From the IMG/VR virus record IMGVR_UViG_3300048861_000137, positions 5,357 through 69,356 of that record: 64,000 bases of DNA; one strand, 5' to 3'. The notes beneath the pieces were generated by a model. It was not told the origin of the DNA and did no database searches. It was given only the letters and a program-made list of their open reading frames with translations. Shown here in pieces: positions 1-64,000 of the stretch; positions within the stretch are counted from its first letter, which is position 1, and each line of letters begins with the position of its first letter. The DNA comes from a virus. Its lineage: Duplodnaviria > Caudoviricetes. A program made the position numbers and the translations under genes.

Positions 1-77
1 TAATGGATAGCCATCCGAATCAAGTGGCGTTACGTGGTCGTCGTAGTCGTGACCGCATTTGCAGATTCCCATAGCGC

Positions 78-1301
78 TCATGCCCTCTTCCTCGCCATTT
101 CCACGACTCGGGCATTTGCGGCACGGGCTTTTGCCAGAGAACGCCTTCCGCCGTATCCAAGGGTAGTACGGATATCGGTGTGGCGCATCAGGGTCTTTTG
201 CATCTCGAGCGGGATCTCTTCCTCGCCCATCATTGCTCTGTAGGTGTGGCGGAAGTCATGCCATCCGAGACTCTTGATACCAAGTTTGGCCCCTGCCGGT
301 ATGAGGTGATCTTGCTGCATGGTCCCACCCCAGTACGGCCGCTCGGTAATGAGGTTCCCGAAGACCCATCCCTCGACGATCTCGTAGTCGCCTTCGTCGG
401 CCTCACACTCCGCCTTCCATGCTGAGAGGACCACGGCCAGGTCTTCGTGCATCGGGAGGACGGCTTCGGATTCCTCTGTCTTCGTATCGTCGACATCCTT
501 CCCAACCACAGATGTTTTGACCGTGATCGTTCCTTCGTCGAAGTCGATTTGCTCCCAGGAGAGCCCGAGGATCTCGCTGATCCGTAGACCGAGAAGCATG
601 GCGACCTGGATCATGACTCGGACATGCTGGGGAAGATCCGGATCGGCAATGATGCTCTGGTACTGTTCGCCGGTTAGATAGGTGTGGATCCGGACGGCTT
701 TCTTTCGGCCGCGGACATCGATCAGCTTTGCCGGGTTCTCCGTGAAGGGCGCCATCTGCCATTTCATGGCGTACTTGTAGAGAAGGTGGATGAACGCCTT
801 CAGGTGCAGCTTCGTCTTTTTGCTGACGTCGCGAGCCGGCTTGCCCGGCGTGACTACAGCAGGGACGAGCTTACCCTTTGCCATATACGCAGGTTTGATT
901 TTCTCTGGTACCGGCAGGCGCTGGTAATCATTGATCCAATCCTCGACGGTGGTAACCTCGCGAATCATGTCGCTCACGAGCCATCCGTCGAATTCCATCC
1001 TGACACGCTTCAAGAATGACTTGTAGGTGGTTTGGCAGCGAGGACGGACGTCCTTCATGCCTTCTTCGAGAAACCTCTTACAAAGCGCTGAGACCTTGTA
1101 TCCGGCCCTGAGCTCGTTGATCTCTTCCCTCTTTTTCGCCACTGCCTTTTCGGCTGCAGCCTTTGTCTTGTATTTCTCGACCGTGCCGATGATCTCTGAT
1201 TTATGAACGTCGCCATCCATAAATCGAAAGACCCATACGTCAGGGCCACGTTTTCGTTTCTTGGGAACGACACTGCCGTTCTGGTAGCTCGCACGTTTCA
1301 T
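78..1301 (-). CDS. int: Tyrosine recombinase (phage integrase)
   Basis: Catalytic motifs GLRISE (R), HDFRHT (HxxR), LMRH and TTLGY (Y); N-terminal arm-binding-like segment (GSV..RKRGPDVWVFRF). Confidence 0.95.
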   Translation of the reverse strand: MKRASYQNGSVVPKKRKRGPDVWVFRFMDGDVHKSEIIGTVEKYKTKAAAEKAVAKKREEINELRAGYKVSALCKRFLEEGMKDVRPRCQTTYKSFLKRVRMEFDGWLVSDMIREVTTVEDWINDYQRLPVPEKIKPAYMAKGKLVPAVVTPGKPARDVSKKTKLHLKAFIHLLYKYAMKWQMAPFTENPAKLIDVRGRKKAVRIHTYLTGEQYQSIIADPDLPQHVRVMIQVAMLLGLRISEILGLSWEQIDFDEGTITVKTSVVGKDVDDTKTEESEAVLPMHEDLAVVLSAWKAECEADEGDYEIVEGWVFGNLITERPYWGGTMQQDHLIPAGAKLGIKSLGWHDFRHTYRAMMGEEEIPLEMQKTLMRHTDIRTTLGYGGRRSLAKARAANARVVEMARKRA

Positions 1302-1344
1302 GCGACGGGTTCTCCTTCGGTTGTATTGGGGAGGTAAAACTAGT

Positions 1345-1563
1345 CTATTGCTCCTGATGGGTCAGCATGGCGGCATCGACGACGGATAATTTGAAGCGCC
1401 AGAAGGTCTTCTTTCCACTTTTGCGGGGGAAACCGGGTATCTTCCCTTCCTGGACCATCTGTCGGGTTGCCATGTAACTGAACCCGATGTGTTCGGCGAC
1501 AGCATTGAGGTCTACCCAGGGTTCGGGGTTTCCGGGGACTGGTATAGGGCGTAACTTCTTCAT
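1345..1563 (-). CDS. xis: Excisionase-like winged-HTH protein
   Basis: 72 aa directly upstream of int; WVDLNAVAEHIGFS...VQEGKIPG...WRFK is a MerR/Xis-type HTH pattern. Confidence 0.75.
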   Translation of the reverse strand: MKKLRPIPVPGNPEPWVDLNAVAEHIGFSYMATRQMVQEGKIPGFPRKSGKKTFWRFKLSVVDAAMLTHQEQ

Positions 1564-1620
1564 TGCAATACTCCAGAGCGAAGGCCCGGGGGAGCCTGCG
1601 GAGGACTTCCCCCGGTCGCT

Positions 1621-2334
1621 TTAGGCTTGGTGCTGCTCCCCCGCTGGGGTGGTTGGCTGTTCAGTGTCGGTGGTTGGTTTGGTCGGCTCGTGAGTTGGAA
1701 CCGGTGGAGGAGGGGGCGGCGCTACTGGTTCTGGTTCGGGTCCTCTCGGCTGAGAGGAGGGCGCCGGAGGTCCATCGATAACGAGGTCGATGTACTCCTT
1801 TGCCTTGTCCACGCTCTCCGCGATCGCGATGAGTGTGCCGTGTTCCTTGACTGGGAATCCTGCATTCTCATGCACGATCTCGTACCCGCGGTACTCCTCC
1901 GTGACCGGCGGTTCAACCGGCTCAACCGGTGCAGCTGGAAGTTCTGGAGTTCTGACAGGCATCTCGACGGATGATGTCTGAACGTTGACTGGGGGAAAGA
2001 TCAGGTCGACGTCGAGATCGAGGACATCGATCACTTCCTCGGCCGGCGGAAGGGTGTCCGTCCAGCAAAGGCTCACCAGCCCATTCTTCACATCAGGGTG
2101 ACTGGCATGATGAACTCCCGCGTGACGGTTGAACTGTTGATGCCAGTCAACCTTGCCGAGAGCCGCAAGCGAAGGATCGTCCATGAATACGATCGACAGA
2201 TCTGGCGGTGCCTGATCTTGTGTCGGCGCCACGGTCAAGACGGTTGCGAAGAGGGCGCGCGCCTTGCCTCCGCCGATGCGGGATACTGCTCGCACGGTGG
2301 ATCCGGGCACAGGAACTAGATTGTTCTCTGACAT
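1621..2334 (-). CDS. Hypothetical protein, Pro-rich C-terminus
   Basis: 237-aa ORF with AGGAG RBS, co-oriented in the leftward operon. Confidence 0.7.
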   Translation of the reverse strand: MSENNLVPVPGSTVRAVSRIGGGKARALFATVLTVAPTQDQAPPDLSIVFMDDPSLAALGKVDWHQQFNRHAGVHHASHPDVKNGLVSLCWTDTLPPAEEVIDVLDLDVDLIFPPVNVQTSSVEMPVRTPELPAAPVEPVEPPVTEEYRGYEIVHENAGFPVKEHGTLIAIAESVDKAKEYIDLVIDGPPAPSSQPRGPEPEPVAPPPPPPVPTHEPTKPTTDTEQPTTPAGEQHQA

Positions 2335-2391
2335 AGTGATTCTCCTGTTGGTTGGGTGAATCCCGGATGAATCACCGGGGCAGATAAAGTT

Positions 2392-3822
2392 TTAGATGCC
2401 TTCATACGCCTCCCATGCGGGCGGTCGGTCGTAGTAGGAATCGTGAGAACTAAATGAACTTTGCTTGGCTGGAGGAGGTTCGGTGTCATCCTCCCAGCGC
2501 ATAATTCGCCCCTGATACAGGCAGTTCAATGTCTTGGTTTCGCCTTCACGCTGCTTGGCAATAATCATCTGGCCAATGCCATGCAGGCTCGGGTCGGACT
2601 TGTCGTAATACTCCGGCCGATGGAGGAGGCAGACTAGATCGGCATCTTCTTCGATGTCGCCTGATTCCTTCAAATCTGACAGCGTGGGAATGGCATCTTT
2701 GCGATCGCCTGTTTTGCGGGACAGCTGATTGAAGACGACGACAGGGATGCCGAGCTCCTGAGCCATAAGCTTCAGCGCCTCCGTCTGGGCGCCGACGATC
2801 TCACGAGGCTGCATGCCTTTCCTGTAAACGTCGGTTCCTTTGATCTTGGAGAGTTGATCGATGAACGCGATGTCCAATCCGTGGCGAGCTTTGAGTTGCA
2901 TGCAGCGGGCTTTGATCCGGGACACCGTGAGTCCTGGGGTGTCGTCAAAATAGAGCGGAGCCTGGCGCAGTATCTCCCTATGCTCCAGAAGGACGCGACG
3001 GTCTTGCAGGCGCAGAGTGTTACGGCGGATATCTTTGTAATCGATACATGCGCTGGCGGAGAGCATGCGCCGAATCATGGCTTCCTTAGGCTGCTCCAGC
3101 GGGAAGAACGCGGTTACCTTCTTTCGGACCACTGAGGTACTTCGAGCTGCGTTACAGGCCCATGCTGTCTTTCCCATGGAGGGGCGGGCGGCTACGACAA
3201 CGAGCTCTCCCGGGTGGACTCCTCCATCGGTTACCTCATCGAACTGATTCCATCCGAGTGGCACTCCATTCTTGGAAGCCATGTTCTCGAACATCTCTTC
3301 CGCAGAGCCCTGCCGGTCGAACACATCGGAGACGTGGATCATCTGAGAGGTGTCATTGTCCAGAGCGATAGTGCGCAAATCTTCGATCGCGCGCTCTAGA
3401 ACCTCCCCGGATTCCATCCCCTGATCGACTGCCTGATTGAACACGTTCTGAGCTGTGAGAGCGGTTCTTCTGAGCTGAGCTTTATCGCGGACAATCCTGA
3501 CATAGCTTTCAATGCTCAGCCTTCGCGGAAGTCCCTCGCTAAGCGCTGCTATATAAGGAACGCCGCCGATAGCATCCAGTTCTTTATGCTTTCGTAAATC
3601 CTCAGAGACGGTGACGATGTCGACCGCCATACCGGATTCTGCAAGTCTCAGAATTGCTGAATAGATACGCCGGTGCGAATCCAGGACAAAGTCATCCGTG
3701 GTCAGGACCAAGGTAGCGTCGGGGATAACCAGCGAATCAACGAGCATAGCTCCCAAGATCGTCATCTCAGCGTGACGCGATTCGGGAAGTCCCTGCTCCA
3801 TCAGTTTTCTTTCATCCATCAT
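2392..3822 (-). CDS. dnaB: Replicative DNA helicase DnaB
   Basis: N-terminal LPESRHAEMTILGAML domain; Walker A AARPSMGKT; FIDQL; FNQLSR; DLKESGDIEEDAD. Confidence 0.95.
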   Translation of the reverse strand: MMDERKLMEQGLPESRHAEMTILGAMLVDSLVIPDATLVLTTDDFVLDSHRRIYSAILRLAESGMAVDIVTVSEDLRKHKELDAIGGVPYIAALSEGLPRRLSIESYVRIVRDKAQLRRTALTAQNVFNQAVDQGMESGEVLERAIEDLRTIALDNDTSQMIHVSDVFDRQGSAEEMFENMASKNGVPLGWNQFDEVTDGGVHPGELVVVAARPSMGKTAWACNAARSTSVVRKKVTAFFPLEQPKEAMIRRMLSASACIDYKDIRRNTLRLQDRRVLLEHREILRQAPLYFDDTPGLTVSRIKARCMQLKARHGLDIAFIDQLSKIKGTDVYRKGMQPREIVGAQTEALKLMAQELGIPVVVFNQLSRKTGDRKDAIPTLSDLKESGDIEEDADLVCLLHRPEYYDKSDPSLHGIGQMIIAKQREGETKTLNCLYQGRIMRWEDDTEPPPAKQSSFSSHDSYYDRPPAWEAYEGI

Positions 3823-3840
3823 GTCTTTTGACTTATCCCG

Positions 3841-3877
3841 TAAAAGGTAAAGAGCGGCGGGCCCTACACCCGCCGCT
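3841..3877 (-). terminator. Probable intrinsic terminator or hairpin after groEL
   Basis: 9-bp stem AGCGGCGGG/CCCGCCGCT followed on the minus strand by CTTTACCTTTT. Confidence 0.55.
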
Positions 3878-3882
3878 GCAGG

Positions 3883-5842
<1,960 letters not shown>

Positions 5843-5886
5843 TGATAAACCTCAAGGTGAAGCGGGGATCGCTCCCCGCCGTGGGG

Positions 5887-6174
5887 TTAGTTGATGACGT
5901 AGGGAACGATTTGCCAGTCTTCCGCCAGAAGATCGGTTTGCGAAGCGACCCAAGGGACTACAGAACCGTCAGCGGCTTTCATGTCGATGTGCGCGCGGTA
6001 GTCGATCTGGGTGCCTTCGGGGTAGATACCGAGAAGAGGGGCACGGTTTACTTGGAAGTTGCTGGCGGGAACGAGAAAGACGAACATACCTTTGCCGTTC
6101 CATCCTTCACGCTGTAATTTCTCGCCACTCTTGATGTGATCGAGTGCGGCGCTGAAGCTTAGACCTTGGTCCAT
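5887..6174 (-). CDS. DUF2829 / Tad2-like protein (candidate anti-Thoeris signal sponge)
   Basis: LSFSAALDHIKSGEKLQREGWNGKGMFVFL...VPWVASQTDLLAEDW is the DUF2829 signature. Confidence 0.85.
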   Translation of the reverse strand: MDQGLSFSAALDHIKSGEKLQREGWNGKGMFVFLVPASNFQVNRAPLLGIYPEGTQIDYRAHIDMKAADGSVVPWVASQTDLLAEDWQIVPYVIN

Positions 6175-6218
6175 GAGAGGACCTCCTACGATTGGTTGAG
6201 TGCTGCGCGGCTAGGCCG

Positions 6219-6902
6219 TTAGTTGGGTTTACTTTTGGTGAAGGAGATGGGACCACGCGCAGCCGGAGTGGCTTTGGCGGCGTTCTCCTTGGCTGCGCGA
6301 GCGATGCGTTCGGCTCGGGCGCTCTGAGATTCAGAGACGCCGGCTTCGCTCTTCGCGTCCTCTTCATCCTCGTCGTCCTCGTCATCGTCGATGAGGTCCT
6401 CTTCCTCGTCGTCGTCATCCGCTGCGCTCTGCGGATTCAGAGTGAGGGTATCTCCTGGCTCCGGCGTGACACCTTCAAATGTTGCAGTGAACTCTTCGCC
6501 AGCCATCTGACCGCACCAGCGATTGAGGTCTGTAGAGAACTGAGCGTAGGCAATGAAGCTGACAAGCGTATCGGGATCCTCGCTGTCGCCGGCGGAGAAG
6601 ACGACGAGTTTCCTAATCGTTGCGCTTGGAGCCTCGACCGGCTTCTTTTTGAAGAGATTCGGATCTCCCATGGTGATGCTGATTCCATGTATGACAAGCT
6701 TCTCTGTGACGGTCTGCTTCGTCTTCATCACGAAGTCGCGGGCATCCATCATCCATTCCGGAAGACCTTTGACTTCGCCACTGGTGAGGTCAAGAGTGAA
6801 AGCCATCCGGATGCGTTTGGCTTTGGTGGGAGCTTTCCCCACCAAAACGGTGTAGGTTTTGAGTGCTACGGTTTGAGGATGATCTTTATCAAACCAGATC
6901 AT
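6219..6902 (-). CDS. Hypothetical protein with acidic D/E tract
   Basis: Start re-chosen at ATG 6902 (MIWFDKD...) because the longer ORF overlaps a better gene; 227 aa. Confidence 0.65.
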   Translation of the reverse strand: MIWFDKDHPQTVALKTYTVLVGKAPTKAKRIRMAFTLDLTSGEVKGLPEWMMDARDFVMKTKQTVTEKLVIHGISITMGDPNLFKKKPVEAPSATIRKLVVFSAGDSEDPDTLVSFIAYAQFSTDLNRWCGQMAGEEFTATFEGVTPEPGDTLTLNPQSAADDDDEEEDLIDDDEDDEDEEDAKSEAGVSESQSARAERIARAAKENAAKATPAARGPISFTKSKPN

Positions 6903-6940
6903 GATTGTTCCTAGTGTGCGGAGATGGTTACAGCCAGCCG

Positions 6941-7288
6941 TTACTTCTTCGGCTCGGGTTGTGCGGGTTGGGCTGGCTGTGGAGGAGCCTGCGGAACTGG
7001 CGGGGCGGGCGGAGTATCGACCAGAGCGCCTATACGATCGTCCCAATGCTTGCCGGGATGCAGAGCTTCTATCTCTTTGATCGCGTTCTGGCGGTCTGAG
7101 AGGATCGGATTCGCCTGGCACTGAACGACGTTCATGCGAGCCGTGTAGAGAGCAAGCTTCGCCTCGGCGAGTGCCTCTGTCATTTGCTTTATCTCAGCCT
7201 TTGCCTCATCGAGATTCTTGGGTTCCTTTGCAGTTTGCGCCAGCGCTGGTGAGGCGACCAGGACGGCGAGTATGAAGAGTCGTTTCAT
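6941..7288 (-). CDS. Small secreted coiled-coil protein
   Basis: Signal peptide MKRLFILAVLVASPALA|Q; Pro-rich tail. Confidence 0.7.
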   Translation of the reverse strand: MKRLFILAVLVASPALAQTAKEPKNLDEAKAEIKQMTEALAEAKLALYTARMNVVQCQANPILSDRQNAIKEIEALHPGKHWDDRIGALVDTPPAPPVPQAPPQPAQPAQPEPKK

Positions 7289-7299
7289 TCGAAACCTTT

Positions 7300-7866
7300 T
7301 CACCAATCCTCTTTGAGAGCGAGAGGCATGGTGCTTGGTATTGTTTCCTGCTCGGCCGCAGCCTGGGGTTCATTATTGCCGGGATAACGGAGACGCATCG
7401 TAACGCCGTGCGTCCGAAGACAAAGAACAATGTTTTTGCGGTCCTCAGCGTCGGTCCAATCCTCGATGGCGCGCATCAGTCCGATGAAGAAGTCGTAGCT
7501 GAGATGACCCTTGATGTTGTTGCAGTCGGCACAGACTGCCTTCAGATTCTGTAAGCGGTGTGCGGCAATTCCAATACGCGAAATCGGTTCGATGTGATCC
7601 CACACAAAACTGCGGAGGTCGATTGGTGTTGCTGGCTTGCCAATTTCTTCGCAATAGGGGCAAAGCTTTAATCCGGTTCCCACCTGTTCCAACGCAAGCT
7701 TCCAGAGCTGATCCTTCGTAAACGGAAGTTGTTCGATACCTGGAACACGGACATGTCCTTTCCTCCGGCCACTCTTCCACAGCCGTGGCCTGGCTCTCTT
7801 TCGCATATCGTCATACTGCTTGTTGCATCGCTCGCGAAGAGCCTTTTCGTTGAGAAGCATCACCAT
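7300..7866 (-). CDS. HNH endonuclease-family protein
   Basis: CPYC...DHIEPIS...NLKAVCADCNNIKG. Confidence 0.85.
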   Translation of the reverse strand: MVMLLNEKALRERCNKQYDDMRKRARPRLWKSGRRKGHVRVPGIEQLPFTKDQLWKLALEQVGTGLKLCPYCEEIGKPATPIDLRSFVWDHIEPISRIGIAAHRLQNLKAVCADCNNIKGHLSYDFFIGLMRAIEDWTDAEDRKNIVLCLRTHGVTMRLRYPGNNEPQAAAEQETIPSTMPLALKEDW

Positions 7867-7925
7867 GCCGAAATTCCCTAGCGTGGGCTGGATGAGGCTC
7901 GGAGAGGACTCCGCATGGTTACAAA

Positions 7926-9647
7926 CTATTGAATGGCTTCAGCAAAGTCGCGCGTAATGGAAAGCGTCCTGCTTCCTTCTATAAGGCCAAGCGTTCGAAG
8001 GCTACTGAGGGCATTATTGAAGCCTCCGCCGGAAGCTGCGTATCCGGTCATCTCACCGAGCTTATCCTTGTCGACCGTCTTACCGGAGGCGAGTGCCTGG
8101 AGAATGAGGCCTTCGGCCTTCGAGAGCCTGCCCACCCACATCTGCAGGAGAGCACCGCCGCGTTGAAGCTTTTGAACAGTTCCCAGAGCAGATCTTCCGT
8201 CGGCCGTGATCTCCAGAAGATCAGATCCGGAGAGCCATCCCTTCGTACGGCAGGAGCTCAAAGAGTTGTTGAAGCCGCCTCCATTCATGGAGTATCCAGC
8301 AATCGCGGCTGTCTTTGCCTTAGAGCATCTGCCATGCTGCGCTAGGACTGAGAGGATGGAGCGTTCCGCCTTGGCCATCGCCTGGCCACCGGAAATGCTC
8401 GGAGAAGGGGCGGAAGACAACTCGCGTCTGGTAGCAATGGAGGGCTCTACCGTTTGAACCGGCTTCCATTCCTCCATCTTCATTTCTACGGAGGTATCGT
8501 TGTAACCAACGGTGTCATTGAAGCGGTCACGGAGTTGCGTAAACGCAGTGCTGACCTTTGCGAGTTCCGCGCCAACGAGCATCATGCCTGTATACAGATT
8601 TTGATGTTTCTCTCTAATCGGGCGCAACTCTGCGAGCTCTGCTTCCATGCGCTGTACGTCTTCTAGCACTCCCATGTCGACCTTGCCTCCCTTGGCGGTC
8701 TCATTTTCAAGATCTGCAATACGTTGCTTCAAATACTCCGGCGAGTCCTCTTTTGCCTTCTGTACGGAAGCCGCAATGTCTGACCCGAGTTTCTGGATAT
8801 CAATGGATGCCATCACCTTCGGCTCAGCCTTTCGCTCGCCAGGCTTGGGTGTGGCGCCCGAGTTGAAGGTCTTGCGCTTGCGAACTTCGACCCGCTGCGC
8901 CAGATTGAGCGGAGCTGATGCGAAGAAGGCTGTACCGACAGGGAGCCTCGGCAACTCCTCTTTGACGGAGATCGCGAATTCTTTGGTCGTCTCGCTCTGT
9001 AGCCACTCGAAAACAGGCTTCACATCATGTGGTGCGCTCATCCGGAGGATGGTAAGGATGTCGACCTGGGAAAGGATGTCCCAATTGATAGAGGCCGAGC
9101 GTTGGGTGATCATCGTAAAGCCAACGCCGCGGATGCCTCCCTGCTTTACCAGACGAGTCACCGTTCCGAGACACTTGTTGGAGAGGACGCTGTAGGTTCG
9201 CTGGGGCGCGAAAGTGTCCGCCTCATCTACGAAGAGGTGGAGCGCGTTCCGGTTGATCCGGAGGAGCTCAGCACAGAAATCGTTCACGAAGTGAAGCTGC
9301 TCCTCCGTGTGGAAGTTACCGACGTCGAAAATGGCTGAGAAGCTATGCTCCACGATGGCGGCGGCCATGGCCTTACCGGAGCGATAGTCGAGAGGAGCAT
9401 CAGCATGGTCGCCACCGAAGACCACGATTGAGAACCCGGATTCCTTGCCGTCAGCGGAAGACCGTAAGCCCCACCATGCGGACGTGGGATCAATGACGAT
9501 AACCTGCTGGCCATGGGAGAGCATCTCCTCCGCCTGGACGCTGGCTGTGTAGCTCTTGCCGCTACGCTTGCGCGCAAGGATCGCCTGCGTCGAAGTAACT
9601 AGCTCAAGCGGAAGAGAAAAACCTTTGCCGATCTTCAGTTCTTCCAT
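7926..9647 (-). CDS. HerA/FtsK-superfamily (DUF87-like) ATPase with C-terminal tandem winged-helix repeats
   Basis: ARKRSGKS (Walker A), VIVIDPT, LFVDEAD (Walker B), TMITQR; two C-terminal repeats AGYS/GYA..GGGFNN.LS. Confidence 0.8.
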   Translation of the reverse strand: MEELKIGKGFSLPLELVTSTQAILARKRSGKSYTASVQAEEMLSHGQQVIVIDPTSAWWGLRSSADGKESGFSIVVFGGDHADAPLDYRSGKAMAAAIVEHSFSAIFDVGNFHTEEQLHFVNDFCAELLRINRNALHLFVDEADTFAPQRTYSVLSNKCLGTVTRLVKQGGIRGVGFTMITQRSASINWDILSQVDILTILRMSAPHDVKPVFEWLQSETTKEFAISVKEELPRLPVGTAFFASAPLNLAQRVEVRKRKTFNSGATPKPGERKAEPKVMASIDIQKLGSDIAASVQKAKEDSPEYLKQRIADLENETAKGGKVDMGVLEDVQRMEAELAELRPIREKHQNLYTGMMLVGAELAKVSTAFTQLRDRFNDTVGYNDTSVEMKMEEWKPVQTVEPSIATRRELSSAPSPSISGGQAMAKAERSILSVLAQHGRCSKAKTAAIAGYSMNGGGFNNSLSSCRTKGWLSGSDLLEITADGRSALGTVQKLQRGGALLQMWVGRLSKAEGLILQALASGKTVDKDKLGEMTGYAASGGGFNNALSSLRTLGLIEGSRTLSITRDFAEAIQ

Positions 9648-10057
9648 ATCTTCCCTTCCGAGAACGGCATCTCAGCCAGATCACGAACCGTGACCTTTTC
9701 GATTTCGGGCTGCGCAGGCTTATTTTCTGGTTTTATCTGCTGGACGATAGCGTCACGCATCGATGTGCTCTTCAGGAGGTAATCGAGGAACTCGGTCAAG
9801 CGCTCCTTGTCTAGCCCCATGACGAGAAATCGGGCGAGAAAGGCCAGGGCATGAGACTGGCAGCCGTAGCTCATGGTGGTTGCAAGAGCGTCGGGCTCCG
9901 TGGATGTCCCCGTCGGAGGGCAGGAGGCGCTGGCTACAATCATCAGGCTATGGAGGCCGTAGCGCTTCGCTAGGTCCTCTATTTCCTCACGGATGGCCAG
10001 GAATCGCTGGTCCAGCTCTTCAGGGGTGAATACAGGGGTCCGAAGATGTTCCGCCAT
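9635..10057 (-). CDS. Hypothetical protein
   Basis: 140-aa ORF abutting its neighbours in the operon. Confidence 0.6.
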   Translation of the reverse strand: MAEHLRTPVFTPEELDQRFLAIREEIEDLAKRYGLHSLMIVASASCPPTGTSTEPDALATTMSYGCQSHALAFLARFLVMGLDKERLTEFLDYLLKSTSMRDAIVQQIKPENKPAQPEIEKVTVRDLAEMPFSEGKIWKN

Positions 10058-11971
10058 TTAGGCCACCAGCTTTCTAACCTGCGTTGTGGGAATGGTACCG
10101 GCTTCAGCGGCATTGTCGAGACGGTAGAAGACCGCTCCTGGAACGCTGGGAACCTCGGTGCGCTCGTCGGTCGACATAATGATTGCCTGATCGAGGACAC
10201 CAGAGAACAGCGCATCAAAAAGACCCTGCCTGCCGTTGGCGTCGAAGATGTCCGCCTCGTCGACGATGACAAACTTGAAGCCACTGATGACTGCTAGCGC
10301 AACCTGGAAGGCGGCGGCGAAGCGGTAGCGCTGGGACTTCGACAGATGCTGGAGCGCAATCGGTACCGGCATACCCTTGCCGTCGCGGAACATGATCGCA
10401 AACGTGTATGGCTCGATCGAGAGCTGGCAGGTATAACCCCAGTGCGAAAGAACATCATTCATCTGGTCCGTGAAAGCTCCAATGCTGTTGGAGAGTAGTT
10501 CGGCCTTGACTCCCTCGGGGCCAAAGTACTCGATCAGGCGCTCCACCTGCTTATGAGCCTCCTGAAGCTGCGCCTTCTCGGCTGCAGCCCTTTTGCGGCC
10601 GTTGAAGATTTCCCGAGCAGATCTTAGCTTCTCAACCTCGGAGGATCCGGCAGCGACGCGAGCGGCCAGGTCTTGGATCTCGGCGTCCACTTCGGAGAAG
10701 TCGTGGGTCGGTTTGGAGCGGAGCCCGTCGATCTGATCTTCGGCATCCTTCAGGACTACGTTGTCGTCCTTGATGCGCTGGCGGGCGCGGGCAAGATCGC
10801 TCTCGGCCTGGCGGTGAGCCTCGAGCCTTCTAACCGCATCTGCAGGATTGCCGAGGGCCTTTCTTTCATCGATTGCCTGATACTGGCGCTCCGTTAGTTT
10901 GTTGATCTCGTCGGCAAGCGGTCCGAGAATGGTCGCAAGCATTTCCTCAGTTATCGGAGTTGAGCAAGTCGGGCACTGTGGCTGTTTTGACAGCTTGATC
11001 ATGGCGTCTTTCGACTTATTCTTGATCTCCTTTTCGGCGTCAATACGTTGTAGTTCCGCGTCGAGTTGAGCAGCCCTAGACTCGCCCTTGGCTAGCTTCT
11101 CCTGTTCCTTGAGGGCTTGTTTCGAGAGAATGCTGCTCTCGATTGTGCCGATTTCGCGCTCCTCCCGAGCGATGCGAGTCCGGGCTTCCTCCGCGCGTGA
11201 TTGAGCCTGGGTGAGCATCTGCTGTTGGCTCTTTCCCTCGGACTCCATGCGGGTACGCTTATCGCGGGCTGCCTGAAGCTGGCTGCGGCGCTCTTCCAGC
11301 ATAGAAGAGAACTCCTCGAGGTTCTCGTGCCCCGTTGTGTCGCCCTCCGGCATGCGGAAGTTCTTGATGTCGCGATTGATGTTGGTCCGCTCTTTGTAAG
11401 CGGCATCGTAGGCAGCGTCGATCACCTCGAAGGGGGCGCGGGCCCAGTTAATCTTTAGGCCGAGGTCGTTGGCGTTGGCTATGATCTCGGGCGGGAAAGC
11501 ATACTGCTTCGGCAAGATGATGCTGGCTAGGACATTCTTCTGCTCGTCCTCCGTCAGGTCGACGAAGTAGCGATTGTTGATCAGGCAGGAGAGCAGGTTA
11601 CGGTTCAGATCGAGCCATTCCAGCCACTCCTGGCCGCCGGTGTACTGGGGATCATCGGGCTTGCTGACGATGACGGCGCGCTTGGTGCCGTTGAGCGCGC
11701 ACTTCAGGATGCGCTCGTCAGGATTGTCCGGACCCTGCTGGAGAGCCATGGTGATCATCGCCTTGGATTCGCCGGCACGGATGAGCCCGATGCTTCCCTT
11801 CCCGTCAGAGGTCGTGGAATCGGTACGGCTGGCTAGGACGATCTCGATTGCCTGTTCTATGGAGCTCTTGCCAGCGGCGTTGGTGCCACGGATGACGGTC
11901 AAACGATCTAATTCGAGCGTAGTGTCGACGTGGGAGCGGAAGTTCTGAAGCTGGATTTTGCGGATACGCAT
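10058..11971 (-). CDS. Rad50/SbcC-like SMC-family ATPase
   Basis: GTNAAGKSS Walker A, coiled coils, central CPTC zinc hook, LSKSQR signature, VIVDEAD Walker B. Confidence 0.9.
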   Translation of the reverse strand: MRIRKIQLQNFRSHVDTTLELDRLTVIRGTNAAGKSSIEQAIEIVLASRTDSTTSDGKGSIGLIRAGESKAMITMALQQGPDNPDERILKCALNGTKRAVIVSKPDDPQYTGGQEWLEWLDLNRNLLSCLINNRYFVDLTEDEQKNVLASIILPKQYAFPPEIIANANDLGLKINWARAPFEVIDAAYDAAYKERTNINRDIKNFRMPEGDTTGHENLEEFSSMLEERRSQLQAARDKRTRMESEGKSQQQMLTQAQSRAEEARTRIAREEREIGTIESSILSKQALKEQEKLAKGESRAAQLDAELQRIDAEKEIKNKSKDAMIKLSKQPQCPTCSTPITEEMLATILGPLADEINKLTERQYQAIDERKALGNPADAVRRLEAHRQAESDLARARQRIKDDNVVLKDAEDQIDGLRSKPTHDFSEVDAEIQDLAARVAAGSSEVEKLRSAREIFNGRKRAAAEKAQLQEAHKQVERLIEYFGPEGVKAELLSNSIGAFTDQMNDVLSHWGYTCQLSIEPYTFAIMFRDGKGMPVPIALQHLSKSQRYRFAAAFQVALAVISGFKFVIVDEADIFDANGRQGLFDALFSGVLDQAIIMSTDERTEVPSVPGAVFYRLDNAAEAGTIPTTQVRKLVA

Positions 11972-12019
11972 AGCTGAGTCTGCCTTTCTGACATTGGTGG
12001 TGAAATTTTCACCAGAGCT

Positions 12020-12430
12020 TTATCTTTCTTCTGCCGTCACATTGATCCGATAGCGGATGCTATTCCCCGTGAAGGCTGTGGTCATGCCTTCCACGAGCTG
12101 CTTGATGATGGGCGAATTCTTCTTTGCAAGTTCCTTGGTCAGATAATCGCGAATTACTGACTGTTGCTTCTCAAGTTCTTGCTCGAGAGTCTTCTTTACG
12201 GAGCGTTGTATGCAGTCTCTTACTGCCCACTGCAGAAATGTCTCGGCGCTGCTGGATTGGTAACGATCTGGTGATCCATCGCCGGCAACTTTTTGACTGA
12301 GAACGCGCTCGATTGCGATTTCAACGAGGCGTGTACCGCCCCCAAGCGCCGATACAACTGCGGCTTGGACGTGCGACTGAATGATGGGTTCGATAACATT
12401 CTTGGGAATCTGAAACGTGGGATCTGCCAT
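12020..12430 (-). CDS. Hypothetical protein
   Basis: 136-aa ORF, co-oriented. Confidence 0.6.
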   Translation of the reverse strand: MADPTFQIPKNVIEPIIQSHVQAAVVSALGGGTRLVEIAIERVLSQKVAGDGSPDRYQSSSAETFLQWAVRDCIQRSVKKTLEQELEKQQSVIRDYLTKELAKKNSPIIKQLVEGMTTAFTGNSIRYRINVTAEER

Positions 12431-12462
12431 GTCTATCTGCTTTCTGCTGCCCTACGCAGCGG

Positions 12463-12825
12463 TTAGAACGGGATTTCGTTGTACTTCTCGATGGCTGCGC
12501 GGAGAGCCTCCGTAGCGACCAGCACTTCAGCGGGAACGGACTTGACGCCTGTTCGTGTGATCGCATCGATGAGCTTCTCGCCAGCCACGGCCATATTGTT
12601 TTCAAGCGTCCAATCCTTAGCCGGGGGCACGGTAGCGCCAGAGTCCTGATGGACTTCTACAAGCTCGTACTCCATCCGTGGGCCCTTTAGGCGCTCAGCG
12701 GCGAGAACGATCTCGGCATCTGCTCGCTTCGGGAAAACCTGCCCCATGATGAGCATAGGTGCGGCTGCGTCATCGTACTCAAAGGTCTGCGGGCTCATCA
12801 TCGCAACAGCATTGCCAATCAACAT
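12463..12825 (-). CDS. Hypothetical protein ending in NEIPF
   Basis: 120-aa ORF with GGAGG RBS; C-terminal IPF resembles an SSB tail. Confidence 0.6.
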   Translation of the reverse strand: MLIGNAVAMMSPQTFEYDDAAAPMLIMGQVFPKRADAEIVLAAERLKGPRMEYELVEVHQDSGATVPPAKDWTLENNMAVAGEKLIDAITRTGVKSVPAEVLVATEALRAAIEKYNEIPF

Positions 12826-13116
12826 CTACCTACCCTCCTTGTTGCGTTCGCGAAGCTCCTGCTCCCACAGAAGCGTGTGTATGTTGTCCAACTTGTTGAA
12901 GATCAAAACTCCCAGCTTCAGGGCATAGGAGAGCAAGTAGATGAGAGCGAAAACGGGGTTGGCATTGACGGCTGGGAACCCATGATCAATCGCGTATATC
13001 TTCCCCTCGATCTCCTCCGGACGAAAACGAACATGATCCTTGGCAGATTGAGCGTAGGCCTGAGCGATGCCTTCGATTTCCTGAATGCGGATCTCTTCAT
13101 GCCGTTCTAGTGCCAT
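12826..13116 (-). CDS. Hypothetical protein
   Basis: 96-aa ORF abutting its neighbours. Confidence 0.55.
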   Translation of the reverse strand: MALERHEEIRIQEIEGIAQAYAQSAKDHVRFRPEEIEGKIYAIDHGFPAVNANPVFALIYLLSYALKLGVLIFNKLDNIHTLLWEQELRERNKEGR

Positions 13117-13118
13117 GG

Positions 13119-14348
13119 TTACTCCTCCGCGTAAGGGTTGAAGTCCTGCTCGATGCCTTCCGGAGTGCGGACAGCAAACTTCGGCTTGGTCGAGCGTTCA
13201 ATGAGCGAGTCCTCGAAGATCTCGCGCAGGTCAGCGCGCTTCTTCGTATTCAGCTTCGGCTTGATGCCGGTGGAACTGATGGAGAGCTTCCAGTTGCGCC
13301 AGTCCTCTCCTGTGGCCGCCGTGTAGTCGTTGAGAACCTCCAGCGTGGCGTCGTCGAGCGGGTAGCGCGTAGACGGTACCGCCTGCTCGGCATACTCGTA
13401 GGTCTTACCATTGCCATCCTGATAGCTGACCGAGCCGTGGACCTCGGCAAATGTCTTGAGGACCGGGTTATTGAGCTCGTTCATCTTCGACATCCAGATC
13501 TTCCAGCGGAGACGATCGGCCGGGGAGAGCGTCGTGTACTCGTTCCACTCGGCGATCGGGCATGTGAAGTTCTTGGCCAACGGGCAGTAGACGCAGATCT
13601 TTGAAGGGATAGCCTCCGCCATGTCCGGATGAGCATGGATGTCGCGCTGACGCTCCCGGGCCCGGCGAACGTGCGCCGAGAGTTCCGCAATGTCGGCCCG
13701 ACGCCACATATCGCGGCGAGCGCAGTTGGTGTAGCGGACGAAAATCAGTTCGAAGGTGACGTCCTGCAGCGTGGGGATGTGCAGCAGGAGCATCAGCGCG
13801 TAGAGATATGCCTGATAGGTGTCAGCCTCAAACGGAGAAGGATGGCTTTTGAAGTCCTCAATCTTTCCGCGGACGATCTCCTCATTGACGAGGATGTGGT
13901 CGAGCGTCCCGATGTGGGCTGCAAGCTCCTCGCTGTAGGTGACACCGGGATGTCTCTTGATCTCGGTCACCTTGCCGGTATCAGCGTCAATGACCTTGTA
14001 GGCAGGGCGGAGCTCTTCGTCGAGCGCCAACACTACCTCGGTGGCGAAGCTGCGATTCCAGTCGACCTCGTAGGAGTTACGCATGCCGTCGAGGATTGGA
14101 CCGGCAACGGGACCGGCGGCGCGAGTGAGTTGATCGAAGTAGTTCCAGTCAGACGAGATCTTCAGGCTTGAGCAGTGATTGATGTACTGGCTCATGACAT
14201 GGTGAATCTCGGTACCACGGGTGGATGCGATCGAGTCCGGGGTGTCATGCCCGTTGATGTGGACCTCGACATAGGAGCGCGGGCAGGCCATGGTTTCGAC
14301 CGAGGACTGCCGCAGCGCTGGAAGTATTTCAGTAACGATGTTGCTCAT
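13119..14348 (-). CDS. PD-(D/E)XK exonuclease (Cas4/RecB-like)
   Basis: CPR...GTEIHH...GTLDHIL...IEDFKS...QAYLYA and C-terminal CVYC...C (Fe-S-type cysteines). Confidence 0.85.
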   Translation of the reverse strand: MSNIVTEILPALRQSSVETMACPRSYVEVHINGHDTPDSIASTRGTEIHHVMSQYINHCSSLKISSDWNYFDQLTRAAGPVAGPILDGMRNSYEVDWNRSFATEVVLALDEELRPAYKVIDADTGKVTEIKRHPGVTYSEELAAHIGTLDHILVNEEIVRGKIEDFKSHPSPFEADTYQAYLYALMLLLHIPTLQDVTFELIFVRYTNCARRDMWRRADIAELSAHVRRARERQRDIHAHPDMAEAIPSKICVYCPLAKNFTCPIAEWNEYTTLSPADRLRWKIWMSKMNELNNPVLKTFAEVHGSVSYQDGNGKTYEYAEQAVPSTRYPLDDATLEVLNDYTAATGEDWRNWKLSISSTGIKPKLNTKKRADLREIFEDSLIERSTKPKFAVRTPEGIEQDFNPYAEE

Positions 14349-14355
14349 CTCTCAC

Positions 14356-15471
14356 CTACCACTTCGGCTTTGCAGAAGCGTTACTTGCCCGCGACGTCGA
14401 AGCCGCCCCCGTTGTCCCACTGGATGCAACCGAAGCACTCTGCGGGGTCGAAGTCTGCGATGACTTGTCTTCCGCAGTTTTGGCAGAAGTGGTCTCGGCC
14501 GCTGGTGAAGCTCCATCTCCCTTTGCCGTGTCTGCCTCCTTCGGCTCGTTCGGAGACGCCTGCGCCTTCGCAACGACTTGGATCCCGGCGCGGGCAGCTT
14601 CAGCGCGAACATGCTCGAGCAATTCTGCAGGCCTGCCGGCGAAGTTCTTGCGCGCCATGCGACGGGTAGTCTCATTCCAGTTGAGTGCATCCATGAACTC
14701 GTCGATCTCGGTGTCTTCGCGGTTACCGAAGATGTCCTCGATCTTGGACTCCTTGTTGATGAGCTGACGGTGCCAGGCCTTCATAGCGACAATCTCTTCC
14801 GTCCCAAGATCCGCCTGCCCGGCTACTCCCAGAGCCGCATAGATGCGAGCCTCGGTGATTCCAAGGGCGGTAAAAAGCTTGAGCATCTCCGAACGGGTCT
14901 TGGCGATGCTCTCTGCTGTACCAGCGGCCGTCATCTTGGCCTGCTCGAAGATGTCCGCCCAGAGAGCCTTTGGGACACCGCGGAGGATGGCATTACGCAG
15001 AGCCAGGGAGGATGCGGCGGCTCCGGTGACCTGATAACTGTCGCCATCCTTCTTCTTCGTCACGTTGCGGCGACGGGTGCGGATAGCGATGCCGACGTTC
15101 TTCTCGCAGTCATAGAACCGACCCTCAGCGACTACGAAGGCATCGTCTGTGTTGACCTCTACGACCTCGACACCAGCGCGCGAGTTACCCCAGCACGACA
15201 GGACAGCTTCGGCAAACCGGATAGACGGTCCTACGAGTTGATTGCCGGCGCGCGGGAGAGAGTACATCATCTCCATCGCTACAGGCTGGCTTGCCCTGGC
15301 GATCTCCGTGAGCTCTTGCCGAAAACGCGTGATGCTGCGGGGAAACTTCTTTGCTGTCGCTACCTGGTGGCTGCGATCAGCCTCTTCGATGGCGCTGAGG
15401 CTTCCACCGGATACAATTTCTTCTTCGTCATCGCGCGGGTCGATGACTTCTCCAACTGGCTGGGTCGCCAT
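14356..15471 (-). CDS. Probable single-strand annealing / recombination protein
   Basis: QVATAKKFPRS...YSLPRAG...GPSIRFAE...WGN phage family; lies next to the exonuclease (Red-like pairing is inference). Confidence 0.55.
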   Translation of the reverse strand: MATQPVGEVIDPRDDEEEIVSGGSLSAIEEADRSHQVATAKKFPRSITRFRQELTEIARASQPVAMEMMYSLPRAGNQLVGPSIRFAEAVLSCWGNSRAGVEVVEVNTDDAFVVAEGRFYDCEKNVGIAIRTRRRNVTKKKDGDSYQVTGAAASSLALRNAILRGVPKALWADIFEQAKMTAAGTAESIAKTRSEMLKLFTALGITEARIYAALGVAGQADLGTEEIVAMKAWHRQLINKESKIEDIFGNREDTEIDEFMDALNWNETTRRMARKNFAGRPAELLEHVRAEAARAGIQVVAKAQASPNEPKEADTAKGDGASPAAETTSAKTAEDKSSQTSTPQSASVASSGTTGAASTSRASNASAKPKW

Positions 15472-15501
15472 GATGATGCTCCTTCGCTGATGTGAACTGC
15501 G

Positions 15502-15708
15502 TTATTTCCTGAAGCTGTCGCGATCTGGACACGATGCCCAGTGCGACGAAACTTTGTATTCAGGAGCAGACATCAGATCGAAGGGCATCATCTTGCCTTT
15601 CGGAGTTCCCCACCATTCAATCTCTGCCTTACATCCTCGGCAGACTCCATGGTTGGAGAACACGTAGCCGTTTGCCTTCAACTCGTCGAGTGTTCTGGGA
15701 AACGGCAT
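15502..15708 (-). CDS. Small Zn-binding phage protein
   Basis: CRGC...W..TPKGK.MPFD...HWASC. Confidence 0.65.
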   Translation of the reverse strand: MPFPRTLDELKANGYVFSNHGVCRGCKAEIEWWGTPKGKMMPFDLMSAPEYKVSSHWASCPDRDSFRK

Positions 15709-15717
15709 ACGCTGATA

Positions 15718-15930
15718 TCAGTCCTTTCCTCTAGCTTTGCGACTCTGCAGGTACAACCAACGGAGGTGACCCGCCATGGTTCTTCCCTGATCTGCTGCCT
15801 CTTGCTGCTCGTCCAACATTTCGGCTTCCGTCAGGCGAAACCAAACCTGCTTGGTCTCTCCGGTTGAAGGCCTTCCGACTTTTTTCTTCGCAGCCACCTT
15901 ACGGGTGCTTCCTGCTTTTTTCGTCGCCAT
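15718..15930 (-). CDS. Ribbon-helix-helix-like DNA-binding protein
   Basis: GRPSTG followed by VWFRLT beta strand and two helices; AGGAG RBS before ATG 15930. Confidence 0.55.
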   Translation of the reverse strand: MATKKAGSTRKVAAKKKVGRPSTGETKQVWFRLTEAEMLDEQQEAADQGRTMAGHLRWLYLQSRKARGKD

Positions 15931-15939
15931 AGAATCCAC

Positions 15940-16180
15940 TCCTGCGATCGCGTAAAAACACGTGCGTATCGCGACCTAAGCAAAGGAGACAGAGCAGACT
16001 CCAGACGCGGAGAACGATGAATGCCGCGAGGACGACCTGGTTATGCATGCCGGTCCTCGCTCTCGTTCGGTGACTGCTCTATCTCGTAGTTGTCCGAGAG
16101 CACTAACCAAAGTGCCCAGGTGGCAAAGAGAGCCAGGAGGCCGAAACCTCCAGGGTTCCCGTTTGCCAAATCAATGAGAT
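15940..16180 (-). ncRNA. Highly structured intergenic RNA element (unassigned)
   Basis: Nested stems GAGATAGAGCAG/CTGCTCTGTCTC and GCGAGGAC/GTCCTCGC, plus a GGCAAA...GGAGGT-TTCG-GCCTCC...TTTGCC hairpin. Mismatches on + are G.U pairs on -. Confidence 0.45.
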
Positions 16181-16186
16181 ATCGCA

Positions 16187-16678
16187 TTATTTCACCTCTT
16201 TTCCGAGGTTTTCACCAAACTCTATTGACAATTCCGTAGCCCGAGCAGCCCACGAAACATCCCCTTCGATGTCGAAGAGCCGGAGCATGGCCATAGCCTG
16301 TTCGCGGATCACCTCGATCGATGCAAAGCGGAAGTTTGGGTTGTTGGGAACGGGTAAGGTATCCAGGTCGTACTGGCGGAAGCCGAGCTCAGGGACGCGG
16401 GAGAGGACATCTTCCTCGACCAGGAGGCTCAGAGCCGCAACAAAGCGCATCAGAGCCGCTTTGCCGGACGCTGTCTGGACATTGCTGAAGAGATGCTGAG
16501 ACACGCAGACCTGATTGCAGAAGGTTCCAACACCGTTGCTCACGGCATCGGCATCATCTTCGGCGATTTCAGTGCTGCAGTTTGGGCAGAGAGCGACCAC
16601 AACGACGTCGTCGCCATCATCCTGATACTGTGCGGGAGTTACATCCGGGAGGACCATGCTGTTCTCAATGGCGTTCAC
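16187..16678 (-). CDS. Hypothetical protein (CxxC...CxxxC)
   Basis: 163 aa, AAGGAGG RBS. Confidence 0.6.
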   Translation of the reverse strand: MNAIENSMVLPDVTPAQYQDDGDDVVVVALCPNCSTEIAEDDADAVSNGVGTFCNQVCVSQHLFSNVQTASGKAALMRFVAALSLLVEEDVLSRVPELGFRQYDLDTLPVPNNPNFRFASIEVIREQAMAMLRLFDIEGDVSWAARATELSIEFGENLGKEVK

Positions 16679-16842
16679 TTCTGGTCCTCCTTTCGGTAGA
16701 TCCCGATGGCGCGCTCAATCCCTTCCAGGGTGTCGCGCTCGATGTAATGTCCGCTGATGGTGGTGTAGTAGACCGTCTTGCCATCTACCACCTTCGTGAA
16801 GATCTCAGGCTGCCGAGCCTTGCCGTCGACGTAGTCCTTCAA
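16675..16842 (-). CDS. Hypothetical protein
   Basis: TTG start overlapping the upstream TGA, with GGAGG RBS; 55 aa. Confidence 0.55.
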   Translation of the reverse strand: MKDYVDGKARQPEIFTKVVDGKTVYYTTISGHYIERDTLEGIERAIGIYRKEDQK

Positions 16843-17024
16843 TCGACACCTCCGGCTGCAGCCATCTTGTTGTCGACCAGGGATACCGGCATGGAGCGTC
16901 CAGTTCCCAAGCAAATGGGGCAGGTCTCAGCTACGTTTACAAAACCGCAGCGATACATTCTGGTTTGAACGGCACGGACGGACATACCTATGCCGTCGCA
17001 CCTTTGGCACTTGGAGGAATTCAT
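16839..17024 (-). CDS. Small protein with DnaJ-type zinc-finger repeats
   Basis: CQRCDGIG and CPICLGTG; 61 aa from ATG 17024. Confidence 0.55.
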   Translation of the reverse strand: MNSSKCQRCDGIGMSVRAVQTRMYRCGFVNVAETCPICLGTGRSMPVSLVDNKMAAAGGVD

Positions 17025-17354
17025 GTCTTTGTGGGCCCCTACAGCCCGAACTACCAATGAAGGTATATTCCTCTTTTTGACAATTTTTGTCAACAGAAAA
17101 TAGCAGAATGTCCGAATGATATTCTTGATGGTGCCTGGACGCCGGCGCTCGTCGAGGTTCTTCATGTCCCTCGAATCGGGCACCCTACCCGGCGTCTGGG
17201 TTCCATCCTGAAGGTCCTGCCCGCAAAAATGGCGATGGATAATCGAGCTTATGGGCTCAAGATCGTGCTCAAGCCCTAGTCTGGGCGAGCTCCTTGCCGA
17301 AAATAACTTGCCTGTGAAATAAATGCGGATAATCATTTGCGCCTAAAACCAAAC

Positions 17355-17391
17355 AGAATTGGTTTATAGGTTCAAATTAAATTGGTGTCAA
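17355..17391 (-). promoter_or_regulatory. Leftward early promoter (PL-like) with operator
   Basis: Minus strand TTGACA-N17-TATAAA followed by CCAATTCT. Confidence 0.85.
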
Positions 17392-17409
17392 GCGCAAATT
17401 TAGTGAATA

Positions 17410-18081
17410 TTAGTTTTTCCGACCAGAAGGGTAACGCCTGTGCTCTTCCATGATGCCCAGGATACCGACCTCGTGATCGACCGAACTCACCTTCGGATAA
17501 AAGCTGTTCAAGGGGAGGAGTTCGACGATCTGCTTTCCCGGCTCGGAGAAGTTCGACAACTTGTACTGGCGGAAGATGGTGAGGTCGGAATCGATCACTG
17601 CCAAGACAAACTCTCCGGGCTTGACTGTGCCCGTCGGCTTGAAGATGACGTGGTCTCCCTCGGCGAAGAGTGGACCCATATCATCCGAATCCACCCGGAT
17701 TGCAAAGGCTCCCGTGGAGGCGCTCGGACCAACAAATACTGTCTTTTTCAGATCTTTAGGCACATAATTCGCTGCCGTCTCAAGGTTCCAGCTCAGGAGC
17801 TCCGAGCCGGCTAAGACGGGGATCGGTCGGCACGAGAAAACGACATCTTCCTCGGTCAGGTGGTCGGAGAACATCGTTCCCTCCGAGACTCTCAGGGCAT
17901 CCTTGATCCTCGCGACGCTCTCGATGCTGAACCCACCGATGCCGCGTTCGATCTTGGACAGGTTGCTTGGGTCCATCCCGGACATCGAAGCGAGATCCTC
18001 AAGAGTCAACCCCTGCTGCTTTCGCAGAAACCTAATGTTTCTACCGACATTCAGCGTGTATGACATAAAACCATTGTCCAC
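17410..18081 (-). CDS. cI: CI-like repressor (HTH XRE + S24 peptidase-like domain)
   Basis: NIRFLRKQQGLTLEDLASMSG...LSKIERG; C-terminal FAIRVDSDDMGP...GDHVIF...FRQYK. Confidence 0.9.
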   Translation of the reverse strand: MDNGFMSYTLNVGRNIRFLRKQQGLTLEDLASMSGMDPSNLSKIERGIGGFSIESVARIKDALRVSEGTMFSDHLTEEDVVFSCRPIPVLAGSELLSWNLETAANYVPKDLKKTVFVGPSASTGAFAIRVDSDDMGPLFAEGDHVIFKPTGTVKPGEFVLAVIDSDLTIFRQYKLSNFSEPGKQIVELLPLNSFYPKVSSVDHEVGILGIMEEHRRYPSGRKN

Positions 18082-18129
18082 AAAATTGGTTTATTACGCA
18101 ATATTCCACAGGTAACCTCCGTTTTCCTG

Positions 18130-18166
18130 TTGCACCAGAATTGAATTTTCTCTATAAACCAATTCT
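18130..18166 (+). promoter_or_regulatory. Rightward early promoter (PR-like) with operator
   Basis: TTGCAC-N17-TATAAA; CTATAAACCAATTCT (18152-18166) is the exact reverse complement of 17355-17369. Confidence 0.8.
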
Positions 18167-18183
18167 TCGAGGTTACTCAAAAC

Positions 18184-18414
18184 ATGGACACACATCTTCG
18201 AATGGTGCGCAGGAGTCGCGGCTTGAAACAACGCGACGCTGCGGAGGCTCTGGGCTTGGACAACAGCTACTACTGCAAGGTTGAAAACGGACAACTTGTC
18301 CCGAGTCCCGAGGTCGCCCGCCGCATCGTCCGGTTCTTTGGAGCCGGCAGGGGACTCACCGAGATGCACATTCTCTATCCGCAGGACTACGCCGCCAAAT
18401 CGGCCGAAGTCTAG
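18184..18414 (+). CDS. cro: Cro-like HTH regulator
   Basis: LRMVRRSRGLKQRDAAEALGLDNSYYCKVENG; divergent from cI. Confidence 0.85.
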   Translation: MDTHLRMVRRSRGLKQRDAAEALGLDNSYYCKVENGQLVPSPEVARRIVRFFGAGRGLTEMHILYPQDYAAKSAEV

Positions 18415-18473
18415 CCTTTCCCCCTTTCCCCTCCTCCCCCACAACCTTGCTCCCACTCCCTGGGAGGTGACTG

Positions 18474-18884
18474 ATGAGCGATTTTTCGGTGCGTTGTCCG
18501 TATTGCAGCCGAACGGCTGAACTTGTCTCCGATAGCGAGATCTACACGAAACCCCGCGGTCGGTGGCTCTGGCTCTGCAAGCCGTGCAAGGCCTGGGCCA
18601 TGACTGATGAAACCTCACCGCGGCATAAACCGATCGCTCGCATGGCAAAGCATGAACTGCGCCTGCTCCAGATCCGGATCAACGTGCTCTTCAACGAAGC
18701 ATGGCAGATGGCTGCCGCGCGCAATGGGTGGAAGCCCCAGAGAGCGAGATCCGTTGTCGGCCGGTGGATAGCGAAGCGGATGGATATCAGCGAACACGAA
18801 TGCCGGCTGAGCTTCATGGACGAGGAGCAGTCAGCGCGAATCGTCGAGTTGCTTGAGCGATCACTACGAAGAGAGGTGGCTTAG
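18474..18884 (+). CDS. DUF3268-like zinc-finger protein
   Basis: CPYC...SEIY...WLCKPCKAW...H.PI..MA. Confidence 0.75.
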   Translation: MSDFSVRCPYCSRTAELVSDSEIYTKPRGRWLWLCKPCKAWAMTDETSPRHKPIARMAKHELRLLQIRINVLFNEAWQMAAARNGWKPQRARSVVGRWIAKRMDISEHECRLSFMDEEQSARIVELLERSLRREVA

Positions 18885-18886
18885 GA

Positions 18887-19672
18887 ATGGAACCCAAGAA
18901 TATGACATGCAAGGGTGGAAGTGATGTCGGTTGCTCGAGCTGCGCCTATCGCGAGGGCAGTCCTACCCGAGAAGAGCCTTACAACGTATTGCGAGCTGAG
19001 ATCGCGGCCGAGGGCGGTATTCCCTTCCACTGCCATCAGAACTTTCCGTACCTCGATAGGCTGCCCGAGAAACAGGAGCTCGTCGTCTGCGAGGGATGGA
19101 AGAAGGCTGTTGCAGAGAAAGCAAAGGATCCACACTGGCGAACCATGCGTGAGGCGAAGGGCGCGATCGCTCGCCTGGCCATGGGTCTGGTGGAGGAATT
19201 CACCAACGCAGAGAACGATACGGCGAAGAGAGCTGCTCTTGCCGATCTGCGAATGACTTTGAAAGCTCTGTTCAAAAAGCCGAAGCGTTCCTCGGTCGCT
19301 GCATGCATCATCGTGTTTGTTGCCGCGAGCCTCAGTGCTCAGACCTCCAAGCATGCGCAGGGGATACGACAACAACTGCCCGTTATCAAGGACGGGTGCG
19401 CGGAGTGGAAACAGTTGGTCGATCATTCAGTCCGATTCTGCGCGAAGGTTCAAGATCAGAAGCTTCTGAAATCCAACACCGAATTTGAGCATTGCCAGTG
19501 GGAATCGACGGGCCCGAGCTTTCATTGGAATTGGGTGTGCCATTCGACCTACAGGTATCTCCGCTGCCCAGAACCCGAGACTTCTTACGACGAGGGTTGT
19601 CAGGTCATCACTGCCAAGCATGCCGAGGAAAAGTCCGTCCATGCCGATGACCGGAAGGCGGCCGGCAAATGA
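18887..19672 (+). CDS. Hypothetical two-part protein (Cys-rich N-half; internal signal-peptide-like segment)
   Basis: CSSC...CH...CEGW N-terminal part; in-frame ATG 19253 precedes KKPKRSSVAACIIVFVAASLSA|Q. Confidence 0.55.
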   Translation: MEPKNMTCKGGSDVGCSSCAYREGSPTREEPYNVLRAEIAAEGGIPFHCHQNFPYLDRLPEKQELVVCEGWKKAVAEKAKDPHWRTMREAKGAIARLAMGLVEEFTNAENDTAKRAALADLRMTLKALFKKPKRSSVAACIIVFVAASLSAQTSKHAQGIRQQLPVIKDGCAEWKQLVDHSVRFCAKVQDQKLLKSNTEFEHCQWESTGPSFHWNWVCHSTYRYLRCPEPETSYDEGCQVITAKHAEEKSVHADDRKAAGK

Positions 19673-20163
19673 AATCCCTACTCCTCATTCTCGCTATGGT
19701 GGCACCGAAGCCGAAGCCACATGCTCAGAAACCTCTGTCGAACTTCTTCATGCAGGTGGACCAGAACGGTGAGCCTCTGACGGTAGAAGGGCAACTGTCC
19801 TGCTACCGGGACCCCTTCTGCGACAAGATGGTCCCGCAGCTACCTCTGGCGGTGACGGAGCTCCCGTGGCGACCTGTGATGCGGCCGAAGCCGGTAATAG
19901 AAATCAGCATCGACCAGGCGCACGAGTTTTCCGCGAGGGCTAATTGCCCTGATGGCTGGACTGTCGACGAAACGGACCTGTCACAGCCCGGTCCCTGGAC
20001 AACCAGCCAGATGAAGGCGGTGCTCGCGATGCTGGTGTGCCGTAAGAACACACACGCGGATGAGCTCGAGGAGCAGTTCTGGAGATGCCGCGGCTTCGAT
20101 AAGTTTGTACGGACGCAGGTAATGATGCACTGGTCAGGCCCAGGATGGGACGGTACAAAATGA
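19669..20163 (+). CDS. Hypothetical exported protein
   Basis: MKSLLLILAMVAP N-terminus; ATGA coupling. Confidence 0.6.
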   Translation: MKSLLLILAMVAPKPKPHAQKPLSNFFMQVDQNGEPLTVEGQLSCYRDPFCDKMVPQLPLAVTELPWRPVMRPKPVIEISIDQAHEFSARANCPDGWTVDETDLSQPGPWTTSQMKAVLAMLVCRKNTHADELEEQFWRCRGFDKFVRTQVMMHWSGPGWDGTK

Positions 20164-20789
20164 GGCGCGCCGCTATTCTCCTCCTCTCCGTCTCGATCGG
20201 CTTCCCTTCTGCGGTGGGCGTCACCGAGGTCTGCGCGATCTCCTCCGATGCAGCATGGGCTAAGCGGCTGAGGGACATCGCCAACTTCAATACCCTGCAT
20301 CCTGGCTACGTGAAGAAGCACAACCTCACCCGGGACATGCATCGGGAGACGGCTCATAACCGGGCTTACATCGAGAGGCGCTGGAAACGGATGTGCTACA
20401 TCGAGGGGGCAGTAGGAATATCCCTCGGTCCTCCCTACGCATTTTCCATTCGCGCCGAGCAGCCTTCTGCTGGAGACGATGATGCGCCTCCTTTCAGAAT
20501 GAATAATCCCGATGACCTTGAGCCAGAGGCGAAACTGCTCACCGGACTGCTTCCCGATCAGGAGTACCCAGCATATGAGAATCCCTCGGTTTCGATCGAT
20601 AGCGGCTTGGCTGGCTATCCGTACCCTGCAGGCTTTTTGCCTGGCGGCTTTGCTCCTGTGGGCGGCGGTCATGGTGTACCTGATAATCCGCCTCACGTTC
20701 CGATAGCCCCGACGCCTGAGCCGACAACGCTCTCGCTGCTTGGAACCGGTTTGCTTGTGTTGGCGAAGTTTGCAAGGAGGATGCGTTGA
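20160..20789 (+). CDS. Secreted protein with PEP-CTERM sorting signal
   Basis: N-terminal MRRAAILLLSVSIG..; C-terminal TPEPTTLSLLGTGLLVLAKFARRMR (PEP + TM + basic cluster). Confidence 0.85.
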   Translation: MRRAAILLLSVSIGFPSAVGVTEVCAISSDAAWAKRLRDIANFNTLHPGYVKKHNLTRDMHRETAHNRAYIERRWKRMCYIEGAVGISLGPPYAFSIRAEQPSAGDDDAPPFRMNNPDDLEPEAKLLTGLLPDQEYPAYENPSVSIDSGLAGYPYPAGFLPGGFAPVGGGHGVPDNPPHVPIAPTPEPTTLSLLGTGLLVLAKFARRMR

Positions 20790-21091
20790 ATCCTGACATG
20801 ATGAGTCCGCGGCAACGGGAAGAATACCTAGCCAAAATCCGTGAAGAAGAAGCACGGCGATCAGAGTATTCACGACGAATAGTTCAGCGGGCCGAAGAGC
20901 AGTTCACGGCTGCCGAGGCGAAGCGCGTCCGGAGGAACGAGGAGTTTATGGACAAGATCGAGAATCACATCTTCCGACTCTGGCCCTCGCGCACACTCGT
21001 TTATCGCAACTGGGAAGGTCACTGGATCATTGCTTTCTGGTGGCGCGGCAATGCGCGTTTCTTCCGGCTGAGAGATCGGCGGTTTGTATGA
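20786..21091 (+). CDS. Hypothetical protein
   Basis: TTGA-coupled 101-aa ORF. Confidence 0.55.
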   Translation: MNPDMMSPRQREEYLAKIREEEARRSEYSRRIVQRAEEQFTAAEAKRVRRNEEFMDKIENHIFRLWPSRTLVYRNWEGHWIIAFWWRGNARFFRLRDRRFV

Positions 21092-21393
21092 AGATCCTCA
21101 TCCTCCTGCTGTTGTTCGCTCAGGAAAAAGTAGAGTTCCCGCAGATTGTCCGGGCCCAGATCATTATGGACCCCGTACAGGCTCGGTATCCAGGAAACGA
21201 GCACGTGAAGCAGTGTGGTCCGCAGAATCACGATAACGCCTGCTTCGACCCCAATCTGCATCACCATAATGCCCATCTCTATACGAACCTCAATACGTGC
21301 CAAAAGTGGGAAAAAGTCGAATGCACTGAGGTAGCTCTGGGATGGTGGATTCCGGTCGGCAAGGTTGTGATTGACGAGGTATCTACCAAATGA
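21088..21393 (+). CDS. Small putative exported protein
   Basis: MKILILLLLFA|Q; ATGA coupling. Confidence 0.55.
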   Translation: MKILILLLLFAQEKVEFPQIVRAQIIMDPVQARYPGNEHVKQCGPQNHDNACFDPNLHHHNAHLYTNLNTCQKWEKVECTEVALGWWIPVGKVVIDEVSTK

Positions 21394-21695
21394 AGATCCT
21401 CCTCCTCCTCCTGGCCGGCCACGCTCTCTGTGACTATCCGCTGCAGGGTGACTTTCTTGCCAAAGGTAAGAATCGTCATCTAAACCCAGGCGGCGGTTGG
21501 GTGAAAGCGATGACGGCACACTGCTTGATTCAGGCAGGGATGGTCCTACTCATCACCAACAACGTCTATCTCGCCTTCGCTGAGTTCGTTATTCACTTCG
21601 CTACTGACGTGGCTAAGTGCGAAGGCTATATCAGCTCGGACGTCGACCAAGCAATACACTACGCCTGCAAGATCCTGTGGGCGGTGCTGGCGTGA
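21390..21695 (+). CDS. DUF3307-family membrane protein
   Basis: HALCDYPLQGDFLA.GK...H...HFATD..KC...DQAIH. Confidence 0.85.
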   Translation: MKILLLLLAGHALCDYPLQGDFLAKGKNRHLNPGGGWVKAMTAHCLIQAGMVLLITNNVYLAFAEFVIHFATDVAKCEGYISSDVDQAIHYACKILWAVLA

Positions 21696-23440
21696 AGACG
21701 ATCTTCATTGCCGATCACTTCTGCGGAGCAGGCGGCACGTCCACTGGCGTTGCCGAGGCTTGCGAGGAACTAGGTCTCGAGATCGATATGCTGGCCGTGA
21801 ACCACTGGCAGGTAGCAATCGACACCCATACCAAAGCTCATCCGAAGGCAAGACACGTATGTGCCAGCCTAACGCATGTGAAGCCGAGGACGGTTGTGCC
21901 TGGAGGGCGACTTCACCTGTTAGTTGCGTCTCCGGAATGCACCAGCCACTCGATCGCTAAGGGCGGACGACCGCGAGACGAGCAGAGCCGCGCTACGGCG
22001 TGGGATGTATTGAAGTGGCTTCAGGAGCTCTACGTCGACAACCTCATCATCGAGAACGTCAAAGAGTTCCGCAAGTGGGGACCGCTGGGAGCGAACGGCA
22101 AAGCTCTGAAATCGAAACAGGGTGAAACCTACCGCGGCTTCCTCGAGTGCATTCGATCGCTCGGATATCGCGTAGAAGACCGGGTTCTAAACTGCGCTGA
22201 CTTTGGAGCCCCGACCAGTCGCGAGCGTCTCTTCATTATCGCTCGCCGCGGCAATAAGAAAATCTTCTGGCCCGAGCCTACTCACTCTCGTACCGGCCGG
22301 GCTGAACTCTTCGGCTCAAAGAAGAAGCACCGGACAGCAAGAGAGATCATCGATTGGTCGATTCCTAATCCCAGCATCTTTACACGGACCAGACCTCTAA
22401 AGCCTAAGACCATGCGGCGAATCCTTACGGGGATGGCGAAGATCAATCCGCAGCTCGCACCGTTTTTGGTACATCTCCGAGGCCAGGCTACAGGTCGATC
22501 ACTGGATGAGCCGATACCAACGCTCACAGCCGGCGGAGGACACTTGGCCTTGTGCGAGCCAATGATACTTGGCCAACAAAGCGGATCTGAGGGGCGATCA
22601 GTATCATCGCCCCTCCCAACAATCTCCACCGCCGGAGCAATTGCGCTGATTGAGCCAATCTTGGTCACAGTGAACCATGGCGAGGGATGTGAGACGCGCC
22701 GTTCGCAGTCAGTTGATGAGCCTCTAAAGACGGTCACTACTAAGAACGGCGTCGGGGTAGCTGAAGCTTTTATCCTTCCTCAGTTCGGCGAGGCTGAAGG
22801 GCGCTCCATCGATCGCCCCCTTGGCACGGTGACGACAACAAGCCGAGGCGTTGGTCTGGTTGAGCCGTTTATCGTTCCCTTCTTCGGAGAGCGATCCGGA
22901 CAGACACCGCGCAGTCATTCGGTAGACGATCCCATCCCTACCGTCACTAGCCATGGCGCCGGCGGACTAGTCGAACCATTCATCATACCGATCGACCACA
23001 CAGGCTCAAAGTCGGATGGATCGCGCAGCACCGATCAGCCTTTATCGACAATCACGACGGAAAATCGTCATGGTCTAGTCGAACCTTTCCTCACGAAGTA
23101 TTACGGCACGGGGACTGCCGCAACGGTGGATGAGCCACTCGACTCTGTGACATGCAAGGACCGATTCGGCCTCGTTCAGCCAGAGTGGAATGGTTACCGC
23201 TTAGACATTAGGTTTCGAATGCTGCAGCCGCATGAGCTTGCTGCCGCGATGACCTTTCCAAAGAACTATCCCTTTACTGGAACGAAGAGCGATGTGACAA
23301 AACAGATCGGCAACGCGGTCCCCCCGCTAATGGGCAGAGTGCTCGCCAAAAGTCTGCTCGAGGACTACATCCCGAAACGTAAGAAGCTCGCTGATGTGGT
23401 CGAGCTTGAATCACCTGAACGCATGGAGGTATCTGCCTAA
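21692..23440 (+). CDS. C5 cytosine DNA methyltransferase with internal repeats
   Basis: DHFCGAGG (motif I), ASPEC (PC), IIENV, RERLF, KQIGNAVP; GTG start coupled to the upstream TGA. Confidence 0.93.
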   Translation: MKTIFIADHFCGAGGTSTGVAEACEELGLEIDMLAVNHWQVAIDTHTKAHPKARHVCASLTHVKPRTVVPGGRLHLLVASPECTSHSIAKGGRPRDEQSRATAWDVLKWLQELYVDNLIIENVKEFRKWGPLGANGKALKSKQGETYRGFLECIRSLGYRVEDRVLNCADFGAPTSRERLFIIARRGNKKIFWPEPTHSRTGRAELFGSKKKHRTAREIIDWSIPNPSIFTRTRPLKPKTMRRILTGMAKINPQLAPFLVHLRGQATGRSLDEPIPTLTAGGGHLALCEPMILGQQSGSEGRSVSSPLPTISTAGAIALIEPILVTVNHGEGCETRRSQSVDEPLKTVTTKNGVGVAEAFILPQFGEAEGRSIDRPLGTVTTTSRGVGLVEPFIVPFFGERSGQTPRSHSVDDPIPTVTSHGAGGLVEPFIIPIDHTGSKSDGSRSTDQPLSTITTENRHGLVEPFLTKYYGTGTAATVDEPLDSVTCKDRFGLVQPEWNGYRLDIRFRMLQPHELAAAMTFPKNYPFTGTKSDVTKQIGNAVPPLMGRVLAKSLLEDYIPKRKKLADVVELESPERMEVSA

Positions 23441-23808
23441 TGGGACTGTACAACTTCAAATCACGCTTCGTTGAGCCGATCCGCCGCGGAGACAAGACTC
23501 ACACGATCCGCAGCAAACGTAAAAACCGCGAGAAGCCTGGCAATACCATGTACCTCTACTGTGGCCTCCGGCATCCTGGAGCCTACCGGATCATCGATCC
23601 CACGACCTGCACGAAAGTAGACGACATCTTCTTTGAGCGCGATGGCTCAATCTTTATCGCTGAAGTGAAGCTCGGCCTGGATGAGATGGAGCAGCTCGCG
23701 CGTCGGGACGGTTTCTCTGACCTGGGCGAGATGATGCAGTTCTGGGACGGGAGCTTCCCTTTTGACGGCGACATTATCCACTGGTTGTTCCCGGCGGTGA
23801 AGCCATGA
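23440..23808 (+). CDS. ASCH/PUA-like domain protein
   Basis: F...F.EPIRRGDKTHTIR...PG..MYLYCG.R...LARRDGF. Confidence 0.75.
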   Translation: MGLYNFKSRFVEPIRRGDKTHTIRSKRKNREKPGNTMYLYCGLRHPGAYRIIDPTTCTKVDDIFFERDGSIFIAEVKLGLDEMEQLARRDGFSDLGEMMQFWDGSFPFDGDIIHWLFPAVKP

Positions 23809-24023
23809 ACTTACCTACCCAGCTGGCTCCATCCCGGACTCGCCGGAAGGACGTAATCCTTGCCGCAGTGCGGGCAACGTCCGCGTTCTCCATCCACGCG
23901 CAGGATCTGTGCGGGTTCGATGTATTCGCCACAGAGCGAGCAATTGTGGCCCAACGGTGGGAGAACGATCTTCGATCGACGCATAGCGAAAGTTTACAAG
24001 TTGAGGGCAAGACCAATGTTTGA
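23805..24023 (+). CDS. Hypothetical protein
   Basis: ATGA-coupled 72-aa ORF. Confidence 0.5.
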   Translation: MNLPTQLAPSRTRRKDVILAAVRATSAFSIHAQDLCGFDVFATERAIVAQRWENDLRSTHSESLQVEGKTNV

Positions 24024-24222
24024 GGTAACACCAGAAGAGATCACGGCTCGCACCGTCTCATGCCCGGAGTGCAATGCTCCGGTCGGCCGGTGCTGCTACC
24101 GCTTCAAGTGGGAGAAGGGTCAACCGAACCCGATGCCACGCCCTTTCCACGCTCGCCGGCTCAAATACGCGAAGAAGAAGGCGCTCAGGGACGCCCAGCA
24201 GCCAGTGGGAGGTGCAGCATGA
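24016..24222 (+). CDS. Small zinc-finger protein
   Basis: VSCPECNAPVGRCC...FHARR. Confidence 0.65.
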   Translation: MFEVTPEEITARTVSCPECNAPVGRCCYRFKWEKGQPNPMPRPFHARRLKYAKKKALRDAQQPVGGAA

Positions 24223-24476
24223 GATTCGGACCGCACATCTCCCCAGAAGGCAGATACGCTCGCGAGATTGGGATAACCACCCGCACCCTCAAAAAATTGG
24301 GCGGCGCCGATAAGCTACGTTCCCTGGCCCCAGAAGTTCGCAATGTTCTTATCCATCCTTGGGTAAGCGGCAGGAGTCATGAGATCCCGCGCGGGGGTCA
24401 GCGCGCGCGCGGTTTTATACCTGGACAGCGAGGCATAGAAACACGGAAAGAGCAGGTTGCAGAGATCCATGGCTAA
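24219..24476 (+). CDS. Hypothetical protein
   Basis: GGAGG RBS, ATGA coupling. Confidence 0.55.
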   Translation: MRFGPHISPEGRYAREIGITTRTLKKLGGADKLRSLAPEVRNVLIHPWVSGRSHEIPRGGQRARGFIPGQRGIETRKEQVAEIHG

Positions 24477-25779
24477 GACGGTCCCAGGCTACACAGAATT
24501 CCCCGGGGATTACCTCATGGAGGTCATTGCGACCTGCTCCTTGGCCGCGCAAGGCCTCTGGAAGCGCATGGAGATGATCATGCACACCAGCGAGCGCTAC
24601 GGCTATCTCCAGCACCTTGGAAAGCCAATGCCTGACATCATGGTCGCTCGACGTATCGGTGTATCCCTCGACGAGTACAACGCCGTCCTCAAAGAACTGG
24701 ACGAGATCGGATGGATCGTCCGTGAGAAGAAGTCCCTGATCATCTACAGCGAGCTTCTCGTCAAGCAGGAGGAAAAGCGCTCCGGCAATCGAGAGCGTAA
24801 ACACAACGAGCGGGAGAACAAGAAACGGAACGGAGAGAAAACGGAGCAATTACGAGACGATTACGAAGCAATTACGAACGGATTTGAAAAAGATTTAGAT
24901 TTCGACCAAAACGAAGCAGACGACTCTCCATATATAGATAAGTCATTGATTTCACAAAATAATGGTCACAACAATGTCACACCTGCTGTCACAGCGCAGT
25001 CACGCGCTTGTCCTGGTAATGGAAATGGAGAAGGAAATGGGAATGGTTTAAGTATTTCTTCTTTACCTGAAAAACCAAATTCCCTTGAGGCACTACGCGC
25101 GACCGCCGAGAGCTTCGCCGAGGAGCAAGTCCGCAAGCGAAATGCCGCCGAGCCCGAACCTGACCCTGTCCCATCCGAGGAGCTCATCGAGGAAATCGCC
25201 CTTGCAAGCCCTGCGGCGGCCGCGAATGGCTGGACGGCGCTGAGCATCCACGGCAAGTCCATGGTGCTGAACCCGGTTGTCAACGCGGTGATCCTCGAGG
25301 CGAAGGAGCAGAACGTCACCGAGCGGGAGGCTGCGCTCTACCTGCTTGGCCAGGTGCGACGCGTGACCGAAGCGGTGATGCGTGAGCCGGGGTGGAAACG
25401 CTTCTGGACGGCTAACCGGATGGTGAAGTTCTACGAAGCGGTTGAATACCGCGATCTTGAGAAGTTCCAAGCATTTGCGAGCGGAGGAAGAGATGCAGGA
25501 AAGCCAGCAAGGAGCAGTGGCAATGGTGACGCGATACAGCGAGCTGTACAAGCGCGTCGAGCGAGGGCAGGGGGAGAAGATCTCAGCGATCGGGACGGCG
25601 CTGGAGATGCTGGCAGCGGGTTACGACAGGGCAGTGTCACCGGCGATGGTGGAGTCGTACCTGGACGCTCTGGAGGACCTGGAACCCCGGGAACTGGCGA
25701 TCGCGTTCAGCCGCGCGGCGAGGGAGGCCGAGTACATGCCTTCCCCGGCGTCTCTTCGGCGGCTCAGTGGCCGAGGTGA
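24469..25779 (+). CDS. Phage replication initiator (O/YdaU-like)
   Basis: FPGDYL...CSLAAQGLW..M..IMH...GYL N-terminal wHTH; internal AT-rich iteron region. Confidence 0.75.
   Translation: MAKTVPGYTEFPGDYLMEVIATCSLAAQGLWKRMEMIMHTSERYGYLQHLGKPMPDIMVARRIGVSLDEYNAVLKELDEIGWIVREKKSLIIYSELLVKQEEKRSGNRERKHNERENKKRNGEKTEQLRDDYEAITNGFEKDLDFDQNEADDSPYIDKSLISQNNGHNNVTPAVTAQSRACPGNGNGEGNGNGLSISSLPEKPNSLEALRATAESFAEEQVRKRNAAEPEPDPVPSEELIEEIALASPAAAANGWTALSIHGKSMVLNPVVNAVILEAKEQNVTEREAALYLLGQVRRVTEAVMREPGWKRFWTANRMVKFYEAVEYRDLEKFQAFASGGRDAGKPARSSGNGDAIQRAVQARRARAGGEDLSDRDGAGDAGSGLRQGSVTGDGGVVPGRSGGPGTPGTGDRVQPRGEGGRVHAFPGVSSAAQWPR
24847..25003. repeat. Putative replication origin (iterons flanking an AT-rich tract)
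   Basis: ATTACGA at 24849/24860/24871 (11-bp period); GTCAC at 24965/24976/24988/24999; AT-rich spacer between them. Confidence 0.7.
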
Positions 25780-26167
25780 GGAGACGGACCCGGCACGGGT
25801 GGACGCGATGAAATACCTCGCGAAGGTCATTGGCGCTCTACGCGAGTTCGGTCCGGAGCTGAAGCCGATACCGGGTGCGATCGTCAAGGACAAGGATGCC
25901 TTCGGGCGAGTTCTCATGAAACCCGAGAGAGCTCCGGCGACTCCTCCACCTGGGTTCAACGACGCCACGGAACTGGCAATTCGGCAGGTTGGAATGGGAA
26001 GTCGCGAATCCGGACTGGAGTTTATTTTCGGTCATCCCCTAGTACGTCCGGAAGGCCAGCGGCGCGTCCTAGACGATCCTAGAGCGTCGTTTTCGCTCAA
26101 AAACGCTGCTGAGATCGAAAACCGCTGGTTTGAGGCTTGGAAGCAAATTGCAGGGAGGAAGGGATAA
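25493..26167 (+). CDS. Putative helicase loader / replication protein P-like
   Basis: GGAGG RBS; YLDALEDL...AFSRAAREAEYMPSPASLR pattern; follows the initiator gene. Confidence 0.5.
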   Translation: MQESQQGAVAMVTRYSELYKRVERGQGEKISAIGTALEMLAAGYDRAVSPAMVESYLDALEDLEPRELAIAFSRAAREAEYMPSPASLRRLSGRGEETDPARVDAMKYLAKVIGALREFGPELKPIPGAIVKDKDAFGRVLMKPERAPATPPPGFNDATELAIRQVGMGSRESGLEFIFGHPLVRPEGQRRVLDDPRASFSLKNAAEIENRWFEAWKQIAGRKG

Positions 26168-26170
26168 ATC

Positions 26171-26461
26171 ATGGCTCAGTTCAGAAAGAAACCGGTAGTC
26201 ATAGAAGCGTGGGATACATATCAGGTCATGATCTCGGCCGCGAGTTCTTGGGGCGATGTTCCCGAGCCGATACGAGAGGCCTGCGACAAGGGGGATGTTC
26301 TCTTTGCAGAGGATCACATGGTCATCCACACGCTCGAGGGCGACCATCGCGCTGATCCTACAGACAAGATCATCCGTGGCGTGAAGGGCGAACTGTATCC
26401 GTGCAAACGGGACATCTTCGATGTCACCTACGAAGCAGTCGACGATGGGCAGAAAGCATGA
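26171..26461 (+). CDS. Conserved small phage protein (RKKPV...TLEG...GELYPCK.DIF..TYE family)
   Basis: Motif pattern seen directly; function not assigned. Confidence 0.75.
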   Translation: MAQFRKKPVVIEAWDTYQVMISAASSWGDVPEPIREACDKGDVLFAEDHMVIHTLEGDHRADPTDKIIRGVKGELYPCKRDIFDVTYEAVDDGQKA

Positions 26462-27342
26462 GCGCGGAGACACACGACGAGTACAAGGGAACATGGCTTC
26501 TCTCCTTCGAAGGCAAGGGTCACGTCCCAAAGATGGAGGATGGAATTCCGGACTGGACTGCGTACGCATCAGGCACTCACAACGGGCCGGTCTGCACGAA
26601 ATGCGGTTACGCCCGGTGCATGTGGTGTATCAAGCCGGAGGATATCGAGAGGTGTTGGGATGCCACTGGAACTAAGCATGAACCCAGAGATTTTCGAACT
26701 GACTTTCCTCCGCGTCGGCCTTTTGTGAATCCCTCCCCCGCGCATATCGATACGACCGCACCAGAAGTGATACGAGCTGAGGATCAGGTGAGGCCGAAGG
26801 ATCGGAACGAGTACGACCGTCAAGCCAACCGCAAGCCCACCCCATCCCCTATCGACACGACGGGGCAGGAGCCGGATAAGAAGCAAGGGTACGACTGTGC
26901 CAACGAGTGCGGCGATTCGCTGTATTGGAGTGAGTCGGACAAAGCTTGGGTGCACGAACGTAGCGGAAATTACTACTGTGACATGGGTGGAGAATCTTAC
27001 ATAGAAGGTGTTCCCCTCATTCCCGCCCCCGCATCTATCGCCACAACGCAGGGGGATGAGATAGATCAGGCATACAGAGTTGGTCGCGCAGTTGGAAGAA
27101 TTCTAGCCGAAGCTGAACCCAAACCCGCTCCACAAGCCGAGGCACAAGAGATCTTTGAGCAATGGAGACAGCGCAATAAGGATAAATATTGGATGGAAGA
27201 TTATGCCTATACCGATCTAGACATAACCCGAGTCGCTCAGGCAGCTTGGAACGCGCAGCAAGCGAAGATCGATGCCCTGGAGCAGAAGGTTGGAGAGTTG
27301 GAGAAAGAAGTTCACGAACTAAGGTGTAATGCAGGAAGATAA
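26458..27342 (+). CDS. Hypothetical mosaic protein with Cys clusters
   Basis: ATGA-coupled; CTKC..CMWC and CANEC motifs; C-terminal coiled coil. Confidence 0.55.
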   Translation: MSAETHDEYKGTWLLSFEGKGHVPKMEDGIPDWTAYASGTHNGPVCTKCGYARCMWCIKPEDIERCWDATGTKHEPRDFRTDFPPRRPFVNPSPAHIDTTAPEVIRAEDQVRPKDRNEYDRQANRKPTPSPIDTTGQEPDKKQGYDCANECGDSLYWSESDKAWVHERSGNYYCDMGGESYIEGVPLIPAPASIATTQGDEIDQAYRVGRAVGRILAEAEPKPAPQAEAQEIFEQWRQRNKDKYWMEDYAYTDLDITRVAQAAWNAQQAKIDALEQKVGELEKEVHELRCNAGR

Positions 27343-27350
27343 AGTTCAAC

Positions 27351-27686
27351 ATGAGCGAAGCTAAACGTCCCATTCCCGAACCCGACTGGGAATCACTCCC
27401 GGAATCAGTGAAGTCCTGGATCCACGATCTTGAGACCTACGCCGACCCAGCAGGTACATTGCGCGAGAACGTCTTCCTCAAGGAGACTGTGAAGGCAAAG
27501 GAAACGCTAGTCAAGGAGCTAGAAACCTCGCTAGAGACGAGCAGAGCCTACGTGACATTCATCCATGAAGAATGCCGGAGAACCGCCAGAGAAGCGGGTG
27601 CTCAGATAGTTGATACCACCCACGCAGGGGATGCCAACGTAGCAGCCAGAGAGGCCATCCGTAAATTGCGCGGCCGGCGGACTTAG
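27351..27686 (+). CDS. Hypothetical protein
   Basis: 111 aa, coiled-coil middle. Confidence 0.55.
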   Translation: MSEAKRPIPEPDWESLPESVKSWIHDLETYADPAGTLRENVFLKETVKAKETLVKELETSLETSRAYVTFIHEECRRTAREAGAQIVDTTHAGDANVAAREAIRKLRGRRT

Positions 27687-27883
27687 TGCCGGCCCTTTGG
27701 TCTCGTCTCCTCGAGCAACGCACGCTGACTGATTTCTTTCAATAGAACCCACTTGAAGGGATTCGTGGCTAGCAGGTCACTTCCTAAAACCTTCACAAGG
27801 AAGGCCAGTACTGCATAAGGGATGAATTTTCTGGGCACCGACACGAGTACATCATTCATGCTTGAAGCACGCTCCCCTTCCAC
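27683..27883 (-). CDS. Small putative membrane protein (antisense moron)
   Basis: Hydrophobic FIPYAVLAFLVKVLG; divergent from the acyltransferase across an AT-rich gap. Confidence 0.35.
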   Translation of the reverse strand: MEGERASSMNDVLVSVPRKFIPYAVLAFLVKVLGSDLLATNPFKWVLLKEISQRALLEETRPKGRH

Positions 27884-28099
27884 CGTCTATATATTGGCAT
27901 CACAAAACAATCGGACAAGCGCCACTATAACGCAATGCATCCTTCGCGTTATTGGATTTCCACACTCATATCATTCATTCTAAAGGGAGAGTACAGGCGT
28001 TAGTTCCGTACCTTCGTTTGGTCGCTTAGGGGTCAATTTCCAATTGGCCCTATTCTTTTGGGGGTGATATAAGGGGAACGCACCTCTCCTATATATCCA

Positions 28100-29206
28100 A
28101 TGAGCCATGCAGAGAAGCACATCCCCGCCTTGGATGGTATTCGCGGTTTAGCTGTCCTTTTGGTCGTCTTCTACCACACCGGTGGAGGCGCTAAGTCCTC
28201 ACATCTGGCCCTTCGCACGATCGGCACCGTCAACAAGTACGGATGGAGTGGCGTCACACTGTTCTTCGTGCTGTCCGGATTCCTGATCACCGGCATCCTT
28301 TGGGACACTCGAGAAGACCCGCACCACCTCAAAAACTTCTATGCGCGTCGGTCACTGAGGATATTTCCGCTCTATTACTTCGCTCTGGCGCTGGTATTTC
28401 TGGGTTCCATTCCGTACGGAGCGTTTCACGAATGCCTGAGTCGCATCTGGGTCTATGTCCTTTACCTACAGAATGTAGACGCCTTCGGACTTCACCCGCA
28501 TGCCCTGCCATCAACACTGATTACGGTTCACTTTTGGAGCTTGGCTGTCGAGGAGCAGTTCTACCTGCTTTGGCCGGCACTGCTGCTCCGGATGAAGACG
28601 CTGAAGCAGGCGCAGAATCTCTGCCTCGCAGTCATCGTCCTATCCGCTGTCGCCCAGGTGGTGTACGCCTTTACCTCGAATCCACTTCCCCATGGAGAGT
28701 CCTTGTGGGCCAACTCAGTGAGCCTGGCGCTCGGCGGGTTCATCGCTCTCGGCCTGCGCCGCGGGCAGAACTTCCAGAGCTTGGCCCGCTACCTGATGCC
28801 GGTAACCTTCGTGGTCTTCATCCTGGGAACGCTGGGCTCGAACCGCGTGAGAACGATATTCGACCTCAATGCGCTCACCCTTTTCTGGGGATGCCTGATC
28901 GTCATCTCTTTGCGCCCAGGACTGTTCAAGAGGATGTTCGAGGTGGGGTGGCTCCGCTGGATTGGGACGATCAGCTACGGAATGTACATCTACCACTGGC
29001 TGTTTCGCGAGTATTTTGATTCGTTTACATGGAAGATTTATCCTCATGCTAGCGAGTCTACGCACCAGGGGATTCGCTTCGTCATCACGTTCATCCTGAC
29101 CATAGGGATATCGTGGTCGTCTTTCAATTATTTCGAGCGACCGATCTCGAGGCTGAAGCGTCATTTCCAGTCTAAGACGGAAGCCAAAATCGCAATTGGA
29201 GTGTAG
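28100..29206 (+). CDS. Acyltransferase family 3 (OafA-like surface polysaccharide O-acyltransferase)
   Basis: IPALDGIRGLAVLLVVFYH, GVTLFFVLSGFLIT, FYARRSLRIFPLYY, HFWSLAVEEQFY, GTISYGMYIYH, FERP. Confidence 0.95.
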   Translation: MSHAEKHIPALDGIRGLAVLLVVFYHTGGGAKSSHLALRTIGTVNKYGWSGVTLFFVLSGFLITGILWDTREDPHHLKNFYARRSLRIFPLYYFALALVFLGSIPYGAFHECLSRIWVYVLYLQNVDAFGLHPHALPSTLITVHFWSLAVEEQFYLLWPALLLRMKTLKQAQNLCLAVIVLSAVAQVVYAFTSNPLPHGESLWANSVSLALGGFIALGLRRGQNFQSLARYLMPVTFVVFILGTLGSNRVRTIFDLNALTLFWGCLIVISLRPGLFKRMFEVGWLRWIGTISYGMYIYHWLFREYFDSFTWKIYPHASESTHQGIRFVITFILTIGISWSSFNYFERPISRLKRHFQSKTEAKIAIGV

Positions 29207-29211
29207 GAACT

Positions 29212-29406
29212 GTGTTACTGCTACTTTTTCTGTTACGGCCAAATTCACAACCTTCTGCAGAACCGGGATGGCAAGCGCCTCTCACCCCGCATAGACCCTT
29301 TCTTGCTTTTGTCATTTGTGCCGTCATCGCAGTCATTTTGACGCCCATAGTTCTCTGGATCTTTGAGGCCATTAGCGGCGCAATAAGGCGGATGTTCAAA
29401 GATTAG
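29212..29406 (+). CDS. Small membrane protein
   Basis: Long hydrophobic helix; directly after the acyltransferase. Confidence 0.45.
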   Translation: MLLLLFLLRPNSQPSAEPGWQAPLTPHRPFLAFVICAVIAVILTPIVLWIFEAISGAIRRMFKD

Positions 29407-29458
29407 TCTCGCTCCTGCTCACCCACGTGTAATAGCTTTGGGTGTGAAAGGAGAATTT

Positions 29459-29740
29459 ATGACCATCGATACAGTGGATTGGATCCTTCGCTTCCCTTCT
29501 GATGAACTGCGGATGCGTCCGGAGATGCTCAACCGGATCAATGCAACCATCGCGGCAAGCAAAGGACTTCCGCCAAAGATCATCATGGAACACGGCATCG
29601 ATGATGAGACGGGCCGACGAGTGGTCCGCTCACAACGTATAGCTGATCGAGAGCTCACGATCGTTACAACTCTTCCGACGGATCGCATCGAGATCTGTGT
29701 GAAGGGTGAAACTCAGGTCGCAGTTTCGATTGTCGACTAG
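29459..29740 (+). CDS. Hypothetical protein
   Basis: AAGGAG RBS before ATG 29459. Confidence 0.65.
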   Translation: MTIDTVDWILRFPSDELRMRPEMLNRINATIAASKGLPPKIIMEHGIDDETGRRVVRSQRIADRELTIVTTLPTDRIEICVKGETQVAVSIVD

Positions 29741-29855
29741 AGTTTTTGTCAATTTACGACTCTTTCTGACGGGTTTTCTGGTATAACCTGTAGCCGCAAC
29801 TACAAAATAAACTCCGCACCGCTGGGTTTCATCCAGCATCTAGGCGCGCTTTGGA

Positions 29856-30236
29856 ATGCCCTTGATGTCAGATGGAATCGTAGCCTTGGTTGCTTACGTG
29901 TTTTCGAGGTGGACCTGCTCCTACTGCGGGATCTACGAGCGTGGCACCAATATCGGTCAGCAACCGCTGAGAACGTGCCCCTCCTGTGGGCGCGACGCTG
30001 AGATGAGTCATGCAATTCAGGGAATGACCGCTCGAGCTCTCCCCTATCACACGTTGCCCAGGGTTGAGAGCGAAGACCAGACGGCAATGCGGTACCGACA
30101 CCTCAAGAATATGGCGAAGCGAAAGCAGAGCTCCGACGATACGTACACGACGAAGGTGGCGAACCATCGCTCGGGCCGCTCGACGGGCCGTCCGAGGAAA
30201 AAGAAAAAGGGAGATCTCAATGCCGTTGGCGCTTGA
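29856..30236 (+). CDS. Zinc-ribbon protein with basic C-terminus
   Basis: CSYC...CPSC; GRPRKKKK tail. Confidence 0.55.
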   Translation: MPLMSDGIVALVAYVFSRWTCSYCGIYERGTNIGQQPLRTCPSCGRDAEMSHAIQGMTARALPYHTLPRVESEDQTAMRYRHLKNMAKRKQSSDDTYTTKVANHRSGRSTGRPRKKKKGDLNAVGA

Positions 30237-30570
30237 TTGCGATTACCAGACGATGCTGCCTCACTTCACGCCCATCCTGGCGCTGGCACTGCAGGGTCGA
30301 TTGAAGGCCCGCATCCTCGAGGAGAAGATCGCAGATAAGGGGCATCCACTCTGGAACTCCTGGCTAAGTGAGGATTGGTGGGCTCATGAGACCGTCATGC
30401 GCATGTACCGCACCCAGCTCAAGGAAGCCAAAGCTGTCATCTCTTTCTCTGACGAGATGCTGAAATTCAACCGGCCGAAGGATGCAGCCGACTTGAAGAT
30501 GGCGCTGCGCACGGCAAGCTTAGGACAGACATTCCGTAACGCGCGACACCGGCGCACAAGTGAATACTGA
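30220..30570 (+). CDS. Hypothetical protein
   Basis: GGGAG RBS before ATG 30220. Confidence 0.55.
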   Translation: MPLALDCDYQTMLPHFTPILALALQGRLKARILEEKIADKGHPLWNSWLSEDWWAHETVMRMYRTQLKEAKAVISFSDEMLKFNRPKDAADLKMALRTASLGQTFRNARHRRTSEY

Positions 30571-30976
30571 GGGTCCGCACCCTGGCAACAACCAGTCGAG
30601 AAGCAAGAAAGAGAACATCATGTACGGTCAAGATGTAGTAGCACAAGGACCAATGACACCCGGAGCACTTCGCGGCGTGAGCGCCAGAGACGAGCTCAGC
30701 AGGGCTCAGGCCGAATCCTGTTTGAATCAGGCCGCTCAGACCGCACGGCCACAGCGCAACTTAACCGAAGAGTTGTTCAACTTGAACGAGGTTATTTCGC
30801 ATAACCGCAGGCTTTCCGAAGCAGTTGTTGAACGCATAAGAGGTATACACCCCAGGAAAGAGTCAGGCGACATGATCGTCGATGGCCACATTTCTGCCGT
30901 CATTGTGATGCGCGAGATCATTCTCGAAAGCAACAGACTCCTCAGCGAAGCACTCGATCGCCTCGGTCCCGCCTAA
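30560..30976 (+). CDS. Hypothetical helical protein
   Basis: Co-oriented ORF. Confidence 0.5.
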   Translation: MNTEGPHPGNNQSRSKKENIMYGQDVVAQGPMTPGALRGVSARDELSRAQAESCLNQAAQTARPQRNLTEELFNLNEVISHNRRLSEAVVERIRGIHPRKESGDMIVDGHISAVIVMREIILESNRLLSEALDRLGPA

Positions 30977-31002
30977 ACAAAGCTACTAGACCCTGAAAAT
31001 CA

Positions 31003-31016
31003 AAATGGTAGTCTCT
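31003..31016 (+). promoter_or_regulatory. Conserved late-promoter-like motif, copy 1
   Basis: AAATGGTAGTCTCT upstream of the 31057 fibre gene. Confidence 0.65.
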
Positions 31017-31056
31017 GCCCGCGTTTGCGACCAATGCAGGCGCGGGGGAGCCTTCC

Positions 31057-32310
31057 ATGCGGCGTTCACGCCTTGCTCAACTGATCTTGTTCATTCTGCT
31101 AGCAGCGCTGGCCGCTCTCCTGATGCCAGCTTCCATGCTGGCTCAGATCTCAGGAACGGTAGCCGTATCCGGACACTTCGGCGATGCCGGCGGCGCTCCA
31201 ACCTCTGGATCGTACGTACATCTCCAGCTCACCAACTGCAGCAACAACATCCCTCGCGTAGTTGGATCCGGAACGATCGTCAAGCAGACGAAGGACTTTA
31301 CTCCTGACAGCAACGGCCTGATCTCCGGGCAGATCATCCCGAATGACCTGATCAACTGCGGCGGCGTGGCTGATACGACGCGCTACCTCGTCACAAACAT
31401 GGTCAACAATGTTCCGCAGGGACCGCAGCAATGCTTCCATATCGTCTCGAACGAGAATCCCTTCAACTTCGATTCGCAGACACCCTGCAGCATGGTGACA
31501 CCTCCGCCTCCTCCCCCAGGTCCGAATGATGGTGTCTTCCATAACCTGAACGTCACAGGCTTCCTCAGTGGGACAGATGCGAGCTTCTCAGGAACGCTCA
31601 CAGCCGGCATCATCCACACGAGCCATCTCTTTGCTGATCTGATCACGCTCCCATCCGGGCAGGACTGCGACAGCGGACAGTTCATGACGGGTTATGGCGC
31701 GAACCTTGAGAAACACTGCGGATCTGCTGCAGCCATCCCTGTAACAAGCGTCTTTGGTCGCGCCGGTGCCGTCGGAGCTCAGGCTGGTGACTACAACTGC
31801 GGCATGATCACTGGAGCCGTATGTTCTCTTCAAACGCTCCGCTACCAAACTGTAATCAGCAATGGCACCACTTATGCCCAGCGCAGCAAGCTCGTCCTCA
31901 ACAACGGGACGAATGCATCCGTAGCATGCGCCGATAATTCCGGGAACGACTCGACAGACTGCACAGTGTCCGCAAGCGGCAGCGGTACAGGACTGCAATG
32001 CCCGACCACGAATCAGTGCTACCGCATTGATGCTTCGGGGCTGATTGAGCAATGGGCAACGGGAACAGCGTCGTTCACCGGCCGCGGACAGACCTCGATT
32101 ACGTGGCCAATTTCCTTCCCGAACTCCTGCATCAACGTGCAGGCGACAGTTCAGTTCAATAGCCATCTTTCCTCCGGTAATTGGCAGGGAGCCGCTGCCT
32201 ACGTGCAGCCGGATAACTGTCAGACAGCAGTTCAGCTTTATATCGATATCCGCGGTGACGGCTCAGTCGATGGTCCGTTCCATGTCTTGGTCTACGGAAT
32301 GGGTCGCTAG
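31057..32310 (+). CDS. Tail-fibre-like protein with N-terminal signal peptide
   Basis: MRRSRLAQLILFILLAALAALLMPASMLA|Q; lambda Stf-N-like VSG..GDAGG.P...PDSNG; VTSVFGRAGAV fibre repeat; gp53-like GLIEQW...ITWPISFPNSC C-terminus; 14 Cys. Confidence 0.75.
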   Translation: MRRSRLAQLILFILLAALAALLMPASMLAQISGTVAVSGHFGDAGGAPTSGSYVHLQLTNCSNNIPRVVGSGTIVKQTKDFTPDSNGLISGQIIPNDLINCGGVADTTRYLVTNMVNNVPQGPQQCFHIVSNENPFNFDSQTPCSMVTPPPPPPGPNDGVFHNLNVTGFLSGTDASFSGTLTAGIIHTSHLFADLITLPSGQDCDSGQFMTGYGANLEKHCGSAAAIPVTSVFGRAGAVGAQAGDYNCGMITGAVCSLQTLRYQTVISNGTTYAQRSKLVLNNGTNASVACADNSGNDSTDCTVSASGSGTGLQCPTTNQCYRIDASGLIEQWATGTASFTGRGQTSITWPISFPNSCINVQATVQFNSHLSSGNWQGAAAYVQPDNCQTAVQLYIDIRGDGSVDGPFHVLVYGMGR

Positions 32311-32330
32311 AAATGGAGAACCTAAGCTTT

Positions 32331-35300
32331 ATGTCCAGAAGAATCGCCTTCATCCTGCTCTTTGTTTCCTCTGGCCTGGCTTTCGGGCAGGCATACCTCC
32401 CAGTCTCAGGGTCTCGAGTCAACGACAATCAGAGCCAGCCTTTGACGGGCCAAGTTCGATTCACCGTCACCGATACGAGCAACCTTCCGATCACGTACAC
32501 GCCGCAAGGTGGATCCTCGACAAACGCGACCATCACCGTGAATACCATCCGAGGCGTGGTCCAGAACACAGGAGGATTCCCGCCGACGATTCCGAACCCG
32601 GATACGATGAGCCCTGCTAATAGCCGGTACCGGATCGAGGTTATTCGCGGGCAGGTGTTGCTGACATTTCCTCTTGTGCAGATCACGGGGCGGCAGAACT
32701 TCTCCCTGGACGGCTACATAATCCCGCAAGGTGTTACGGCTTCCGGTCAGGGTATGCCTCAGTGGCCGTGCTCTCCCGGCGCGACTTACAACGATGTGAA
32801 CGGGGGAGCTCCATATCCCTGGGTTTGCTCTCAGTTATCGACAGACAATTCGATCGTCTGGACACAGAACCCATCTCTCAATCCGATGTGTCAGAAAGGA
32901 AACAGCCAGGCTATCGGATCTCCGATCAACGCCTCGGGCCCTCCATTCTGCCTCGCTGCGACGATCGCATGGGCAACTCCAGGTTATGTCTATGCAGGTC
33001 CCACACCCGCTTCAGTTCAGCCTGGACAGATAGGCCTTGTTCCTATCTCTCAACTCTGTGCTGGAGGAGCGTGCGGTACAGGAGGCAATCCAGGAGATAA
33101 CCTTCAGGAGATTCAGGCGAATAAGAACGGCACGGCGTTTCAGGGGTCAGGTTCTTATACAGACGCGAATCGCACTCTATTCTTTCAGCCCTCGGTAAAT
33201 GCTCCCTCGAGATCGTCTACATGCGGCGGACGTCAGTGCGGATTCGTTCAAAACTATGGGCAGAACGGGCCCATCAAGAATGGTAGCAACGTAGATAGTG
33301 GCTGGGGACAGAGCTTCTACAACTATCGCAACGGCCTGTGGACGGGGCTAGCCTACTTCAACGGATACAACTCAACTGTCAGCCAAGGCACCGAGCCGCC
33401 GGGGGGGTCTGCGACCTCGATGCAGAGTGACACGAATGCCTTCCACATGCAGGCCATCATGCAAGACATTGTGCTGAACAACCATGCGGGTAAGCCATAC
33501 GATACCGCGAACATTTACTCCTACCTACTCTGTCATGGTGGGTACTGGGGAGGTGGCGACGAAGGCTGCACAAACCTCCGCATCAACGGAGGCAACGACT
33601 CAAACCAACAGGGCGCAATTATCGTAAGTGGAACGCCTGCCCCAGGTGACACTACCGTCAACTATTCCAACGCCTTCCATCCCGATGACATCTTTGTCGG
33701 CGGGTTCATGATCGACATTGCGTCTCCCTCAATCTACACAGGCAACATCACAGCCTATGATCCGACGCAGCATTTGCTGACAGTTTCTCAGCCCGCTCCT
33801 CCGCTCGGTACAGGCGCGATCACGGTTCCGACCTCGGCAGGAACAACGACCGGCGCAATCACGATCGTAGATGCAGATATTCAGGCCTCGAATGGTGTAG
33901 GTGTAAGCAAGACGGTACCGGTGCGCCTTGACACAGGATCGGCCTTTTCTCCGACTGCAGTCACTCTTCTGGTCTGCGTGAATCCGACATGGGAGTTTGT
34001 GGTTCCCACCTCGTTCGTCTTTGATTCGCTAAACAATGTCTATAACCTCACAGCAACCTTTCAACATGGCCATCCCGCAGGCTGCTACGTCCAACAGGGC
34101 GGAACCTGGGGCATCGCTGACCTTCAGGCAGATCGCATCAATAACGCCATACTGAACGCATGGAGGACGGACTACTTTGTCTACGGTGCAACCGACGCTA
34201 CACACATTCACGAGGCTACCTGGATAACCGGAGCTCGCGGAGTCATCAATCAATGGCGGCACAACTTCGGCGGCTTCCAGAATCACCTCGTCAACACTGC
34301 ACAAGTTACAGGAAGTGGAACGACGGTAAAGTTCTGCGGCCTGGGGCAGTCGGGGTTGAACTTTGCCAGCAGTTATGTGAAGGTATCGAACGCTACGCCC
34401 TCTGCCTATAACGGGATTTACAACACTGGCCCAATGGACAGCAACCTCTGCACCTCGGCTCCCGGTACAGCGACCGGGCCTGTGACAGCAGCGACCCTCG
34501 ACGTGGGCGGAGATGTCAATTCTCAAGATGGAAACACCTTCGGCCCGGGTGGATTTACGATCTGGCCCACAGCCAGAATCAAGCAGTTAGGGACCAGCAT
34601 CATTACCGGAGCGAACGGTGTGCAAACCGTAGCCTACAACAACACCCTCCTTCTTTACCCCAACAATATGACTCAGGTTGCAGGCCACATCGCGGTAGTG
34701 CTCGATGACATGCAGAGCAAGGTCGAGCCTCTATCTGCTCTCGGCACGGTCGACACTGCACCAACTCAAAATACGAACAACTTCTTTCAGTCCATCGTTT
34801 CAGGTTATGGAGTAACAACGACATCATTCATCGGTGGCACCATCACGAACAATAACCCCTTTTCTTGGTACAAGGGCGGCGGAACCTGCACCATTCCTGG
34901 CGGGTTCTGCCTTGATCCGGCGATTGGCCTAAACGTAGGCGGACCCTGGGGGTACGTCATCCGAGCGCAGCAGCCAGTATCCGGAGGAACCATCCTCGAG
35001 GGCTACCCCTCGCCGATGGCCGCGGGGAATGTGGGCAATAACACCCACTTCTTTTTACGTGACGATGGGCCTGGAGGTAACGCTGGCTTCTATGTGAGCT
35101 ACAACCCCAACACCGGCATCTCGCTCATCGGTTCCGGCAAGGGTGATGGAGTCCAGTCTGCATTCACGATGACGCCCACGGACATGACGTTCTCGGCAAC
35201 GGGATCGATGACCTTCCAAACGGCGACCTTCTCAGCGAACGCTCTGCAGGGTGTTGGTACTCGCTGCCTTCATGCTAGCTCGGGCGGCCAAATCACTCCT

Positions 35301-36314
35301 ACATCAGCGGACTGCGGTGTGGTCACCGGCATCGTTCCAATTGCAAATGGAGGAAACGGAACTGCAACGCCTGCGCTGACGGCCGGGGCGAATGTGACCA
35401 TCACCGGGACGTGGCCGAATTACACGATCGCCTCGACGGGAGGCGGCGGCGGAACTGGAGTTCCCTCGGTCAACGGAGTCACAGGCGCGGTCACGATCGC
35501 GGCAGGTGCAGGCATCAATGTCGGAACCGCTGGAAGCACGATCACCATAACCAACACGGCGTCCGGCGGAACGGTGACCAGCTTCAGTAAAAATGATACT
35601 TCCGTTGCCCCGCTCTTTACCCAGACGGTAACGAATTCGTCGACGACGCCTCTACTGACCTCGACGCTTGCCGCTGCAGGGCCGCATGCCTTCTTCGGGA
35701 ACTGCTCGGGCACAACCGGAACTCCGAACTATTGCCAGCCTTCCTTTGCTGACATCTCAGGGACGATCGCAGCTGGGCAGCTTCCACTGGCCACGACTTC
35801 AGCCTTTGGAGCCGTCAAGTGCGATGGAATTACCATCACGTGCACCTCTGGGGTGATCACAGCGATCGGTGGCGGCATCGGCGGTCTTACGATTGGCAAG
35901 ATTCCGGTAGCGACGAGCTCAACAGCGATCGGAGATGGCCCCCTCGACACGACAACAAACGCAGGAGCCGTGACATCCTCGCAGGACATCTACGCTCCCT
36001 CAGTTCACGTAACCGGAAACGGAGCGTTTGGATTCAGCGGAGCGGAGGGAGTTTGCTCTCTGGGAACCTCAGGGCAGGACGGGTTGTGTGCAGACTCAAC
36101 TGCGCATCGCCTCGTCATGAACAACAACAATAGCGGAACGGTGAAGCTCGTCGGCATCGGAACCGCGGCTACCTCTGGCCATATCGCAGTCTTCTCCTCG
36201 AACGGATACGACATTCAGGATCTAGGTTCAGCGGGAATAACGGCCAGTGGCTCGAGTTGCACGATCACAGCGATGATCGCTGGCGTCATCACAGGAGCTA
36301 CATGTACCCCCTAA
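32331..36314 (+). CDS. Very large fibre/adhesin-like protein with signal peptide
   Basis: MSRRIAFILLFVSSGLAFG|Q; VSG..VND..SQPLTG N-domain; G/T/N-rich beta segments; VPSVNGVTGAVT and VPIANGGNG fibre motifs. Confidence 0.75.
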   Translation: MSRRIAFILLFVSSGLAFGQAYLPVSGSRVNDNQSQPLTGQVRFTVTDTSNLPITYTPQGGSSTNATITVNTIRGVVQNTGGFPPTIPNPDTMSPANSRYRIEVIRGQVLLTFPLVQITGRQNFSLDGYIIPQGVTASGQGMPQWPCSPGATYNDVNGGAPYPWVCSQLSTDNSIVWTQNPSLNPMCQKGNSQAIGSPINASGPPFCLAATIAWATPGYVYAGPTPASVQPGQIGLVPISQLCAGGACGTGGNPGDNLQEIQANKNGTAFQGSGSYTDANRTLFFQPSVNAPSRSSTCGGRQCGFVQNYGQNGPIKNGSNVDSGWGQSFYNYRNGLWTGLAYFNGYNSTVSQGTEPPGGSATSMQSDTNAFHMQAIMQDIVLNNHAGKPYDTANIYSYLLCHGGYWGGGDEGCTNLRINGGNDSNQQGAIIVSGTPAPGDTTVNYSNAFHPDDIFVGGFMIDIASPSIYTGNITAYDPTQHLLTVSQPAPPLGTGAITVPTSAGTTTGAITIVDADIQASNGVGVSKTVPVRLDTGSAFSPTAVTLLVCVNPTWEFVVPTSFVFDSLNNVYNLTATFQHGHPAGCYVQQGGTWGIADLQADRINNAILNAWRTDYFVYGATDATHIHEATWITGARGVINQWRHNFGGFQNHLVNTAQVTGSGTTVKFCGLGQSGLNFASSYVKVSNATPSAYNGIYNTGPMDSNLCTSAPGTATGPVTAATLDVGGDVNSQDGNTFGPGGFTIWPTARIKQLGTSIITGANGVQTVAYNNTLLLYPNNMTQVAGHIAVVLDDMQSKVEPLSALGTVDTAPTQNTNNFFQSIVSGYGVTTTSFIGGTITNNNPFSWYKGGGTCTIPGGFCLDPAIGLNVGGPWGYVIRAQQPVSGGTILEGYPSPMAAGNVGNNTHFFLRDDGPGGNAGFYVSYNPNTGISLIGSGKGDGVQSAFTMTPTDMTFSATGSMTFQTATFSANALQGVGTRCLHASSGGQITPTSADCGVVTGIVPIANGGNGTATPALTAGANVTITGTWPNYTIASTGGGGGTGVPSVNGVTGAVTIAAGAGINVGTAGSTITITNTASGGTVTSFSKNDTSVAPLFTQTVTNSSTTPLLTSTLAAAGPHAFFGNCSGTTGTPNYCQPSFADISGTIAAGQLPLATTSAFGAVKCDGITITCTSGVITAIGGGIGGLTIGKIPVATSSTAIGDGPLDTTTNAGAVTSSQDIYAPSVHVTGNGAFGFSGAEGVCSLGTSGQDGLCADSTAHRLVMNNNNSGTVKLVGIGTAATSGHIAVFSSNGYDIQDLGSAGITASGSSCTITAMIAGVITGATCTP

Positions 36315-39202
36315 GAAAACTTCTCTGGCTATTCCTGTTCACGTCCCCGCTCTGGCCCCAGGCAAAGCCTGCAATCAGCACTGGAGTGGTTGCCTATGCG
36401 CTGCCATTCTCCGCTTATGGGTACCCCCAGACGCTTCTCCCTGGATCGCAGCGAACGATGGCAATCGGCTACTGGTGCGCGAACCTTCAGGCTACGGCCT
36501 ACTCCACTGACAACACCGGGACTGTCATCACTGCCAATAACAACTTGAGCGTGGGCGATCAGGTTCAAGGACTGGGATTCATGGACGGTCCTATGGCCTT
36601 CCACCTTGGAGTCACCTACACCGTTACGGCGGCAACTGCGACCAATTTCAAGATCGGTCTAACGGACGAGAACCCGCAGAGCGGCACTACGACCACTGCC
36701 ACGATTCGCAAGACAGGCGGAGCCGGCTGCACCAGCAGGGTGAAGTGGGAGATTATCGACACCGGAAGCACAGCCGAGACCTATCGTCTGATGTCGATCG
36801 ACGGCACACAGGATACAGGAATGGTGTCTCACCCAATTATCAGTTCCACAATTCCCGTAGTCCGGATCCAGATCGGACCCATCGAGGGTGTGACCTCGAG
36901 GACCGGAGCGATCAGCACTGGCGACTTCGCACTTCATTCCACCGTGAGCCTGACACTAAAGGCGACCTCGTTAGACGATCCGACGCAGTTTGCTACCTAC
37001 AACATGATCGTGACGCACAACGGAGGTGGATACCCGGGGCTGCAAGGTAAGGCGTTTTCAAACCCCGGATTCCGCACCGTCTACAAGAACCGGGACATTC
37101 CCCTGGTGAGCCAAGTCCTCGGCAATGTGAATCAGATGGTGAATTGGACCATTGTGAGCGCTCCGGTTGGAGGCGATGCGACGATTCTCTTCCCAACCTA
37201 CCCCCATGCAGTGTTCCGCAGCGGAACCGTAGATGGCAATTACCGTGTGAAGGTGTGCCCTGCTGTCGATTCTTCTGCCGCAGCGTGCGCTTACGACACT
37301 ATCGCGGTCGGATACGAGGCAGCTCCCTCGACCAATCCCGACAAAGTAGAACTGGCTCCATGCCCGACAACTGCCGGTCCTACCGTACTGGGGGTCACGT
37401 GGGGAACCATCTACGACATCGGCAAGACTGGAAGCGGTACGCCTGATCTTCTGAGTATCCCGCAGAACCCTGTTGGCCCGGTCCTCGTTCGACTATGGAA
37501 CAACGGAGCGGCAGGAGCTCCAACGGAGTACCACAATCAAACTCAGATCAACCCACCATCGGGAGGCCCGTTCAGCGATCAGCGGCCAGCGTTCTTCATG
37601 TGCAGCGTCAAGGCTTCAAATGGAGAGCTTGCTGTCGTGGACGGCGCGGATGCGACGGCGAACTCCTGGGCGAGTCAGTACGTCGTCGGTCCTTACTCGA
37701 TCTTCGGTATAGCGGGTGGGTCTGGTGGCTCTGCGCTTCCCACGGCAGACCCGTTCGACTTCAACACCGTCACCATTCAGAACATTCACTTCCGACACGT
37801 CACCCAGGGGTACTTCTACTATTCTGTTGTCGATGGGACGCGACAGCCGTGGGGGGAGTCTTCCGGACCTCGGCCCAGCAACTCTATCCAGAATTTCAAT
37901 CTGATCGGCAACCGCATCGAGGATGTGTCGGATGGCATCTTCGATGACTGCAACGCTCAGAACCAAGGCATGAATCATTGCACGATGGACACCTTCGACG
38001 AGGGGAACCATCTCTCCGGCTACGGGTATCCCGGAGACTTTCTCGCTCACCCCTACTACAAGCAAGCGATGCGAACTTACTCCATGCTGAACCTGCTCGA
38101 CGGAGCCATACCTGGGTCTCAGGGAACGGCATGGTTCTCAGATCGTGGGACTCGCAGTTTCCACATGTATAACCGATTTGTTACAAATGACCCGACAGCG
38201 CAGGGTTCCGTCGTTGCCGGTCACTCGGAGAATCAGGACGCGCACAACATCCTGAATCTCGATTCCTTTTGGGGATATCAGGGTAGTTCAACCTGCGATG
38301 TGGCCGATTCCACTGCGATTGGATGTCTACCTGGTTGGGTCCTAGATCCAGTCGCATGGCAGGCGGCCATCGTCGAAGAACATAACCGAACCGACTACAT
38401 GATTGGGAATGCAATATCCGTTCCCAACGTATACAAGTCCTTCGGTGTGGCGATGACGCACTCATGGTTCAGCTATCAGCCTTATGGTGTGGGCGGATGG
38501 AACCGTGAGTGGTCCCCGGAGAATCTCTCGCAGAATCTATGGTTCGCTTACAACACTGTGCAATATGGAGCGCCTTCGGTTGCAGCTGGAGGACTGGCCC
38601 TCATTGAGGACGTAAGACTCAATTTCTCCGACGCCGGCGAGAGCATCACCTACCTCCTACAGCCGCAGTATTACCCGGAAATCTGGATGACCAACAATCT
38701 GATCCCGTTGGACAAGCAGGTCGGGTGCGATTACGCATGCAACGTGCTGAATATCAGCGCCCACCAATTGACCCACTTTCAAACGAATATGTTCGGTGGC
38801 ATCACTACGCCGGCGGGCCCGTTCAACTCAAATACCGGCGCCTACGCTACGAACGGGTGGAATCTCAACCCTGCGGTCTCCGACTGGGGGAGCATTGACC
38901 CGATAACCGATCACCTTTCCGGTTGGACGACGAGCAACTTCCTCAATTATTCGACCTTCCCGATCAACGCCACATCACTCGTTCCGATTCCTGGATCCGC
39001 GGCGATCGGCAAGGCTACGACGTTGACGGGAGATGTCTCTGCATATCCCCCAAGATTCAATGCCGTCGACGCGAATATGAGTCCATTCACCCTTCGCCAA
39101 CAGCCGACGACACTGGGAGCTTATGACTCAGGAGCACAGCCACCTGCACCACCTACGAATTTCGGGGTGGGAAGAATCTTCGGCTCTGGAGTTTTTCGAT
39201 AG
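36302..39202 (+). CDS. Secreted Ig-like + right-handed beta-helix protein (possible polysaccharide-binding/depolymerase)
   Basis: MYPLRKLLWLFLFTSPLWP|Q; VNWTIVS Ig-like repeats; TIQNIHF, LIGNRIED, EGNHL, MIGNAI beta-helix-like rungs. Confidence 0.65.
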   Translation: MYPLRKLLWLFLFTSPLWPQAKPAISTGVVAYALPFSAYGYPQTLLPGSQRTMAIGYWCANLQATAYSTDNTGTVITANNNLSVGDQVQGLGFMDGPMAFHLGVTYTVTAATATNFKIGLTDENPQSGTTTTATIRKTGGAGCTSRVKWEIIDTGSTAETYRLMSIDGTQDTGMVSHPIISSTIPVVRIQIGPIEGVTSRTGAISTGDFALHSTVSLTLKATSLDDPTQFATYNMIVTHNGGGYPGLQGKAFSNPGFRTVYKNRDIPLVSQVLGNVNQMVNWTIVSAPVGGDATILFPTYPHAVFRSGTVDGNYRVKVCPAVDSSAAACAYDTIAVGYEAAPSTNPDKVELAPCPTTAGPTVLGVTWGTIYDIGKTGSGTPDLLSIPQNPVGPVLVRLWNNGAAGAPTEYHNQTQINPPSGGPFSDQRPAFFMCSVKASNGELAVVDGADATANSWASQYVVGPYSIFGIAGGSGGSALPTADPFDFNTVTIQNIHFRHVTQGYFYYSVVDGTRQPWGESSGPRPSNSIQNFNLIGNRIEDVSDGIFDDCNAQNQGMNHCTMDTFDEGNHLSGYGYPGDFLAHPYYKQAMRTYSMLNLLDGAIPGSQGTAWFSDRGTRSFHMYNRFVTNDPTAQGSVVAGHSENQDAHNILNLDSFWGYQGSSTCDVADSTAIGCLPGWVLDPVAWQAAIVEEHNRTDYMIGNAISVPNVYKSFGVAMTHSWFSYQPYGVGGWNREWSPENLSQNLWFAYNTVQYGAPSVAAGGLALIEDVRLNFSDAGESITYLLQPQYYPEIWMTNNLIPLDKQVGCDYACNVLNISAHQLTHFQTNMFGGITTPAGPFNSNTGAYATNGWNLNPAVSDWGSIDPITDHLSGWTTSNFLNYSTFPINATSLVPIPGSAAIGKATTLTGDVSAYPPRFNAVDANMSPFTLRQQPTTLGAYDSGAQPPAPPTNFGVGRIFGSGVFR

Positions 39203-39320
39203 AGTTTGCGAAACGACGGCAACACTGTAGATCTTCGCAAGAAAGTGCCTTGGTTATCCACTTGAACGACAGGTTCCAGGCTGCAGCAGATGTTGATACC
39301 AGAGCAGGAGGAAAGCTGAG

Positions 39321-39800
39321 ATGGAACAAACGGAACAGACCGGAGGCGATTCGATGACCCCAACAGAGATAAATGCGATCGTGAATACCGTCGTGGATCA
39401 ACGGATCCAGATCTTCAAGAGCCAATTAGACCTCGATCTGATGCCGCTCAGGCTAACCGTTCAGAAAATCGAGCAGGAGCAAACAGAGAATCGCCAGGTC
39501 AACATGGCAACACAGGCGCTCTTGAATCGAACCGTCGGGACGGTCGACGCTTTCGTGGATACGATGACGGAGTACCGCCGGCAGGATCAGGTTTGGCAGA
39601 AAGAACTTCTCTCGAAATTCAGTTCCCACGTGGGAGAGCACATCGGCGAGGAGCGTGCCGAAAAAGAACAGACCGAGGACGAAGAGCGCGCAGCTGACAG
39701 TCGCCGGAAATGGATCAAGATAGGTATCGGAATCCTGGGATCAAGCGCGTTTTTGCGGTGGGTTCACGATCACTGGGCAAAACTTACCGGACCCCGTTGA
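39321..39800 (+). CDS. Coiled-coil protein with C-terminal TM helix (holin-like)
   Basis: C-terminal WIKIGIGILGSSAFLRW; directly before the endolysin. Confidence 0.5.
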   Translation: MEQTEQTGGDSMTPTEINAIVNTVVDQRIQIFKSQLDLDLMPLRLTVQKIEQEQTENRQVNMATQALLNRTVGTVDAFVDTMTEYRRQDQVWQKELLSKFSSHVGEHIGEERAEKEQTEDEERAADSRRKWIKIGIGILGSSAFLRWVHDHWAKLTGPR

Positions 39801-39803
39801 CAT

Positions 39804-39817
39804 AAATGGTAGTCTCT
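39804..39817 (+). promoter_or_regulatory. Conserved late-promoter-like motif, copy 2
   Basis: AAATGGTAGTCTCT upstream of the endolysin. Confidence 0.65.
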
Positions 39818-39827
39818 CGCCGCCCTG

Positions 39828-40286
39828 ATGGAGGAATCGGTGGAGCACAGAGACTATTTCATGCTAGCTCTCTGCCTTTGGCGCGAAGCCAGAGGCGAAG
39901 GCCCAGACGGCATGACAGCCGTGGGATGCGTCGTTCGCAACCGGGTCGTTCGAAACGTATCTTCCTACTACGAAGAAGTCGTGAAGCCTCTGCAGTTCTC
40001 TTCGATCACTGCGCCGGGCGACCATCAGCTCTGCCTCTACTCCCATGAGAACGATCATTCCTGGCAAGTCGCTGAGGAGATCGCTCGCAAGATTATCGAT
40101 CGAGAGATCGGAGATCTGACCGCCGGAGCGACCCTCTATTGGAATCCTGCCGGCATAGCGGAGAAGGATTCCAAGCCCTACACGCTCAAGGATGGATCTA
40201 TCGTCCGGTTTCCCGGCTCATGGAATCCGCATGCTGTTCTCCAAACCGTGCGCATCGGCGCACACATCTTCCTTCGAGAGGTCTAA
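39828..40286 (+). CDS. Cell-wall hydrolase, SleB/Hydrolase_2 family (endolysin)
   Basis: LALCLWREARGE...AVGCVVRNR...QFS...DLTAGATLY...IGAHIF. Confidence 0.88.
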   Translation: MEESVEHRDYFMLALCLWREARGEGPDGMTAVGCVVRNRVVRNVSSYYEEVVKPLQFSSITAPGDHQLCLYSHENDHSWQVAEEIARKIIDREIGDLTAGATLYWNPAGIAEKDSKPYTLKDGSIVRFPGSWNPHAVLQTVRIGAHIFLREV

Positions 40287-40700
40287 ATGTTGTCCGAATT
40301 GATCAAATTCATACTTCTGCATCCGATCGCGGTTCTGATATTTGTCTTTACCCTCGCCGGGCTATGGACGCTGGCTTCCTTCATTGGCGTCATGCCGCCG
40401 CTCAAGGAAGGAGCCGGATGGTGGGCCCGATGGGGATATGCGTGTGCGCAGGTATTCGCGGGAAACATCAAAGCTGCTGCTCACGTCGCGTCTCAGACTA
40501 GGTTCGCGAAGCAGATCGAATCAGAGTTGATGAACGCAGACGGTTCGACTCTGAAGCAGATCTCTACTGCGAGTGTGTCTGGAAGTTCAGAAACTGTAAC
40601 CAAGTTGGCGCCGACGGTAAATACCCCAACTGTCGTTCAACCGGTGCCTCAAGCTGTCCAGCCCGTCTCCTCTACACCCGTGGAACTATCCAAGCCGTAA
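40287..40700 (+). CDS. Membrane protein in lysis cassette (holin/i-spanin candidate)
   Basis: N-terminal hydrophobic helices; abuts the endolysin. Confidence 0.5.
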   Translation: MLSELIKFILLHPIAVLIFVFTLAGLWTLASFIGVMPPLKEGAGWWARWGYACAQVFAGNIKAAAHVASQTRFAKQIESELMNADGSTLKQISTASVSGSSETVTKLAPTVNTPTVVQPVPQAVQPVSSTPVELSKP

Positions 40701-40730
40701 ACCATCTAGTCATTCTCAAGGAAAACTCCC

Positions 40731-41348
40731 ATGAAGTTTCTCCGCAAGTTATCCATACCAGCGATCGCCGCGGTTGTCGCAGCATCGCTCATCATTGCCC
40801 CCACCACAGGATGCTCCAGCGCTGACGTACAGAAGGCTGTTTCCCTCGTACAGGCTGAGATTCCTACAGCGATCGCTCTGATCGGCGATCTCGCGCCAAT
40901 CATCATCGCCTTTGCCGGACCGAACGGTGGTCAAGTATCCACAGCCGTTCCACAGATAAACCAAAAACTTACTGACCTACAGGCCCTCTGCCAGCAGTAC
41001 ACTGCAAACCCCGGCAATGATACGTTTAGCAGCATCGTCAATATGGTGGATCAGCTTGTCACCGAAGGCGATACTGCTCTGCTCGATCTCGCTAACGTCA
41101 AGAGTTCACCGAGCCAAGCCACCGCCATGACTCTGCTAGGTTCCCTCTCGGCAGTCCTTCATATCATCGACGGATATGTCCAAGCGACCCAGTCAGCCGC
41201 CCAGGTGAAGGCGACCGCCCAGAGGAGAGCAGTCAAGTTGCAGGCGGTACATGCTTACTGGTCGCAGCAAGACAAGAAACAGATCGAATCTGCCTTCAAT
41301 ACAAACTTCGACAAGCTTTACAGCCAGGAACTCGCTATCGGCTTCTAG
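40731..41348 (+). CDS. Lipoprotein (spanin-like candidate)
   Basis: MKFLRK + hydrophobic core + TTG|C lipobox-like site; helical body. Confidence 0.6.
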   Translation: MKFLRKLSIPAIAAVVAASLIIAPTTGCSSADVQKAVSLVQAEIPTAIALIGDLAPIIIAFAGPNGGQVSTAVPQINQKLTDLQALCQQYTANPGNDTFSSIVNMVDQLVTEGDTALLDLANVKSSPSQATAMTLLGSLSAVLHIIDGYVQATQSAAQVKATAQRRAVKLQAVHAYWSQQDKKQIESAFNTNFDKLYSQELAIGF

Positions 41349-41450
41349 GGTTGCGGAGCCCTGAAGCCGACAAAGAGGCCGGGGCATTCGCCAAACCTCG
41401 ACAGTTGGCGCGTGTTCCCGGCTTCAGTCACATCCAGAGAAAGAGAGTAG

Positions 41451-42257
41451 ATGATGAAGCACGTCCTCAACGTTATCAAGGACATCTTTGACCCACGGGA
41501 TCACGCTGTAGCACCGAACCGTAAGGACAACGTTTCCATTAGCTTTCGGGAACTTGTTCCGTACTGGAAGAATCAGGGAACCGCAGGCAGCTGCACCGGC
41601 CATGCCGGGACGGAGATGCTCGAGATGCTCTATCGCCGACAATGGTCCCGCCTGGGCCAGAGAGTCGATGTCAACAACCTACGATTTTCGCCCATGTTCC
41701 TCTACACGATGGAACGGGTTCTCGAGGGTACATTCTCGATCGACGCCGGCGCAGAGTCACGATCCATCTTCCAAGCCCTTGCCAAAATCGGCTGCTGCCT
41801 GGAATCGGACGATCCCTACAACGAAGCCGAAGTTATCACCATGCCGACGCCAGCCCAGATCGAATCCGCGACGCAATACAAGATCGGCGCCTATCACCGA
41901 ATTCTTGACGTGGACACTGCGAAGACGGTATTGGAATCCGGCTACACGTTCACCATCGGCATCCCGGTTTTTCAGCAGATTGAAAGTGATGAAGCCGCTG
42001 CCACAGGGTTCCTCCGAGTCCCGAAGAATTCGGATTCTCCTATTGGCGGACATGAGATGCACGTCATCGGAGCCAACGATTCGAAGGAAGTACTCGGAGA
42101 GGTCGGTGCCTTCGAGGTTCAGAATTCCTGGGGTAAAGGCTGGGGCGATCATGGGTGCGCTTGGATCCCGTATCGCTACTTTGAAGCGACCGAGAGTGAG
42201 TGGGACATGTGGACTGCTCACTTCGGCAAGCCTTGGAAGCCAAAGAAAGATGCCTAA
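41451..42257 (+). CDS. Papain-like cysteine peptidase (C1 family)
   Basis: QGTAGSCTGHA (Q, C), GGHEMHVIG (H), VQNSWGKGWGDHG (N). Confidence 0.92.
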   Translation: MMKHVLNVIKDIFDPRDHAVAPNRKDNVSISFRELVPYWKNQGTAGSCTGHAGTEMLEMLYRRQWSRLGQRVDVNNLRFSPMFLYTMERVLEGTFSIDAGAESRSIFQALAKIGCCLESDDPYNEAEVITMPTPAQIESATQYKIGAYHRILDVDTAKTVLESGYTFTIGIPVFQQIESDEAAATGFLRVPKNSDSPIGGHEMHVIGANDSKEVLGEVGAFEVQNSWGKGWGDHGCAWIPYRYFEATESEWDMWTAHFGKPWKPKKDA

Positions 42258-42267
42258 TACGTAGCCA

Positions 42268-42300
42268 AAGGTCTGGGGGAATACCCAGACCTTCTTTTTT
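42268..42300 (+). terminator. Intrinsic terminator
   Basis: AAGGTCTGGG-GGAATA-CCCAGACCTT followed by CTTTTTT. Confidence 0.8.
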
Positions 42301-42317
42301 GTAGCGCTATGAATCGG

Positions 42318-42331
42318 AAATGGTAGTCTCT
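42318..42331 (+). promoter_or_regulatory. Conserved late-promoter-like motif, copy 3
   Basis: AAATGGTAGTCTCT just after the terminator, ahead of the head operon. Confidence 0.7.
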
Positions 42332-42371
42332 GCCCGCTTTGATCAGCTCCGCCGAACAAAGAGAGGAAGAG

Positions 42372-42854
42372 ATGGACACGCTTACCGATCCAAACGCCGT
42401 TGTTCCTGGCCGCAACGCAGCTACCCCGATGGGCAATCAGGCCGTCATTCAGCTTCGGAAGGCACTTGGTCTTCCTCCCGATCAGCCCGCGCCGGAAGAT
42501 AAGGTCATTCAGGCATGTGAGGGTAAGTACGGTCCCGCGGTACAGCGTATGGCTCAGTCGATCGGCGCTGGAGGTTATGGAAGGCCGGCAACGAATGCCA
42601 CTTCTCCGACGACTCCGGATCAAGGTCAGGCTGGCGGCGAGTCAGCTCCCCCGAATCCTGGCGGTCCCGATACCGGCACATCTCCCGATGTTCAGCCTGG
42701 CGCGCGCACCGAAGGCAAGATGGGCGCCGCGACGATCTTCGGCCGTCCTCCCGTGAGCGCATCCGGAGAGCAGACGCCTTCGCAGGCTGGTGGCCCTGAG
42801 GACGAAGAGGATGATGAGCGTCCGACGTCAGCGCGGATATTTGGACGGAGATAA
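42372..42854 (+). CDS. Hypothetical low-complexity protein
   Basis: GAGGA RBS; two IFGR motifs near the C-terminus. Confidence 0.6.
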   Translation: MDTLTDPNAVVPGRNAATPMGNQAVIQLRKALGLPPDQPAPEDKVIQACEGKYGPAVQRMAQSIGAGGYGRPATNATSPTTPDQGQAGGESAPPNPGGPDTGTSPDVQPGARTEGKMGAATIFGRPPVSASGEQTPSQAGGPEDEEDDERPTSARIFGRR

Positions 42855-42863
42855 GGAGCGACT

Positions 42864-43196
42864 ATGAAGCGAACTCTCTATCCACTTACGGCGGGCGTCT
42901 ACACAGCGATTCCCGCACTCCAGTTCGCGCGGCGCGTCGATCTCGAGGAAGACGGAAGCACGGCTCCTGCCGGGATTCTTCTCAAGTTCCGCGAAGACAA
43001 CTTTACTCAGATCTTCGAATACCTTCCCGCACAGCAGCCTTGCATCCTCGGTGATCGTGTCGCGCAGGCGAACGGACGAGGTTACATCCTTGGCTGGCCA
43101 ACGCAAACCGGCCTCAATGCTCGAGCCGCAGACAACTACGTGATGGCCTCAGCCGTGACGGGCACTACGACTCTCCGTGTTACGGAATACGACTAG
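42864..43196 (+). CDS. Hypothetical protein
   Basis: AAGGAG RBS, 110 aa. Confidence 0.7.
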   Translation: MKRTLYPLTAGVYTAIPALQFARRVDLEEDGSTAPAGILLKFREDNFTQIFEYLPAQQPCILGDRVAQANGRGYILGWPTQTGLNARAADNYVMASAVTGTTTLRVTEYD

Positions 43197-43202
43197 AGCG
43201 CG

Positions 43203-43697
43203 ATGGATCTCTTTCCCTTTATTTCGCGCGAGAGCCATATGGCAATCGTCGCGGCCAAGCAGGAACAGATTGATTATCTGCAGGATCAACTCGCTTACCT
43301 GCGAGCATCCCTGAATAAGGCGAAGGATGATTCGACACAGCAGTTGACCAGAGTGATCGAAGCGTTCAAGCCGGTACCTCCTCCTGAAACGAAATCTCGC
43401 CGACGCACGGAACCCGATCTGCCTGAACGAGAGCCCGAGACGCTGGACCTCAGCATGGTAGATCCCACGGATAACGACGCTCTTGCATTGATCGCGAGGC
43501 GCGAGATTCCTCCAGGAACCCGTATGACGGCCAGCGGCTTTATGAGGAAGATCGAGAACCTTCGTGAGGCGGTGATCGAAGCCCACCAAGCGAAGACTGA
43601 AACATTGAAGACCCCGGCCATGGTTCCCGCCTCGGTCACAGAGAAGATTGCGGCCGCTGAAGAAGTCGGCAAACAGCTTGCGGGAGTGGGGGCATAA
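43203..43697 (+). CDS. Hypothetical coiled-coil protein
   Basis: 164 aa directly before portal. Confidence 0.65.
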   Translation: MDLFPFISRESHMAIVAAKQEQIDYLQDQLAYLRASLNKAKDDSTQQLTRVIEAFKPVPPPETKSRRRTEPDLPEREPETLDLSMVDPTDNDALALIARREIPPGTRMTASGFMRKIENLREAVIEAHQAKTETLKTPAMVPASVTEKIAAAEEVGKQLAGVGA

Positions 43698-43700
43698 GGT

Positions 43701-46049
43701 ATGGCAACTTCCGTGCTTGATTTAGGTTCCGCCTCGCAACCCCTCCGCATGCCCGCCGGCGGAGATGATATCAATCCGGATAATAAGCAGGAAGGCGATC
43801 CGGAACAAAAAGCCGACGCGCAGGGTATCGATAAGAAGGTTCGCGATGCCCTGATTCAGGTCCGGAGGATGTTCAAAGAGCAGTACGCTCCCAAGCGTCG
43901 CCTCTATATTCGGCGCGCACTTCGAGCATTTGAGGTTCTCAAGAACAATCCCTACATCCTGTACAACGACAACAGCGCTGATTTCGACACGCTGAGTTCG
44001 ATCCTCTCAGGGAATTCTGCTTCGAACGACGACCTACAGCTTTACCAATACAACGACAACGTCTACCAGATGCTTGGCCTGGCGTTCATCGCTGCCCTCT
44101 CCCCAGATGTTCCAAAGTGCCGCTTCCAGCCGGTAGACGCTGAGGACGAGGAAGACATCCTCGTTGCGCAGAAGGCCTCCACTATTCAGGCTGACAACGA
44201 ACGTCGCAATGGAATCAAGGCTCTCCAGAAGCTCGAGTTGCTTTATCTCTGGTGCACCGGTAGCTACTTCACCTACACCCGCAACGTCGTCGACAAGAAC
44301 CGAGCCGGCGTCACCCGGCAACAGATCACAGAGATGGTCGACACCATGGTGATTCCAAATCGCTATATCTGCAAGAACTGCTCAGGTGTGCTTCCAGAAG
44401 ATCAAGTATCGCCGTTCGCAGTCCGCCAGCGCTGCCCCGACTGCAAGAACCTCTTCGAAGAAGATGACTACTTCGAGGGTTACTCGATGCCGGTCCCCAC
44501 CAAGACCGGCGAAGTCGAGATGCCGAACAGCATGACAGCGATGGATGTCTACTGCGGCCTGAACGTCGATGCTGATCCGGATGCGAAGGAACTCTACGAG
44601 AGCGGGATCTTGGACCTCGAAGGGGAGACTAATGTTGCTTCCGTAAGGACTGCTTTCCCAGACATCTACGAAAGGCTCCAGCAGAACGACACTGGCGAGG
44701 ATTCGACTTCGGAGGACACTGCGAAACGGGCTCGTCAGATGGTGACTTCGCCGAGCGGTTCAAATACCGTCACATCGAGCGCAAATCAGGGAACGTATTC
44801 ACGATGCTGGATCCAGCCCTGGGCTTTCGCCATCCTCGAAGACCGCGCGATGGCGGAGCAACTGACAACATTGTTCCCTGATGGCGTCAAGCTCGTGACC
44901 TACGGTGAGATCTTCCTGCAGGCAGTTCCGGAACGGATGATGGAGCACTGGACATGGTGCCCAACGATCAAAGGCCTGGGCTTGTATCCTTTCGGCGTCG
45001 GTGATGCAGCCTTGGACATTCAGGTCCGTATCAACGACTGCGCGAACACTGTCCACGCGTACATGGACCGCCTGGCCTTCGGAACAATCTTCTTCGACGT
45101 AGACGTCATCGACTGGGACAAGATTGTTTCGAAACCTCTGAACCCGGGCAACGGAACGCCTGTTAGCCGAAAGAGTGACGAGGGCATAGACAGGCCTCTA
45201 AATGAGCTTGTCTATCAGCCAGACTTCCACATCGATTCGAAGATCTTCGAGTACGGTCCGCAGTTGATTCAGCTCGCCCAGGTTATTGCCGGCGTTCAGC
45301 CCCAGACCTTCGGCGGGAGCGATCCGAATATCAAGACCATGGGTGGCCAGGAGCAGGCACTAAAGACCGCGATCGGACGCATGAAGTTGTTCTGGGACCA
45401 GATCCGCGAAGAACATGCAGCCCGTGCAGAATGCTCCGTCCGCTGCACCATCAACAACATGGACGACATGCTTAAGATCACCGTCGGCGGCGAGCTCGAT
45501 GACGACTATGAGCAGATTCAGCTGCTGAAGAACGAGCTCACTGGAGACTTCCTGGCCTATGCCGAGTCTGACGAAGGCTTCCCCTCGAGCTATCAGGAGA
45601 TTCAGCAGCGGATCATGGAGCTCATGGGGATGGTCGCAAAGAATCCCTTCCTCGGATCGATCCTCTCTGACCCGGATACTCAGAAGGTCGTAGCGCGGTA
45701 TCTACTGCCGAATGGCATCAAGCTCCCGGGCGATCGCGAGCGAAGCCGTTTGAAGGTCATGATCAAGATGCTTTCGAAGGAAACGGCACAGGTCGGGCCT
45801 CCTGGACCGAACGGACAGCCGGTCCTCATTCCCAGCCGGCCGCTCAATATCGAATACGACGATCCGGCCATGGCGTCCATTCTTGCGAAGGAATGGCTAC
45901 AGGAAAACTGGCAGCTCGAGGACAAGCCCGGCTTCGCGAACGTGCTTGCGTTACTGACTCAAGCGAACATGCTCGCTGCTCAGAAGGCAGCACAGCAAGC
46001 GCTCCTTCAACAGCAGAACGGCGACGGAGACCAAGGAAAAGCGGCGTAG
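43701..46049 (+). CDS. Portal protein (P22/podovirus-like) with zinc-ribbon insertion
   Basis: 782 aa at the head of the portal-scaffold-capsid order; helical clip/crown-like segments; LAQVIAGVQPQTFG; Q-rich tail. Confidence 0.8.
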   Translation: MATSVLDLGSASQPLRMPAGGDDINPDNKQEGDPEQKADAQGIDKKVRDALIQVRRMFKEQYAPKRRLYIRRALRAFEVLKNNPYILYNDNSADFDTLSSILSGNSASNDDLQLYQYNDNVYQMLGLAFIAALSPDVPKCRFQPVDAEDEEDILVAQKASTIQADNERRNGIKALQKLELLYLWCTGSYFTYTRNVVDKNRAGVTRQQITEMVDTMVIPNRYICKNCSGVLPEDQVSPFAVRQRCPDCKNLFEEDDYFEGYSMPVPTKTGEVEMPNSMTAMDVYCGLNVDADPDAKELYESGILDLEGETNVASVRTAFPDIYERLQQNDTGEDSTSEDTAKRARQMVTSPSGSNTVTSSANQGTYSRCWIQPWAFAILEDRAMAEQLTTLFPDGVKLVTYGEIFLQAVPERMMEHWTWCPTIKGLGLYPFGVGDAALDIQVRINDCANTVHAYMDRLAFGTIFFDVDVIDWDKIVSKPLNPGNGTPVSRKSDEGIDRPLNELVYQPDFHIDSKIFEYGPQLIQLAQVIAGVQPQTFGGSDPNIKTMGGQEQALKTAIGRMKLFWDQIREEHAARAECSVRCTINNMDDMLKITVGGELDDDYEQIQLLKNELTGDFLAYAESDEGFPSSYQEIQQRIMELMGMVAKNPFLGSILSDPDTQKVVARYLLPNGIKLPGDRERSRLKVMIKMLSKETAQVGPPGPNGQPVLIPSRPLNIEYDDPAMASILAKEWLQENWQLEDKPGFANVLALLTQANMLAAQKAAQQALLQQQNGDGDQGKAA

Positions 46050-46101
46050 GCGAAAACTCTCATACACACCGTAAAGAGTTTTGTGTAGACAGATTTTTCA
46101 A

Positions 46102-46113
46102 AAATGGTAGTCT
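46102..46113 (+). promoter_or_regulatory. Conserved late-promoter-like motif, copy 4
   Basis: AAATGGTAGTCT upstream of the scaffold gene. Confidence 0.65.
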
Positions 46114-46124
46114 GCGCCGCGCTT

Positions 46125-47666
46125 ATGGATACTCCGACTACCTCCGCCGCGGCCGCTCCCTCCCCAGCACCTACCGCGAGTCCTTCCGCACCTTCGTCGA
46201 GCCCTTCCAGTCCGTCGACTACGTCCTCCGCGCCCGCGTCGACGCCAACCACTCCGGACAACGGCGGATCTGGCGGAGATGCTCAGCCGGACAATCGCAG
46301 CCTTCAGCAGGTAATCGCCGACAAGATCAAACCTGCTTTCAAGGAGGATGGAGTCGGAGGCGAACTTGCCGATCCCTCTCCATCTGGCGATGGTACTTCA
46401 GGAGAAGACGACGTTACACCGCCGGCCGCCGGCGAAGACGGGGAAATCAGCGCGAATGAAGAGCCAGGAGAAGGCGCCCAGGCCGGAGAAGAAGCGATCG
46501 ACGAAGGAAATCCCTTCGCGTCCTTCCAGTTGGAAGAGGTCACCGAGCTCGGGCCGAAGACTTTGGCCGAGAAACTCGCAGCCGACCCCGCCGCCGCCGC
46601 CGCGCTGGAAGCAAACCCCGACCTAAAGAATCAGCTTTTCGCGGCAGCGCGCAAGGCAGAGAGAGCCGCCAAGTACGACGAGATCCTTGGATCTCCTGAC
46701 GAGGCTCAGGTCGTGGTGCATAGCCATGAAGCTTTTTCCGGGATACGGGAGAAGATGGCCGGTGTCCAGAATGGAAATTTCGATTCGGTAAGCGCGGTCG
46801 TAAACGCGATGCTCGAACATGCAACCCTCAAGGATGAGGACGGGAATCCGCTCCTCGACGACAAGGGCGCTGCTCGTACCGATGGAAGTGTAGGCCGGTT
46901 CTTCAAGAACTGGTTCTCTATGCGCCTGGAGATGTTGCGCCAGGAGTCTGTAAGCAAGAACGACGAAGAAGGCGTTGCGTCTATCGACAATCTCATGGAG
47001 CGAGCAGGTCTGCGCGCCCCCTCCAGCGCGAATGAAGATGAATTGTCGGAAGAACTCAAGGCTCAGAAGGCGTCGATCGATGCGGAGCGCGCGGCTCTCG
47101 ATAAAGAGCGTCGTGATAAGTACGAGGCTGATCTCGCAGCCTCTGATGAACGGGTGTTTTCCAAGTCTGACGAAAACCTGGATTCTGCCATCAAGCAGAT
47201 TCTGGACAAGTCGACAGGGTTGGATAACTTCTCTCGATCGAAGGTTGAAGGCGACATTCGCAACAACCTCCGAAAGATGATCAAGTCCAGCCGCGGCTTC
47301 AAAGCTGAGAAGGCGAACATCGAAGCTCGCCCTGTTGGTGGTAAGCGCGAAAAGGCTCTGATCGAACTCAACACCCGTTACATCAACGAATACCTTCCCA
47401 AAGCTGCTCGAGAGGTTCTGACGCAGGCCGGCGCCAGCATTGCCTCGAAAGCTGAGGAGAGGAAAAAGACCCAGGCCGCTCGTGAACAAGCAGCAAGGTC
47501 AGAGCACCGCGGTTCACTTCCAGCAAGTCGCCAGGCACCAGCAGGCGCGAATGATTCGCTGGACGTCGTCGAAAAGGACCTTCAAGCCAAGATGGGCCGC
47601 CGCCCGTCGACCGCCGAGATCCTCGCCGAGAGAATGAACCGTCGCATGACCCCTGCCACACGATAG
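46125..47666 (+). CDS. Capsid scaffolding protein
   Basis: Disordered S/P/E-rich N-terminus, helical body, basic C-terminus; sits between portal and capsid genes. Confidence 0.75.
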   Translation: MDTPTTSAAAAPSPAPTASPSAPSSSPSSPSTTSSAPASTPTTPDNGGSGGDAQPDNRSLQQVIADKIKPAFKEDGVGGELADPSPSGDGTSGEDDVTPPAAGEDGEISANEEPGEGAQAGEEAIDEGNPFASFQLEEVTELGPKTLAEKLAADPAAAAALEANPDLKNQLFAAARKAERAAKYDEILGSPDEAQVVVHSHEAFSGIREKMAGVQNGNFDSVSAVVNAMLEHATLKDEDGNPLLDDKGAARTDGSVGRFFKNWFSMRLEMLRQESVSKNDEEGVASIDNLMERAGLRAPSSANEDELSEELKAQKASIDAERAALDKERRDKYEADLAASDERVFSKSDENLDSAIKQILDKSTGLDNFSRSKVEGDIRNNLRKMIKSSRGFKAEKANIEARPVGGKREKALIELNTRYINEYLPKAAREVLTQAGASIASKAEERKKTQAAREQAARSEHRGSLPASRQAPAGANDSLDVVEKDLQAKMGRRPSTAEILAERMNRRMTPATR

Positions 47667-47706
47667 CGAACTTCAAACCCGCTCAACACGAATTTGGAGA
47701 ATCATC

Positions 47707-48984
47707 ATGGCGGATTTGCAGGCAGGAGTAGGAGCTCTCGCAGTAGCGATCGAGCAGGTTTATAGCGACCCCCAGTTGCTTGTTGAGCGGGATGCCGTTC
47801 TTGACAAGCTGATCGCGGAAAATGGACGCGCCGAGATGGTGTCGGTCCACACGTACCGCCTCACCTTTGAGGATGCTCTGCCGGGTAACGTTTCGGCGAT
47901 CTACCTCGACAATCCGGCTGTCAACTTCCCGACCCCTGGGTCGAGCGACTGGCAGCAGGGTACTCTCGCTCCCGTAGCGTGGGCGGTCCCTGTTGGCTGG
48001 ACCAAGCTCGCTGAGTTGGCTGGAAAGCCGAACCTCACCGTCGTAAACGTTGTGTCGAAGCAGATGGCGCGCACGATTGATCGTGTTCGCCAGGTGCGCG
48101 ACATGGTGCTTTGCGCCGGCGATGGTACCGGAATCCTCGGCACGGTCACCGCGGTTGATGGTCCTAACAAGATCCTCACCTTCAACAACAACGACTTCGG
48201 CGCTCGCTTGATCGTCAAGAACCAACTCTTCGATCTCTACAACGGGACGACGCTGCTTGGTTCCTGCACGGCTCAGGCCGTGTCGAATGGTTTGGGTGGA
48301 ACACAGCAGGTCACGGTGGATGTGGTTCCCGGCGGCACAGCAGCGAACTCCATCGCCCGCGTCAACGGTCTCATCTCGGGATCGCCGACCTTCACCTACG
48401 GCATTCCTTACTGGATGTCGAATGCGACGACCGGCATCACGGTTGGCATCGATCGCTCGGTGGCAGCGAACAACTTCATCATCTCGAATGGCGTAAACGC
48501 TGCTTCGAGCCAGGTGACGCAGCCTCTGCTCCGCATTCCCTTCGATCAGATCAAGCAGTCGCTCGGTCTGGAAGTGGTGAAGAGCGGATCGCTCCGTGTG
48601 CATGTGCATCCCGCCCAGCGCGCGAGCTATGAGCAGCTCGCTGGCCCGATGATGCAGATCAACCGGACCGACGGCAAGGCGATGGGTTACGACCTGTTGT
48701 TCCGCGACGATCCGACGGTCAACAACTGCGAGGTCATTGAGAACATCCACGCGCACATTCAGCGCTGGGACTACCTCAACACCGACCGCTGGGGAAAGAT
48801 CAAGTGGGGCAACCCACCCTTCTGGTTCACCTCGGAAGGTAAGCGCGTGTTCCAGCAGGTTGGAACCAACGGGCAGATCACCTCGGGCGCCGCGTCGTTC
48901 ATGGTGGATACGGTCAACTACTACGTCGATAACCCGAAGGCTGGGTCCTCGATCTACAACGCCAAGCAGCCCACCGGCTACTAA
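47707..48984 (+). CDS. Major capsid protein
   Basis: 425 aa after the scaffold; strongly biased codon use; MARTIDRVRQVRDMVLCAGDGTG and TYGIPYW...GIDRS patterns typical of podoviral MCPs. Confidence 0.85.
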   Translation: MADLQAGVGALAVAIEQVYSDPQLLVERDAVLDKLIAENGRAEMVSVHTYRLTFEDALPGNVSAIYLDNPAVNFPTPGSSDWQQGTLAPVAWAVPVGWTKLAELAGKPNLTVVNVVSKQMARTIDRVRQVRDMVLCAGDGTGILGTVTAVDGPNKILTFNNNDFGARLIVKNQLFDLYNGTTLLGSCTAQAVSNGLGGTQQVTVDVVPGGTAANSIARVNGLISGSPTFTYGIPYWMSNATTGITVGIDRSVAANNFIISNGVNAASSQVTQPLLRIPFDQIKQSLGLEVVKSGSLRVHVHPAQRASYEQLAGPMMQINRTDGKAMGYDLLFRDDPTVNNCEVIENIHAHIQRWDYLNTDRWGKIKWGNPPFWFTSEGKRVFQQVGTNGQITSGAASFMVDTVNYYVDNPKAGSSIYNAKQPTGY

Positions 48985-48999
48985 GGCGAAGCAGAAAAA

Positions 49000-49040
49000 C
49001 GGCAATGAGAGGGGGAGGCCTAGAGCCTTCCCCATTGCCG
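49000..49040 (+). terminator. Hairpin after capsid gene (partial terminator/stabiliser)
   Basis: CGGCAATG...GGGGAGGC/GCCTTCCCC...CATTGCCG stem; no U tract. Confidence 0.45.
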
Positions 49041-49056
49041 CATAAGAGGAGAGAGC

Positions 49057-49770
49057 TTGGATCATCTCGACAACTATGCCGGCCCCGAACCGATGCGTCA
49101 GATCAGCGATGCCCTGTTGCGTCGAGGAAGAATGAATGCGTTGGGCTTTCCCATCTACCGACTGGTGCGATCGGAGTTCATCTTCGAGAAGGTCGGCGGC
49201 AGGTGGAATGACTGGGATGCTGACCTCAACGTCGCCGATCGAGGCGGTATCTCGACGGGCATGCAAGGCGAGGCAGTCCAGACACATCATCGGCCAGATC
49301 GAGTCGCAGAAGAAGTTCGCGAGGTTCCTACCTACTCCCATCTGGATTCACAGGGTTGGGTACTAGAGCGCTGGTATCCAGCCTCTTACTTCGGATCTCC
49401 GGAAGCGTGGGGAGCACAACTTCTGCCGGGCACGAAGATCCCCCTTCTGGGTCCTTTCCCATCCCAAGGGCGCTACCTGATGTTGGTTGGTCCCTTTCTC
49501 CATGAGCCAGACCTCTGTTTCCTTCACGACTTCATTTCGCACTGGGAGCAGCGGCGAGCCAGCTTTCCTGACGACGTCGAGCAGCACATCAAGAGGCGCA
49601 CTGAAGATGCGATCGCTCGAGAGGAAGAGCGTAGTCAGCGGGCGCAGCGCGAAAACTTCGAACGGCTCCGCGATTCCGTGAAGCCCTTGACCAGCACCAC
49701 GCTCGAGGCTGGGCGATGGCGGAGCAAGCAGTTTGAAAAAGCAGGATTCACCTCCCACATCGGGAACTAG
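49057..49770 (+). CDS. Hypothetical protein
   Basis: TTG start with AGGAG RBS. Confidence 0.65.
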   Translation: MDHLDNYAGPEPMRQISDALLRRGRMNALGFPIYRLVRSEFIFEKVGGRWNDWDADLNVADRGGISTGMQGEAVQTHHRPDRVAEEVREVPTYSHLDSQGWVLERWYPASYFGSPEAWGAQLLPGTKIPLLGPFPSQGRYLMLVGPFLHEPDLCFLHDFISHWEQRRASFPDDVEQHIKRRTEDAIAREEERSQRAQRENFERLRDSVKPLTSTTLEAGRWRSKQFEKAGFTSHIGN

Positions 49771-49779
49771 GAGACCAAC

Positions 49780-50844
49780 ATGCCGCGCAAGACAAGCGAT
49801 TTTACTGTCGAGGATCAGCAGGAGATTACAAGCAGTTCCCTGCATTTACCGGTTGATGACCGAACGACGCTTCACCGTACGCCCGATGGACGCGAGATCC
49901 CTACCGGATTCATTCCCCAAGCCAGCGCTGCTCAGGTTCCCGGACGCGCACAGGACAAGCCCTACAACGGTCTGCTTGAGGCGATGCGGATGCGCCATGA
50001 AGCTACTGGCATCCAGCCGGCGACCATCCTGAACTTTCTTCCGATTCCGCTCGTCGTGAATTCGCCGATGTCTGCCCTGAGAGTTCGCATTGCTCCGGCT
50101 CCTCTAGAGGGTGACGGCTTCAGCTTCCACGTATGGCACGATCCGGCGATCGAATGCATGGAGCGCGGCGAGGGCATCCGCCAGCCCTGGGACTTCCACC
50201 CGATCCAGTTAGCAAAGGCCTTCGTCGACGAATACTCCGAGTTCGGCGGAATCGTTGTGTTCCGTGGCTTGCCGACAGAGGAGTATCTAGGCCGCCCTGA
50301 AGTCGCACGTTTGATCGCCGACGCAAAAGAAAAGATGCGCGGCTGGATGCTGGTCAAGGTCGAGGAAGCGAACGGCGAATGGAATACGGTCAATCGTTCA
50401 GGAGCTCGTAACATCGTCGAGCTTCACCGTACCTGCGCGGCTCGCCTGAAGGATCTGGGTGTCATCGATCAGCTTCCCGAGTGGATCACGGAGGCGCGTC
50501 AGCTCAAGGACGTGGCGAAGAAGTGCTTCGTTTGCCAGAGCATCCCGAAGCCTGGCGCGCTGGAGTGCCTCGAATGCCACACCATCCTGGATCCGGCAAA
50601 AGCTTACATCGCTGGATTGATTCAGGAGAATGATCCCGCTCTCGAGCGGTTGACCCGCGCCGAAGTGGAAGCTCTCGGCATCTCGCTCTTCGTTGCGGAA
50701 ACCGTAGATGAGCGTGACGCGCGGGTGAAGCGAGGCGATCCGAAGCCTCTGTCGGTTGCTCAAATGCGAGCGCTGCAGGCACAGGAGCAGGAGCAGCAGA
50801 ACTACGTTCCAACGGTGGCTGGTACACAGCCTCCAGCAATTTAG
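49780..50844 (+). CDS. Hypothetical protein with zinc ribbon
   Basis: CFVC...CLEC; AGGAG RBS. Confidence 0.7.
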   Translation: MPRKTSDFTVEDQQEITSSSLHLPVDDRTTLHRTPDGREIPTGFIPQASAAQVPGRAQDKPYNGLLEAMRMRHEATGIQPATILNFLPIPLVVNSPMSALRVRIAPAPLEGDGFSFHVWHDPAIECMERGEGIRQPWDFHPIQLAKAFVDEYSEFGGIVVFRGLPTEEYLGRPEVARLIADAKEKMRGWMLVKVEEANGEWNTVNRSGARNIVELHRTCAARLKDLGVIDQLPEWITEARQLKDVAKKCFVCQSIPKPGALECLECHTILDPAKAYIAGLIQENDPALERLTRAEVEALGISLFVAETVDERDARVKRGDPKPLSVAQMRALQAQEQEQQNYVPTVAGTQPPAI

Positions 50845-50880
50845 GTTTCAACGCTCATTTGAGCGGAAAGGCAAAACGTC

Positions 50881-51243
50881 ATGAAGGTTTTACGCTGTCT
50901 CGGTGTCTTGATTCTCGCTCTGGCTGCTTCGACTTCGTATGGTCAGAAGCTAAAGGCGTCGTCCCCACATACCGCTACGTTCACATGGACTGCATCTGTT
51001 GATGGCGGTTCCGTGTCCCTCTACCGCGCCTCGTCGGCGTGCTCGGCAACTCCTACCAGTTTCACCGTGGTACAAAGCGGACTTCCCGCAGCTGGCCCGG
51101 CCGCAGATTCGACCGTGACCGCTGGGGCGTGGTGCTACTACGTGACCACTACGGTTCAAGGACTGGAGTCTGCTGCTTCAAACAAAATCACCATCACGGT
51201 GTTACCCCAACCACCGGCAGGGCTGGCTGGAGCGGTTGATTGA
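50881..51243 (+). CDS. Secreted single fibronectin-III/Ig-like domain protein
   Basis: MKVLRCLGVLILALAASTSYG|Q; ATFTWTAS...LYR...YYVTT...ESAASN Fn3 pattern. Confidence 0.75.
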   Translation: MKVLRCLGVLILALAASTSYGQKLKASSPHTATFTWTASVDGGSVSLYRASSACSATPTSFTVVQSGLPAAGPAADSTVTAGAWCYYVTTTVQGLESAASNKITITVLPQPPAGLAGAVD

Positions 51244-51307
51244 TTGGTTCCTTAGCCTCTTCAGTTGGCTTTGGTAGAGGCAGGGTGGACGGAAAGAGGA
51301 GGGCGGC

Positions 51308-52009
51308 ATGCTGGCAGATGTAAATGATGTGGCAAAGCGAGCGGGCGCACTCCTCGACGATCCTTCCAATTCGATCTACACCCTGGCATACCTTATGCCA
51401 TTCATCGACGATTGTTACGACAACCTCGACGTAGACCTTGAACTCGCTGGAATGCAGTACATCGAATCGATCGCCGTGTTCCCTGTCACGGCCGGGACCT
51501 CTGATCTATCCCCCCTACTTCAGGACGGGCAGCCCCTGGCGACGATGAAGCTTCCGAAGCAGATCCGCTGGAAGCTTGTAGGGCAACCGGACGATCTCTA
51601 TCAGGTCAGCACTGGTCCGGTCCTGGAGTTGGATGAAGTCGATACCGCGCAATCGGTGGGTGCTCTGCAGTGGCGCTTCGGTGACGGAGCCATCCAGATC
51701 ACCCCCAGCGTTGCCGACATGACTCTGAAGGTCTACTTCGACCAGATGTCGACCAACATCTACGACCCCAGCCAGCAGGTCATTCGCGGTACCGCTCACA
51801 TCCTCGCCGCTCGAGTGGCAACCGAAGTGGCCGGCGCTCGCAAGGGGATGGAGAAGAGACGGGACACTCTCGAGAAGAAGGCATTCAGGTCCTGGAACGC
51901 CTTCAAGACGTTGCTGGTGAAAAACAACCAGAGCCGCCCGGTTACGGCACAGCCGATCCATCCGCGGAGGAATGTGGCAACACCCTATGTCGCTGCTCCC
52001 AGCCAGTAG
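51308..52009 (+). CDS. Head-tail adaptor / tail tubular protein A-like
   Basis: Size and position before the nozzle gene; DVAKRAGALLDD N-terminus. Confidence 0.55.
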   Translation: MLADVNDVAKRAGALLDDPSNSIYTLAYLMPFIDDCYDNLDVDLELAGMQYIESIAVFPVTAGTSDLSPLLQDGQPLATMKLPKQIRWKLVGQPDDLYQVSTGPVLELDEVDTAQSVGALQWRFGDGAIQITPSVADMTLKVYFDQMSTNIYDPSQQVIRGTAHILAARVATEVAGARKGMEKRRDTLEKKAFRSWNAFKTLLVKNNQSRPVTAQPIHPRRNVATPYVAAPSQ

Positions 52010-52060
52010 CGATGCAATCGCAGCGTAGGCCGAACCCGCGTAAGCGCAGAGAGGAAGATC

Positions 52061-52444
52061 ATGGCGAACCAACTAACCGCACTCAAGACCGATTACACCC
52101 GCCGACGTCAGACCCGCCGATTCAAGATTGCCCTAACAGGAAGCTATGTAAACGGCACCGGCGAGGTCCTCGACTTCACCAACATCCTCAATCCGGAGTT
52201 TCAGGGGAACATCGCTCCCGGCTTCTTCCCTCCTCCAGCCTTGGCTGACTTCAAGGTAGTCCGCGCTCCTGTGGGCTACGGAGCTGAGGTTGTGGCGAAC
52301 GGAGCAAACACGGCACCGAACAATGCGTTTGCTCTGAAGCTGTTCTCTGCCGCGGGAACGGAGCTAGCGAGCGGTGCTTACTCGGCCGGAGTCCTCGCGG
52401 ACTTCGTCGTTCTTGAACTCAACACTTCCACCTTTGGCGGGTAA
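52061..52444 (+). CDS. Small virion (decoration-like) protein
   Basis: LTGSYVNGTGE motif; beta-rich; GAGG RBS. Confidence 0.45.
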   Translation: MANQLTALKTDYTRRRQTRRFKIALTGSYVNGTGEVLDFTNILNPEFQGNIAPGFFPPPALADFKVVRAPVGYGAEVVANGANTAPNNAFALKLFSAAGTELASGAYSAGVLADFVVLELNTSTFGG

Positions 52445-52450
52445 GAAACA

Positions 52451-55189
52451 GTGGATTTCGGAGACGCAAGGCCCCAGAGTGTCCCACGGTTCGGCTCTGT
52501 CGTTCAGTGGGACAACCCTACTCAGTTGCCCCTCGGGCTCGCTAAGATCTCGCGCAATAACAGGTTTACTGCGCAGTCTGTAGCAACGCGCTGGGGATTC
52601 TCGCAGCGCTTGAAGTTCGGAGCGCAGGGGTCTTCGCTCTCCGCGATCGGAGCAATCCGGTACCTGGCTAACGACAACAGTGGCCAGGAATACCTCAACC
52701 TTATGGGCTACACGGCTTCGGACGGAAACATCTGGAGCGCGGTCCCCTACCAGCAAGGTTCGGTCACTCAGCTGTCGACGGATGCTCTTTTGGCGTTGAT
52801 GAATCAACCGCGCTATACCAATCTCAACCCCATCATCACTCAGGCCTTCAACAAGGGCATCATCGCCATGGGGGACCTTGCTTCCGCGAGGGCTCCTTCA
52901 TTTATCTATGATCCTGCCGGGGGAACGCTCGATCAGGTGTCCGATAAACCGTTCGGCGTCCCATGGAATCCAAACACGCGATACAGGGTTGGGCATGTCG
53001 TCAGCCCCAGCACGTTCATTACGAATGGTCTGCCGGCCGCTCAGGGAACATGGTCAGCAAAGGTCACCGGGCATCTCTACCGCTGCACGGTCGCCGGGAC
53101 AAGCGACGCAAGTCAGCCCGCATGGCCGACGACCACAGGCGCGACAGTAGCGAGCGGAACGGCAACCTTCCAGGAGTACACACCGACATGCGCCTCCGGA
53201 CTCCCGGACCCTGGGGCACCCATCAACCCTTCTGCATCCGCTGATAGCGGTTCCCCGATTATCAACGGAGCAACAGTCTATGTGGCACTCACCTACGTCA
53301 GCGCGCGCGGCGAATCAATCAATCAGTTGACGACGATGCAGGGCAATGTAGATCCGAGCAAAGTGCTCATCTACACCAACACCACAGGAAGCCCCGTCGA
53401 CCTGTCCTTTGTGCTCCCAGCCATTCCTCCGGAATTGCAGACCACTGGTCCGCTGGGAGGCAATGGAGCTACTGGCTACAACGTCTACACCTTCATCGTT
53501 CAGGGCACTACAGATCCAGCGCAGATCATCGATCCGACCTTCTACGCTCAGTTCGGCGGAACGAATATGGCTCCTGGAACTACGGTGACGCTGAACAGTT
53601 TCCCCGTCGGGCAGACGATGCCCACCATAAACAGCGCTGTCATTGCGTCTCCGGGAAACGTCGACACAGGACTTCGCTGGATGGTCGTGTTCTTCGTGAC
53701 CCGGACGAACTACCAGACCGGATTCTCGAAGAGCGCTCCCATTCCGGTCTATGTCACCCAAGCCGGGCTAATGGTACTCGCTCAGAAGATCCCCATCGGT
53801 CCCTACAATACGATCTGCCGAATCTGTGCGTTCACCGTAGCCGGCGCGTCTTCGGCCGGACCATACACCTATGTTGACGAAGACGACGTCGAGAGCCCAG
53901 GCTTCAACCAAGCCGACATCCCAATCACCTCGACGCGAATCAACGACAATACGACCACCTCGGCACAGTTCAACTTCACTGACAGTTACCTGCCTGGGGC
54001 GTCCGATGTCACCAATTACTTCCAGCGCATCGAGATGATGGGAGCTTCAGACGCCTTCTTCTCGAAGACGCTCGGGAGTGTGATTTATACGGGGGTTCCT
54101 GGCTTCCCCAGTGGTCATCTCGTCTCAGACTATGCAGATCCAGAGGCGGTCCGTGTGCCCGGTTCGAATATCCAGGTGTCGGAGTCGGACGGAGATCGCA
54201 CCGTATGCTGGCGCGAGTTTCGAGAAAACCAGATCTCCTGCAAAGAGAACTCGGGTCATGCGATAGTCCCGAACAGTGGAGATCCTTCGACTTGGAAGAC
54301 GCAGCGGCTCTGGGCGGGATCAGGTCCTGTGGGTCCGAAGGCCATCGCCATCGGCATCGAAGACCAGAGCGAGTTCATCGTCTACGGACATCGCAACGGT
54401 GGCTTCCGGTATGTCGGGGGCACGCCGCAGCTCATCACCCGCGAGCTCATGGGAACTCCTGAACGCCCTGGCCTGTGGGATCGAATCAACTGGGATTACG
54501 GCTATCTCATGGTTACCTCGATCGATGAGAAGCGACGCGAGGTCCGGTTCAGCGTCCCATTTGATGGGTCTACGGTTCGCAACCTGACGATCACCGTGAA
54601 CTACTTCTTCGGATGGGAAGATCCTGTCATCTTTGCCGCCCGGAGTGGGCGTCTCGTTCCGAACGTGAACGGCCGCAAGTGGTCCCTAGATGACCTGGCG
54701 GTTGCCGATATGGTCTATATCCCACGACGCTACAACGTGAGCAATACTTCACTCGCCGGCGTTGACCTCACAGAAGAGCTTCTCCTCGCGAGCACGGACG
54801 GCGCTCTTTATAGCCTCAAGGAAGGCCAGTATTGGGATGACAACTACGCTGGCGGCCAGCAGGGCTATTTCTCGCAATGGCTTAGCGTCCCTGGACCGAA
54901 CCCTACATTGACGATGAATCAGCTCATGGGAGCCAGCTGCTCCGCCGTCGGAAACGGATTCCTCAACGTCTATGCCGTAGACGACACTAACGCAACTTTC
55001 CCGCTCAGCACACCCGATCGTCAATGGATGCTCTCCGGCATCGAGAGTCAGCGAGACTTCGGCGCCGTGGCGTCAACGTCATCTCGCTTTGGAGTCGGGT
55101 TCGATAATGGCGCCGTGGCGGGCGCATGGTACGAGATGCACAACGCCACACTTTGGGTAGAACCGACATTTGCAACGAGGCCAGGATGA
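52451..55189 (+). CDS. Tail nozzle / tubular protein B-like (beta-propeller) with insertions
   Basis: 912 aa; PLGLA..SRNNRF N-terminus; propeller-like repeats (GSGPVGPKAI, RINWDY...IDEKRREVRFSVP). Confidence 0.7.
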   Translation: MDFGDARPQSVPRFGSVVQWDNPTQLPLGLAKISRNNRFTAQSVATRWGFSQRLKFGAQGSSLSAIGAIRYLANDNSGQEYLNLMGYTASDGNIWSAVPYQQGSVTQLSTDALLALMNQPRYTNLNPIITQAFNKGIIAMGDLASARAPSFIYDPAGGTLDQVSDKPFGVPWNPNTRYRVGHVVSPSTFITNGLPAAQGTWSAKVTGHLYRCTVAGTSDASQPAWPTTTGATVASGTATFQEYTPTCASGLPDPGAPINPSASADSGSPIINGATVYVALTYVSARGESINQLTTMQGNVDPSKVLIYTNTTGSPVDLSFVLPAIPPELQTTGPLGGNGATGYNVYTFIVQGTTDPAQIIDPTFYAQFGGTNMAPGTTVTLNSFPVGQTMPTINSAVIASPGNVDTGLRWMVVFFVTRTNYQTGFSKSAPIPVYVTQAGLMVLAQKIPIGPYNTICRICAFTVAGASSAGPYTYVDEDDVESPGFNQADIPITSTRINDNTTTSAQFNFTDSYLPGASDVTNYFQRIEMMGASDAFFSKTLGSVIYTGVPGFPSGHLVSDYADPEAVRVPGSNIQVSESDGDRTVCWREFRENQISCKENSGHAIVPNSGDPSTWKTQRLWAGSGPVGPKAIAIGIEDQSEFIVYGHRNGGFRYVGGTPQLITRELMGTPERPGLWDRINWDYGYLMVTSIDEKRREVRFSVPFDGSTVRNLTITVNYFFGWEDPVIFAARSGRLVPNVNGRKWSLDDLAVADMVYIPRRYNVSNTSLAGVDLTEELLLASTDGALYSLKEGQYWDDNYAGGQQGYFSQWLSVPGPNPTLTMNQLMGASCSAVGNGFLNVYAVDDTNATFPLSTPDRQWMLSGIESQRDFGAVASTSSRFGVGFDNGAVAGAWYEMHNATLWVEPTFATRPG

Positions 55190-55452
55190 ATGACGACCTA
55201 ACAAGACGGCTCCGACTATCCTCAAAACCCGACAGCGTAGATCGCGAACGCTACATGGCAGGGACTCTCTTTGGCGACTGGATGCGCGATCACGAAGAGG
55301 TGATGAGCATTGACGCAATCACCCGAGGAGCGCAACGTTCGATTGAAGCGTCTTGCATCTTCTGGGAGCAGTGGGACATAGCAACGTTGACTCCGGACGT
55401 AAAGGTAGAAGATGAAGGACTCCCGTGCCCGGAAGCTATCGAGGAGACCTAG
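55186..55452 (+). CDS. Hypothetical protein
   Basis: ATGA-coupled 88-aa ORF. Confidence 0.5.
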   Translation: MNDDLTRRLRLSSKPDSVDRERYMAGTLFGDWMRDHEEVMSIDAITRGAQRSIEASCIFWEQWDIATLTPDVKVEDEGLPCPEAIEET

Positions 55453-56949
55453 ATGTCGCAGATCAATGTAATTCCAAGCCAGAAAATCAACGATGCTGCC
55501 GGCGGCAATGAAGCTCTCCGCGAGATCCTCCTGGCCATGGCGAACACAAATAATCTGCAGACGGACGCCACTAACACTGCTTCCGGAAAGAATGTCCCAC
55601 AGCAGGCAAAGGCAACCGTCTCCTACCTTCAGGGCAGTTATGTCGTACAGATTGAGAATCCTGGCGCCGTGGCTCCGACCAGCGCGCTGCAGGCGGCTCA
55701 GGCGAAAGCCGGCGCCACAGTCAGCAGTACGATCGCTCCGGTGACGGCAATCTATCATCAGATCCGCGCGGCGACGTCACCACGGTTCAGCATCTCCGAC
55801 AGTGTCCAGGTCTTCGGCAGCGATACCGGATCGACGCAAACTTACTGGACGATCTCGAATCTTGGCTCAGGTCGCTTCTACTTCCAGATCCGATCGAGCT
55901 ACGATGGCAAGAACTGGAACCTCTGGCGCAATGCCAACGGCGGCCAGACGATCACAACACAGCCAGACGGTGTGACCGTGGAAGCGACAAACAATGCCGT
56001 CTTCGGCGTCTTTGAACTTCCAGGAAAACAGCTCGTCAGCTTCGGGTCCGGGCTTGTATCGAATGGGAATAGCTTCGGAGTTCCAGAGCAGCTCTACACT
56101 TCGGCGATGAAGGCGATCGCAGGGCCCAACGGATTCCAGGCTCAGTCATCGAACTTGGCACACGGAATCGTGGCAGAGAATGTCTCCCTGCAAGTTCCTA
56201 ATCCGCAACCTCCGACGACAGGTCCCACCGACTATCCAACCGTCGTTCAGATGCTTTATCAAGATGGCTTGGGACATCAATGGCCCGGAACCTGCAATAT
56301 CTTTGCCTTCATGTATGACCCGCTGGGAACCAATATTCGCGAGGAAACTACCGGCGATGGATCATGGGTGGACATCACCCTCTCAGGAGGAGCTCATCTC
56401 TCGATCGGCTCCGGTGTGACGAATGATGGAGCAGCAATAGGATTACCGTCGACGATGCCGTGGGTTTCACCCTCGACTATGCTCAGCATCGTTTCCCCGA
56501 ACGTTGGCTTCAGCGCGTCTCGCCAGGCGCGCGGTATAACTGTTGCCAACATCGACAGCGGCGGCGTTCTGCACTGCCAGTTCCAGGACACGACAGATCA
56601 TGCATGGAGCTCTACCGGAAACTGGGTAGCAATCGCCTGGACTCCAGGCCTCCCAGTTGAAACGGTGACCGGCGGAAAGTGGTTGGTCCTCACTCTCCCG
56701 ACTGGAAGCAAGATCGCCATCGGTGGAGGATCTGGTGGAAACGGTTCCGCTTTCGCAATGCCTTCAGGCTTCAGTTCGCTGAACATGCTGGCGATCGCAA
56801 CGCCGGCGAGTGCTGACGAGACTTCACATCCGATGGCGGGAGTCTATGAGTGTGGCATCCTTGGTACCACGCTTCAGCTTTCATACAACGACACAGAGGG
56901 CAACTTCTGGAACGGCAATGTGAACTGGATGGCCTTCGCATGGCAATGA
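55453..56949 (+). CDS. Tail protein with Fn3-like domain and three tandem C-terminal repeats
   Basis: FYFQIRSSYDGKNW Fn3-like; repeats (S/A)FGSG...P...M.AI..P...W.G..NW.A.AW. Confidence 0.6.
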   Translation: MSQINVIPSQKINDAAGGNEALREILLAMANTNNLQTDATNTASGKNVPQQAKATVSYLQGSYVVQIENPGAVAPTSALQAAQAKAGATVSSTIAPVTAIYHQIRAATSPRFSISDSVQVFGSDTGSTQTYWTISNLGSGRFYFQIRSSYDGKNWNLWRNANGGQTITTQPDGVTVEATNNAVFGVFELPGKQLVSFGSGLVSNGNSFGVPEQLYTSAMKAIAGPNGFQAQSSNLAHGIVAENVSLQVPNPQPPTTGPTDYPTVVQMLYQDGLGHQWPGTCNIFAFMYDPLGTNIREETTGDGSWVDITLSGGAHLSIGSGVTNDGAAIGLPSTMPWVSPSTMLSIVSPNVGFSASRQARGITVANIDSGGVLHCQFQDTTDHAWSSTGNWVAIAWTPGLPVETVTGGKWLVLTLPTGSKIAIGGGSGGNGSAFAMPSGFSSLNMLAIATPASADETSHPMAGVYECGILGTTLQLSYNDTEGNFWNGNVNWMAFAWQ

Positions 56950-57389
56950 CAGACGAATCTTGGCGCGATTGGAAACTGGAACATTCGGGGCTTACTTGGA
57001 CGGTCGCGCTTCCCGAAGATCTTCCGGAGATCGAAGCTATCATCGGAACGACGGAGGCGAAGTATGGAGCCCAAGATAGACCCGACCTATTTTCGGTACC
57101 TGTCGTTATTACTCTCGTCTGCCGAGATGCTGACGGGAGCATCGTCGATGGCATTTATGTCGAAGCCATCGCCGAGATCGTCAAGTTCGGAACCAACCGA
57201 GCTGCTTTCAGCGCCTACGATGCTCTCCTCCCGCACATTGGAGGGCTGCTTGCGAATCGAGGATTCCGTATCGCGCAGATCGCAACTCTTCGACGTTGGG
57301 CCGGAGTGATGGCATTCCCGATGAAGATCCTTGGGTTCGAGCGCTCGGATGGGCGGCTAGCTTACTGGATGCGTAAGATTCGTCCCTGA
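56946..57389 (+). CDS. GNAT-like virion assembly protein (T7 gp13 / P22 gp14 position)
   Basis: VALPEDLPEIEAI...LVCRDADGSIVDG...LGFER; located before the ejection proteins. Confidence 0.5.
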   Translation: MTDESWRDWKLEHSGLTWTVALPEDLPEIEAIIGTTEAKYGAQDRPDLFSVPVVITLVCRDADGSIVDGIYVEAIAEIVKFGTNRAAFSAYDALLPHIGGLLANRGFRIAQIATLRRWAGVMAFPMKILGFERSDGRLAYWMRKIRP

Positions 57390-57416
57390 TAAAGAATCTC
57401 TTGCCGTGGCAATCGG

Positions 57417-57430
57417 AAATGGTAGTCTCT
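57417..57430 (+). promoter_or_regulatory. Conserved late-promoter-like motif, copy 5
   Basis: AAATGGTAGTCTCT upstream of the ejection-protein operon. Confidence 0.65.
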
Positions 57431-57438
57431 CGCGCGTC

Positions 57439-58017
57439 ATGGCGAAGCACGCGACCCAAGCAAACGACGACGCGAATGCCGACTACACCGGATGGGAAAA
57501 CACATCCCTCGGCAACTACAACAACGCCATGTCCGGCTATATGTCGAACGTGAATTCGACGCTCGCGGGCGGGGATCCCTACAAGTCGACCCCCTATCTG
57601 ACCAATCAGAACATCCTCACTTCTGGCGCGATGAACTCGGCCGGGAATAAAGCGAACCAAGAAAATCGCGATGTAGCGCTGCGCACTGGCACAAACACTG
57701 CCGCCGTGCAGGCATCACGCGATGCGAACGCCCAGCAAGCATCACGCGATCTCACCACGTACAACGCATCCCGCGACACCGAGAATGAGGACAAGTGGTT
57801 GCAGATGCAGGATCGCCTCCGCCAGGAGCAGTTGGCGGGAGCGAACTCCGAAGCGAATGTTTACGGTACCAGCGTTCAGGGTCGCGGAAACTCGCTGAAT
57901 AATCTGACGAGCATTCAGAATTCGGAAGATGCTCTGTGGGGCAGCGCTATTAGCGGTGTCGCAGGAGCGGCTGGAGCTGGACTCGCCGGAGCTGCCGGCA
58001 AAGGTGCGAGGGTTTAG
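57439..58017 (+). CDS. Internal virion / ejection protein 1
   Basis: N/Q/A-rich helical body with G/A-rich hydrophobic C-terminus (P22 gp7-like architecture). Confidence 0.65.
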   Translation: MAKHATQANDDANADYTGWENTSLGNYNNAMSGYMSNVNSTLAGGDPYKSTPYLTNQNILTSGAMNSAGNKANQENRDVALRTGTNTAAVQASRDANAQQASRDLTTYNASRDTENEDKWLQMQDRLRQEQLAGANSEANVYGTSVQGRGNSLNNLTSIQNSEDALWGSAISGVAGAAGAGLAGAAGKGARV

Positions 58018-58021
58018 AACG

Positions 58022-59347
58022 ATGCCTATGGTGCCCTTCGTTGCCCCGGACGATGATCTCGAGGACGACAGCTTTTCGCGATCGCTTGCCGGGGATCTCA
58101 ATGAGAGCGACGGCTATGCTTCCGCTCCCGCTGTTGGCGCTCCACCCGCCGCAGGTGTAACACCCGCTCCTCCCGCTCCCCCCGCAACGCCGCAGATGCC
58201 GGTGCCTCCGACCTATGCTCCTCCGGACCGTTCGGATCTGAATCGATGGGAACAGTCCTACCAGCAGGACAGTAAGGCGCTCGACCGCAACGATGCTGCA
58301 CTGAAGCCCCGCGCATGGGAGAGAACTTTAGGCGGACTGTCTTCAGCGCTGATGGCATACGGACGCGTCCCGGGTGCTGTTGAGACGGGCCAGAATGTCA
58401 CCGACCGGCGCTACAACTCTGCGGAGGAAGCTCGTCAAGGCAGGTTGTCCGCGGACAAAGTAGGCATCGATGCGGCGAACACTGCTCTTCGAGGTTCCGA
58501 CCAAGATTTCGAAAGGAATCTGCAGCAGTACAACTCGCAGCTTTCTGCCCAGCGTAACGCATCGTTGGCAGCCGATCGACAGGCACAGGAACAGCAGCGC
58601 TTGCAGGGCATCGCGCCTGGAACTGAGGCTCCGGATGATCCGAACAATCCGCTCGGAGGGTGGCATGCGACTACCGTAGGAGGGAAGCAGGTTGCTCTGC
58701 AGGGCCCTCCTGATAAGTGGGCAAAGAGTCCTGTAGGCGTCGCCGCGCAGCGCGATGCAGATGTAAAGCGACTCGGTCTCACTGGCGATGATGCCAAGTT
58801 CTACCGCGCGAATGGAAAACTGAAAGAGCCTTCCCCGACGACAAACATCCGGATGCCCTCCGCTGAATCGGAAGAACTCGGAATGTGGCGTAGTGCTTTC
58901 CGCCGCGATAACGGACGCGAGCCGAACGCCCAGGAGATCGCATCCTTCAAGCACGGCGGCGGCGGTGGCGGACCGAAGACACGTGGAACACCGGCTCAGT
59001 TCTCATCTCTCACCAAGCAGACGCAGGATGCTTACGCCAAAGCGGAGAAGGGATATCGAGATTCTCTCGCCCTGGCGCAGACCGATGAGGATCGCCTCGC
59101 AGCGCGCCAGATCCTCGATCAAGAGAAACAGCGGATCGGTGACGAGAACTCCCAACGCCTTCGGGATCTTGGAGGCATACCAGCCGAGGACAATGCTCCT
59201 AACGCTCCCGCGTCTGCCCCTCAGCAAGCCAAGGTCAAGGCTGGGACTGTCAAGGTAGGCGACCCGGTCACCGATGCCAAGGGCCGCAAAGGTACGGTCG
59301 TAGGAATCTCGCCGAGCGGAAAACCTCAAGTCCAGTGGAGCAAATAG
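58022..59347 (+). CDS. Internal virion / ejection protein 2
   Basis: Helical Q/A-rich protein, TLGGLSSALMAYG membrane-like segment, C-terminal KOW/SH3-like module. Confidence 0.6.
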   Translation: MPMVPFVAPDDDLEDDSFSRSLAGDLNESDGYASAPAVGAPPAAGVTPAPPAPPATPQMPVPPTYAPPDRSDLNRWEQSYQQDSKALDRNDAALKPRAWERTLGGLSSALMAYGRVPGAVETGQNVTDRRYNSAEEARQGRLSADKVGIDAANTALRGSDQDFERNLQQYNSQLSAQRNASLAADRQAQEQQRLQGIAPGTEAPDDPNNPLGGWHATTVGGKQVALQGPPDKWAKSPVGVAAQRDADVKRLGLTGDDAKFYRANGKLKEPSPTTNIRMPSAESEELGMWRSAFRRDNGREPNAQEIASFKHGGGGGGPKTRGTPAQFSSLTKQTQDAYAKAEKGYRDSLALAQTDEDRLAARQILDQEKQRIGDENSQRLRDLGGIPAEDNAPNAPASAPQQAKVKAGTVKVGDPVTDAKGRKGTVVGISPSGKPQVQWSK

Positions 59348-59351
59348 TGTT

Positions 59352-62300
59352 ATGGCCACAGAGCCGATTCACCTCGATGCAGACGAGTTCGAGGAAGCAC
59401 CTGCTGCTTCTAGCAGAAAACCTGTAGCTCTTTCTTCGGATGAGTTCGAAGATGCTCCTTCTGGTGGCCGATCGCGTTCTCCGTACGCCAAGCCCGGTTC
59501 CTATCAAACGAAGCTTAGTCCTGCCGAGGAGAGCCAGTTTCAAGGTTGGGTGAAGAGCAACAAGGTCCCTTTCGAAGATGATGGACCAGAATCAGACTAC
59601 GACATGCGCGGCTTCTGGAAGTCTCAGGGATCTCGCGCAGCAAATGGTCATTTCCCTGACACTTACAAAACTCCTTATCATCCAACCTTTTCGCGCGAAT
59701 CGAAGTACGCCACATCCCAAGCGCCACGATGGGTTGGTGATCGGTTCGTCGATAAAGACGGCAACATCGTCGCCGACGAAACCCCTGCGGACGCCATCCC
59801 AGCAGGAGCTACTGGGCCATTGCCTGGCGTACCTGCACATCCGGTCGTCGACATGAAGGTACCGTCACTCTTTGGAGTGGATGTTCCGAGTGGAGCGAGA
59901 GAGCAAGTAACGCAGGGACTTCGAGAGAGCTACCAGCAGAATCCGGGGCCAGTAGTTTCGGCAGGGAAGTTCGCGGCGAAAGCTGCAGGAAACGTCGCTT
60001 CTGGGCTACGGAACGTCTACACGCCGACGGACGCCGAAGTGAGAGAGCGCGAGTTCCCTTCTCTTCCCATGACTCCAGAGGAGAAGCAGGTAGCGAACCG
60101 CCAGGCGAGCAAGGGGCTATCTCAGGTCATCGCCGGCGGAAGCACCGCAGCGGTTGCGCTCAGCGCGCCTGAACTGATGGAACTTGGCCTTGCAGCCGAT
60201 GCCGGCGACGTTGCAGCCAAGTCAGCTATCATCAAGATCCTCGGAGCGGCCGAGGTCGGAAATGCGGCTTCAGCCGGAGGCGGAGCTCTCGCGGATAAAC
60301 TCAATCTCTCGCCCGAGACTAAAGACCTCATCCAGACCGCTGCTTTCTTCCTGCCATCCCTGGGCGGAGTTCTTGGCTTCAAAGGCGGCGTTGGCGCCGA
60401 CGCGGAAGGCAATCCTGGCGTAGCCGCGCAGAGCCCGGGTGGAAACGTGACCGCCGGAGTCCGGGGTACTCCCGAGGCGTATGAAGCTGGCGTCAAGGTT
60501 GGCGACAGTCAGTTCGGTGTGAGAATTCCGCGTGGAGGACCTCCCGCTCCCCCGGATCCGACCCGCGTTCTTGCCGACAACACGATGCAGTCAGCAGCGC
60601 AGACGCTGCAACAGGCAGCCGCTCTCAATCAGGCATCCGCGAATGTCGTACAGGGAAAACCTCCGGTACCGCCTCCTCCGCCGGAGCATATTCCGCAATC
60701 GCTGCAGGGCAATACGCTGTCGCCGAAAGCAGTGTCGGATGTGGCCTCTGTGATCAAAGCGGCACCGGCAGAGATGCAGGGCAAGCTCGCGCTCGAGGCT
60801 CATGAAAAACTCGCCGACTGGATGTTGAAGACAGGCCGCTTCGTTGGACCAGATGGAGCTATTCAGGTTGCGGATAGTCCAGAGAAGGCTTCCACCATCG
60901 CTCAAAAGGTTATCAATGATGAGGTTTCGCGCCAACAGAAGGTGGACCAAGATCAGCGCAAACAAGCCGAAGTAGTCCAGAAGGAGAAAGAGAAGGCGGC
61001 GGCCGAACAGCAAAAGCAGGTCGAGACTCAGCAAAAGGAAGCGGAGAAGGCGGCCAATAAGAAGGATGAGAACGGTCTCACGCCGGCGGAGAGAACAGCG
61101 GCTCGCGTACAGACGCTCATCGAATCGAATCCAGAGCGGGATCCCATTCAGATCGTGCAACGTGTTCTGGGTATCACTCCGGAGCGCGCACAGCAGCTCG
61201 TCAAGGACTATCAAACCTCGAAGGCTGCGACCGTAGGCAAGGGTGCCGACACCACTGTCGAAGAGTCTCGCGCTACCGTTGACCAGCAAGTGAAGGCATT
61301 AGCCGAAGGCCGCATTCCTGCCGTGATGCTCCCAGAAGGGAGCAAATATCGCCCCGCAGCACCTCCCGGGATGAAGGTGATGGCGGTGCGTGGCGAGGTC
61401 CCCGGAGCGGGCTTCTACATCTACAACCCCGCTAAAGTGCAAGCTGCAACGATCCGGACGGCAGCGAAATCTGGAACGCATGGAGATCTACTGGGCCACA
61501 TCCAGGGTAAGCAGGACATGCCGGAGGGTACGCCGACGGTAGTTGTTCAGGCGAAGGCTCCCGACGGAACGCCAATTCAGGATAGCCAGGTGCATGATGA
61601 TCCCGATCTAGTGCATCGACAGGCCGAGATCCTGCATGAAAGACATCCTGACGCGCATATCGAGGTCACGTCGCCGGAGCAGGTTCTTGATCAGCGGCAG
61701 CAGGACAATGCCACAGAGCCGGTGCACCTCGATGAGAACGAATTTGAGGAAGTAAAACCGGAGGGTGAATCCGATGCCATTCAAGAGCCAGGCACAGCAG
61801 AGGTACTTCGAAGCGAACAAAGGGAAGATGGAGAGCCAGGGGGTGGACGTGAGGGAGTGGGAGCAGTCCAGCAAGGGGAAGCATCTCCCGGAACGAGCTC
61901 CGAAGAAGAAACAGCCGAGCGACCACGACTGGGAGAAGTAACTCCAGAGAGTTCACAAACCCAAACGAAGGAGGAAAAACTTGACGGGATAAAAGAGCCG
62001 GCCGCCGGTGGTAGCGCGGACGCTGCCCCGGCCCAGCCGAAATATAAGTTCGGCAACACACAAGCTGACATTCCACATGAAAGCGATGCTGCCCGTGCAC
62101 TCGAAGCTGCCCGGAAGGCGATTGATCCGAATGATCTAGGTGGCGAGAAGGGACTCGAGACAGAGCCTCACATTACCGTGCGATACGGCATCCGCGGCGA
62201 GGACGTTGCTGGCATCCGCGAATACTTGAAGCGCCAAGTTCCATTCGAAGCTCACCTTGGTAAGACTGAATCCTTTCCTCCGTCAGAATCCTCCGACGGA

Positions 62301-64000
62301 GCAGCGGTTATTCAGGCTCCGATCGAGTCTCCAGAGCTTCACCGAATCAATGCCGAGATCGAAAAAGAGGGAGACTTCGAGCCTTCATCCTTCGCCGAAT
62401 ACAAACCCCACGCGACCATTGCTTATGTGAAGCCAGAGGCCGTCGACAAGTATGTCGGCATGGACGTCACGGCGGGCAAGAGATTCCGCATCGATTCCGT
62501 GTCCATCAGTGATCGCAACGGCGACAAGGAGGTTGTAAAGCTCGAGGGAAAGACGGAATCCGAAGAACCAAAGGAAGTCACGGAACGTATTCGCTCGGTA
62601 CTTGCAGCTGCTAAAGGTCCAGGCCATGCCCCACAGAAGGCGGTCATAGCTCCGGTGAGCCCATGGCTGACGGATGCGGCGAAGGCATACGGCATGGACC
62701 TCTCAAACTTCAATCACGTGATCGACGGTTCGGCGGTCCGGCATATTGTTTCCCGTCACGGTGACGCGAAGACAGAGCTCTCGCGCGGTCAATTAGCCAT
62801 CACCGACGCCGACTTTGATTCCATACCAGATCTGATCGCGTCTCCGGATCGAGTCATTCTAGGAACAAAGACGAAGGGGCATCGTAACCAGATCGGCTAC
62901 ATCAAGAAATTGAACGATGGAACAACGCTGTATCTGGAAGAGGAGAGGACTGGAAGGAACGAGCTCGCAACCGTGTCGATGAGGAGGTATCCCGCCGCGA
63001 AGGATTTCGATGCTATTGCTAGCACCCTGCCTTCCAACGCCCGAGGCGACGGCGGGGATGCCCCAATTATACTCACGCCCTCCGCAGGGAGCCAGAGCCC
63101 AGAACCCGCTGGCAGGATTGCCAAAGGCGATACCGTCAATTTCAAGGACCGTGACGGGACTGAGCGTACCGGAACCGTGGCTCACGCCGGCGAGCGCATC
63201 ATGCGTATCAAGTCCGAGGGCAAAGAGTACACGGTAGCGACAAAGAAGGTTGTGTCCGCATCGGAACTGGCGCCGGGCGAAAACTATGCGGACTACACCA
63301 AGCAGGTACGAAGGGTAATCAAGGGTTACGAGGAGCAGGCGAATAAGCTAGATCAATCAGAAGATACCCGGGATCACGAGATCGCGAAAGAGGCTCGCGA
63401 AAAGGCTGAGCGCTTGAGCGGAGAACTGAAAGATACTTCCACTTCCGCCACATCAAAAGATGTCGAAAAAAAGGAAGTATCCGAGATAGAATCTCCACAA
63501 GAACAGCCCGTTCAGACTTCTAGTCTGGCTGGTGAGGAGCCAGTAAAGTCCGGAGAGGGTGGCTCCGGACAAGTGGAATACCTCTCTGGTGCTCTGGGAT
63601 TCCATCCCTCAGCGCTCAAGCCTCTCGTCGAGAATCGCGTCGTAGCTCCCATCATCGAAGCTTTGAAAGACGAGGCTGAACACGTCGCCATCTCCCGGGA
63701 CCTTCACAATCGCTTGTATGATCTCCAGTCGCAGGACAACGCTGCCGTCCTTCGCGTGGTCCAAATGCTGAAGGAGATGCCGGGAACCGCCAAGGATCAG
63801 GAAGCGATCTACCATCACATGGAAGATCCAACCCTTCCGCTAACAGATCTTCAACAAGAGATCCTCGATAACTACCTGACACCTTTGATTTACGAGGCGG
63901 AGCACAACTTTCAGGTGGTCAGCGAAGGCGGAGTTCCTCTCGAGAACTATGTCCATCGTCAGGTTCGAGAGCGGGACGGTCTCATCGATCGATTGTTGGA
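59352..64000 (+). CDS. Giant polyvalent ejection protein (3'-truncated; over 1500 aa) with 2H phosphoesterase and PBECR-like domains
   Basis: Absent from the ORF track, consistent with no stop inside the window. Same frame verified at the start, at PHITVRYG (about 62166), KPHATIAY (about 62403), VRHIVSRHG...IPDLIASPD (62700-63000) and at the window end. Confidence 0.8.
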   Translation, partial: MATEPIHLDADEFEEAPAASSRKPVALSSDEFEDAPSGGRSRSPYAKPGSYQTKLSPAEESQFQGWVKSNKVPFEDDGPESDYDMRGFWKSQGSRAANGHFPDTYKTPYHPTFSRESKYATSQAPRWVGDRFVDKDGNIVADETPADAIPAGATGPLPGVPAHPVVDMKVPSLFGVDVPSGAREQVTQGLRESYQQNPGPVVSAGKFAAKAAGNVASGLRNVYTPTDAEVREREFPSLPMTPEEKQVANRQASKGLSQVIAGGSTAAVALSAPELMELGLAADAGDVAAKSAIIKILGAAEVGNAASAGGGALADKLNLSPETKDLIQTAAFFLPSLGGVLGFKGGVGADAEGNPGVAAQSPGGNVTAGVRGTPEAYEAGVKVGDSQFGVRIPRGGPPAPPDPTRVLADNTMQSAAQTLQQAAALNQASANVVQGKPPVPPPPPEHIPQSLQGNTLSPKAVSDVASVIKAAPAEMQGKLALEAHEKLADWMLKTGRFVGPDGAIQVADSPEKASTIAQKVINDEVSRQQKVDQDQRKQAEVVQKEKEKAAAEQQKQVETQQKEAEKAANKKDENGLTPAERTAARVQTLIESNPERDPIQIVQRVLGITPERAQQLVKDYQTSKAATVGKGADTTVEESRATVDQQVKALAEGRIPAVMLPEGSKYRPAAPPGMKVMAVRGEVPGAGFYIYNPAKVQAATIRTAAKSGTHGDLLGHIQGKQDMPEGTPTVVVQAKAPDGTPIQDSQVHDDPDLVHRQAEILHERHPDAHIEVTSPEQVLDQRQQDNATEPVHLDENEFEEVKPEGESDAIQEPGTAEVLRSEQREDGEPGGGREGVGAVQQGEASPGTSSEEETAERPRLGEVTPESSQTQTKEEKLDGIKEPAAGGSADAAPAQPKYKFGNTQADIPHESDAARALEAARKAIDPNDLGGEKGLETEPHITVRYGIRGEDVAGIREYLKRQVPFEAHLGKTESFPPSESSDGAAVIQAPIESPELHRINAEIEKEGDFEPSSFAEYKPHATIAYVKPEAVDKYVGMDVTAGKRFRIDSVSISDRNGDKEVVKLEGKTESEEPKEVTERIRSVLAAAKGPGHAPQKAVIAPVSPWLTDAAKAYGMDLSNFNHVIDGSAVRHIVSRHGDAKTELSRGQLAITDADFDSIPDLIASPDRVILGTKTKGHRNQIGYIKKLNDGTTLYLEEERTGRNELATVSMRRYPAAKDFDAIASTLPSNARGDGGDAPIILTPSAGSQSPEPAGRIAKGDTVNFKDRDGTERTGTVAHAGERIMRIKSEGKEYTVATKKVVSASELAPGENYADYTKQVRRVIKGYEEQANKLDQSEDTRDHEIAKEAREKAERLSGELKDTSTSATSKDVEKKEVSEIESPQEQPVQTSSLAGEEPVKSGEGGSGQVEYLSGALGFHPSALKPLVENRVVAPIIEALKDEAEHVAISRDLHNRLYDLQSQDNAAVLRVVQMLKEMPGTAKDQEAIYHHMEDPTLPLTDLQQEILDNYLTPLIYEAEHNFQVVSEGGVPLENYVHRQVRERDGLIDRLL

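What the first reader, a model, noticed from the sequence alone, without database searches (positions are those of the whole stretch)
31057..39202. Three tail-fibre/adhesin-like late proteins all carry Sec signal peptides and paired cysteines: a possible periplasm-folded virion fibre system
Seen: each of the three consecutive late genes (31057, 32331, 36302) starts with a basic n-region, a hydrophobic h-region and a small-residue cleavage site followed by Gln. After the signal, the first two begin with a domain resembling the lambda Stf N-terminal virion-anchor (VSG..xD..G.P) and contain VxSVxGxxGAV fibre repeats. The first ends in a gp53-like fibre tip and has 14 Cys spaced as neighbouring pairs. 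Established: tailed-phage fibres normally assemble in the reducing cytoplasm and have no signal peptide. Inference: these proteins are exported, oxidatively folded in the periplasm and dock onto virions at or after lysis. Alternatively they are fibre-derived adhesins displayed on the lysogen. They sit behind the same late-promoter motif as the capsid genes, which favours a virion-linked role.
Basis: partly seen in the sequence, partly recalled or inferred. Interest (0 to 1): 0.88.

Follow-up and report, generated by a model that had tools for sequence, protein, structure and literature searches.

The report
Phage tail fibres carrying secretion signals
A complete 69-kb uncultured phage of soil Acidobacteriota puts ordinary bacterial secretion signals and paired cysteines on three consecutive tail-fibre or tailspike-like late proteins, so its host-recognition gear very probably folds in the periplasm, not in the cytoplasm where tailed-phage particles are built; I found no paper describing this route.

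Summary
ORF1 (31057-32310), ORF2 (32331-36314) and ORF3 (36302-39202) each open, behind a ribosome site, with a Sec-type leader. About 100 homologues keep the leader although its sequence drifts. After the leader, ORF1 and ORF2 carry a beta-sandwich that folds like virion-docking collar domains, including lambda gpStfN (Z 8.1 and 6.0). ORF1 ends in a pyocin/gp53-type fibre tip (Z 10.1). All three have even cysteine counts. A 17-nt motif is shared with the lysis and morphogenesis operons.

Three further results:
- Leaderless homologues of the ORF2 N-domain sit behind gene J in Acidobacteriaceae prophages.
- Other Acidobacteriota phages also put leaders on their fibre or spike cassette.
- In cultured Cellulophaga phage phi18:3, three leader-bearing proteins in the same gene position are annotated as structural proteins from MS/MS.

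Best reading (0.45): exported, disulfide-stabilised receptor-binding proteins that join particles at lysis. Main rival (0.3): exported but free enzymes or adhesins. Export itself and virion membership are untested. No trained signal-peptide predictor was available.

Notes from this scan describe the same phenomenon on other DNA (514 notes, at least 448 genomes). Later checks there priced the bold reading at about 10%.

The parts
31003..31019 (+). Late-operon motif AAATGGTAGTCTCTGCC, 38 nt before the ORF1 start
   Evidence: Five + strand copies in the window against 0.15 expected. The others precede the endolysin (39804), the morphogenesis genes (42318, 46102) and lie at 57417. Promoter function is inferred.
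31057..32310 (+). ORF1, 417 aa. Leader 31057-31146; collar-like beta-sandwich 31153-31494; fibre repeat 31741-31773; pyocin/gp53-type tip 31960-32307; 14 Cys.
   Evidence: Pfam PF21882 E = 3.6e-11. PHROG tail-fibre families. Homologues keep the leader. Fold matches: tip Z 10.1 to 6cxb; N-domain Z 9.2 to 8keg_a and Z 8.1 to 9e7m_Ta.
32331..36314 (+). ORF2, 1327 aa. Leader 32331-32387; collar-like beta-sandwich 32388-32735; Cys-bearing second subdomain 32736-33080; fibre repeat 35460-35492; 26 Cys in 13 near pairs.
   Evidence: No Pfam or PHROG hit. The N-domain family has 50 cluster representatives, with the domain at the N-terminus in about 40; those all carry leaders and have variable C-terminal modules. 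AF2 model pLDDT 81. Fold hits to phage fibre collars at Z 6.0-6.5. BFVD hits to minor tail and fibre proteins. Cys pairing P about 1e-4.
36302..39202 (+). ORF3, 966 aa. Weak leader 36302-36364, then Ig-like plus probable beta-helix body; 12 Cys, 10 of them invariant in the family.
   Evidence: Homologues nearly all carry canonical leaders ending before Gln. Atlas look-alikes are Acidobacteriota Ig-like repeat proteins (TM 0.66) and Pel9A-like beta-helix proteins (feature score 0.89, a lead only). Relatives sit in phage contigs L040-L043.
39321..39800 (+). Conserved 159-aa coiled-coil protein with a C-terminal hydrophobic segment, between the cassette and the lysis genes
   Evidence: 36% identical homologue in the same place in L007. 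No family hit. Role unknown.
39828..41348 (+). Lysis cassette: endolysin 39828-40286, membrane protein 40287-40700 (holin candidate), lipoprotein 40731-41348 (spanin candidate)
   Evidence: Hydrolase_2 E = 1.8e-8 and PHROG endolysin. Hydrophobic segments and a lipobox-like ..TTGC were read from the translations. Late motif at 39804.
50881..51243 (+). A fourth leader-bearing protein: 120 aa, Fn3/Ig-like, inside the morphogenesis operon
   Evidence: Leader ending ..SYG|Q; two Cys in the mature part. Not studied further.
28100..29206 (+). Context: O-antigen acetyltransferase-like gene upstream of the cassette
   Evidence: Acyl_transf_3 E = 5e-30; PHROG O-acetyltransferase E = 1.8e-48.

Best explanation
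ORF1, ORF2 and ORF3 are the phage's fibre or spike-type host-recognition proteins. They are made late, together with the lysis and morphogenesis genes. Each carries a working Sec signal peptide and is threaded into the periplasm. Signal peptidase I cuts it, for ORF1 and ORF2 in front of a Gln, as in the host's own secreted proteins. The protein then folds and trimerises there with disulfide bonds.

The collar-type beta-sandwich now at the mature N-terminus of ORF1 and ORF2 docks the fibre onto the tail or neck of particles built in the cytoplasm. Docking happens once holin, endolysin and spanin have joined the compartments, or shortly after release. ORF3 has no collar domain. It either rides on another fibre or acts as a free enzyme.

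Shown here: the sequence features, their conservation, the fold likeness and the gene order. Inferred: export, cleavage, disulfides, docking and its timing.
For: **Leaders are real gene features, not start-codon artefacts.**
- Ribosome sites precede each start.
- The n-h-c property is conserved while the sequence drifts, in homologues of ORF1, the ORF2 N-domain and ORF3.

**Leaders look host-adapted.** In a 400-kb sample of Terriglobus albidus, 13 of 36 leader-like N-termini have Gln at +1, against 4.1% Gln overall (crude rule).

**Signs of folding outside the cytoplasm.**
- Cys counts are even: 14, 26 and 12.
- ORF2 has 13 sequential near pairs, P about 1e-4.
- 10 of ORF3's 12 Cys are invariant at 38% mean column identity.

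**Fibre identity.**
- ORF1 tip: Z 10.1 to the R1 pyocin fibre and Z 8.4 to AP22 gp53; PF21882.
- ORF1 N-domain: Z 9.2 to the cyanophage A-1(L) neck fibre, Z 8.1 to Ur-lambda gpStfN (92 of 94 residues), Z 7.6 to the Bxb1 tail tip. The 94-residue chain is the Stf collar domain (PMC12617516).
- ORF2 N-domain hits the same structures at Z 6.0-6.5 and many phage minor tail or fibre proteins in BFVD.

**The N-domain is a true virion-fibre module.**
- Leaderless homologues begin exactly where the mature leader-bearing forms begin.
- One directly follows the central fibre J (phrog_31) in a lambda-like prophage (L032). Another (L029) matches tail-fibre phrog_4201.

**RBP-like modularity.** A conserved N-domain carries swapped C-terminal modules, including beta-helix, pectate-lyase-like and K1-lyase_C.

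**Position in other phages.**
- The cassette is syntenic in related 62-69 kb phages.
- In the complete P22-like 40.6-kb phage G154, the only large fibre or spike-like gene is a 1512-aa leader-bearing protein, and it sits in the tailspike slot.
- L003 and L041-L043 show the same pattern.

**Late co-regulation motif**.

**Experimental precedent.** Cellulophaga phage phi18:3 gp085-087 are annotated 'structural protein, experimental MS/MS proteomics'. All three begin with Sec leaders followed by Gln. They occupy the same gene position: before the membrane proteins, endolysin, portal and capsid genes.
Against: - Tailed-phage particles assemble in the cytoplasm. I found no published case of Sec-exported virion fibres.
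- One paper uses the absence of signal peptides as a mark of phage receptor-binding proteins (PMC6199706).
- Mixing with particles only at lysis looks inefficient.
- The window has other, leaderless tail proteins that could bind the host: 52451-55189, and 55453-56949 with Ig-like domains. G154 has a small leaderless fibre-repeat protein.
- Fold scores of Z 6-9 on a common beta-sandwich are suggestive only; transthyretin-like domains score Z 5-6.
- ORF3's cleavage site is poor.
- MS/MS of purified particles can pick up co-purifying envelope proteins.
- No sequence similarity ties this phage to Cellulophaga phages.
- Later checks of sister findings in this scan priced this bold reading near 10%.
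Confidence: 0.45

Rival explanations
1. The proteins are exported but are not part of the virion. They are fibre-derived free enzymes or adhesins that gather in the periplasm late in infection. There, or after release, they cut or bind envelope or exopolysaccharide. This would help progeny escape, destroy receptors on debris, or block superinfection. The collar domain is an inherited remnant or anchors them to an envelope component.
For: - The leaders themselves.
- The cassette sits between an O-antigen acetyltransferase and the lysis genes.
- ORF3 and some ORF2-family C-termini look like beta-helix glycan-active domains.
- The window and G154 hold leaderless tail proteins that might serve as the real receptor binders.
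- In prophage L032 a leaderless and a leader-bearing paralogue sit side by side with unrelated C-termini.
Against: - The N-domain is the best conserved part (55-69% identity) while the C-termini are swapped. That points to a conserved docking partner.
- Some small phages would spend up to about 30% of their genome on non-virion proteins: about 10 kb of leader-bearing genes in the 34-kb contig of L003.
- phi18:3 leader-bearing proteins were found in particles.
Confidence: 0.3
2. They are fibre-like adhesins displayed on the surface of the lysogen, comparable to the Bdellovibrio MAT fibres. They change the host's adhesion or surface properties rather than serving the virion.
For: - MAT fibres have the same layout: signal peptide, a conserved beta-rich N-domain of about 130 aa, a trimeric fibre and swappable tips (PMC10769870).
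- The phage is temperate-looking, with a CI-like repressor, and carries other surface-related genes: a PEP-CTERM protein and an O-acetyltransferase.
Against: - The cassette shares the motif of the lysis and morphogenesis operons, so it is probably silent in a lysogen.
- No outer-membrane anchor or secretion signal beyond Sec was seen.
- The ORF2 N-domain is rare in host genomes (8 of 151) and lies in prophage tail modules.
Confidence: 0.1
3. The leaders do not lead to export of the functional pool. They might be cleaved or ignored late in infection. They might act as uncleaved membrane tethers. A leaderless form might be made from an internal start. In all these cases the fibres would assemble on particles in the cytoplasm as usual.
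For: - ORF3's cleavage site is atypical.
- ORF1 has in-frame Met codons at residues 23 and 27, just before the predicted cleavage site.
- Leaderless homologues show that the domain can work without a leader.
Against: - The leaders are canonical and strongly hydrophobic, and about 100 homologues keep them.
- ORF2 and most homologues have no internal Met near the cleavage site.
- Conserved paired cysteines fit folding outside the cytoplasm.
Confidence: 0.07

Closest known systems
Leader-bearing structural proteins gp085-gp087 of cultured Cellulophaga phage phi18:3, and gp079-gp083 of phi46:3 (Pachyviridae)
   Same: - Several consecutive large proteins begin with Sec leaders followed by Gln.
- They lie just upstream of membrane proteins and the endolysin, then the portal, capsid, adaptor, nozzle and giant internal protein genes.
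- The genomes are about 70 kb and encode a chaperonin.
- The phi18:3 proteins are annotated as structural from MS/MS.
   Different: - The host phylum differs (Bacteroidota).
- No sequence similarity was detected: ORF1-3 find nothing in GenBank phages, and portal and capsid show no BLASTP similarity.
- The Cellulophaga proteins have few cysteines (0-3).
- I found no paper that comments on their leaders.
Side tail fibre Stf of phage Ur-lambda (gpStfN collar domain, PDB 9e7m), and the leaderless fibres that follow gene J in lambda-like prophages
   Same: - An N-terminal beta-sandwich of about 95-115 residues is followed by a trimeric fibre and a receptor-binding tip.
- ORF1 N-domain aligns to gpStfN at Z 8.1 over 92 of 94 residues, ORF2 at Z 6.0.
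- Leaderless homologues of the ORF2 N-domain sit right after J.
   Different: - Stf has no signal peptide and assembles in the cytoplasm.
- Identity is only 10-17%.
- The window's phage has no recognisable J, and its tail type has not been determined.
Bdellovibrio bacteriovorus MAT (mosaic adhesive trimer) fibres
   Same: Signal peptide, then a conserved beta-rich N-domain, then a phage-fibre-like trimer with swappable tips (PMC10769870).
   Different: MAT fibres are a chromosomal multigene family of a predatory bacterium, shown on its surface. Here the genes are phage late genes. Homology was not tested.
R-type pyocin and Acinetobacter phage AP22 gp53 fibre tips (Pfam Gp53-like_C)
   Same: The ORF1 C-terminal domain matches by profile (E = 3.6e-11) and by fold (Z 10.1, 8.9, 8.4).
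   Different: Those fibres carry no leader. The rest of ORF1 is unrelated in sequence.
Q-rule signal-peptide genes of Porphyromonas gingivalis phages (Matrishin et al. 2023, PMC10367356)
   Same: Phage genes carry host-style Sec leaders that expose Gln after cleavage.
   Different: Those genes are of unknown function and are discussed as host-surface modifiers, not tail parts. The Q-rule is described as specific to Bacteroidetes (PMC5837995).

Membership tests
Sec / signal peptidase I substrates | Basic n-region, hydrophobic h-region of about 10-20 residues, c-region with small residues at -3 and -1 | tested here: met
   ORF1 and ORF2 fit. ORF3 fits the n- and h-regions but has a poor c-region. 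This rests on a crude rule of my own.
Sec / signal peptidase I substrates | The leader property is conserved in homologues while the leader sequence diverges | tested here: met
Sec / signal peptidase I substrates | Acceptance by a trained predictor (SignalP, Phobius) and experimental export | not testable with these tools
Lambda Stf-type fibres with an N-terminal collar domain | N-terminal beta-sandwich with the gpStfN fold | tested here: inconclusive
   ORF1 Z 8.1 (rmsd 3.0, 92 of 94 residues). ORF2 Z 6.0 (87 of 94 residues). This is a common fold and Z is near the noise limit of 7-8.
Lambda Stf-type fibres with an N-terminal collar domain | Gene placed after the central fibre J in a long-tailed phage | tested here: not met
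   No J-like gene was recognised in the window. The feature is met only by distant homologues in prophages.
Lambda Stf-type fibres with an N-terminal collar domain | Cytoplasmic protein without a leader | tested here: not met
   ORF1 and ORF2 both carry leaders.
Gp53-like_C / pyocin fibre tip (PF21882) | Profile match above Pfam's gathering score | tested here: met
   43.9 bits against a cut-off of 24.9.
Gp53-like_C / pyocin fibre tip (PF21882) | Same fold as solved members | tested here: met
   Z 10.1 to 6cxb and Z 8.4 to 4mtm over about 100 residues. The model pLDDT there is about 62-81.
Pachyviridae-type leader-bearing virion proteins | Leader-bearing cassette upstream of the lysis and head genes | tested here: met
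Pachyviridae-type leader-bearing virion proteins | Sequence relatedness to the Cellulophaga phage proteins | tested here: not met
   tblastn of ORF1, the ORF2 N-domain and ORF3 against GenBank phages found nothing. Portal and capsid show no BLASTP similarity.
Pachyviridae-type leader-bearing virion proteins | Presence in purified particles | not testable with these tools
   The phage is uncultured.
Right-handed beta-helix polysaccharide depolymerases (ORF3) | Profile or fold match to beta-helix families | tested here: inconclusive
   No Pfam or PHROG match. Atlas feature score of 0.89 to Pel9A-like clusters is a lead only. ORF3 was not folded here.
Bdellovibrio MAT fibres | Signal peptide, then a conserved beta-rich N-domain, then variable tips | tested here: met
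   The architecture matches only. Homology was not tested.

The most novel reading that the evidence does not exclude
Many tailed phages of diderm bacteria (Acidobacteriota here; Bacteroidota and others in sister findings) complete their particles in two compartments. Heads and tails are built in the cytoplasm. The receptor-binding fibres and spikes are exported by Sec, processed and disulfide-bonded in the periplasm, and join the particle only when lysis merges the compartments. Leader gain and loss on one and the same collar domain would then switch a fibre between the two routes.
Probability: 0.4. Interest if true: 0.9.

Novelty: new variant of a known kind. Interest (0 to 1): 0.62.

Why it matters
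- **Assembly model.** If these fibres really mature in the periplasm, the textbook view that all tailed-phage parts assemble in the cytoplasm needs amending.
- **Consequences.** Fibres could then carry disulfides, and in other hosts glycans, that the cytoplasm cannot make. Phage infectivity would depend on the host's Sec, signal peptidase and Dsb systems. It would also change how receptor-binding proteins are recognised in metagenomes and how they should be expressed for engineering.
- **Annotation.** If they are free exported enzymes instead, they are a large unannotated class of phage late proteins that act on the soil bacterial envelope.
- **Testability.** Either outcome can be tested in cultured systems: Cellulophaga phages, and a prophage in Terriglobus albidus DSM 26559.

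Tried and rejected
- Contexts of hits P0002, P0003 and P0005 could not be fetched, so I used the search for related loci and the genome search instead.
- **Single-sequence scans of viral contigs.** ORF1 and ORF2 found nothing. Alignments were needed.
- **Genome scans.** One pattern for the ORF2 N-domain found nothing.
- **Solved structures, by sequence.** Only weak fibre-tip hits for ORF1 and nothing for ORF2 or ORF3. A profile of the N-domain gave only a chance-level match to lambda Lom (E = 0.17).
- **Foldseek against PDB, ORF2 N-domain.** No match at E <= 0.001.
- **ORF1 and ORF2 N-domains compared.** The profile match covers little more than the leader and the first strand (83% probability over 44 columns). 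Their common fold rests on the structure searches.
- **Tat export.** Considered because ORF1 and ORF2 have RR. Rejected because homologues lack RR and the h-regions are short and strongly hydrophobic.
- **SAR-type anchors.** Rejected because the h-regions are Leu/Ile/Phe-rich rather than Gly/Ala-rich.
- **ORF3 as a common chromosomal family of the host clade.** Not found: 1 weak match in 151 Acidobacteriaceae genomes searched.
- **Other leader-bearing fibre proteins.** Pfam on ten of them found almost nothing.
- **Candidate leaderless fibre 55453-56949.** The Atlas search was uninformative.
- **Literature.** No paper on Sec-exported tail fibres was found. The Holmfeldt 2013 paper behind the phi18:3 proteomics is not held.
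- **Complex prediction.** Not used. The docking partner is unknown, so a blind pick would not have moved the odds.

Full report
**What the DNA is.** The window is the last 64,000 bases of a 69,356-bp IMG/VR virus record. The record has 127-bp direct terminal repeats and CheckV rates it 100% complete.
- The left arm (minus strand) holds early genes: a DnaB-like helicase, GroEL, an SMC-like ATPase, an exonuclease and a CI-like repressor.
- The right arm (plus strand) runs in this order: a DNA methyltransferase, an O-antigen acetyltransferase-like gene, the three genes of the finding, a lysis cassette, and about 20 kb of morphogenesis genes.
- Those morphogenesis genes match almost nothing in Pfam or PHROGs.
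- Relatives of ORF1's fibre repeat lie only in Terriglobus, Terriglobales and other Acidobacteriota genomes, so that phylum is the likely host.

**The observation.** ORF1 (31057-32310, 417 aa), ORF2 (32331-36314, 1327 aa) and ORF3 (36302-39202, 966 aa) are real and tightly packed. Each is preceded by a ribosome site.
- Each opens with a basic stretch and a strongly hydrophobic stretch.
- ORF1 and ORF2 then have a small-residue cleavage site in front of Gln.
- ORF3's leader is weaker. Its Gln20 is nearly invariant in the family, but the residues before it fit the -3/-1 rule poorly.
- No trained predictor was available, so I relied on a crude rule and on conservation.
- With that rule, leader-like N-termini among the large ORFs of this and ten related phage loci were almost confined to the fibre cassette. 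The portal, capsid, terminase and internal proteins never had them. The rule missed a few cassette proteins, including ORF3.

**Conservation of the leaders.**
- ORF1 has 17 homologues. All full-length ones keep a leader, including those whose next domain differs.
- The first 260 residues of ORF2 find 50 cluster representatives among 1.8 billion proteins. In about 40 of them the domain sits at the very N-terminus, in proteins of 111 to 2008 aa. Every one of those has a canonical leader ending ..A|Q.
- Full-length ORF3 homologues also nearly all have canonical leaders.
- The leader sequences differ widely while the property is kept. Functional signal peptides behave this way.

**Host-style cleavage.** I sampled 400 kb of Terriglobus albidus DSM 26559. 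Of 36 leader-like N-termini, 13 had Gln at +1, against 4.1% Gln overall. The estimate is crude, but the phage leaders resemble the host's own. A '+1 Gln rule' has been published only for Bacteroidetes (PMC5837995).

**Cysteines.** The counts are 14, 26 and 12, all even.
- ORF2's 26 Cys fall into 13 sequential near pairs (P about 1e-4).
- ORF3 shows weaker pairing (P = 0.02).
- Ten of ORF3's 12 Cys are invariant across 13 sequences whose mean column identity is 38%.
- Internal and ejection-type proteins of these phages have few or no Cys.
- Cys density alone is not diagnostic: the portal has 12.

**What the proteins are.**
- ORF1's C-terminus matches Pfam Gp53-like_C (E = 3.6e-11).
- In a modest AF2 model, that C-terminus aligns to the R1 and R2 pyocin fibre tips (Z 10.1, 8.9) and to AP22 gp53 (Z 8.4).
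- The domain right after ORF1's leader (residues 33-146) aligns to N-terminal docking domains of fibres in solved virions: the cyanophage A-1(L) neck fibre (Z 9.2), Ur-lambda chain Ta (Z 8.1, 92 of 94 residues) and the Bxb1 tail tip (Z 7.6).
- The Ur-lambda chain is gpStfN, the collar domain that fastens the side tail fibre to the tail (PMC12617516).
- ORF2's N-domain was modelled at pLDDT 81. It hits the same three structures at Z 6.0-6.5 and many phage minor tail or fibre proteins in BFVD.
- These scores lie near the level where a common beta-sandwich can match by chance. Transthyretin-like domains score 5-6. I therefore rate the Stf likeness as supported at fold level, not as proven homology.
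- Both proteins carry the tail-fibre repeat, at ORF1 229-239 and ORF2 1044-1054.
- ORF3 has no collar domain. Atlas look-alikes suggest Ig-like domains plus a beta-helix.

**Leaderless relatives.** The ORF2 N-domain profile matched 8 of 151 Acidobacteriaceae genomes, at nine places.
- Six proteins carry leaders. Three do not.
- The leaderless ones begin with Met plus two to four residues, exactly where the mature leader-bearing forms begin.
- In prophage L032 the order is tape measure, minor tail proteins, central fibre J (phrog_31, E = 2e-53), a leaderless 719-aa member, a leader-bearing 906-aa member (tail-fibre phrog_5073), then membrane proteins.
- The two L032 members share only the N-domain.
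- The leaderless member in L029 matches tail-fibre phrog_4201 at E = 4e-97.
- So the domain is a genuine virion-fibre module, and the leader is an add-on that comes and goes.
- One of the six leader-bearing examples (L021) comes from genome G004, which is flagged unpublished. No conclusion depends on it.

**Wider pattern in Acidobacteriota phages.**
- Related 62-69 kb phages (L007, L008, L009) have, at the same place, two to five leader-bearing proteins with conserved N-domains and swapped C-termini.
- Family members carry beta-helix, pectate-lyase-like, K1-lyase_C or CBM modules.
- Unrelated smaller phages show the same thing. G154 is a complete 40.6-kb genome with P22-like order: terminase, portal phrog_156, scaffold, adaptor Ad3, head closure Hc3, a 169-aa leaderless fibre-repeat protein, and ejection-type proteins. 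Its only large fibre or spike-like gene is a 1512-aa leader-bearing protein in the tailspike slot, next to a glycosyltransferase.
- L003 and L041-L043 end their structural operons with three to five leader-bearing, Cys-rich proteins.

**Regulation.** The 17-nt motif AAATGGTAGTCTCTGCC occurs five times, all on the plus strand, against 0.15 expected.
- The copies lie before ORF1, before the endolysin, before the morphogenesis genes at 42.3 and 46.1 kb, and at 57.4 kb.
- Promoter function is inferred. Still, the shared motif argues that the cassette is expressed with the lysis and virion genes, not as a lysogen-expressed moron.

**Precedent.** Notes from this scan describe the same phenomenon on other DNA (514 notes in at least 448 genomes matched my search words) and gave a lead to Cellulophaga phages. 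I checked the lead myself.
- In GenBank record KC821620 (phi18:3, Pachyviridae, cultured), gp085, gp086 and gp087 are annotated 'structural protein, annotation based on experimental MS/MS proteomics analysis'.
- All three begin with Sec leaders followed by Gln.
- phi46:3 gp079-gp083 do the same.
- Their gene order mirrors the window: leader cassette, small membrane proteins, endolysin, chaperonin, portal, scaffold, capsid, adaptor, nozzle, internal proteins, giant protein.
- No sequence similarity to the window was detectable, so this is an analogy, not shown kinship.
- I found no paper that discusses these leaders. The paper behind the proteomics is not held.
- Published near neighbours are the Q-rule genes of unknown function in Porphyromonas phages (PMC10367356) and the Bdellovibrio MAT fibres (PMC10769870).

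**Weighing.**
- That these proteins are exported I put at about 0.85.
- That they are the phage's own receptor-binding appendages and join particles at lysis I put at 0.45.
  - For: the collar fold, the leaderless homologues at the stf position, RBP-like modularity, the tailspike-slot synteny, the late motif and the phi18:3 proteomics.
  - Against: the compartment problem, the lack of any experiment, other possible leaderless tail proteins, and the modest fold scores.
- The main rival is exported free enzymes or adhesins for egress, receptor destruction or exclusion (0.3). It explains the leaders and the neighbourhood equally well. It explains the conserved docking domain less well.
- Lysogen surface display (0.1) fits the MAT layout but not the late motif.
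- Non-functional leaders (0.07) are unlikely given their conservation.
- Later checks of sister findings priced the bold reading near 10%. I rate it higher here because of the leaderless paralogues and the phi18:3 annotation, both of which I verified. It remains unproven.

**Novelty.** The fibre domains are of known kinds. The conserved Sec leader on them is a variant I could not find described in print, although this scan has met it repeatedly. If the periplasmic route is real, it would be a new assembly pathway for tailed phages.

Noticed in passing
L044-L063 (Terriglobus albidus DSM 26559, G002 contig C39): By a crude rule, 13 of 36 leader-like N-termini in a 400-kb host sample have Gln at +1, against 4.1% Gln overall. 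This suggests a Q-rule-like bias in Acidobacteriota, a trait published as specific to Bacteroidetes.
   Followed up: partly
window 46102-46118 and 31003-31019: The late motif contains ATG. At 46104 that ATG is the listed start of the 520-aa acidic scaffold-like ORF, and at 31005 it opens a 100-aa out-of-frame ORF. The true start of the 46104 gene may lie further downstream.
   Followed up: no
window 50881-51243: A 120-aa Fn3/Ig-like protein with a leader ending before Gln and two mature Cys, lying between morphogenesis genes. It is a fourth exported late protein.
   Followed up: partly
window 20145-20789: A leader-bearing protein with a PEP-CTERM sorting motif (Pfam E = 7.4e-5). No exosortase was seen in the window.
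   Followed up: no
window 6941-7306 (- strand): A small early-arm ORF with an internal Met start gives a canonical leader ending ..ALA|Q, so this is another exported phage protein.
   Followed up: no
window 59355-59397 and 61710-61752: The giant protein of more than 1549 aa repeats a 43-nt stretch at 84% identity (peptide ATEP.HLD..EFEE) about 2.3 kb apart, which suggests an internal duplication.
   Followed up: no
window 41451-42257: A papain-family (C1) cysteine peptidase gene lies right after the lysis cassette (Pfam E = 1.7e-5; PHROG peptidase E = 3.3e-11).
   Followed up: no
L032 (G057 prophage) 9868-12027 and 12069-14789: A leaderless and a leader-bearing fibre share only the N-domain and sit side by side after gene J. 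This is a natural pair for testing what the leader does.
   Followed up: partly
L036-L038 (G154, complete 40.6-kb phage): A P22-like Acidobacteriota phage has a 1512-aa leader-bearing protein in its tailspike slot, next to a glycosyltransferase on the opposite strand.
   Followed up: partly
   Followed up: no
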